Of a stretch of DNA of 64,000 nt, positions 1 through 64,000 are shown in pieces. Each line of letters starts with the position of its first letter. Positions within the stretch are counted from its first letter, which is position 1. The notes below the pieces were generated by a model that worked only from the letters and a program-made list of their open reading frames with translations, had not been told where the DNA came from and did not search any database. The translations under genes and the position numbers were made by a program. Origin of the DNA: Stegostoma tigrinum (Eukaryota); assembly GCF_030684315.1 (NCBI RefSeq), contig NC_081362.1, positions 74,419,018-74,483,017 on the forward strand. Reading direction: 5' to 3'.

Positions 1-992
1 TACCACCCCACCAACCTCCGAATCCAACGCATCATCCTCCGACACGTCCACCGTCTGCAATCCGACCACACCACCAAAGATATTTTTCCATCCCCACCCT
101 TGTCTGCTTTGCGGAGGGACCACTCTCTCTGTGACTCCCTTATCTGCTCCACACTCCTCTCCACACCCAGCACTTTCCCCTGCAACTGCAGGAAGTGCTA
201 CACTTGCCCCTATACCTCCTCCCTCACCCCCATCTCAGGCCACAAGAAGACTTTCCATATCAAGCAGATGTTCACCTGCACATCTGCCAATGTGGTATAT
301 TGCATTTGCTGTACCGTTGTGGGCCTCCTCTATATTGGCGAAACCAAGTGGAGGCTTGGGGACTGCTTTGCAGAACACCAATGCTGGGTTCGCAATAAAC
401 AATTGTACCTCCCAGTCGCGAACCATTTCAACTCCCCCTTCCATTCCTCAAATGACATGTCCATCCTGGGCCTCCTGCAGTGCCACAACGATGCCACCCG
501 AAGGTTGCTGGAACAGCAACTCATATTCTGCTTGGCAATCCTGCAGCCCGACGGTATCAATGTGGACTTCACAAGCTTCAAAATCTCCCCTACTGCATCC
601 CAAAACCAGCCCAGCTGGCCCCCGCCTCCCTAACCTGTTCTTTGTCTCACATAGCCCTTCCTCCCACCTCAAGCTGCACCCCCATTTCCTACCTACTAAC
701 CTCATCCCGCCCCCTTGACCTGTCCGTCCTCCCCAGACTGACCTATCCCCTCCCTACCTCCCCACCTACACTCACCTCTACAGGCTGTGTCCCCGCCTCT
801 TTAACTTGTCTGTCTCCTCTACACCTATCTTCTCCTCTATCCATCTTCAATCCGCCTCCCCCTCTCTCCCTATTTATTTCAGAACCTTCTCCCCCTCCCT
901 TTTCTGATGAAGAGTCTAGGAAATGTCAGCTTTTGAGCTCCTAAGGTGCTGCTTGGCCTGCTGTGTTTACCCAGCTCCACACTTTGTTGTCT
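1..992 (+). mobile_element. Penelope-like retroelement (Neptune-type) 3' portion: linker, GIY-YIG endonuclease and pLTR tail; continues upstream of the window
   Basis: ORF 100..633 has the PCNCRKCYTC Cys-linker and the VVYCICC..LYIGETKWRLGDCFAEH GIY-YIG motif. It is followed by a pyrimidine-rich segment, a deleted hammerhead-like core (ctgatgaagagtctaggaaatgtc, ~904-928) and a tail ending actttgttgtct. Confidence 0.9.
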
Positions 993-1189
993 CTTCCTGT
1001 TTTATTGCTGCTTTTAAGAGCAACGTCGTGTTTGTACAATTTTGTGGAAGTTTACAATATCTTTTCCTTCAATTTTGGTAGCAGTTCTCCTCTGCTATTC
1101 AATTAGATCATAGCTGATGTAATTATCTTTTGAATTACACATATCAAATAACCCTTGATAACCTTTGGCTCTCTTACCTCACAAGAACT

Positions 1190-1980
1190 TATCACCACCT
1201 CACAAATATTCAATGACCTGCTGAGGCAGAGAATTCCAATAGTACATAATTCTCATCTCTTTCCTAAAAGGACAAGCGCTTGTAAACAGTGCCTCCTTGT
1301 TCTAGGCTCAGCCCCAAGGAAAAACATACTTTCCATATCCACCTTGTCAAGACTGTTTACCCTTATACATTTCAATCCAGTCTCTCTTTAGTCTTCTAAA
1401 TTTCAGTTGAAACAAGCCCATCCTGTATAACCTATCCTCATAAGACAACCCACTTATTCCAGGTATCAATCTAGTAAACCTCCTCTGAACTATCTCCAGT
1501 GCATTAACATTTTATCTTCAAGAAGGAGACCAAAACCGCACATGGTATTCAAGATACAACGTCACCAATGCTTTAAGTGCAACATCCTAACTTTTATATT
1601 CAATCCCTCTTGTTATAATAATAAAATTTCTACAGTTTATTTAATTATATCCTGTACCTGCTTACTAACTTCTTGTGACTTATGTACTGGGACACATGGG
1701 TTCCTTTGCATCTCAGAATTTTACAACTAATGAGTCTGACGCTCTCTCCACGGACGACATCAAAAATCCTGTTTTCTGCCTTCCTTCTTTCTCGAATTGA
1801 AGAGTTACATTTACTACTTTATAGTTGGATGGAACCTTTCCAGAAACTAGCAAATTTTGGAAAACTGAAGCCAACGCACCTATTATCTCACTAGGCACCT
1901 TTTTGAATATCCTAGGATGAAGTCCATCAAAACCCAGGGACTTGTCAGCCTGTAGCTTCATCTGTTTGTTCAGTAACACT
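1190..1980 (-). mobile_element. Degenerate CR1 LINE ORF2 fragments
   Basis: ORF 1713..1994 GFDGLHPRIFKKV...FQNLLVSGKVPSNYKVVNVT resembles the CR1 RT N-terminus (compare SPGPDQICPRLLWE...VPEDWREANVIP at 18643..20412). 1190-1560 resembles the CR1 ORF2 3' end. Boundaries approximate. Confidence 0.6.
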
Positions 1981-4407
1981 TTGCTAATGATCATAATTTC
2001 ACCAGATCAGTGGTAGCAAACCTGCTTCACACATGTGTCAGGAGAACAACTTCATTTTAAACTATTAGCCTGATACATGGAAATGATTATTTGTCATCTC
2101 TACTTTCCATATTATGATCATTCATTTCTAAATTGCAGAAGTACTACAACTACTGCACTGATAGTATCGAACTAGTGTAAATATATTCACTATATCATTT
2201 GCATGTTATCCACTTTTCAATTAAATTAGGAAGGGATATACCAGTGGTGTGTAAGCAGAAAATATTAATTTGGCCCAATGAAATATAAATTAAACCCAAC
2301 TATGCTCCTGTTTTATGTTCATATGTTTGTTGATGCAGCAATTCATTTGCTATCAAATTAGCAATGAAATATGCTTGTAACACATACTTTCAACTGTTTC
2401 CAGAAATGTGTATTTCTTCCATTGCAATTTAGTAGGGAGAATACTAATCAATATGGCTCAGCCTATCAAGGTCAGAAATTTTTAGGTATATAGTAATGGG
2501 GTTAACTGCACTTAAACCAATCTCCTATTAAATTAAATCTTAAGAGATAATTTCCTTTCCTCAATGACCCATCTGCAAACATTAATGATTAACACAAATG
2601 TTGCTGAAAGACAAGAGGATATATTACAAGAAAGCTCTAGATTCATGGATTGGTGTGTTGATAATATATGAACCAGATAGTACTGATGACATGGAGGTTT
2701 ATTGGGAAAATTAGTCTCAAATGAACATATCGTTGATTTTGTGAGACAGTAGGGCATATTGTTCGGGCCATGAGCAGATACAAAGAAGAAATGTGTGGCG
2801 GGAAATATACATGTGCAGAACGATGAGTTTGGATATAGCCAAGTTTGCATGTCACTATGTTTTTTAAGCTGCTGAGCCGTCAGCATTGGTTAGCTCCTTG
2901 TACCAGAACCAGAGAAAGACATGGCAGGAAATTAGACAAAGCATTTCTTTGAGGTCTACTGACAAAGAATGATGAGAACATTTAAGGAAGTGTTGTTACT
3001 TAAAGATAAGTGATTACATAGAGGACAGAAGTTGTGTTAACTTGTAAGTAAGTTGGAAGTGGTTGAATAATAGCTTAAGCTGTTCCAAAAGGTTAGCTGT
3101 GAAGAAACAGTCTGCTAATTATCAATGGCTTGGATGCAAATTTGGAACTGGAAATTGGTCTTCTGGATCGTTGGGCAACCCTTGCTGACAAAATAAAGAG
3201 AGTAATTAATGAGGTGCATTTTACCACTGCAGATCACTATCCCGAGAGGATGTTAGGAAGCATGCTTGAAAGGAGGGGCTGGGGATTGCGCTCAATCCTG
3301 AATACAGGACATAAAGATCCTGGAACATGAACTCGGTTGCTGTGGCTGTATATAGCATTATATCTCATTAGTTTCTGACCATGGGTAAATACAGAGAACA
3401 TATTGCAACTGAACTTACAACTTAATGATCAGCTTCACATTTGGCATATCTAACAATTTACATTTGTTATTTCAATTTATAACATGGCTTGTCTAATTTT
3501 CTGCTTCTCCAATAAAACCCCACTTAATATAAATAAGATGTCAAGTGGAGGATGGCCGTGAAATTACAAGCCTTTAACTGTCTTGGAATAGGCTATCTGT
3601 GACATCTTTGTTTATGAGAGCATTGATGAGAGTTAAAGCACAATCCTCTCCAAACTACCCAGTTCTTAAATCTTGTCCTTTTTCCAATGATTCACATATA
3701 ATACTTTTCTGTTGTAAGTTGTATCTTCAGGAGAACATTGTAATATTGTTAAGCCTAACAGAGTAAACTGTCAAGTTTGTGAAAGTGGAAGTATAGCTAC
3801 ACATTTATCCTCAGGTAGGAATGAAAAGTAATGAAAGAGCAAATGCTGATTGGAAAAGAGAAGTGATTTCTGCTGGTTGTCATCAAGAATTAATTGATTA
3901 CCCTGAACCAAAACTTGAATTCACAAGGGACCTTACACGTTCTGAGGGTGTACCAAGGTGATTTATGACCATTGAAATACTTTTTAAGTGTAGTCACTTA
4001 CAGTGTACTTTGGGCAAGACAATAACATCATCAACTATTTCTGTTGCTGTGCAGCAGGGGGAAGATAAAGTAGTTGGTTCACTGCTGAACCATTTTTTAC
4101 CATGCATCTGTGGACATAATGCCAGCTGACAGTGCTGATGATGATGATACTGTCAGCCGAGAAAGAGACAGAGACAAATCGCCCTCCAGAACAAAGTAGT
4201 CTGATTATCAGTACCCCACTGTCATCTTCAAGATTCCCTCCCCATATCATTCAATCTCTTTGTCACTGGCACTCAGTAACAGCAGTATGCACCATCTGTG
4301 AAATGCCTTGCGGCAATTTGTCAAACCACATTGGACAGCATCGTCCACACCAATGATTTCTATCACCTAGAAGGACATTGGCAGCATACACATAGAAACA
4401 CCACCTT

Positions 4408-4580
4408 GGTACAATTACAACATTTAAAAGGTTTCTGGATGGGTATATGAATAGGAAGGGTTGAGTGGGATATGGGCCAAATGTTAGCAAATGGGAGTAC
4501 ATTTACTGAGCATATCTGGTTGGCATGGACAAGTTGGACTGAAGGGTCTCTTTCTATGCTGTATATCTACAACTCCATGA
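4408..4580 (+). mobile_element. CR1 LINE 3' terminal fragment
   Basis: ggtacaattacaacatttaaaagg...ggatgggtatatgaataggaaggg...gggatatgggccaaat...ggactgaagggtct; a closely related copy lies reversed at 41485-41715. Confidence 0.6.
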
Positions 4581-7500
4581 CTTCTGCTAGCTGCCACCAT
4601 ACACCAAGCTGAGTTGTAACAATGTTATGGGACAAAGTCCTGGAACTCCCAAAAAGTACTACAGATCAGGCAATCAGAGATGGACAACAATGCTCACAAT
4701 GCAGAAGAGAAAGGTAACAGTTGAGTACAGTAGTGTCAGCAACTATAAAAGTTGAAAGGATCTTTGTGTAACACACAACACAACATTGCATAGCATCCCT
4801 AGTAAAACTGTTACCATTGCTCCAGCCAATTCACCTAAGTCCATTTCTTTTTGGGGTACTTGGAGAGTTATGAGAGTGATAACGCTTTCTATTCTGATAG
4901 AATTTGCTTTATTTTATTTTCTCCTCCCCCTAGACACCAAAAATGTCTTTTTTCTTACAGTGGTTGTCCCTTTCTTAGAAACCCTTAACTCCCATTCTTG
5001 TTGCAGAAATCATAAATATAGCATTGTTACAAATATGGATCAGCTAAAAAATCATCTTTGATTCGGGATTAACAGTCAGTCCCACAGACAGTCTGAGTGT
5101 CTTGCTTTTATCAGGCTACCTTCTATTTGCTTAAAAGATAGCAGAACAACAAGATCTCATTTTGATTTGAAAAGGATACATGTGCCTTTTGCAATATTTC
5201 TTCAATTGTTTTGCAAGTGGAGCAGATTAACACTCTACATGAAAAGGCTTAGTTGAATTGTTAAGCCATGTCACTCCACAGTAGGTGAATATATACTGTG
5301 GTAATAATCAGATTTGCCTGATCGAATCAATACAGTTTATCTCTGTGAAATAACATGACAATAATGGGCTCATTGTGTAGCATTTGCTTTACTTAAACAG
5401 GCAAGCATCTCTGCATTCTATCCCAACAACTCCTAGCCCTCTGGATTCATGGCTTCTGCAAACCTCTAAAGTCTAGCTGTCAATGTAGTGTTCCACGTCC
5501 AAAGCCAGGAGCCTTTTCAGATGTCTAACATGCTTCATTTCCAAATGCACACAATCAAAAAGAGATCAAATACTTCCCAACATAATGAGTTTAACATGTT
5601 TGTCAGTGAAGCTAACAAAATACTTATTTGTAGTCTATAAGGAAATAATTTCAACGTTAGCACATGTCTCAGATATTTTTATTTCACTGAGGGTAATACA
5701 ATATTTTGAAATGCTGAGGGTGGAATCTTATAAGGATTTGAGTGATGTGGCCTATGGCAAGAGTTTTAGCAGAATCAAATGAAATTCCTGGTGAGGCTGT
5801 GCTTAACATCTTGAGCATCCCACTCTCATTGCTATGTCATCTTTTCTCAATATCGAGCTTGCTGAATATTAATCAGGCAAGTTGTGCCATCAACAAGTCC
5901 TTTAACAAACAATAATGTGTCTCAATTGGCAAGTCATCGCTGTCAAGTGAGAAATTTGTCACGCTCACCACCGCCTCCCATGTGCCTTGTCTGAGGCAAA
6001 TGTCAGGAACTGTGCAGAGCAGCCCTGGACTGTCAGTTCTTGCCTGAGTGCATAGGCGGAAAGGATACCAATGGATCCAGGATATCTGCTGAGTGGTTCA
6101 ATCCTCCTACAACAGTGCATGGTATGATTGAGCAATGAGGGATGTTATTGGTGGTAGGGTACGGTCGTTAATGAAGTGAGCTTGGTAAAATATGAAGAGA
6201 AAACTTGTTTCGTGTCATCGCTGAAGTCCTTCTTAAAAAACACCTGACAAACTCAGATAAAAAATAGATTCAGTTCAGAATAGTTCTTTTAACTTTTCTG
6301 TAAATAAAAATTATAAAGAAAAATTAAAATTAATCATGGGTCCCTGTAGGAAGACCCATTGTTACAATACTTCAGGACCAAACCAAAATATGATCATCAT
6401 GGAACCTGTCGTGCTAAACTTTTCTATTAATTTATTGAGTCAAAGGATTTTGTTTTACAAAAATTGTACAGAGAACAAAGAAAGTTTCCTATTAAAGCAA
6501 CGTTCTATCTTCCTATGTCTTTACATCAAATCATAGCTGCTACAATGGCTTACCCGTTCTGAACACCTGTTTCACATGGCTGTCAGTCAGAGCAGACCAG
6601 AAAGTGGGCTTTAGGCCTAAATTTGATGAGCCATGATCTTATTGAATGGTAGTGAAGGTTTGAAGAGCCATATCACCTACCCCGCTCTTAAGTCCTATGT
6701 TCCTATTATATTGGAAGTTTGGAAAGTAGTGTGGCCTTTTCCTTCCTTTAAATATATTGCAATGACACAGCTATTTCTGGAAATAACTACTTGCACTGTG
6801 TATAATGATCAGCAGAAATGCTCATAGGTTCTTTATGAATGAATGTCAAGCACGATTGACTTCTACCCATGTTCCTCTTAGTAACTGTGCATGCTACCTG
6901 AAAATCACCCTGAATCTCTTATCAATTAAGAATCTATTGCTGTGACTAATAGGTTATTTTAATATGTTGTATGTACATGTATGTGGTGATTTTTGCATTA
7001 ATTTGTAAACTTGATTTCAAAATTGGTAAATGAGATTGAAATTTTCAAAAGAATGCACAGCTTCTTGATTTCCTAAAGTTATTACCCAGATTACCTTTTT
7101 GATCCCAGTTGATGATACTACCAGGCAAGTCAGATCCCTAGATCATTTGAAAAAAAACATGGTTGTCATCACTGAAACAAGAGCACACAATGTTGTAGAT
7201 TTTCTTTAATGATGGAACAAAAACTTATTGCACAACGAAATGAATTTTAAAAAGAAGCAATCAAAATATAGAACATGATTTGAAAAATCTTAAAATCCAC
7301 AGAAAAACAAAGTCTTCAACCTATTTGTGAATGCTATCACGTCATTGGTTCACATCTAGAGAAAGTACCCTTGTGCCTCAAATCTTCAAGTTTGACTCAA
7401 CTGATTCTTCCCTGTTCTTTTCTGTGAACTGTGAAGTCTTCTCTCAAGAGTACCCATAGAACTGAACGCACAGATGTTCTCAGTCTTTCAGTTATTTGCA

Positions 7501-8198
7501 GATTTCTAACCAAACATTTCTATATCTAGATGTACAAACTCAACTTCTACCCAGGTTACTTATTCCCTTAACTGTCCTATACTTCTTTCAAGCACAGAAA
7601 GTACGCTGTGCTTCAGACCCCAGACAAATCTCTTCCAACACAACTCAAAAACCTCCAGCCTCTGGGCTTTTTCTTAGCCAAAATCAAGTCTTGATTATCC
7701 TGAACCAAAAATAAGCTAATTTCCCTCAATATTTACATGCCCTATCATAAACCCAACTCACTTCCATTAACAGTCTAGGGGTCCCTAATCTCTGTCACGT
7801 TATGGATTAGATCAATGTTCCAGAGCTAGTTATTTTTAAAACCCTTTTAAAAAGTAACCAACAACCATATGCCACTATTTTGCAATCCAAACTCTAAAAA
7901 ATTATCATACATCTTTGATCATGGTACTCAATGTTATTTATTAACATCATCCCATTTTTGTATAAACTCGGCCATTAAAAGTCTGTTTCCATAATACAAT
8001 GACCAAGGGCAAGATATTTTTCTTTATTGATCATTTATTCTAGCTGTCAGTTGTTCTGCCCCTCAGTTTGATTTACAATACATCAAACTTTCCAACAATT
8101 TTGGATATATGTTGTTTTACAAAATATTTCCATTGTGGTAATTCTTGCATTCTGTCGAAGGTGGCATGTTGTAAGACACAATAAACTGATTAGCACCT

Positions 8199-8302
8199 GA
8201 ACATAGAACATAGAACAGTACAGCACAGAACAGGCCCTTCAACCCACGATGTTGTGGCGACCATTGATCCTCATGTATGCACCCTCAAATTTCTGTGACC
8301 AT
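8199..8302 (-). mobile_element. CR1 LINE extreme 3' end with (ATAGAAC)n-type tail
   Basis: Nearly identical to 18557-18660 (atagaacatagaacagtacagcacagaacaggcccttc...caccctcaaatttctgtgaccat). Confidence 0.85.
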
Positions 8303-8611
8303 TTCTGAAAGTGGTCACAATTCACATTGTGTGCAGTCAAGTAATGCAGCAAAAGAGAGCAGCCTGAAAGTTGTCTTAACTCAGTTCTCAGTACATATCA
8401 TCATGAACTGTGGCTCTACTCAAGCTGATCTTGTCAGAAGCTGATCAGTTTTGGTTGGATCAAATGTCGGCCAAGTCACTAAGGTGCTTTTGGTGCTCTC
8501 TGTTCCAAATTAAACCATTACTTTTCTAAAATAACTGGTCCTTTTAATGCCTGAAGTCGTGCTTGTGAAAGTAATCTGAGTTTGCAGCAATGTAGGTTCA
8601 TCTTGTTTTAA

Positions 8612-8809
8612 AGATAGTGGGGACTGCAGATGCTGGAGATTCCAAGATAATAAAATGTGAGGCTGGATGAACACAGCAGGCCCAGCAGCATCTCAGGAGC
8701 ACAAAAGCTGACGTTTCGGGCCTAGATGAAGGGTCTAGGCCCGAAACGTCAGCTTTTGTGCTCCTGAGATGCTGCTTGGCCTGCTGTGTTCATCCAGCCT
8801 CACATTTTA
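8612..8809. mobile_element. Foldback mini-PLE A: inverted pLTR tails centred on a hammerhead-like motif, 14-bp TSD
   Basis: Inverted arms 8650-8726 and 8734-8810 (77 bp, 1 mismatch). Direct repeat tcatcttgttttaa at 8598-8611 and 8810-8823. Arm sequence matches the PLE tails at 12913-13041 and 23432-23557. Confidence 0.9.
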
Positions 8810-9445
8810 TCATCTTGTTTTAACTTGTTTTTGATCTGGTCCGGTAAAAAGTTCAGAGTTGCACATATTTCATGTGACCACAATTAGCATGTAAAAATGG
8901 CTCAGTAAATACAACAGCAAATCAGTGGAAATTTGTCATTGTTACTCCCATTTTATACTTGCAGGTGAAATAGGAAAGCAGAGTAGTGATACCATGTAAC
9001 AGAAATATGTTTTCCTGTTGCCTAAGGTCAAGTTGTCTAAAACTTGGTGCACCCCATTAAAGTATCAATGTATTTTTAATTATAAGCACATCATTTGATT
9101 GATTCAAAACTAACTGCTTTGGTGAAGGAGATTTATAGATTGACAGCAGTTTGTAACTTCCAATTACAAGTTAGAGAGAATCAGGGTTTTAAAGAGAATA
9201 TTTTTAAGGTAGTAAAACCACTGGTGGAGAAGTGCTAACTGTTCAGTTGTGATTTGGTGCTGTTTTATAAATATGTGAATCTGGTGCAAGTATGGCAAAG
9301 AGTTCATACGATTAACACCTATGGCTGATTGCAGTAGGCGCAAGACTGTTATATAGGTACATTAGGTTTAGGATGGCCTGGTGTCTTCAACTAGTTAGTA
9401 ACCAGGAAGATTCGCATCCTAGCTTTGATGCAATGAATATAGATC

Positions 9446-9508
9446 GCTTTTGTGCTCCTAAGATGCTGCTTGGCCTGCTGTGTTAATCCAGCTCCACACT
9501 TTGTTATC
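9446..9508 (+). mobile_element. Short PLE pLTR tail fragment
   Basis: gcttttgtgctcctaagatgctgcttggcctgctgtgttaatccagctccacactttgttatc matches the PLE tail. Confidence 0.8.
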
Positions 9509-11111
9509 CCACTCTGAAGTGTCAGCTTTCACCTAGATCATTTGATAGGTCAAGATTGTTAGGATTATATATTATGTTAATAAACATTGATCAAAAGATT
9601 ACATTTTTGTAACAGTTTAGCATTTCTGTGCACTTCCATTTTTTGATAGGGTAAAAATCTGAAGGCCAGGTATTTTTACCCTGGATTATAGCTTGAGAAG
9701 CAACTAAAGCCGGGAGAAATTATGTTAGAAAAGTAAAATGCCACTGTCTGTCCAAAATATAACAACTGATTAACTTGTTATATGACCACTAAGATATTTA
9801 AATAAATTCTTTAGCTGAATAGAGTTTGTTCTATTTTTGAAACTGTGATACTCATTTTGATGTATTTGTGGCACTTCTAGAGAAGTAGCTACTGCTTTCT
9901 TCTTAACAAAATTAAAGATGTTACAATATTTTACTGATGGAACTTTAAGTAAATGTATATGAATGCAGAACTATTTTATTCTTACACGTCGTCTTAAAAT
10001 GATTGCAGACGTTGTACTAAGATAGACTTCAACTTTATTTTTTAACATGTACAGCTGTAGATGAATCCACTTACAACATGATTACAGTCGAGGGCACACC
10101 CATTTAAAAAGTCATCTATTCAGAACAACCTGTTAGAATTATGCATTCTGAATACTGGCTTGCATTGTGTGATTAATTCCTAATCCCTTTAACAATGGTT
10201 GAAATAGAAACTTCAGATAAATTGTTTTGTTCTTTTCCTTAAGAAAAATAAATATCTTTGAATTATTTGCTTTTGTTGCTGTTTATTGAAACTCCATTTA
10301 CACAAACATGCATTGAGGCTCCACAAAACTACACTTCTTTATGATTGTAGAGATCATTCCCAACCTAAACAAGGCTAACAACTTTTACTGAATGGGGTAA
10401 ACCTCTCTTTTTGCTCAAAGAAGTGTGTCCCATTTCACTCCTACAATGAGTGTCCTTTTGTAATTTAAAATGGGTTTTCAAACCATATTCTTTTGATTAT
10501 AAGCATAAATCTCATTTTCTTGAATGTGACTTCTCAGTATGACGAGATATTTCAGACAGCTGTGATTATAGCAGTGGATTTTGACACTAGGAATATAGGG
10601 AAAGAAGTAGAGTCCTTAAAACATGCTTTATTACTCAATTATATCATGGCTGATGTGTAACTCATTTTCCATTGGTACATTTAGTTAACAAAAATCCATC
10701 GATTGCAGTCTTGAGAATTTGAACTGACCTATTACTTTGAGAGAGCAGATTCCAGACTTCCGTTTTGGAGGTAAAAAGTGTGAATTTATTTCATTGTTAA
10801 ATACCCAAGATCTAATTTTAAAGCAATGCCCTCTTGCTCTGGCTTTCCACACAAATGTTGTAGCTTATTTTTTCCATCTCTGTTGAACTTAATTTATCAT
10901 TTTAAATACCTTGATTTGATCAACCCTCAAACCTTTGAACTCAGAGCATACGAGGCAGACTATGCGAACTCTCTTCCAAATTTAACCCTTCAGCACTGGA
11001 TTACTGCTGTTCCATGGAAATACACAGGCAAGCTACGGACAATTTTCAGCCCTGAGTTCATGAAACAAATTATAACCAGAACAAAGTTGACGTTGCTTTC
11101 TGAACAATTGT

Positions 11112-11438
11112 GGGTGGCATGGTGGATCGCAGCAACAGGGATCCAGCTTTGATTCTATTCTTAGGTGACTGTCTTGTGGAGTTTGCGCATTCTGCCTGTG
11201 TCTGTGTGAGTTTTCTCTGGTGCTCTGGTTTCCTCCCACAATCTGAAGATAGCAGGTTAGGTGGATTGGCCATGCTAAATTGTCCATAGTGTCCAGGGAT
11301 GTGCAGGCTTGACGGGTTAACCATGGGAAAATGCAGGGTCAGGGAGGGGGTGGGGTGGTGGAGGTCGGTTGCTCTTCGGAGATTCAGTATGACCCAATGG
11401 ACTGAATGACCTGCTTCCAAACTGTAGGTATTCTATGA
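11112..11438 (+). mobile_element. tRNA-derived V-SINE (HE1-like), degenerate head
   Basis: Central domain tgtggagtttgcgcattctgcctgtgtctg...tgctctggtttcctcccaca and 3' end ctgtaggtattctatga are shared with the other SINE copies in the window. Confidence 0.8.
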
Positions 11439-12472
11439 ATTTTGCATTCAAAAACAAGTGGTACATGTAACTGGTTTAAAGAACTCAAGATAAATGACTT
11501 GGTTGATTTACTATTTGGCATTGAAGAGCCAATTTAATGCATTTACTGGTAATCATTTGAGACATTAAGCCTTTGAGTCACTGCAGTGTTAAAACACAAA
11601 GAAGCAAAAAAAATGAAGTATTCAGAATTTTAACTACTAATCAGATAAAATGAAGAAAATGGAGCAAAGTAAGCACCCCCTTTTAGAATGCACTATCAGT
11701 AAGTTACAACTTGTAGCATTTTTTTTCATAGTGCCAGTGTTTCAGTGAGATGCTAAGTATGGCATAAGATTGTCACCTTGTCCACAACTGAAAAAAAATT
11801 AATGTGTTGAAAATTGCCTGGGATTAGACCAGCAGCAGTTACAGAACAAAATTGATAGGGTCTTCGTACAGTAGGCTGCTTGATCAATGAGTTAACTAAT
11901 ATATGGTGGAAGGGAACCAAACTATTGAGCAGACTGCCATATAAAAATGAAATCTCCATCTCCCTCTTTTATTCTTTTGGCTCAGCTTCAGGGATTTCGT
12001 ATGATGTAAAAGATAATGGTAGTGAAACTTAACCTGTGGGCATAGGCATCAGTCTCAATACAGATGCTGAGGCCTGAAGAACCTGGATGATTGCAGCTTG
12101 AACCAGCAGGAACTCAATGGAATGAATGGCATCCTTCTATGTTAACCTCATTAACAATGAAGACGGCAATATGGGAGGAGGCAACAAAAGGTAAGTGCTG
12201 CAAGTTTGGAATCTGTAAATGATCAGGTGCTTACAAGATGGATTATGAGGGTTGGGGAGCAAATAAGTAGGACCCTGTGGGGAGAGAACAGGGAATTGTA
12301 GCCATGAAAATTGGAGCCTGAATGTTAGAGTAGTACAGAGAGATGAAGTTGCAGTATAAATGGGCTGCAGGAAGGGTTATTTTGGGGTAGGGCCAGTTCT
12401 GAAAGTCAGCCATCTGAGGATTGGGAGATGTCATGATCAGGACAGCGACTGTGATGAATACCTGATGTGTTT

Positions 12473-13041
12473 TCCACCCCCTCCCATTCTTTAGACGAGT
12501 TGTCCATCATGGGCCTCCTGCAGTGCCACAATGATGCCACCCGAAGGATGCAGGAACAGCAACTCATATTCCGCTTGGGAACCCTGCAGCCCAATGGTAT
12601 CAATGTGGACTTCACAAGCTTCAAAATCTCCCCCACCGCATCCCAAAACCAGCCCAGCCTGTCTCCACCTCCCTAACCTGTTCTTCCTCTCACCCATCCC
12701 TTCCTCCCACCCCAAGCCTACCTACTACCTCCATTTCCTACCTACTACCCTCATCCCACCTCCTTGACCTGTCTGTCTTCCCTGGACTGACCTATCCCCT
12801 CACTACCTCCTCACCTATACTCTCCTCTCCACCTATCTTCTTTTCTCTCTATCTTCGGTCCACCTCCCCCTCTCTCCCTATTTATTCCAGTTCCCTCTCC
12901 CCATCCCCCTCTCTGATGAAGGGTCCAGGCCCGAAACGGCAGCTTTTGTGCTCCTGAGATGCTGCTGGGCCTGCTGTGTTCATCCAGCTCCACACTTTGT
13001 TATCTTGGATTCTCCAGCATCTACAGTTCCTATTATCTCTT
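12473..13041 (+). mobile_element. 5'-truncated Penelope-like element (EN C-terminus + pLTR tail), 15-bp TSD
   Basis: Encodes SIMGLLQCHNDATRRMQEQQLIFRLGTLQPNGINVDF. Hammerhead-like core at 12913-12940. Perfect direct repeat atacctgatgtgttt at 12458-12472 and 13042-13056. Confidence 0.9.
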
Positions 13042-13199
13042 ATACCTGATGTGTTTGTTGTTTTTCATTCGAGCACTTGCGTCTGCATGGATAAGACAAG
13101 TCTCTGAATTGTCCTTGGGCAATATGGCAGTTTGTGCACTTCTTGCTGGTGTTATGCATAATAAATGATTTTATGCTTCACTACAGACTTGTGACTTGA

Positions 13200-15575
13200 G
13201 AAGTCGTAGTATGATGTTAATGTCAGGAGTAATCCAGGACCCCATACTCATGTTTTTGGAATAGGGGTTTGAATACATCTTGCAGATGATGAAGTTTGAA
13301 TTTAGTTTAAAAAAAATTGTCTGGAATGAAAAACCTACCTAATGACACCCATATTGTAACTGTCATTAAAGTCTGATTCACGGATGTCCTTCAAGGGAGA
13401 AAATTTGCTCTCCCTAACTGGTCAGGCCCACATGTGACTTCAAACCCACATCAATGTGACTGATACTTGACTGCCCTCTGATATGACCCTAGCAAGCAAT
13501 TGTCCTGAGCCACTACCAAGTCTAAAGGAAGGAACTAAACTGAAAGAAGCACCTGGCATCACCTTACAATATGGAAACTTATGGAAGCAGAGCCCTGTTG
13601 ACCCTGAAACGCCCTCCTTACCATCAACTGGAGCGCTGTGCTAAAATCGTGGGAGCTGTCCCACTGATTAGTGAACAACAGCCTTACATAGACATATTCA
13701 TGGAATCAAATATTACAGAAAGTGGCAGGAAAACACACTCACAATCCTTAGGTATGCCCTGGCCCTCTGGCCGAAGCAGTGACACAGTTGTATACAATCA
13801 GGAAAGACTTGGCTGGGAGTCCTCAACATTGACTCTGAATCCCATGAAATATCATGGCATCAGATTAAAAGTGGGCAAGGAAATCTCCTGCTAATTACCA
13901 CTTCTCCCGTCTGGCTGATGAATTAGTGCTCTTCCATGTTGAAACCATTTGGAGAAATGTTGAGAGTGACAAGGGCACAGAATTACTCTTGGTGGGAGAT
14001 CTCAATATCTGTCATCATAAACATGACTCAGTAGCACCTCTACTGACTGAAGTGGCCAGTCCTTAAAGAACCTAGTTGCTGGACAAAGTCTGCAGCATGT
14101 GACCTACTTGGCTTCATCCTCACCAATCTACCTGTCACAATGCATCGTCCGTGATAATATTGGTAGGAATCACACCTGCTCAGTACTGGTGGAGGTGAAG
14201 TTCCATCTTCAAGTTGAGGATACATTCCATCATGTTATGTGACCATGTCACCATGCCAAATGAGACAGACTTCAAACAGTTCTAGTAGCTCAAAATTGGG
14301 CACCTATGAGGCACAATGGCAGATCAGCAGCAGTGGAATTGTATTCAGTTACATTCTGTAACTCATGACCCAGCATATTCTCCACTTGATAATCACTATT
14401 AAACCAGGAAACCAATACTGGTTCCGTGAAGAATGCAGAAGGGCATGTCAGGAGCAGTGCCAAGCACGATCAAAAATAGAGTGCCAAACCGGTGAACACA
14501 GGAGTACTTGTGTGCCAAACAAAGGAAGCAACATGCAATATTTAGGGCTAAGCAGTTCCATAGCCAATGTATCAGATCAAAGCTGTGCAGCCCAGCAACA
14601 TCCAATCTTGAATGGTAATAGACAATCGAACAGCTAAGAGTATCAGGAGTCTTCACAAATATCCCCAAAGATGGGGGAGCCCAAGACATCAATTCTAAAG
14701 ACGAGGCTGAGTTATTTGTAACCATCTTTAGTCTGATGTGCCAAGTGGATGATCCATTTCAGTTTCTTGAGATCCCCAGCACCACAAATGCCAGACTGAA
14801 CCAGTTCAATCCATGTGATATCAAGGAATGCTGAAGGCAGTAGAGACCGCAAAGAGTAGGGGACTGGATAGCATTGAGCAAAGAAGACTTGTGCTCCAGA
14901 ACGTACATGCTCTTGGCCAAGTTGTTCCAGTATAGCTACAGTGTCATTTACACAACAATGTAGAAAACTGCCCAGTTAAATTATGCACACAAAATGTGGG
15001 AGAAATCCAACATGACTGGCAGTATATAACTGAATATGACAACAATGCCTATTCACCATTTATAAAGCACAAAATCAGGAATGTGATGACGTACTCTCCA
15101 CTTGTGTGGATATTTGCAGTTCCAACAGTCATCGGGAAGGACAATGCAGCCTGCTTGATTGCCACCTTAACAATCACCTTCAACATTCACTCTCTTTAAC
15201 ATTGATGCACAGTGGCAGTAGTAAGAACCATTTGCAAGACGTACTGCAGTAACTCACTGCTCCTCTGACTGTACCTTCCAAATCTGTGATGTTTATCATT
15301 TAGTAGAATAAATGTAGTAAATGCACGAGAAGACTACTATCTGCAAGAGCACCTCCAAGTAATTCACCATCCTGCCTTGGAACTATATCACCGCTTTATC
15401 ACTGTCGTGGTATTAAACTTTGGAACTACTTCCTAATAGCATGTGGGCATCCCCATACTCCAAGGATTATGACGGTTCAAGGCAATGCCTCACCACCACA
15501 CCCTGGAGGCCAGTTTGGAATTGGCAATAAACGTGGCCTGGTCAGTGATGTCCACGTCCCATGAACAGATTTTAA
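13200..15575 (+). mobile_element. Old, heavily decayed non-LTR retrotransposon (CR1/L2 group)
   Basis: Broken APE-endonuclease-like motifs (LVGDLNI at ~13990, L.LILTNL-like at ~14107) and IITIKPGNQYWFREECRRACQEQ linker in ORF 14365..14637, with many stops and frameshifts. Boundaries approximate. Confidence 0.55.
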
Positions 15576-16069
15576 AAAAAATGCAAAATCTACTTTACCA
15601 CTGCGCAGTGGTATGTGGCATTGTTGGTCATGCAGATTTTGGAAGAGGCATTAACTGCCATATGACAATTGTAAACTTCTCAAACAGAGAAAGGAAGTTT
15701 AGAAGCAGCTTAGCACACTACCCCCACCCAATACTATCAAAGTATAGTCATTTGCTTCTGTGAACTTGCCGATTGGTTGTCAATAAACAGTAGTGTTTTT
15801 ACTTCAAAAAGTATCAAAGATATTGGAATGTTTTGATGGTGAGAGACATAACGATATAAATATGTAGTTGCATTGAACTTACACAGTTTGCAAACCATGG
15901 ACTGTTTGCTGGATGATTAGATCCATTCCATTTGTTACAATATATTAAAAAATTATAACTGAATTTTGAGGGTGATAACTATTTCACTATGAATTCATAT
16001 TGCAAACCAGAATAATTGTTGATTATTCTGTCACAGGTGAACAACTAAACCAGTCATATTCCGCTACAT

Positions 16070-16197
16070 AAAAACGGAAAGTACTGCGGATGCAGAAACA
16101 AAAACAGAAGTTGCTGGAAAAGCTCAGCAGGTCTGGCAGCATCGTGAAGAGAAAGATCAGAGTCAACATTTTGCATTCAGAGACCGTTCCTCAGAAT
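16070..16197 (-). mobile_element. PLE pLTR tail-only element (second subfamily) starting at a decayed hammerhead core
   Basis: Reverse complement reads ttCTGAGGAacggtctctgaatgcaaaatgttgactc...gatgctgccagacctgctgagcttttccagcaacttctgtttttg; homologous to 45710-45846 and 53361-53499. Confidence 0.75.
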
Positions 16198-16775
16198 TTC
16201 CCATTACACGTTGCTATGCTCACATGTACATCACAGTAGTTAGTGACCTTTTAAAGAAACCTGACATCTGTCTCTCTCTAAGTGCTGTTGATCAAGTAAC
16301 AACTAATACGTCTGCAAGCATTTAAAGATTTTATTCACAAATTGATATGTTGTCAGTTTAGTTTGGTACACAGACATGAGAAAATGTGAATTCGTTGTTC
16401 AATGTCTCCAACAAGTTCCACCACGGTAGTAAATTTCGAATTCTATAATGTTGAAAATATGATGCATATAAATCAGTTGAAATGCTAATTTTTGGGTATT
16501 TGTGTGTTGTAACTGTCTTCTTAGTAATTGCATGAAAGCTTCCCTGTGACTTCAGGTCGTAAGGGAAAGGCATCAGGATCTGTCACAGTTTATTCATAAC
16601 AAATCAACAGTACAAACCATTCTGATGCCAGCTGGAAGAACTGATTTCCTGCAATGCAGCATTGGATCTGTAACAATTAGAAACCCAAATGTTGCCAAGA
16701 TGTTCTAATGCTTTGCCTGCATGTTTCACTGAGATCTCTTTTTTTTAATGCATTGCATTGTCACAGCCGTTTCCA

Positions 16776-17071
16776 CATAGAATCCCTACAGTGTGGAAAC
16801 AGGCCCTTCAGCCCAACAAGTCCACACCAACCCTTGGAGCATCCCACCCAGATCCATCCCCTTATACCCCACCTAAGCTACACATGCCTGGCCAATCCAC
16901 CTCACCTGTCCATCTTTGGACTGTGGGAGGAAACCAGAGCACCCGGAGGAAACTCATGCAGACACAGGGAGAACGTGCAAACTCCACACACACAGTCGCC
17001 CAAGGCTGGAATTGAACACGGGTCCCTGGCACTGTGAGGCTGCAGTGCTAACCATAGAGCTACCGTGCCGC
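16776..17071 (-). mobile_element. tRNA-derived V-SINE (HE1-like)
   Basis: Minus strand starts gcggcacggtagctctatggttagcactgcagcctcacagtgccagggacccgtgttcaattcc (A/B boxes), then the V-domain and a ctgtagggattctat tail. Confidence 0.9.
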
Positions 17072-18553
17072 TCTTTTTTATGGCCAGTGTCTAAATGTTT
17101 TCATACAAATTATCGCACACATTTGTAAATCTTTGTAAACTTACTTTTCAAAAGTGTACTTGGATTTAATTGAATAAATTTGATAAAATAAAGCAACCCA
17201 TTTGGCAAGCATCCTATCTGCTCCATGAACGCCATCCATAAGTTTCCCTGTAACAACATACCAAGGCTTCTTCAACAGAATCTCCAAACTTTGATCTTTG
17301 TGATCTTTGTCACTTGGAAGAACAAGAGCAGCAGATACATGGCAATGCCACCAATCACAAATTCGAAGCAACACAACATCTTGACTCAGAAACATGCCAC
17401 TATTCCTTCACTATCGATATCCTAGGACTCTGTCCCCATAAGGACTGTAGTGTTATCTACACGGATTGCAGTGATTGAAGAAACTTTTTGAGGGCCATTA
17501 AGTTTGGACAATAAATGCTGATTAAACCCACATCTCATGATTAAATTAAAGAAAGTGCATCTTGCTGTTAAACACAGTTATTTATGTTATCCTACACAAT
17601 GCCAATATGTACAAACTGTGAAAGTAGGTGTGTGTTTGTCAATCATGCTCAAATGTTGCCACGAGGCAAATACTTGGCAATTCAAGTCTAATGTGAATCA
17701 AGAAGCCGTTTCATTTCACAGTCAGATGAACACATAAAAATGTAGTTATGACAACTCAGATTTATGTATTTTCTTCCATAAAGTTTAATTGATTGCTATT
17801 TTAAAAAATCATTTTTACAGTCATAGTGGATATCTACAAGCTAACATATATTCAGTGAAGCATGAAAAATCATTCCTAACATAGATGCTTATTGTCTGCT
17901 CAATGGGAAACTGAATCTCAGTGATGGAGTAGCTTGTTTTATCATGGTTTTTGTGTGGTCTTTATATTTAATAGGGCCGTATTTGTAAGTTGCTTGCACA
18001 CTACTACTTTTGTGCGCACAATTCTGATTTGCACTGTCACTGAGGAAGGCTGTCTCACTGGAGCACAGAGTATCGTTAATGTCATGATAATCTATTTCCT
18101 TTCCTTGTGTAGACACACATAGACTATGGGACATGGTGGTGCTTAGGCAACGGAAATATAACTGTTGATAGCAAATGGGTTCTGTAATGAGAAACAGATA
18201 TTATAGCATTTTCTTAATTATCAGGGGCTGGGAGAAATGTGGGGTTGAATTTTTCCAGTCCTTTGGGTTGTGCTGGTGGAGCAGAAAAGGATTGAAGATA
18301 CGGAGGGTACCTGACGTCTTCATACCACTTCTCCTTTTTGACAGTGGTCAGGTATGATGTCAGATTGGTTGCCCTGCCTGCAAAACATGAAAATGGCCAA
18401 GTCTGCACCTCGGTGGCAATTTGCCCACATTAGGGGACCAGTTGCTGCAGGGGAGATTGTCATGAAAACCTTGACGGCCTCCCTGGAGCCTTCAAGAGGG
18501 AGAGACCTCCTGTTGGGATATTTCACAGCACAGAGAGAGGATCGCCTGTTGTA

Positions 18554-20335
18554 ATAGAACATAGAACATAGAACAGTACAGCACAGAACAGGCCCTTCAG
18601 CCCACAATGTTGTGCTGACCATTGATCCTCATCTATGCACCCTCAAATTTCTGTGACCATATACATGTCCAGCAGTCTCTTAAATGACCCCAATGACCTT
18701 GCTTCCACAACTGCTGCTGGCAACGCATTCCATGCTCTCACAACTCTCTGCGTAAAGAACCTGCCTCTGACATCCCCTCTATACTTTCCACCAACCAGCT
18801 TAAAACTATGACCCCTCGTGCTAGCCATTTCTGCCCTGGGAAATAGTCTCTGGCTATCAACTCTATCTATGCCTCTCATTATTTTGAATACCTCAATTAG
18901 GTCCCCTCTCCTCCTCCTTTTCTCCAATGAAAAGAGACTGAGCTCAGTCAACCTCTCTTCATAAGATAAGCCCTCCAGTCCAGGCAGCATCCTGGTAAAC
19001 CTCCTCTGAACCCTCTCCAAAGCATCCACATCTTTCCTATAATAGGGCGCCCAGAACTGGACGCAGTATTCCAAGTGCGGTCTAACCAAAGTTTTATAGA
19101 GCTGCAACAAGATCTCACGACTCTTAAACTCAATCCCCCTGTTAATGAAAGCCAAAACACCATATGCTTTCTTAACAACCCTGTCCACTTGGGTGGCCAT
19201 TTTAAGGGATCTATGTATCTGCACACCAAGATCCCTCTGTTCCTCCACGCTGCCAAGAATCCTATCCTTAATCCTGTACTCAGCTTTCAAATTCGACCTT
19301 CCAAAATGCATCACCTCGCATTTATCCAGGTTGAACTCCATCTGCCACCTCTCAGCCCATCTCTGCATCCTGTCAATGTCCCGCTGCAGCCTACAACAGC
19401 CCTCTACACTGTCAACGACACCTCCGACCTTTGTGTCGTCTGCAAACTTGCTGACCCATCCTTCAATTCCCTCGTCCAAGTCATTAATAAAAATTACAAA
19501 CAGTAGAGGCCCAAGGACAGAGCCCTGTGGAACTCCACTCACCACTGACTTCCAGGCAGAATATTTTCCTTCTACTACCACTCGCTGTCTTCTGTTGGCC
19601 AGCCAATTCTGTATCCAAGCAGCTAAGTTCCCCATTATCCCATTCCTCCTGACCTTCTGAATGAGCCTACCATGGGGAACCTTATCAAATGCCTTACTGA
19701 AGTCCATATACACCACATCCACAGCTCGACCCTCATCAACTTTTCTAGTCACATCCTCAAAAAACTCGATAAGGTTTGTAAGGCATGACCTACCCCTCAC
19801 AAAGCCGTGTTGACTGTATTTGATCAAGCCATGCTCTTCCAGATGGTCATAAATCTTATCCCTCAGAATCCTTTCTAACACCTTGCAGACAACAGACGTG
19901 AGACTTACCGGTCTATAATTGCCGGGGATTTCCCTATTTCCTTTCTTGAAGAGAGGAATTACATTTGCCTCTCTCCAGTCCTCAGGTACGACTCCAGTGG
20001 AGAGCGAGGATGCAAAGATCTTCGCAAGTGGCGAAGCAATTGCATTTCTCGCTTCCCAAAGCAGCCGAGGACAAATCTGATCCGGGCCTGGCGACTTGTC
20101 AATCTTAATGTTTGACAAAATTTTCAGCACATCAGCTTCGTCTATCTCTATCCATTCCAGCATGCACACCTGCTCTTCAAAGGTTTCATTCACTACAAAG
20201 TTGGTTTCTTTCGTAAAGACAGAAGCAAAAAACTCATTTAGGGCTTCCCCTACCTCCTCAGGCTCCACACACAAGTTCCCTATGCTATCCCTGATCGGCC
20301 CTACTCTTTCTTTGACCATTCTCTTATTCCTCACG
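18554..20335 (-). mobile_element. Young 5'-truncated CR1 LINE with uninterrupted reverse transcriptase ORF
   Basis: ORF 18643..20412 contains YRPVSLTS, QHGF, YMDFSKAFDKV, GVPQGSVLGP, KFADDTK and the CR1 C-terminus. (ATAGAAC)n tail at 18554-18574. The first ~25 codons (20336-20412) are flanking DNA, not element. Confidence 0.95.
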
Positions 20336-21217
20336 GAGCTGCCCCCCTGGCAATGGCACTGCTTAACCCCTGCAACTAACTGCCTGACCCCCGTTTTTAG
20401 GACTTCCTGCATGGCTCAGTGCTGTTAGACCACATTTAGCTTTCCTTGTATGTGCCTAGCCATCAACATAGCCATCGTCCTGCTCCGGCAGCTCCAGAAA
20501 TGGCTTCCAAGACCATTCTTTGGCAGATGGTGAAATGGTAATTCAGGATCCCATCGCTGGTTCTTTTGGTGTCAGATGTTGCCTTCATCAGAAAATCCAA
20601 ATGTGGGCATGGTTTAACTATGATTGCGGATGTGCTTCATCCTAAATGGCTATATTCAGATAGCTATATGGCCTTGCAATCTCATGACATTAATTAAGTT
20701 AAGATCTCAATAAATAATTCATCTAAATATTCTTCATCTGTGAGCTTAAACAGTATGTCTGCCTATCATTTTTCCCATCTTTGTTTCAGAGGGTTGAGCC
20801 ATGGACATCCATTGGATTGGTTTTCACACAAGTTCAAAGAACTGCAGTGCTTTCCCATTGCTCTTCCACAACAACTCACCAGGATACTTTACAGCTCAGG
20901 TATATTGGAAGGACTTACACAATGATATTCAGCCTGTTTGGCCACATTAAAAAAGACACCTCCCATGATCAGGGAGCCCAAAGCTTCAAAACAAGACTTC
21001 ACATACAATGAGTACAATCAAGTCTCACAATCCCACTCCTTTCCTCAGCAGATGTTCAAATATGCACTTTTGACTAGCAGTCATTAGGTAACAGTTGTAT
21101 TAAAAATATTTAGCAACCTGCTGTTGGTTGATATGTTGTTCTTGTTTTATGCACATTTAAAAGGCAAAGGAAATAATAGAAATCCACACTCCATAAAACA
21201 AGATGATCCTATATGTT

Positions 21218-23557
21218 AACAAAGTGTGAAGCTGGATGAACACAGCAGGCCAAGCAGCATCTCAGGAGCACAAAAGCTGATGTTTCGGGCCTAGACTCTT
21301 CATCAGAGAGGAGGATGGGGAGAGGGTTCTGAAATAAATAGGGAGAGAGGGGGAGGCAGACCGAAGATGGACAGAGGAGAAGATAGGTGGAGAGGAGAGT
21401 ATAGGTGGGTAGGGGATAGGTCAGTCCGGAGACGACGGACAGGTCAAGGAGGCGGGATGAGGTTAGTAGGTAGGAAATGGAGGTGCGGCTTGAGGTGGGA
21501 GGAGGAGATAGGTGAGAGGAAGAACAGGTTAGGGAGGTGGGGACGAGCTGGGCTGGTTTTGGGATGCATGGGGGGAGGAGATGAGCTGGGCTGGTTTTGG
21601 GATGCAGTGGGGGAAGGGGAGATTTTGAAGCTGGTGAAGTCCACATTGATACCATTGGGCTGCAGGGTTCCCAAACGGAATATGAGTTGCTGTTCCTGCA
21701 ACCTTCGGGTGGCATCATTGTGGCACTGCAGGAAGCCCAGGATGGACCTGTCGTCTAAAGAATGGGAGGGGGAGTAAAATGGTTCGCGACTGGGAGGTGC
21801 AGTTGTTTATTGCGAACCGAGCGGAGGTGTTCTGCAAAGCGGTCGCCAAGCCTCCGCTTGGTTTCCCCAATGTAGAGGAAGCCACAATGGGTACAGTGGA
21901 TACAGTATACCACATTGGCAGATGTGCAGGTGAACATCTGCTTAATATGGAAAGTCATCTTGGGGCCTGGGATGGGGGTGAGGGAGGAGGTGTGGGGGCA
22001 AGTGTAACGCTTCCTGCGGTTGCATGGGAAGGTGCCGGGTGTGGTGGGGTTGGAGGGGAGTGTGGAGCGGACAAGGGAGTCACGAAGAGAGTGGTCTCTC
22101 CGGAAAGCAGACAAAGGTGGGGTTGGAAAAATGTCTTGGGTGGTGGGGTCGGATTGTAGATGGCGGAAGTGTCGGAGGATGATGCGTTGTATCCGGAGGT
22201 TGGTGGGGTGGTATGTGAGGATGAGAGGGATTCTCTTTTGGCGGTTATTGAGGAGCCAGGGTGTGAGGGATGTGTTGCAGGAAATGCGGGCGACACAGTC
22301 AAGGGCGTTCTCGACCACTGCGGGGGGGAAGTTGCGGTTCTTGAAGAATGCGGACATCTGGAATGTGCGGGAGTGGAATGCTTCATCTTGGGAGCAGATG
22401 CAGCGGAGGTGAAAGAATTGGGAATAGGGGATGGAATTTTTGCAGGAGCGTGGGTGGGAGGAGGTGTATTCTAGGTAGCTGTGGGAGTTGGTGGGCTTGA
22501 AATGGACATCGGTTTCTAGGTGGTTGCCTGAGATGGAGACAGAAAGGTCCAGGAAGGTGAGGGATGTGTTGCAGATGGCCCAGGTGAACTTGAGGTTGGG
22601 GTGGAAGGTGTTGGTGAAGTGGATGAGCTGTTCGAGCTCCTCTTGGGAGCAAGAGGCGGTGCCGATACAGTCATCAATGTAACGGAGGAAGAAGTGGGGT
22701 TTGGGACCAATGTCGGTGCGGAAGAGGGACTGTTCCATGTAACCTACAAAGAGGCAGGCATAGCTTGGGCCCATGCATGTACCCATGGCCACCCCCTTGG
22801 TCTGTAGGAAGTGGGAGGAATCAAAAGAGAAATTGTTGAGGGTGAGGACGAGTTCGGCTGGGCGGATGAGGGTGTTGGTGGAAGGGGACTGGTCGGGCCT
22901 GCGGGATAGGAAGAAGTGGAGGGCTTTGAGACCATCTGCATGAGGAACGCAAGTGTATAGGGACTGGACGTCCATGGTGAAAGTGAGGTGTTGCGGAGCG
23001 GGGAATTGGAAGTTCTTGAGGAGGTGGAGGCGTGGGTGGTGTCACAGATGTAGGTGGGGAGTTCCTGGACCAAGGCGGAGAAATGTGGACTTCACAAGCT
23101 TCAAAATCTCCCCTTCCCCCACTGCATCCCAAAACCAGCCCAGCTCTTCCCCTCCACCCACTGCATCCCAAAACCAGTCCAACCTGTCTCTGCCTCTCTA
23201 ACCTGTTCTTCCTCTCACCCACCCCTTCCTCCCACCCCAAGCCGCACCTCCATCTCCTACATACTAGCCTCATCCCACCTCCTTGACCTGTCCGTCTTCC
23301 CTGGACTGACCTATCCCCTCCCCACCTCCCCAACTATACTCTCCTCTCCACCTATCTTCTCCTCTATCCATCTTTGGTCCACCTCCCCCTCTCTCCCTAT
23401 TTATTCCAGAACCCTCTCCCCATCCCCCTCTCTGATGAAGGGTCTCGGCCCAAAACGTCAGCTTTTGTGCTCCTGAGATGCTGCTTGGCCTGCTGTGTTC
23501 ATCCAGCTTCACACTTTGTTATCTTGGATTCTCCAGCATCTGCAGTTCCCATTATCT
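21218..23557 (-). mobile_element. Penelope-like element (Neptune-type) with inverted second arm, 15-bp TSD
   Basis: Minus-strand body 21218-23082; inverted plus-strand arm 23083-23557 repeats the EN end and pLTR. Direct repeats atgatcctatatgtt (21203-21217) and atggtcctatatgtt (23558-23572). Confidence 0.92.
21755..22975 (-). pseudogene. PLE polyprotein remnant: RT core, thumb, Cys-linker and GIY-YIG endonuclease (406 aa open; 5'-truncated, frameshifted near the C-terminus)
   Basis: MDVQSLYT (RT motif A), QTKGVAMGT, FLRYIDDC (YxDD), LTFLDL, FPCNRRKRYTC linker, VVYCIHCTHCGFLYIGETKRRLGDRFAEH. Confidence 0.9.
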
Positions 23558-26063
23558 ATGGTCCTATATGTTTTTTTTTCTATGCTTCCTTTGGATCTTG
23601 CAGTAAGTGCTAAATGACATAATGCTAATTGGACTTTAGCTTTTGGAAAACATTGAAGTTTAATTAGTAACTGATAGTATACGTGCGTTGGAGATCATTA
23701 AACTCTGACCCAAAACCAAAGATCCTGGCTTTTTGTCTGGAGCTGAACTACCCTTACAGCTCTATGTTGTCAAACACAGGGCTTAGTTAGCTAGACAACT
23801 CAAGCAGAAAAATAAATAAAACCAACAGCCCAAGTTCAATCCCTATCCCTGGTTGTTGTTTTCTGGAAAAATAAGTTTTTTTTGACAAAGCTTGTGACAG
23901 AGAAGAATATGCTGTTATTTCAGATGTAGCCTTTCATAATGAAGAATTACATACAAGACAATAAGTTGTCTTTATCTTTCAGAAATTGATAATGTACTGT
24001 ATTTAAGCTGATATCCAATTAGATATATAAATATTGATTGACTTCCCGCAGCCTAAATTAAATGATGACAATTGCAGCTTAGCAAGTAAAGATTAACACG
24101 TAAAGGTGTGGCAATAAAATCATTTTATCTTCAATAAATAAACCTTTATCCCCGTCAGCATTTTTAGGGAGTTATGTGCCATAGATAAGTGTTAAGAACT
24201 AAAGGACTAATTTATCAATAATTTTATTGTTACAGAATCAGATAACACTGCCACTTAAAATTTCCGGAAATAAATAATTAGTTAAAAATTTGTTTGTTTT
24301 CACCACTGAGGAAATGAAGAGTAAATAATTTATGTTTTAAGCATAGAAAATACTGTTTACAAAGCTTGCACCCTGCAAGATACTTCTGTCCAGTATTTTA
24401 CCATGAGTATCAATCTTCTTAAATTGAAAAGGCTAATACTTCCATTGAACTAGTTGATAAATAACTCTCATACAAATGTACTGAGCATTTTAACAATAAT
24501 ATTGTGATTTCTAGGTTTTATTGATTTTCAATTTTAACATCCAGCTCTTTTAAAATACATGACTTCAAAACCTATTCATTGTAACTGATAATTATGCTTG
24601 GTGTAAAACAATCATAGGTCCATGCATCTAATAGTAACTTTACAATGCCAACTGATCACCAGGGAGGAGTTGCAACTGATGACCTCTATGCAGAAATGTC
24701 ACACATTAACACCACTATGTTCAAAGTTATGGAGTATTCAGGCTTGTGACCATGCAGTCAACATCAACCGATAAGGAATCAGTTTCACCATGGCACCACA
24801 TGTCTGAACAGTATGGAAACAGATGTAATGGACATTTATATTTAGTTAAAGATGTCACTACCTCCTTTGAGATTGTTAGCTGCCTATAACTTGTAGTTCT
24901 TGCACCTAAAGCGGCACATTAACTTTGTAAACCTGTTGGTCTCTTTCAGTCCGTTGCAATTCTTTTTCGACTGGCAAGTCAAAAGCTGGCTTCCTGGCTA
25001 CTAAAAGATTGATCTCTCTGAGGCAGCTGAACGTCAGACTGTCAAATAACATCCACATTTTTTTTGAATGAATGTAATACCATCTCACAGGACATTACAC
25101 AGGATTCTCCTTGAATTAAACAAAGGAATATTTGCATTTACAGAGCATCAAAATATCTCAAAGTGCTTCACACAATTACTTACGATTAGAGTGCAATAAT
25201 ATGTAGACAAATGTTTTCATAAAGTCAGAACAGTTACTGTAAGAAGAAATAACCAGTGTATTTACATTCTTATTCTGTACAGCCATCCTTCCCCCTGGAA
25301 AATGCAAATACCAGTTGACATTAAGATACAAACACGATTCCCGGTCTCATTTGCTATTTCAAGTTAAATATAAGGAAGTGAACATAAACAGGTGAGATAA
25401 AATTTATCGTCAAGGATGACAGAGAAACTTGTGCAAAGTTATTGATGATCTGAATCTGGCTCAGGGTTGATATGTAACAGAGCAGCTGTCATGTCATGTT
25501 GTAACCTAGTGGAAGTCAGCTCTAAAGTCAATCTTTTGTTCTAACGTGCTACAGGTGCTTTACGTTGGAGACCTGCTGTTAATATGAAGTAAAGCCAGGG
25601 GTGAGATTTCCATCTTCCTTGTTAAAAGTTATCAAACGGAATTGGGGAAAGACATTGGAGTGGGCATTGCAATATGGTCAACGTGCTGATGTATTTCTCG
25701 GTGGGGTGAGATGCGGAGTAGGGTAAAATTATGGGGTTGATCTGTGGAAAAATTTTGTGGCTTTTGGGCTCCTAAATTTTTGTATTGCTACAGAATTCAT
25801 TCACTCACTCCAGAAATATCAATGAATATGGGGCAGGGAAGGATCCATCCCCACTGATAGTGACAGTAAGCTCTATACTCACAAACTGCCTGACAATTCA
25901 ATCTGCAAGGTTTGATTCTCACCTGGATATTATTATGGATATCAGGATAACTAACTACTTAGAATCAAGGCTGTATGCCTGTTGAAACTACCAAACCAAC
26001 TTAACCAATTCCCATTTAGTTTACTTTCTGGGCAATTCATTATTTATGACTTAAGCTTGAAGA

Positions 26064-26377
26064 ATTAGATTAGATTAGATTAGATTTCCCACAGTGTTGA
26101 ACAGGCCCTTCGGCCCAACAAGCCCACACCGCCTCATGGAGCATCCCACCCAGACCCATCTCCCTATAACCCACACACCCCTGAACACTACGGGCAATTT
26201 AGCATGGCCAATCCACCTAGCCTGCACATCTTTGGACTGTGGGAGGAAACTGGAGCACCCGGAGAAAACCCACGCAGACACGGGGAGAATGTGCAAACTC
26301 TGCCCGAGGCTGGAATTGAGCCCGGGTCCCTGGCGCTGTGAGGCTGCAGTGCTAACCACTGAGTCACCGTGCCACCC
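26064..26377 (-). mobile_element. tRNA-derived V-SINE (HE1-like) with (TCTAA)n tail
   Basis: Minus strand begins gggtggcacggtgactcagtggttagcactgcagcctcacagcgccagggacccgggctcaattcc; V-domain present; (ttaga)4 at 26065-26084. Confidence 0.9.
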
Positions 26378-26378
26378 T

Positions 26379-26383
26379 AAAAA
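26379..26383 (-). terminator. Candidate Pol III terminator (TTTTT) for the tRNA-like unit
   Basis: aaaaa on the plus strand, ~40 nt downstream of the tRNA-like 3' end. Confidence 0.35.
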
Positions 26384-26423
26384 CGTGACTTCCCGAGGCT
26401 GAGCACTAACTGGCCCAGGAAAT

Positions 26424-38730: not shown

Positions 38731-39920
38731 TCAAACACAAACAAGTATGATCTTTCGATCTGATAGTTGCTAAAGGAAGTGTCTAATATTGTGCAACAGT
38801 AAAGTGGTAGTTCAGCAAACCAGCCAGCAGATGTAGTTATCTCTGCTATTTTCTCAGCCTTTAAAGTAAATTCAAACAGCCAGTTTCATGCATTACTGTT
38901 AATCAGCCATATATTGCAGACAAAAATTGAATACATTTCATACTTCATAGCATAATATGGCTATTTGGATTGATATTTAAGCCTTGCTTTACACATAATG
39001 CTGCAAGTTTTGAGTGACTTGTAGATTTAGAGGTAATACTGCATTAAGATATATTATTACATCACTTACATATGATCAAGTCCTGACAAAAAATATTATA
39101 CAGCTCATCTTTCACAGAAAAGAAGAAGTTTTTTTTAATATTTCTGAAATCTAGGCAGTTTTGTGATGGAACAGTTACTCTACTGGAAATACAAAATGTT
39201 CTTATTTTGGTATTTCATTTTCAGACAACAATGAAGATGCCAATCCAGCTGTTTAACGGGTTAGTACATTTGTTAGGATAGCAGACAGAGGAATTTCAAA
39301 TAACCATTCCCATTGTGGAGTAGAATCCTACAGGATGATCTTGAAGCATGTAGGTATAAAATGTTTGTCACAGATAATTATTTCAAGTGGATAATTAACT
39401 CCTACATTTAATTACTATAACGATATAGTAAGCCATTCTCCCAAAAGGAATGTAATGGTTTAATGTTAGATTGAAAATTTAATTCACACAAACTTAAAAG
39501 GTGAACTTATCAATTAAAAAAAGCAATGATAAATTATTGTTTCACTATATCAGTCTCTTTCAAACACAAGTGTTTCAACTACCCAAAAATCAACAAAATG
39601 ATTGAGTTAAAATTAATGATGTAAGACTATGATTTCTCCTTCATTCATTAGTGTCAGAAAAATCAAGTGGAAAACTTTCAAAGTTAGTAAATGGCTTTAA
39701 ATGCCTTAAATGGCAATACGACAGAAGCAGTTACAATAATTCCTGCATTACCATTTCTCACATTTTTGGATTATTTCAACTATTCATTGGTGTGCATCAG
39801 TCCTCTTTTACCCATTCCTTTGATTAGTTAAAACAAAGTTAATTTATAAGCAATTCCCTCCCATGTGGATAACAATCTCCCAGACAAAACAAATTTATAC
39901 TTTAAAAGGAATTAACAAAG

Positions 39921-41463
39921 AGTCCTCCCCCACCGACACCCTCATCTGCTTAACCAAACTCGTCTTTACCCTTAACAAATTCTCTTTTAACTCTTTCCAC
40001 TTCCTACAGACTATGGGGGTGGCCACAGCCCCCCGCATGGACCCAAGCTATGCCTGCCTCTTTGTAAGATACATGGAACAATCCCTCTTCTGCTGCTATA
40101 CTGGCACTACTCCCACCTCTTCCTCTGCTACATTGATGACCATATTGGCGCTGCGTTGTGCTCCCACAAGGATCTTGAACAGCGCATCAACTTTACTAAC
40201 ACCTTTCACCCCAACCTCAGGTTCACCTGTATTATGTCCGGTACCTCTCTCTGCTTCCTGGTCTCTCTGTTTCCAACTCTGATGACCGCCTTGAAACAAA
40301 CATCTATTTCAAGCCCACTGACTCCCACAGCTACCTAAACTACATGTCTTCTCACCCACCCTCCTGCAAGAATGCTATTTCTTACTCCCAATTCCTCCAC
40401 CTCCACCACATCTCCTCCCAAGATGGGACATTCCTTTCCCGCACATCCCAGATGTCCTCCTATTTCAAGGACCATAACCTCTCCCCTCCAGTGAGTGAAA
40501 ATGCCTTCAAACACATTTTTTGCATTTCCCACACCTCTGCCCTCACATCGCCTCCAACCAACAAAAACATAGAATAAAGACAGAATCCCCCTTGTCCTCA
40601 CATATCACCCCACCACCTCCACTTCCCACATATCATTCTCTACTCCATCTACAATCTGACTCCCCACTCCAATCTGCCTTTTGGGAGGGACCGCTCTCTA
40701 CGTGGCTCCCTCGTCCACTCTGTACTCCCCACTAGCCCCACCATCCCTGGCACATTTCCCTGCAAGCGTAGGAGGTGCTACACCCGCCCCTACACCTCTC
40801 CCCTCACCTCCAATCAAGGCAAAAAACAAACCTGCGACATCAGACACGGGTTCATCTGCACATCCGTTAACTTGGTCTACTGTTTCCGCTACTCTTGATG
40901 TGGCCTCCACTACATTGGTGAGACCAAGCAGAGACTCAGAGACCATTTTGTAGAACATCTGCACTTTGTACGCTATAATCAACAACACCTTCTTGTCGCG
41001 AAACTTTTTAATTTCCTCTTCCATTCCCTGGGTGACATGTCCATCCTGGGCCTGCTCCAGTGTCACAATGACGCCACCCGCAAACTGGAGGAGCAACACC
41101 TCATGTTCCTCCTTGGGAGCCTACAGCCTGATGTCCTAAACATGGGTTTTACCAGTTTCAAAATCTCCCCAGCCCAGGCTCATCCAATGACCAACCGTCC
41201 CTCTCACCCCCACCTCTTTGACCTGACACAACCTATCCATCTTCACTCCTACCTATCCGCCATTCCCACCTCACTGACCAATCCCTGCCACTCCCTGCCT
41301 ACATCCATCACCCTCCCACATACCTTCCCCAGTGCAACCCCTCTCTCTATTTATTTCGTAAACCACCCCCTCCCCACTTCTGAAGAAGGGTCCCGACCCG
41401 AAACGTTAGCTTTCCTGTTCCTCTGATACTGCCTGGCCTGCTGTGTTCCTCCACCTTCAGACT
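39921..41463 (+). mobile_element. Degenerate Penelope-like element (RT, EN and pLTR)
   Basis: Frameshifted LVFTLNKFSFNS.HFLQTMGVA, YIDD, SHPPSCKNAISYSQF and SILGLLQCHNDATRKLEEQHL. Hammerhead-like core CTGAAGAAGGGTCCCGACCCGAAACGTT at 41380-41407. Confidence 0.88.
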
Positions 41464-41484
41464 TCAGGAACAAAGAGTTTAGTT

Positions 41485-41715
41485 GTCATAGAGATAAAGT
41501 TATACAGCCTGGAAACAGACCCTTTGGTCCAAATTGTCCATGCCGACTAGCTATCCTAAACTGATTGAGTCCCATTTGTCAAAATTTAGCCCATATCCCT
41601 CTAAACCCTTCCTGTTCACCTACCCATCCAGATGCCTTTTAAATGTTGTAATTGTACCAGACTCCACCACATCCTCTGGCAGCTCGTTCTGTACATGTAC
41701 CACCCTGTGGGTGGA
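41485..41715 (-). mobile_element. CR1 3' terminal fragment
   Basis: cccatatccctctaaacccttcctgttcacctacccatccagatgccttttaaatgttgtaattgtacc...tcctctggcagctc; same family as 4408-4580. Confidence 0.7.
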
Positions 41716-42725
41716 ATGAGCAATTAAATGCTAAATGAAATATTGAAGCAACACATACACCCAATCAGAAAAGAGAGGTGAATCCAAACCAGAAGATGAA
41801 AGTTAGAAGATGTATGTACCAGTCTTTGAGTAATTTATGAAGAATTTACAGGCAAACATTGCAGCTGATGCAGTCTGTTTTGCAAAGTGCTGATGTTGGT
41901 AGTTGAACAGGTGAACAGGATTCTTGGCTTTGCAGGTCCAGTGAAATTTCTTTCTCTTGGATCCTTTCAATGGTATCTGGCAGCGCTCAGAGGGACAGTC
42001 TTGTTTTTGAATCTGTTGAGGGGTGTTCAATAGCTGTTCTCAAAGCTGTGACCTTCACAGCATACTAAATCACACTTTAGAAGATCACTAACACACAGAG
42101 ACCACGTTCAAAGCTTATTTGATTCCCTGTTTATTTCGAAAAGGGGAAAATGCAAATATGGCTCCCAACTCGACTGCTGTCTTTTCTTGGCCAGCATCTT
42201 TACATTCTGAAATCCTGACAGGATTACAGTTCAGTTTGTAGAGGTTTTCTCTCTTTGAAACTTCTTCAAAACCTGCAAGGTGTGACTTTCCAGAGTTCCT
42301 TTCCAGGTAGTCACTGGATTTACATTCCCAGCCGCTTTAGCTATATCAGTCCACTTGCAAAACACACAAGTTATGATCTGTGGTCATATCACCATCTACA
42401 TCTGTTAACCGCTGATTCCTTTGCCAGACTATATTCTATGGCAGACTATACTTTAGGCTAAGAGTTGCAATTTTGGATTGTTTCATACTGTGTTTCACTT
42501 TGTGAATTGATCAGGTTTTCTTATGCTATTATGTGCAGCTCACTTCATCACATTATGTCCCATGCTGCCATATTGTCATTCCTTTTGTGTACTCACCAAC
42601 AACAGGAGTACACATTCTTCTGGGATTTCTGCTACCAGTGCCATATTTAAACTGTACATCAGGTCCATTGCTGCGAGACAGGAACTGCCTCTCGCAGTTA
42701 TAGTCTGGGAAGAATTGCCATAGAA

Positions 42726-43350
42726 GTGGCTGACAGAGGCAAGATGATAGCTCAATTTTCTGGCAAGAGCCGAGAGGTCCTGGTGGACAGGCTGTGGAGA
42801 GCTGGGCCATCATCTTTCTTGTAGGCTGCCAGCAGAAAGCATTCCACCAGACCTACCAGCTTGGTCAATGCATTGTCCACATTCCGGAGATTCTTCAAGT
42901 AATGCAGCAAAGGTCTCCATCTCCTCTCTGCGACCTTACACTTACAAACTCGACTGCTGCACCCACCTCCCGCTGAGAGCATGCTCTATCACTCTCAGTG
43001 CTGCTTGCAACATCACGGCATGTTCATTGTCACCATTCCAGCCTCCCCAGACTACAAACCCCACATTCCCTCTGCACCTCCCACCTCGCTCACTTGGCAC
43101 ACTTCCCCTCCTTTATCACACCTGCACCTGAACAAGAAGGTCCGCTGCCCACTTTGATCCCACTCAGTTCCAGCCATTGTCTCATTCCAAGAGAAAACAA
43201 CCCAGAATAGAGTGGAGAGGGCCAAGGAAGATGGTTAGGTGACCGAAATTCATCCTCTCAACCCCTTACAAGGAGAGAATCCTTGTCTTAGCAGGAGAAG
43301 ACCGTGATCCTTTCATATGGTGATGGCGAAGACCTCCAAATCGTAGCAAG
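42726..43350 (+). mobile_element. Decayed PIF/Harbinger Myb/SANT-domain ORF remnant
   Basis: Stitched across frameshifts: VADRGKMIAQFSGKSREVLVDR..VESWAIIF...VNALSTFRRFFK*CSK, then ERAKEDG*VTEIHPL..YKERILVLAGEDRD. This follows the Myb_DNA-bind_5/NAIF1-like pattern (F-S-x-x-x-L-E-x-L-V...VNA....RR...C.KK; TGGG...LT..EE). Confidence 0.55.
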
Positions 43351-43599
43351 TAAAATTCATTGTGGCTTTTTCACAGGGTGGGGGACTTCATGGCTCGTGT
43401 GCAAATTTTTAAGGTGAGAGGAGAAAGATTGAAAAAAAGACATGAAGGGAATTTTTTTTTGCACAGAAAGTGGTTCGTGTTTGGAAGGAACTTCCAGAGG
43501 AAGTGGTGGACTTTGATTTAATTTATTGTTGTCAGATGTACCTAAGAAGAGTGAAAAGTTTTGTTTTGTAAGCAGTACAGGGAAATAATAGCATTCAAG

Positions 43600-43902
43600 G
43601 GGGCACAGTGGTTCAGTGGTTAGCACTGCCGCCTCACAGTGCCAGGGACTCGGGTTTGATACCAGTCACAGGCGGCTGTCTGTGTGGAGTGTGCACATGC
43701 TCCCTGTATCTACGTGGGTTACTCTGGGTGCTCCAGGTTCCTCCCACAGTCCAAATATGTGCAGGCTCGGTGGATTGGCCACGGGAAATGAAGGGTTACA
43801 GGGGCAGGATGGTGTGGTGGGTCTGGACAGGTTGCTTTCCAGAGGGTCAGTGTGTTCTCAATGGGCTGACTGGCCCGCTTCCACATTGTAAGGATTCTGT
43901 GA
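43600..43902 (+). mobile_element. tRNA-derived V-SINE (HE1-like)
   Basis: ggggcacagtggttcagtggttagcactgccgcctcacagtgccagggactcgggtttgatacc head, V-domain, tail ccacattgtaaggattctgtga. Confidence 0.88.
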
Positions 43903-44009
43903 ACAAGAACACACAGTTTATAGAGTGTCTAGATAGAGTGATGCATACAAGGTTACAGCTGCACAGGAGGTGCACAGACACAAGATCAACATCAGATGTG
44001 AAATTTTAG

Positions 44010-45160
44010 AGTCTAATAACAGCAAGGAAGAAGGTGTGCTTGACCCTGCTGGTGCGTGTGTTTAAGCTTGTGTATCTTCTACCTGATGGAAGAGATTGGA
44101 TGAGCATACAACCAGGTGGGAAACGTCTTTAATGATGTTGGCAATCTTTCCACAGCAACGAGAAGTGTAGATGGAGACTTGGGATGGGAGGTTGGCTTCC
44201 ATGATGATCTGGGCTGTGTACACAACTTTCTGTAATTTCTTACCGTCCTGGGCAGAGCAGTTGCTGTACCAGGCTGTAATGCACCCAAATTCACTTGCTA
44301 TCTATGATGATGATTGGTGAGAGTCCTTACGGCCATGCCAAATTTCCTAAGCCTCTAGAAGAAGAAGAGGCATTGGTGTGCCTTCTTGACCAAATGTAGC
44401 ATCTACGTGGGATTTTCAGGACAAATTGTTGGTTATCGTCACTCCTAGGAACTAGAACGTCTTGACCCGCTCCACCTCAACTCCATTGACGTAGATAGTG
44501 ACATGTCCTTCTCCTTTCTTCCTGAAGCCAACGATCAGGTCTTTAGTTTTGCTGACATTGAGGGAGAGATTGTTATCATTGCATCACAGCACGATGCATT
44601 TTGTCTCCATCCTGTATTCTGGCTCATCATTATTTGTTATCGAGCCCACAAAAGTGGTGTCATCAGCATACTTGTAGATGGTGTTCATATGAAATTTGGC
44701 TACACAGTCATGGGTGTACAAAGAGTACAGTAGAGGGCTCATAACACATCCTTGCAGGGTGCCAGTGTTGAGGATTATTGTGGAGGAGATGTTGTAGTCT
44801 ATCTTCACTGATTGCAGTGTGTAGGTTAAGAAGCTGAGGATCCAGTTGCAGAGGGTGGAGTCTTGGATTTTGGAGATTAGTTTGGTTGGGATTATAGTGT
44901 TGAAGGCGGAGCTGTAGTCAATAAGTAGAAGCCTGACACAGGTATCTTTAATGTCCAAATGTTCCAGGGATGAGTGTAGGGCTGGGGAAATGGCATCCGC
45001 TGTGGATCTGTTACATCAGTCAGCAAATTGCAGGGGAATGAGGCAGGCTGGGAGGCTAGAGTAGACGTAGGCCATGACTAAACTTTTGAAGCAATTTACG
45101 GTTCTGGAGGTCAGAGCCACCAGGCAGTATTTGTTGAGACAGGTTACATGTGTTTTCTTG
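44010..45160 (-). mobile_element. Rex1/Babar-type LINE RT fragment
   Basis: ORF 44584..44958 [17 protein letters not shown]...[10 protein letters not shown]...[22 protein letters not shown]...[15 protein letters not shown] and [13 protein letters not shown] are characteristic of Rex1/Babar RTs. Confidence 0.8.
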
Positions 45161-45709
45161 AGGGTAAAGTTACACCTTATAAAAGACATTTTGATAAGTA
45201 CGTGAATAAAAAAATGCTTGAGGGGCCATAGGCCAAGTTCAGGCAGTTTAGTTTGGGATTATGGTTGGCACGGACTGGTTGCACCGAAGTGTCTGTTGCC
45301 GAGCAGTATGACCCATACACTCTCTGACTGTACAAGTGACATGCTGCTTCCCCATTACCGTCACTGACAATGTATCCTTAACATGCCCAAACTCCCATCA
45401 GTTATTCTGAATTCCTTCTCTTGCCTCCCCTGCAGGCATTAGCTGCATCAGGGTGTCCCTCAATGCTAACTCAATGGTTCTGCCCCTGGCATGCATGCAT
45501 CTGACTTTCTCCATGGACAGGTAGGTGGCTGCTATGTAGACCTAGGTGTAGCACTGTCAGCACCTGCTGGATATTCGCACAGACCTGTTCTCCATTGCTC
45601 CAGCTGATGCCCAGGATTAGGATGGAATGAAAAACGGTAACACATCATGGATTGAGGCACTCAGCCTCTCACCTAGGTGACCTCCCCCCACAGCTGCCAT
45701 GTTGTTTAA

Positions 45710-45846
45710 TGAGGAAAGGTCACCGGACCTGAAATGTTAACTCGATTTTCTCCTTCACAGATGCTGCTAGACCTGCTGAGCTTTTCCAGCAACTTTGTTT
45801 TTGTTCCTGATTTTACAGTATCCGCAGTTCTTCTGGTTTTTTTTAT
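45710..45846 (+). mobile_element. PLE pLTR tail-only element starting within the hammerhead core
   Basis: tgaggaaaggtcaccggacctgaaatgttaactc...gatgctgctagacctgctgagcttttccagcaac. Confidence 0.8.
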
Positions 45847-46806
45847 GTTGCTTTCTGCATTGCTCTCCCTGTCAAACAGATTAGCTTTGATCTTCCTCAT
45901 TTTCCCACTAAATCTTTTATTTAAGCACTAACCTTTCCACTTTACCTCCAAGCCCCAGACATATAACTTAGCTGTGACAAACACAGTTATGCACTTAGCC
46001 CCCATCAAAGTCAGGATCATGAAGGCCATCAATGATCTCCATCTCACAGTACCCCTTGCTGTCCCATGCTCTATCACCATATTCCTCCCATATAGGTTGT
46101 GTTGTCCCTCACCACAATTATTGTTCCCTCTGCATCCCAACATGCTACCTCCGATGTTAACTTCCCCAGTTTCCCATCACAGCACTGGACCCTGATAATA
46201 CCCCCTTGACTTTCAATGAACAGATTCCTTGGATTGACTGTGGCCGACCTCCCTAACTGACTAGGAAAAGCCATTCCAACAGATGAGTGACCATAGCCCT
46301 AATTGATCTCTGTACAATTCCATGACTAATTTACCTCTAATCCCCTTCCTGGTTGCACTGGACTTGCAGAACAGGCCATCGTCCAATTCCCAAACTGTGG
46401 TGATATCAGCCCCTTAACTCTGACCAGTTGAGCCACTTGACTGAGCATGGCCAAGAGTCAGTCTACCTTAATCTGACTAAGGACTGCTTCTGTTAGCCTT
46501 CAAGAATGGCCATTTGGTTGAAGCGCCTTTGCCATATAAATTGCCTACAAATGCTGCAGGTGTGACATTGATGTAGTATTAATGTATATTAACACAGCCA
46601 CCTCCATTTCCTTTTGGTCTGTATTAAAAGGTAAGGTGTGTCAGCAGTGCTCAATGCACTGGCTCTTCTCTCTGGTCCAAAAAAGCAAAGCAGCACGTGC
46701 TACGTCCGAATCCATCAAGAAAACCAACTCCTGCTCTGCACAGCACCACTAACCAGTCATGAATCTGAGAGAATATCTTTCCCATTTGCTGGCACATTAA
46801 TCACAA

Positions 46807-46951
46807 GTGAATCAGAGAATGAAAGAGTTAAACAGTAGAGAAAAGGCCTTTAAGCACATCATATCTGCACTATCGGGTGCAAGTTAATTCAGTGAGCATA
46901 TATTTTAATGACTAAACATGACATGCTGATGCATTACATACAGGTTATCAA
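46807..46951 (+). repeat. Donor copy of a 145-bp local duplication
   Basis: Identical except for 2 substitutions to 47875-48019. Confidence 0.92.
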
Positions 46952-47874
46952 CACTTGGATTTAATTTGCCATTGATGGGTTTCCCAATGTTCATCCACAG
47001 CTGAGAAGTTGACACTTCACCTCCCACACAATTAAAATCCCCCCTCTGCCTCATCTCCTGCCATTGTGAGGATCATTAGATTTTAGCCATAGTTCCTTCA
47101 AGTGATCTTTTTAATCAGTTTTTGACTACTTCTTGTTCAAAGTATCATAGAAAATTTGTATATTAACATGTCATATGATAATTAGACTCTCCTGCTAGTG
47201 GCAGTATTGTTATGTGTCAGTATTGTGTCTCCCAGCTTCTCAACTTGCAATGAAAATCTTCTGCTGCAACTAACTATACTTCCATATTTCTTTATGACCG
47301 TGTTTTGATATTTTTAATTATAATGATGTATAAAAAAACAAGGATATAATGCACAATTGTCAGTCTGTGCATCCAGGCCAATTATTTCGGAACTTTTGAC
47401 GCAGCTTTATCTGGAAATCATAGTTAGACCTGACATCACATGTAACAGCTTAGAAAAATGACTTCTATCAACTCTACATCGCTCAGATATTTTAAGTAAT
47501 CAGAAAAATGGCAGCAATATTAACATGCAGCTTCACTTCCTTGGAAACAATAAGGATTGCAGATGCTGGAGACCAGAGTCTATGGGTGTGAGGCTGGAAA
47601 AACACAGCAGGTCAGACAGCATTGGAGGAGCAGGAAAGTCAACGTTTTGGGCCAAAACCCTTCGAGAGTCAAGACTGGGGAGGGGGTGGGGCGCCCAGAA
47701 ATAAATGAGGGGGGAAAGCGGTGGCTTGCCGAATGGTAGGAGAGATGGTGTTAGGTGGATGCAGGTAGGGGTTTATTGTGATTGGTCAGTGGGAAGAGTG
47801 GAGCAGATAGGTGAGTAGGAAGATAGACAGGTTAGGTCAGGCCAGGGAGGTGAGGAGGAGGGGAAGGTCTGGAC

Positions 47875-48019
47875 GTGAATCAGAGAATGAAAGAGTTAAA
47901 CAGTAGAGAAAAGGCCTTTAAGCACATCATATCTGCACTATCGGGTGCAAGTTAATTCAGTGAGCATGTATTTTAATGACTAAACATGACATGCTGATGC
48001 ATTACATACAGGCTATCAA
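47875..48019 (+). repeat. Inserted copy of 46807-46951 inside the PLE
   Basis: 145-bp direct copy, 1068 bp downstream of the donor, flanked by PLE sequence on both sides. Confidence 0.92.
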
Positions 48020-49960
48020 GTGACAGGTGCTGTTCTTCAAGTTTATGTTTGGCCTTACTCTGACAGTGGAGGAGGCCAAGGATGGACATGTCATCAGAGG
48101 AGCAGGAAGGGGAATTAAAATGGATGGTAACAGTAAGGTCGGGTTGGTTGATGCATATAGAGCACAGATGCTCTGTGAACCAGTCCCCAAGTCTGCATTT
48201 GGTCTCCCCAATATAGACAGACGGCATAGGGAGGAATGGATACAATAGGTCAGGTTGGATGAAGTGCAGGTGAATGTCTGCCCGATTTGGAAAGATTGTT
48301 TGGGGCTTGGACTGAGATGTGAGGGGGAGGCTAGGGGGCAGGTGTTACACCTCTTCCAGCTGCAGGGAAATGTACCGGGTGTGGTGGAAAAGTTGGTTGG
48401 GAGTGTAGAACTGACGAGAGAGTCACGAAGTGAGTGGCTCCTGCGGAAACTGGGAGGGAAATATCTTTTTGGAGATGGGAGATGGTAGAACGCCTCATCC
48501 TGGGAGCAGCTGTGATGGGGGTGGAGGAATTGGGAGTATGCATTAGCACTTTTTCAGGAGGGTGAGTGAGAGGTGCTATAGTCGAGGTAGTTGTGGGAGT
48601 CAGTGGGTTTCAATGGATGTTAGTGGTGAATGGATTTCTGGAGATGGAGATGGAGATGTTCAGGAAGGGGAGGGAGGTGTCTGAAATGGTCGAGGTGAAT
48701 TTCAGAGCCGAGTGGAAGATGTTGGCAAAGTTGATGAACCGCTCAAGCACTTTGCAGGAGTATGAGGCCATGTTGATACTGTCATCCATGTAGTGGAGAA
48801 AGTGAGGGATGGTGCCAATTGGGTTATGGAAGAGGGACTATTCCGTGAATCCTGCAAAGAGACAGGCATAGATCAGGATCATGCAGGGTGCCCATGTCCA
48901 ACCATTTGGCTTGTAGGAAGTGGGAGGAATTGAAGGAAAAATTGTTGAGAGTGAAGACCAGTTATGTTGAGCAAATGAGAATGTCATTGGAGGGGGACTG
49001 GTTAGATCTATGGGAGAGGAAGAAGCAGAGGGCTTTTAGGCCCTCATGTAGGGGATACAGATGTACAGGGACTGAACATCCATGCAAAGATGAGGTGATG
49101 GGGCTAGGGAATTGAATGTTTTGGAAAAGATGAAGGGCATGGGTTATGAACCAAATGTAGGTGGGGAGTTCCTGGATAAAAAGGGAAACAATGGAGTCTG
49201 GCTAGGAGAAGATGAGGTCAGTGGGCAGGAGCAGGCAGAGACAATTGTTGTCCAGAGCAGTTGGGTTTATGGATTTTGAGAAGGAGATAGAAATGTGTGG
49301 TGTGGGGTTGGGGAACTGTTAGGTTAGAGGCTGTTGACGGGAGATCTTCTGAAGTGATGAGGTTGTTGTTGGTCTGGGAGATGATGGCTCAGTGATCAGA
49401 GGTGGGGTCATGATCGAGGGGACAGTAGGAGGAAATGTTGGAGAGTTGGTGTCTAGCCTCAGCTACATAGAGGTCAGTATGCCGTACTACCACTATGTCC
49501 ACACCCTCCTTGTTGGTGGGTTTAATAGTGAGGTTGGGGTTGGTACGAAGGGAGTAGAGGGCTGTTAAGTGAGAGGGGGGAGAGATTGAGGTGGTCATTG
49601 GTGCAGCGGAAGTTGGAGATGAAGAGTTCGACAGAACATAGAAGGCCAGGCGGGAGTGTCCAGGAAAATGGGGTTTGTTGGAGGTGGGAGAAGGGGTCAG
49701 CAAAGGTGGGTTGGGTTCCCGCTCAAAGAAATAGGTGCGGAGGCAGGAGGTGGCAGAAAAACAGCTCAATATCCTGGCAAGCGTGGAATTTGTTCATGTG
49801 TGGGCACAGGAGAATGAAGGTGAGTCCTTTACTGAACACAGACTGTTCAGCCTCAGTGAGGGGGAGACCTGGCAGGGCTTGGTGCTGGGACTGGGTATAG
49901 AACTGGAGGAGGTAGAGATTCAATAGGAGTGGGTGTGTGCACTGGAGGGTTCACATGGGT

Positions 49961-50135
49961 GGAAGCAGAAGTCACGCAATTGTCATTGATGCTGGCTGTC
50001 ACACGGTCTTCTACATTGGCAAAAACAGCAGTCACATGGTCTTCGACATCGGTGGAAGTGGCAGTCACATGGGCTTTGACATCAGTAGAAACAGCAGTCA
50101 CATGATCTTCTATATCAGTGGAAGCGGTAGTCACA
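49961..50135 (-). repeat. 39-bp minisatellite within the PLE N-terminal coding region (13-aa repeat)
   Basis: Translates as TTASTDIEDHVTAVSTDVKAHVTATSTDVEDHVTAVFANVEDRVTAS in ORF 49853..50530. Confidence 0.75.
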
Positions 50136-50385
50136 CAATTATATAGGAGTGGTTGGAGCACCTGGGTGGTCAATGGTATTGGGCTAATCCCAGAGAAGGT
50201 CGGAGATAAGGTTATGATGCTGAATGGTTGAGGAGGTCTGTGTCTGGGTTTGAGTATGGGAGAGTTTGGTGTACTTGCAATCTCCGATGTCCAGTAGGGT
50301 GGAGAAAACGCATTTGTTGAGGGTGTGGATCCTTCTGAGAACAAAGAACAGTAGAGGTCCTCTGGAGGTCTGGGGGAGAGAGTGG

Positions 50386-50387
<2 letters not shown>

Positions 50388-50429
<42 letters not shown>
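50388..50429. repeat. (GA)21 microsatellite
   Basis: Uninterrupted GA dinucleotide run. Confidence 0.95.
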
Positions 50430-50431
<2 letters not shown>

Positions 50432-51125
50432 CTGAGCTGGGGCAAGGCTGATTGCAGGGATAGAAGGTGTTGACACATGGCAGAGAGTGTGGAGCTGAGA
50501 ATCTGTAGGGACAACCATTTTTGGAGGCACTGGAGGTACTGTAGATAATGATTGTCACAGCTGGGTCCAAATTGTGAAAGTCTGAATGTAATTTGGAGGT
50601 CATGGGAATGAGCTGCTGTGTAGACAGGCACTGAGGAAGGAGACATGGCTGCGGTATTGTAATTGCTTCTGAATGTGGTTGACAAGCTTCAGGGCAGAGG
50701 AGATAACTGAGGTGTTACGGTGGGAGAGAAGCTGACTGAGCTCTCTTCCTTTATTTTAAAAATGGATAATGGCCTGGTATTGCTGAAGTTCATTTTTCCG
50801 TGATATTCAGATAAGCAAACTGGCAATTTTCAATTTGTCAAATAAGAAGAAGCAGTCTGAAATGTTATTATAGATTCCATTTGCAAGGTTATCAGTTTAC
50901 AGTCAAGCTTTAAGCTTAATATGAGCTATATGGTTTCAATTTAACAGTTCTTAGTTTTATTTACCGATTATAAAAAATAGTGGTCGCAATGTGGCTACTT
51001 TTAACTGCCCTCTGAAACGGCTGAGCAAGTCACTCAGTTCAAAGATAACTGCCAGCCTTACTGGTGAACTCCACATGAAAGAATAAAGGAAAAAAAAATG
51101 TAATTTACAATATTTTCTTCATTTA

Positions 51126-51278
<153 letters not shown>

Positions 51279-53360
51279 TCACCTCTTTTCCTAAAGCAGC
51301 AGACTAACATTGGAGTAGGGATGCACTTTCACAACAGTTGCTAACATACTTTGAACAAGATTCTGCATACAGAATGTTACTAAGCAATTTTTGACTCAGA
51401 GCAATTGGGACAAACTTGAGCCCATGCTCAGCTGGTATCTACAAGTTCACTTTCAGTAGGGATCACTGAATACTAATGTATCACAGGAGTCTTGAATGAC
51501 ATTTTGGTTCTTAAAGGATGCTAAGATCAAATTGGTACTCTGGTTGAGATCCACTTGATTGTTATTGATCGAAGTTTAAACATTGACATATATTTAATGA
51601 TACAGCAGTTGTGCCTTCATCATGATGCAATTGACAGAGTGAAGATATAAATGTAACTCACACACAGTTGCTGATGCAAAATTACAATGTTAAAGGATTA
51701 GTTATTGCCAACAAAAGACCAAGGATGGACAGAGACGATTTAAATCCCAGAACTTCTATTTGAAGGCATGTATAAAATTATGTAAGCCACAGATTGTCTG
51801 AGAATGCCTGAGTGAAAGATGTTAGAATGGATTAAATGTAAATTATACATTAAAGTATAAATGAGGCCAGGATCATGCAAAGTCCATTCTGCTGTTGTCT
51901 AAGTGGGTGTAGCATTATAATATTGATCTGACAGATCTGACCTTTGGTCATGTCATTCCTTTCATCTTCAAAATAAATATCTCTCCGGTGTAGTGGTTAA
52001 TTGGACCTGGACACTTTTCAGCATTTATAGTCCTATGAATATCTCACTTTTCACAACTCTCTACATTACAGCATGTATACATTGTGTGCCCAAACAGGGA
52101 AAATATTTTCAGTCAAGTAAGCCAAAGTCAAGAAGAAAAAACTGGCTTGGGATCTAATCATTATGGTATCAGTGTATTAATCAATTTGGGCAGATGTTTG
52201 TGCTGTAATGAAATATTTGCATGTTTTCAGCATAGATAATAAATCAGAACTTATGCTTTAAGAGTTGAATTGGAATGTTGCCAAACTTTTTCAGTATGCT
52301 TGAATTAGCAAAAATCCCACCTGAGTCAACACTTCCAGTTTCAGTCCAGAATTTAAGCATTTGACCTACGCTGACCTTCCAACAATGCACTGTTGGGGCT
52401 GCCATTCATGGAGGGGATTTTCAGCTGAGGCATCACTGTGTTATTTCACCTCTTTTTTGGAGAATTTGAAGCAGTTGGGAGGGGGGTGTTCAAGGATTAA
52501 ATGTGCATCAAGAACAACCCAAGGAACTGGCTTATGGAGAAAAATAGCATGAGGAATTCACCTGGAGAAAACAAAAATATTGAGGACTGACTCAAGGAGA
52601 GGAGCAGATTCAGAGATTCAATTAAGGCAAAGAATAACATGAAAAACTGACTCATTGAAAGGAAGGGCAAGACTTGATGAGGGGATTAGATTCAGGGGCT
52701 CACCTGCAAAGGGGGACAGCCCTTGGGACACATTTGGAAAGAGAATCTGTTCAGGTTCTCTTTACAAGAAAGGAACAACACCCTGGAGTACACCTAGGGA
52801 CAGGGGCAGGTCATGTGACTCACTGGGGGAGAGGTCCGCTATTACAGGTGGTGATATTAAAGACTTATGCCAGAAGAGGATCAAGTTCTAGGATTCTGTA
52901 AGAGGAGTAGAATCAGAATTCACACGGTGAATGAAGCAACACCGAAGCCTCGTACAGGAAGTGAAGCCCAAATGGTGGTCTTCTGTTAAGAAGTGATAAA
53001 GATAACTCCATGTAAGTTAATAATTGAATGGAATAGATGTTTACTGTATAAGCGTGTGTTTGAGATTGCATTATTATCTATTTCTCTTTCTGCCTTTACA
53101 ACCTGTAAACCTCAAATTTGAAAACATTTCTCTTGTGTACTCTCATCCATGCGACAAGAATTAGAAAAGGATAAAATATTCAATGATCGAGGATGGTACA
53201 TTACACTGGTAGTTACAATTTCTCATCTATATAAGGCCCTACATGTACTTATGAATTCGGAACAGGCCCCTTTTGTAAAGAAATGTGTGTGAAGCATAGG
53301 TTTATGTATCTGAATGCAGAATTAGTTATTCAGAGAAATCATAATTACTGTTTCGGGAAC

Positions 53361-53499
53361 ATTCTGAGGAAGGGTCACCAAACCGGAAATGTTAACTCTG
53401 ATCTTTTCTTCACAGATGCTGCTAGACCTGCTGAACTTTTCCAGCAACTTCTGTTTTTGGTCCTGATTTACAGAATCCACAGTTCTTTTGGTTTTTATT
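53361..53499 (+). mobile_element. PLE pLTR tail-only element starting at the hammerhead core
   Basis: attCTGAGGAagggtcaccaaaccgGAAATGTTaactctg...gatgctgctagacctgctgaacttttccagcaacttctg. Confidence 0.8.
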
Positions 53500-54142
53500 A
53501 GTCATTCAGAATTGCTTTATCTTTGTTCATGGGATGTGGGAGTCAATAGCTTGGCCATTATCTATTGCTGATTTCTAATTGCCCCATGACGAGTCAACCA
53601 CATTGCTGTGGTTTTGGTGTCATATGTAGGTCAGACTGGCTGAGGTTGACAGATTTCCATCCCTAAAAACACATTAGTGAACCAGACTGATGCTTTTATG
53701 ACAATTGGCAGTGCTTACACAGTCACCATTAGGCTAGCTTTATTTTTAAATTCCAGCTTTTTATTGAAATCAAATTTCACCAACTGCAATGGTGGGATTT
53801 GAACTCATGTCCCCAGAAAATTAGCTCAGGATTCTGGATTACCAGTTCAGTGACATTACAATAGGCCTCCCTTTAAACTGTTAGAAGTGCAAATCTACCT
53901 GATAATTCCCTGCATGTGAAAGATACTGAGCTTTCATTTTTTTGGTTTTAAGCTTGTTGCTATCTGATTTGATTTAGATCACGAATAGCAGACCTGATTT
54001 TAGTTTATCTGTACCATGAACCTCCAGGCTTTCATGAATTGCTGATGTTACTAATTAATAACATTCCTGCATGGTTTTGGAAATTGGCAAATATTATCAG
54101 AAAACTGGACGATTTTTTAAAGCAATTTACTTAAAGCAATTT

Positions 54143-54872
54143 TACAGGGCTAATGGTAAGATTCTTGGTAGTGTAGATGAGCAGAGAGATCTCAGTGTCC
54201 ATGTACACAGATCCTTGAAAGTTGCCACCCAGGTTGACAGGGCTGTTAAGAAGGCATACAGTGTTTTAGCTTTCATTAATAGAGGGATCGAGTTCCGGAA
54301 CCAAGAGGTTATGCTGCAGCTGTACAAAACTCTGGTGCGGCCGCACTTGGAGTATTGCGTACAGTTCTGGTCACCGCATTATAAGAAGGATGTGGAAGCT
54401 TTGGAAAGGGTGCAGAGGAGATTTACTAGGATGTTGCCTGGTATGGAGGGAAGGTCTTACGAGGAAAGGCTGAGGGACTTGAGGCTGTTTTCATTAGAGA
54501 GAAGAAGGTTGACAGGTGACTTAATTGAAACATATAAAATAATCAGAGGGTTAGATAGGGTGGATAGGGAGAGCCTTTTTCCTTGGATGGTGACGGCGAG
54601 CATGAGGGGGCATAGCTTTAAATTGAGGGGTGAAAGATATAGGACAGATGTCAGAGGTAGTTTCTTTACTCAGAGAGAAGAAAGGGAATGGAACGCTTTG
54701 CCTGCAACGGTAGTAGATTCGCCAACTTTAGGTACATTTAAGTCGTCATTGGATAAGCATATGGACGTACATGGAATAGTGTAGGTTAGATGGGCTTGAG
54801 ATTGGTATGACAGGTCGGCACAACATCGAGGGCCGAAGGGCCTGTACTGTGCTGTAATGTCCTATGTTCTAT
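54143..54872 (+). mobile_element. 5'-truncated CR1 LINE (ORF2 C-terminus + 3' UTR)
   Basis: ORF 54071..54784 ILGSVDEQRDL...LVRPHLEYCVQFWSPHYKKDVEALERVQRRFTRMLPG...; tail cctgtactgtgctgtaatgtcctatgttctat. Confidence 0.93.
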
Positions 54873-55271
54873 TCATCAGATTGAGGTCACTTCTAATCTG
54901 CTAAAGCTAACTTATCAGTTATCATTGTTTGTTACAACCTGTTTTAGCAATAACCAAATCATTGTAAAAATAAACATGCAACTGCCATAATATGAAATAG
55001 CACGATCACATCCATTAATACATCCATTAAAGAGATTTTCATCTGAACTGTCCTTGACTGATTTTATCACAGAGGTGAATGTGCAGTGTACAAAATCCAA
55101 TTAACTTCTGTATTGCTATGTATTTTTGTTTGACCAGCTTAAAGCAGTAGTACCAGTAAATTTAAACAACACCATGCCTTATTCTTTTGAAACAGAACAA
55201 GATCTACAATCAAGGAAATTAAAAAAGGTACTATTTGATATTCTCCAAACACGTCAGTTTGTGGCCACTTA

Positions 55272-55460
<189 letters not shown>

Positions 55461-58400
55461 CTAAAAACAGTAGATCAAATAATTTACACTCATTTCCCTG
55501 ACAACAGCACAACCATCCTTTATGTAGTTAGCCTTGTAAGGAATTGCTTATCCTCACAAAACCTACAGAATGCTAAAAAGGTCAAAAATCGTAATATCCA
55601 AGCAGTATACTCATTCCTAATCTTTCTGATTGGACTGTTCCAGAGGGGCTGAGATTTTTGGACCCAATATATTCAATAAATAAATTTACAGTGTTGAGTT
55701 GTAGAGAGTGTTAAGATGCTTTGCTTATGCTGTTCTGATTGCAATAATCCAATATTGGGTAGGATAAAAATAGAGCTCCCTCACTGAAAACTGGGCTACA
55801 GTTCCCTGGGATTGACAATTAACGGCTTTGGAAATGCTTTTCTTGTCAAACAGTTGCTTCATTCAAATATTAATTTCTGAGCGGTTGTGGGTAAATGAAA
55901 AGTTGTGATAAGAAGGCTGTAATTTTTGACAATTTAAATTTTTCTTGCTGATCTTTGGGTTCTCAAGAGCCTTTGTACCAATTGATAAATTACATATACC
56001 GTCTCTTCTGCCAGGACCATGACTGACAACAATGGCTTCTCCACTGGCAATCTTCCTCTCAGGATACTTGGAAAGGAGAATCAACAATGAGTGCCATACT
56101 ATGCAAAGAATTGTCTGTACACATCTGCAAACGTATCTTAACAGTGTGCATGAATAAATGGTGTGTCGTGTCTTCCCAAAGGAAGCATGCCTAGCTGACC
56201 AGCTGTCCTGACTAACAGATGTGAATTCTTGATGCTCTCCAGAAAACAACCAAAACACATTAAAGTTAGTTCATGAAAGAAGGTACGCTAGAGTGATCAC
56301 CAATGAGTGACTGCACCTGACAGGATGCCATCGATCATTACCCATGTGGCCTGGCACACCAAGCTGGCAATGATCACAAGATGGTTCAGATCATTAGAGA
56401 GCCAAATATAGGACAGCACATCATTAGTACCATCTTGGTCCTGAATTTATAAAGGCTCTTTAATGTTGAAAAATGCCTCAAAGAAATACAAAGTGGTGTA
56501 ATCAGAAACAAGTTGCAAAGCCACGGTAAGAGTTAAAAGGAAGGAATCTTGAAAGCTTCACCAAAAAACTTTATTTTGTGTGCTGTCTTAATACAATACT
56601 GAGAAGTGGAGAAATAGAGGTGTTTTGGGAGGCAATTGGAAACTGAGGAATCTTGGTGTTGATGGCACAGTGACCTCTGTACCAAGGAGGGAGGGAAGTA
56701 CAACAGGGCAGAGTCAGAGGTTAGAAATCTAACACCGGCTTTCTTCAGATAGGTGACAATTTGAGATGGTGCAACAGTGTAGTACAGCAGTGCTACTTAC
56801 TGTAGCACCTTATGCAATATCATCATCATTTCACTCACCATCAAACAAGTAATCATATCCTTGGTTGCCCTCTTGCCTTTAGACATGTACATGTGTATTC
56901 TGAGCTTTTACAAAGGCTTATGGAATTTTTTGCCTTGCTACTATTCCTTCTCACTAAATATCACTTGTACGCAACTTTTGAATCCATTTCTCACGTGCAT
57001 GCTGCAGCTGTCCAAATCTAATTTCAGAAAATTGAATGCAAACAGCATATTTCAATTTCAGCCTGTCTAAAACCCATCATCAGCCATTCAGAATTAAACC
57101 ACACTTGCAGCTGCAAATGTAGACCAAAGAGTTGATATTTGAGGAGCTAATCACTTTTTCGTCAGATCCGCTGACTTACTTTCTTATCCACACAAATCTC
57201 AACCAGATTAGCCTTTATCAAGGCTTTAAGAAAATCCTTAGCAAGACCGTTTTACTTTGCCTGAATTCAGTTAATAGTTTTGAGCATCAAAGCAAAATTC
57301 TGTGGTCTGCTAAATACAAGAACAAGATCTATTAGCTCTTCCTAATTTCTTTTGATTTCTTCTGATAAAATGAAAAGAATTTGCATTCACATGTCCTCAG
57401 GACATTTCAGGTGCTTCACAGTCAATTGTTTATGTGTTTACTTCACATTACTTCAAGAAGAAAATATTGGAGATGCACTACCATTAAATTCTCTTGCTCT
57501 TTTATTGTGACTTCAGTAAAAGAATCTCTAAATTCTGCAAAATGTAAAAATGCCATTTTTTTGAGTCTTCATCAGCCGATTTACAAAGATAAGCAGATCA
57601 GTCATGAATTTTCAGCTTTGTAAACTTTAATGACATTATTATACAGCTTGCTTGAACAGTTATTTTCTGAATTTTGAAGAGGACATAGAGGAGGCCTTCC
57701 TCTCCAGCTTAACGGATCTGCCTGCTTTACAACTTTGAACATTTTACTTCCAGACTGAAACTGTCTCAGCAGTGTCCACGCCACCCGCTGATGCTGCTGG
57801 CCGCTGTACAGCTGCCAGACCTGTGTTGTGCCAAGAGCATTCAGGGCCGGTCCACTGAGTGGCCAGGGTGGCCAACAACCAGGAAAACAATTAGAAGGCA
57901 CTCTCCAGGAAATTAACCACCTCTGGTATAGCTCTCAACAAATGCGGGCTCCAGACGCCCATTTGGTTAGCAGGCTGAGGGCCTCAAAGTCCACAGGAAA
58001 ATTCTGTCATTAGCTTCTCTATCCTCCTTGGTACGGTATTTCTAGAAAAATGTCAAGAAAATTGATCAAGTAGGATATTCCACTTCTAAAGTCAGAATGG
58101 CTTGTAGTTTAGAGACATAGAGCCACACAACATAGAAACAGGCCCTTTGATCCACCATATCTATGCCAGCCAATAATAACCACGCTATGCCATTCCCACC
58201 CACCAGTTATTAGATTATTGCCTGACAAGCAAATACACCTCCAATTCAATCCTCATGATGGACTGCATTAGTTTATCAGGTATTGATACTGGGCATATTA
58301 ACTTGTTCCTTGTGTGAGCTTTGTCCTCTTTCATTAATTGGGCAATATGTCAGCTTGGATCTTAATAGAGCAATGAAGAGTGGGAATGTTCTCAGGTCCA

Positions 58401-59250
58401 GGAATTTTGAGACCAACTACCCGCTTCTTGTCAGTGCCCCAGTCATGATCAACAAAATCAATGCAGAACAGGGACTGAATGTTTACGTTTTTTAAAGAGC
58501 ATTCATATTCTCAGTTTAACCTGCCTTGAGTGAGGTCACTTTTATGACACAGCTTTTCCAAGTTGGAATAGACAGAAAGAATCTCAGTTCTATAGAATTG
58601 TTTTGATGTTACAGACGGCTGCATTAATTTATAATGAGTTCTCCAATCTTCATATACCAAATTGATATTCACAACTTATTCTTTCTCAATAGTATCATTG
58701 AATATTTTCATGGCATTTTGCCTATACTTTTTAAATATTCAGCATTTTCACAAGATGGCTGATTACTGTAGATTTTTCCAAGGATTGTGATTCTTAAATG
58801 ACATGAGAAAGAAGCTGATGAAAAAGAAGTTGTTATCAAGTGCGTCACTGCAGAATTAGACATTTTGAAATGTATGCTTGTGAAAACTAAAAGGCCTGCT
58901 TGGGAAGGACATCATCTCCCAATGCACTAAGTTGTAAAAGAAGATAAAAGAAGCACAAAAATTCTCCTCTTTAGATCTCTGTGCCTCTATTATATCCGTG
59001 TTTTTCAATCTGTAACTCTGGCAGAATTTACTGCCCTCCCCCCACCGAGCTTGGTAGCAAGGAAGCTACTTAGTTGGCAAAAGGGTGGTAAGAGGAGATC
59101 TCACCAATGCCACACCTCTTCCCCGATTAGCTTTGCAGCAAGAAGGCTTGTGAACAGCTTTGCCGTCCTGCTGTACTTAACGCTCACTTGAGAGGTCCTT
59201 TCCATTATTGTTGGCGTTCGCCCAGAAACAAGCAAGAGATTTAATGTGCA

Positions 59251-59464
59251 AGACAACAAAATGTGAGGCTGGATGAACACAGCAGGCCAAGCAGCAACTC
59301 AGGAGCACAAAAGCTGACGTTTCGGGCCTAGACCCTTCATCCAAGGGTCTAGGCCCGAAACTTCAGCTTTTGTGCTCCTGAGATGCTGCTTGGCCTGCTA
59401 TGTTCATCCAGCCTCACATTTTGTTGTCTTGGATTCTCCAGCATCTGCAGTTCCCATTATCTCT
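59251..59464. mobile_element. Foldback mini-PLE C, 15-bp TSD
   Basis: Inverted arms ~59249-59337 and 59343-59431, then a 33-nt tail. Direct repeats gagatttaatgtgca (59236-59250) and gagacttaatgtgca (59465-59479). Confidence 0.9.
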
Positions 59465-62400
59465 GAGACTTAATGTGCAGTTGGTTGTTAGGTTCCCAGG
59501 GGGTCCCTCATTCAACGCACTCAGCTCCTGACTGAGGGGCCTGGCATCAGGAAGGGGCAGACCACTAGGAGTTACCCCACTTGCCTTATTGCTGACACCG
59601 TGACCCCAAGATACCCCTTTCCCTATAATTAACCAGCATCAGAGTTGATCAGGGATCCTTTGCTGTGCGTAGTACTCGTAGCAGTCTCACTGCCACTCGA
59701 TGGAACTACCGAGTAATGAAGGGGAACCAGCCTCTCAGTGAACAGAATGTCTGCCCTCAGGTTCCTTGTTCATGTGGAAGGACTTCCACTGCCCAGTTGA
59801 CTGCTTAATTGGCGCCAAATGCTCTGTGTCTTTCCAAAAACAAATAATGCCAGGCTCTTCAATCGAGCAAAACTCATGTTGCCTACAATAGATTCCATCT
59901 TATGGCTCAAAGACCAACATTTTATGCATTGAGTCATCCGAAAGCACTTCACAAAGTGTTTCAAGCAAAATTGATATTGAACCATAAAAGGAGAATCAGG
60001 ATAGATGACCAAAAAACAAAAAGAATGTTTTAAGGAGCATCTCAAAGGAGGGGATAGATCAAGAAAAAATAAGAGAATTCCAGAGCACAGGGCCAAGGCA
60101 ACTGAGGCATGGTCAACAAGAGTGGTCTGACTAACATTGTGCAAGAGGCCAGCGTTGGAGCAGTGCAGAGGATTGGAGGAAATGAAAGGGACAGAAAAAT
60201 GTCAGGCCACATATTTTGCATTGCCCATTTTGCAAACACTATACACCCCTAAGTGTTTTACAGCCAATGATTTGTAGTCACCAGTAAATTGCAGTAAGGG
60301 CACTGTGAGAATTCTAAGATTCAGGAAGTTTGGGAGACGTAATGATAAGGTAAAGCATTGTACTGTCAGTGTACATGTGGAGCCTGATATTATTCTACAG
60401 GAAGGTATAGTTGAAAGGCAGCATAGAAATAAGGGTTGGCCAAGGTTGGATCCTTTGAGGATAACAAAGTTAACATTACTGGAATGGAATTAGAGGGCAT
60501 TGCACATGTACTTGTGACACAGCTGACATAAAGTCAATTTATGCAACTTTTACTGTTTGTAAGTGTGCTTGCCTAGTTCCAGAAGCATGAAATTCCAAAA
60601 CTCTGATATAGATGACTGCTCTGCTCCCTGGGAAGTCAATAGGTCAGTTACAGTCACATTGTCCTATTCACTGTTCCAACTGTTTCAAACTTCAGTTTTC
60701 TTAGAATCATTTCCGTAAATGCTACTTTCTTCAGTAAAGCAAAGTGCATTTCAACATGATATATGTTACACTAAAATTTATCCAATTTAGCTCAATGTTC
60801 CCTGAGGAAATGGGACTCAAAGTGCCACAGTATAAACCTTTGAAAATAACGAAGAGGATTCAATGTCTTTTTTCATGCTTAATTTGGTGTTTTTAATAGC
60901 AGCCATTTCTCTTGTCAGTGCCACCTAATGGGCCCATGAACAATGGAGCTTGATGTTTCCAATCTCACTTTGATAGAAGTCCGTCTGGTATCCCATAGAG
61001 CATAACAAGGTTTGGTAATGATTCCAGAATTTTGAATTGAGTTGCTTGTTCAATTGTCACATATTCTTCTCACAAAATTTTAAAAGTTGGTTGCAGTTAG
61101 CTACAAGAACAAGAACACAGATTTAAAGTTTTGGACAAGTTTGAGAGGGTTGGTAGGAACAGGAAGGCTTTTGCAGAGTGAATGGTACTGATCAGGAGCT
61201 TGCTGACTATGAGGTTGGAGTAAGTGAAAACAAACACAGACTGCAAAAGAATATTGGATAGGTCCTTGATGGATCTGAACTTGCAGAGGATAGAGCCGTA
61301 GAATAAAATTGATTGGATTGCTCTATGGAGAGCCAACATACACTTGATGGGTTAAGATGCTGTCTTGTATTCTATGAATGGTTCAATGGGGAGAGTCTTA
61401 TGCATGTGATGGGTGTCTTGGTCACTGCCTGCAGAGCCAATAAATTTGCAATGTTGCATCCTTTCCAGAGGGTTGACTGTATCTTGAGCCACTCAGGTAC
61501 TTAACAGACCCACACTTGGCCTTCTTCCAAGATCAAGGTGCTAAAATCCTGTCCATTGAGAACCACTAGCCAATTAGATGCTGGCACCATTTCTAGTCTG
61601 CAGCATCCAACCCATTTCAACACCCACTCTACTGTTCCTCATGTTGGCTCCCTCATGCAGGGACTGACTACCTTTGGGTCAAAAACCGACCCCTCCTACT
61701 CCTCACCCCGAGAGCCCATGGGCAAACACAGCAGGGATTGCCTGTCATGCTCCCTCCACAGCGTACCCCCTCCCAGCCCTTCCCTCCAGTGGCTGGGTTA
61801 ATATCAGCAGTGCCAGGACAGAGTCCTTAAGTGGGGTTTCATTGATAACTTGAGGGCTTGGATTGGCAGCAGAATGGAAAGACTGTCCATGTGCCTACCT
61901 GCCATGACTTAATTTGGGCGAAAGTGGGAGAACGGTGGGTACCCGCCCACTAACCGTTGCCTGATTAAAAACTCCAGTTGCAACCAAACTCACCTCAGGA
62001 GGGGGCATAAAATTCTGTTCTATTTGCTATGAGATTTAAACTGGCATCTTAAGATAGCATGTCATGAAACAGTCATACAAAAAGTGCACGATCAATGTTC
62101 TTCTACTTACCTAGAATTCAAATGTATTAGAAATTTCTCAAAAATGTACAGGAATGTTCAAAACAGTCAAAAATTTTCCAAACTTCATACTCATAAATAG
62201 CATGCAGTGGATAGATTTATAAAAATATCTTTTTGATACAATTCATTATCTGAAGATAGAAGTAAGCTTTGAAGATTCCAATTACTATTCAAAATCCTGA
62301 AGAAACTTATAATACAGTGGTAAATCTCACCTTCCTTTGCAGATCCAGACACCATAGCTGAGTACACAATAAAAGCTTTACATTTTCTTAACTCAGGAGG

Positions 62401-62664
62401 AATGCTGCCAGCTTCTAAGGTAACCAGTGATCAAAAGATTTTTGTAACAGTGACAAGTCTAGTGTTCATTCCAGTTATCTATTGTTACCCCTATTTCCAA
62501 TTGCATGTGCCTTTTACAGTGTCCCTTGGGCTTCTATTTTCCTTCCATAGTTGGCCATCTGACAACAAAGTAGTGTAATTACAATATTGGCCCATACACA
62601 GTTTTAAGCATCATTGGTTGACCTCAGTTGAAGGTGCAAACAGGGAGACAAATGGAAGCTAGGC

Positions 62665-63840
62665 CATAAGACAATAAGAAAAGAAACAGGCATAGGCAGT
62701 TCAGCCCCTCAAGCCTGCTCCTCCATTCAATAGGATTTGAGCTGACATTCCTCACAGCCACTTTTCTTGCCTTTTCCCCCATTACTTTTAATTCACCCTC
62801 TGATCAAGAATCTATTTCAGCCTTGGAGGTACCTAAGGACCCTGCCTCTTGGCACTCTGTAGGGAGGAATTCCAAAGGCCCACAATCCTCTGAGAAAAGA
62901 AATTCCTCCTCATTTCAGTCTCAAATTAGTACCCTTTTATTCTGAAACCATGCTCTCTGGTCCTAGACTCTTCCATTGGGGGAAACATCCTTCTTCAAAC
63001 TCTCGCGAGAAGAGTCTCAACGTATTTAGCCATTGCTCATGAAACAATCGCTGCATACTGACGACCATTTGGTGAACCTTGTTTGGTCTGCCTCTGATGA
63101 AATAATATATTTTCTTAAAAAGAGGAATCAAAACTGCTCACAGTACTCCAGATGTGGTCACATCAGCACTTTGTACAATTGCTGTAACACTTCCTAACTC
63201 TTAAACTCCAAGCCGCTTGAAATAAGGGCTGACATTCAATCCACGTTCCTGATTCCTGCTGCACCTGTGTGCTAGCTTTCTGTGTTTCCCAAGCTCCCTA
63301 GGGGAATCAAGGTTATGGTGAAAGGACAGGACGATGAACATGAGGGATGTCAGATTAGCATGATCCGAATGAATTATGGGGCAGACTCAAGAGACCAAAC
63401 AGCCCACTCTTGTTCCTATTTCTTAATGCCTTTAGTCCCTTTGTACTGCAGCTTTTTGCAATTTTTCTCCATTTAAATAATTTTCTTTCTTTTCCTTCCT
63501 TTGCAAAGTGAACAACTTTAAATGTTCCCACATTAACTCCCTTTACCAACTTGTTGCCCACTTATTTAACCTTTCAATAGCTCCCTGTAAACTGTCTGCA
63601 TCCCTCTTGCAAATTGTCTTTCTATCGATTTTGTGTCATCTATAAATTTGGCTACAGTACATTTGTTTTCATCCTCAAAGGCATTCATACACTTTAAACA
63701 GTTGAGGCCCCAGCTCTGATCCCCACGAGCTACAGGTTGCTGAACTGAACAAGAATTCCTTGTCCCCACTTGTTGTTTCCTGTCCGTGAGCCAATTCTCT
63801 ATTCATGCCAATATGCCACCCACAACGCAATGGGCACTTA
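62665..63840 (-). mobile_element. Degenerate CR1 LINE with nested fragments
   Basis: Minus-strand remnants CTVAKFIDDTK, GSELGPQLF and AHGQETTSG (RQRV-like region); CR1 3' UTR at 62665-62750. Confidence 0.7.
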
Positions 63841-64000
63841 TTTCTTGCAGGATTGGGGGTCAACTGACAAAGAAAGAAAGGTAGCAAGCAGTAGATGTGT
63901 ATAGGAAGGAAAGAAGGGAAAAGTGCTGACTAAAGATGCAGAAAGGGAAATGATGGTTTCAGAAAATAAAGTGATGATAGGAAGAATGGAAACAGGGAAA

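Follow-up and report, generated by a model that had tools for sequence, protein, structure and literature searches.

Paired short and long ends and narrow target site duplications in a probable Neptune-type Penelope-like element of Stegostoma tigrinum

Insertions of Penelope-like elements (PLEs) often carry a short tail on one end only, which has been ascribed to endonuclease resolution, and the origin of this tail and of the tandem and inverted structures of these elements has been named as an open question (Craig et al. 2021, PMC8557442). A tail of 31 bp on one inverted repeat has been described together with an argument for self-priming (Arkhipova et al. 2013, PMC3846280), and a repeat of 34-37 bp has been reported (Schostak et al. 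2008, PMC2377424). For Poseidon_Ac, two internal reverse transcriptase (RT) start positions were found in vitro to bound a tail of 30-40 nt, both target strands are cut and extended, and a dimer was predicted with AlphaFold (Frangieh et al. 2024, PMC11167929); that work left the later insertion steps unvalidated.

The 64-kb window studied here, by which we mean the whole stretch of DNA that was analysed, contains seven young PLE insertions. How do such insertions come to have two kinds of end, an inverted arm and a target site duplication (TSD) of nearly constant length?

An endonuclease-bearing element, probably of Neptune type

Judged from its coding and end sequences, the repeat is best read as a young, endonuclease-bearing (EN+) PLE of Neptune type. 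A 428-aa ORF fragment on the reverse strand (21755-23041), broken by a stop codon at its lower end, holds in one frame an RT domain, a degenerate CX4CX2C linker and, at the C-terminus, a GIY-YIG endonuclease with an internal CxxC. Its Pfam scores lie just under both cut-offs (RVT_1, E 1.1e-5; GIY-YIG, E 1.8e-4), and a full-length relative with 48% identity, P0012, scores above both for RVT_1 and GIY-YIG. The fragment has the CCHH motif, its cysteine pair lying between GIY and YIG (VVYCIHCTHCGFLYIGET ... EH ... NHF). The linker is of the CX2-5CxxC type, with the consensus CxRxRCxTC in 21 aligned proteins; it is intact in an older copy at 48002-48553, and in 21755-23041 the second cysteine has been replaced. 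Since such a linker between RT and EN is a mark of Neptune or Nematis (PMC8557442), the element would belong to one of these two clades. Longer protein relatives, 77 in all, were found at 33-53% identity. From the host ranges of the two clades, we tentatively take the clade to be Neptune rather than Nematis.

The copies show an optional tail of 30-40 nt, an inverted 5' arm and TSDs, as expected of EN+ PLEs. A full-length copy is absent from the window, and tandem-type joints occur in public contigs. By inspection, a putative minimal hammerhead-like core lies at 23432-23459 on the forward strand (CTGATGA, stem II, GAAAC as the majority allele, and GTC), with a predicted cut after 23459; it resembles the min-HHR described in PMC4209133. 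A search of the 3' repeat against Rfam gave five weak matches, hammerhead not among them, and a 22-letter pseudo-LTR pattern had 0 matches in metagenome and viral contigs.

End classes, target site duplications and pairing

The tail region contains TTATCT twice, 33 nt apart, at 23519-23524 and 23552-23557 on the forward strand, and the window holds six short and five long ends in the places where the earlier note had reported them. The two classes are as it described them, except that all five long junctions come after the second hexamer and none within it; the letters ctg that it read after 23557 are absent there and follow the copies at 31141 and 59457 instead.

Four insertions are head to head. 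The largest joins a short-ended 1.86-kb reverse-strand arm that carries the ORF's 3' half (21218-23082) to a long-ended forward arm of 475 nt (23082-23557), between 15-bp TSD copies at 21203-21217 and 23558-23572 (one mismatch, 14/15). A small one consists of a long-ended reverse arm (8612-8726) and a short-ended forward arm (8725-8809) that extends 9 nt beyond its partner on the 5' side, flanked by 14-bp TSD copies (8598-8611 and 8810-8823, 14/14). Another links a short-ended reverse arm (30912-31011) to a long-ended forward arm (31020-31149), with 14-bp TSD copies at 30898-30911 and 31150-31163. In the last, a short-ended reverse arm (59251-59341) and a long-ended forward arm (59343-59464) share the variant TTGTCT at the first hexamer site, and the 15-bp TSD copies lie at 59236-59250 and 59465-59479 (one mismatch, 14/15). 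The other three insertions, all on the forward strand, are a single-arm, 5'-truncated, long-ended copy (12473-13041) between 15-bp TSD copies (12458-12472 and 13042-13056, 15/15), a single-arm, short-ended copy of 63 bp (9446-9508) that begins 1 nt past the predicted hammerhead cut, and a short-ended copy, again with TTGTCT, that is cut by the window edge (1-993).

Junctions were fixed by the TSD edge and expressed in the coordinates of the copy ending at 23557. The four short ends fixed in this way fall before 23519, 23521, 23523 and 23525, a window of 7 nt, and the five long ends before 23558, 23558, 23560, 23561 and 23561, a window of 4 nt. About 38 nt separate the two end windows, the second of which is placed entirely beyond its hexamer, on the downstream side. 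From the junctions and the loose contig ends given below, we place a first putative priming window at 23519-23525 and a second in the six letters that follow the hexamer in longer copies, the optional tail being 23525-23557 (all forward strand). The hexamer itself varies: site 1 reads TTGTCT in 3/11 arms, site 2 reads CTATCT in 1/5, and A>G at 23521 makes up ~4-5% of depth in the public runs X12 and X13 and 22% in X10. The windows are probably set by the position of the protein on the RNA and not by the hexamer. The end region folds with ordinary stability (z -0.32 and -0.26), and we therefore claim no structural basis for the windows.

Ends genome-wide were read from contigs of four public runs (three organism labels) placed on 23390-23599; the ends listed come from 24 rows, 777 further rows lie outside, and some ends are uncounted. 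Among the ends listed, loose ends lie behind 23523, 23524, 23525 and 23557 in 905, 2309, 737 and 1158 contigs of X12 and in 903, 2226, 728 and 1148 contigs of X13, although the reference itself forces a pile at 23557. Positions 23523-23525 together account for 3951 contigs in X12 and 3857 in X13; X10 has 557 contigs at 23524, and X11 has ends at 23524 (16), 23556 (3) and 23557 (17), again among the ends listed. None of these ends falls between the two windows. Past 23557 the loose consensus runs for six letters and then turns into low-agreement, A/T-rich sequence, and these copies accordingly stop within a few letters. The ends listed thus support two end classes in public contigs, short of the full histogram of end positions that the earlier note had suggested as a check. 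Short ends exceed long ends by ~3.4:1 among the ends listed, and many insertions can therefore not be 1:1 pairs of a short and a long end.

The five TSDs in the window measure 14, 15, 15, 14 and 15 bp with 0-1 mismatch; among 300 random position pairs taken as a control, the best match never exceeded 12. The earlier note had assigned a TSD of 14-15 bp to every complete insertion. The proportion is 5/6, because 9446-9508, with both edges in the window, is a sixth complete copy and has no TSD (best 7/8, inside the control range). A second PLE family in the window has a 14-bp TSD (13/14 at 53321/53497), the one clear case in searches of eight older-copy spans; the span 39911/41466 is doubtful (11/13) and the others are at chance level. 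Relatives were represented by 80 metagenome loci with 33-61% protein identity, and TSDs of 13-15 bp flank 5/7 of their inverted insertions. For 16 single-arm ends in relatives, where contigs often cut the copy, a search covering the whole upstream sequence yielded nothing convincing, the best matches being 8-11 letters long. Six reconstructed target sites share no visible endonuclease motif beyond A/T-rich flanks, and the five window TSD sites give no sign of microsatellite targeting. A stagger of 13-15 nt, which the earlier note had called fixed at ~14-15 nt, is found in five window copies, one copy of the second family and five relatives; it does not extend to a genome-wide claim, and the description of PLE TSD length as variable (PMC8557442) counts against a narrow stagger.

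All four head-to-head insertions in the window have one short and one long end, just as the earlier note observed. Taken alone, this 4/4 is weak evidence: P is 0.0625 at equal use of the two ends, 0.016 at 23% long ends and 16/70 = 0.23 conditional on four ends of each kind. In the relatives, 12 inverted repeats were first inspected, and seven (L034, L002, L036, L051, L041, L073 and L057) were set aside, either because they did not show two paired outer ends of a PLE or because the contig end cut them; the addition of L065 and L028 from the end survey gave seven head-to-head insertions with both outer ends visible. A short and a long end are paired in 5/7: L017, L065, L067 and L071, all with TSDs of 13-15 bp, and L028, which has none. 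L040 has a TSD of 13-15 bp and one arm that ends before the hammerhead; both arms of L001 end at one place, and it has no TSD. Window and relatives combined give short with long in 9/11 (P 0.033 if the two ends are used equally, 0.009 if 30% of ends are long), in 8/9 insertions with a TSD (P 0.02), and in 8/8 of those with a TSD whose ends both fall in the two windows (P 0.004, again for equal use). Classified by eye, the ends of the L009/L060/L071-type family divide into 10 short, 10 long and 1 other; its tail is ~50 nt long.

Proposed primer pairing, arm lineages and rival accounts

At each of the nine window junctions that have a TSD, its far copy was compared with the continuing sequence of the element. 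The first four positions match at 24/34 (7/9, 7/9, 5/9 and 5/7 by position), where a null that lets the TSD edge slide by chance yields 0.34-0.35, and 0/20,000 simulations reached 24/34. By simulation, short ends alone give P 0.02-0.03 and long ends alone P 1e-4 to 5e-4, the long-end figures depending on six letters of continuation that were deduced from the consensus of loose ends in public contigs. The excess of contiguous matches is only moderate (14 vs 6.5 expected, P 0.02). A permutation of the real targets over the junctions, as a control for nuclease preference of any kind, yields P 1.1e-5; the true order ranks first of 24 for the short ends, and for the long ends 4/120 orders reach it. 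Five junctions in relatives with known continuation match at 14/20 vs 7.2 expected (P 0.0024; range 1-4 of 4). The microhomology seen in the earlier note is present too, with 7/8 first letters of target and element identical at 8810 and two TSDs starting with ATAC. Against primer pairing count a mismatched first base at 2/9 window junctions and the report that the Poseidon_Ac RT start is not homologous to the cut DNA (PMC11167929). The evidence is small in extent, with 9 window junctions, 5 junctions in relatives and 11 inverted insertions.

The two arms of an insertion share variants at 23508-23514 in 4/4 cases, including the rare site 1 variant at 59 kb; the chance of this is ~0.02, as estimated from variant shares in contigs, and arm-to-arm conversion could be a source. 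In the part upstream of the predicted hammerhead cut, the two arms of 21218-23557 agree at 91%, which is no more than they agree with another insertion, and they group with different copies (9 informative sites vs 2 and 1), the short-ended arm with 1-993 (9/12 informative sites) and the long-ended arm with 12473-13041. At least this insertion therefore drew on two template lineages or a template switch. Since the 3'-end variants are shared and the upstream lineages are split, no single simple template model fits both. Short-ended arms reach further 5' in 4/4 window insertions and in L017 and L065, and the order is opposite in L067 and L071, where the long-ended arm is longer. Inner head-to-head junctions have 0-2 shared or a few added letters.

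We consider it probable that these insertions arise from a staggered double cut, after which both 3' overhangs prime at different windows of the RNA in a register set by 2-4 base pairs. The element protein, probably as a dimer, would cut the target strands 13-15 bp apart to leave two 3' overhangs, each of which would prime cDNA at an internal point of the element RNA, downstream of the hammerhead; window 1 would serve one overhang, and window 2, ~38 nt further on, the other. The tail would then be the RNA between the two RT start positions, because the overhangs prime in two different windows. Within a window, the start would fall wherever the final 2-4 bases of the primer find their best pairing with the RNA, mismatches being tolerated, and the two truncated cDNAs would be linked head to head, with 0-2 letters shared or a few added. 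Extension of a single overhang would yield a single-arm copy with the same TSD. The arms need not share one pseudo-LTR and could come from two RNAs, from two units of a tandem RNA or from a template switch near the hammerhead. The end classes, TSD lengths, junction matches, pairing counts and arm lineages are observed here; the concerted cutting, the dimer and the cause of the pairing are inferred. Counted against this double-priming model are the copies without TSD (9446-9508, L028 and L001), the coinciding ends of L001, the arm of L040, and tail-to-tail joints of a short and a long end, found in 177 contigs in each of X12 and X13.

Both strands might instead prime while choosing window 1 or window 2 independently, the pairing being an effect of small samples. 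This is unlikely given the 9/11 overall and the 8/8 in-window cases with a TSD (P 0.004), and unequal use (3.4:1, among the ends listed) would make pairing rarer still. Alternatively, the tail could be shaped after synthesis by endonuclease resolution, a short end being a trimmed long end. Such resolution has been proposed (PMC8557442), the D. virilis endonuclease requires the tail for recognition (cited in PMC11167929), both sites are quasi-palindromes, ATC-NNN-GAT, as the site of a dimeric nuclease could be, and variants are common to both arms. We still hold trimming to be rather improbable, since short-end junctions spread over 7 nt and track the target sequence as priming predicts, a pattern that end-joining could mimic, and since both sites are RT starts in vitro for Poseidon_Ac (PMC11167929).

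Fold-back and self-priming of one cDNA, as argued in PMC3846280, would make the second arm a copy of the first. The three small insertions do reverse direction at the hammerhead stem, where 0-2 letters are shared, arms share variants in 4/4, and the longer long-ended arms of L067 and L071 are what fold-back allows. In the four window cases, L017 and L065, however, the tail is missing from the arm reaching further 5' and present in what would be its copy; fold-back fails in these 6/8 cases, because a copy of the further-reaching short-ended arm could not carry the tail. Together with the different lineages of the arms of 21218-23557, this largely refutes fold-back for the 6/8 and makes it highly improbable as the general account. 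Very unlikely, too, is the strict form of the earlier note, in which UUAUCU acts at each position as a sequence-specific primer or protein-binding site. Common to the two sites is TTATCT-YN-GAT, the relative L071 has TTATCT at its short end, and the Poseidon_Ac template repeats a hexamer at +75-80 and +111-116, counted by eye (PMC11167929). However, 5/5 long junctions come after the hexamer, the variant TTGTCT (A>G at 23521) is in use, and the L009/L060/L071-type family has no hexamer common to both ends. The proposal that each strand primes at a different UUAUCU therefore survives as different RNA sites, a narrow stagger and short primer-RNA pairing, and finds no support as to UUAUCU being the sequence primed on.

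The double-priming model can be pushed further, tentatively and as the less probable outcome: Neptune-type PLEs would insert by a concerted, asymmetric two-site reaction of a single complex, with a fixed stagger of 13-15 nt, obligatory priming of one strand per window, telomerase-like alignment over 2-4 bases and a tail length equal to the spacing of two RT active sites. If so, the one reaction would explain tail, inverted arm and TSD together, and elements of different hosts with a protein identity of only ~50% would have kept it in common.

Comparison with known systems

Two discrete ends and a one-sided tail are known PLE biology, seen here in what appears to be a Neptune-type family. The additions are modest but real and based on small numbers: a narrow TSD, near-regular pairing, junction matches and arms of two lineages. 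In the accessible portions of the literature searched, we found no TSD of 13-15 bp for Neptune, no rule of short/long pairing and no primer-RNA pairing for EN+ PLEs; Arkhipova 2006, Evgen'ev and Arkhipova 2005, Pyatkov 2004 and Repbase may state these. Any good assembly would allow three quantitative constraints (the narrow stagger, the short/long pairing and the primer-RNA pairing) to be counted, and the existing in vitro assay could test them; primer alignment would link PLEs functionally to their sister enzyme, telomerase.

An L1 inversion consists of an upstream piece of one RNA that does not overlap the rest and whose priming takes place at variable internal sites. Such twin priming was reportedly described by Ostertag and Kazazian in 2001. 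Unlike L1, the window PLE has arms that carry the same 3' segment (they overlap in 4/4), two fixed start windows, lineages that may differ between arms, and no poly(A). Twin priming in the L1 sense, to which the earlier note had likened the reaction, is not supported, because fold-back fails in 6/8 cases, because both arms repeat one 3' segment and because the arms of the largest insertion, 21218-23557, differ in subfamily. The likeness to L1 twin and snap-velcro priming lies in the use of the second strand as a primer, giving an inversion, and in the weight of the last four primer bases, which matter most in snap-velcro priming with mismatches tolerated (PMC3649969).

With canonical EN+ PLEs the window element shares 5' truncation, an inverted arm at the 5' end, an optional 30-40 bp tail, frequently on just one end, and TSDs. 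Their TSDs are described as variable, or as 8, 9 and 10 bp in Adineta (PMC3846280), in contrast to 13-15 bp in the window PLE and its relatives, and the published accounts, with the tail made by endonuclease resolution and the inversion by self-priming, differ from the model given here. The closest parallel is to Poseidon_Ac, which, as proposed for the window PLE, has two internal starts downstream of a hammerhead and uses both target strands. Its main start lies at +111-118 from the ATG in the hammerhead, compared with +124-127 (long ends) and +85-91 (short ends) in the window PLE. Poseidon_Ac is of the Poseidon clade, whereas the window PLE is probably Neptune-type; and the accessible text on Poseidon_Ac gives no TSD length, short/long pairing or model of inverted insertions.

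Tail-to-tail joints in public contigs

Contigs from two public sequencing runs, X12 and X13, that aligned to the 3′ end region of the young Neptune-type Penelope-like element (PLE; 23390-23599) contain joints in which position 23521 or 23523 is connected to position 23556 or 23557 on the opposite strand (177 contigs in X12 and 177 in X13). Such opposite-strand joints correspond to pairs of one short and one long end lying tail-to-tail, and neither short-short nor long-long joints were found among the 15 joints listed of the 57 on this interval. These structures could have arisen when an older copy was hit by an insertion in its window 1, the site of the short ends; consistent with this explanation, site 2, at the long ends, forms a perfect inverted repeat of 11 nt, the arm of which has a match in site 1. 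The joints could also reflect extension of both nicks without melting.

Starts and stops around the hammerhead-like core

The 63-bp copy at 9446-9508 begins 1 nt past the predicted hammerhead cut (after 23459). In the public contigs, 4 of the 12 joints listed restart exactly at 23460 and 4 others at 23479. The start of the 9446-9508 copy and the restarts at 23460 are possibly a trace of in vivo hammerhead cleavage. Loose 5′ ends accumulate at 23431, in 495 and 454 contigs. Tandem joints lead from 23524-23525 back to 23428, with a unit length of about 97 nt. Both arms of each of the three small palindromes (8725, 31011-31020 and 59342) end inside the hammerhead core or a short distance ahead of it. 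At a metagenome locus carrying a PLE relative (L040, 2360-4517), the right arm of an inverted insertion with a target site duplication (TSD) stops just before the hammerhead core, in neither window.

Older copies and neighboring repeats

Further PLE families of greater age, which carry hammerhead cores and tails of their own, occupy 16068-16202, 45710-45864, 53335-53496 and 35266-35359; three stop at the same long-end position and one has a 14-bp TSD. Two further older copies, at 39921-41464 (+) and 47550-49176 (-), show about 70-77% similarity to the young family. The second of them is interrupted near 47870-48025, where 145 bp have 98.6% identity to 46807-46951.

LINE fragments at 18561-20415 (-) and 54062-54872 (+), which we take to be CR1-like, show a reverse transcriptase match (E 8.5e-35) and an open frame of 590 aa; a repeat of the LINE 3′ end lies at 8199-8302. 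An interspersed, SINE-like family of about 300 bp (72-85% alike) is present at 11127-11439, 16776-17078, 26081-26378, 34077-34390 and 43597-43903. An open frame of 270 aa that contains a run of glutamines (29979-30791, -), for which no Pfam match was found, may be a large host exon, and the PLE insertion at 30898-31163 lies immediately upstream of it.

Reading frame at the hammerhead

The ATG inside the hammerhead opens only 13 codons before a TGA, after which the frame is open through the tail (23435-23560). The young PLE open reading frame likely involves an intron or another start codon. In Poseidon_Ac, a PLE studied in vitro (PMC11167929), the open reading frame begins at the hammerhead ATG, whereas in the young PLE of the window the frame from this ATG closes.
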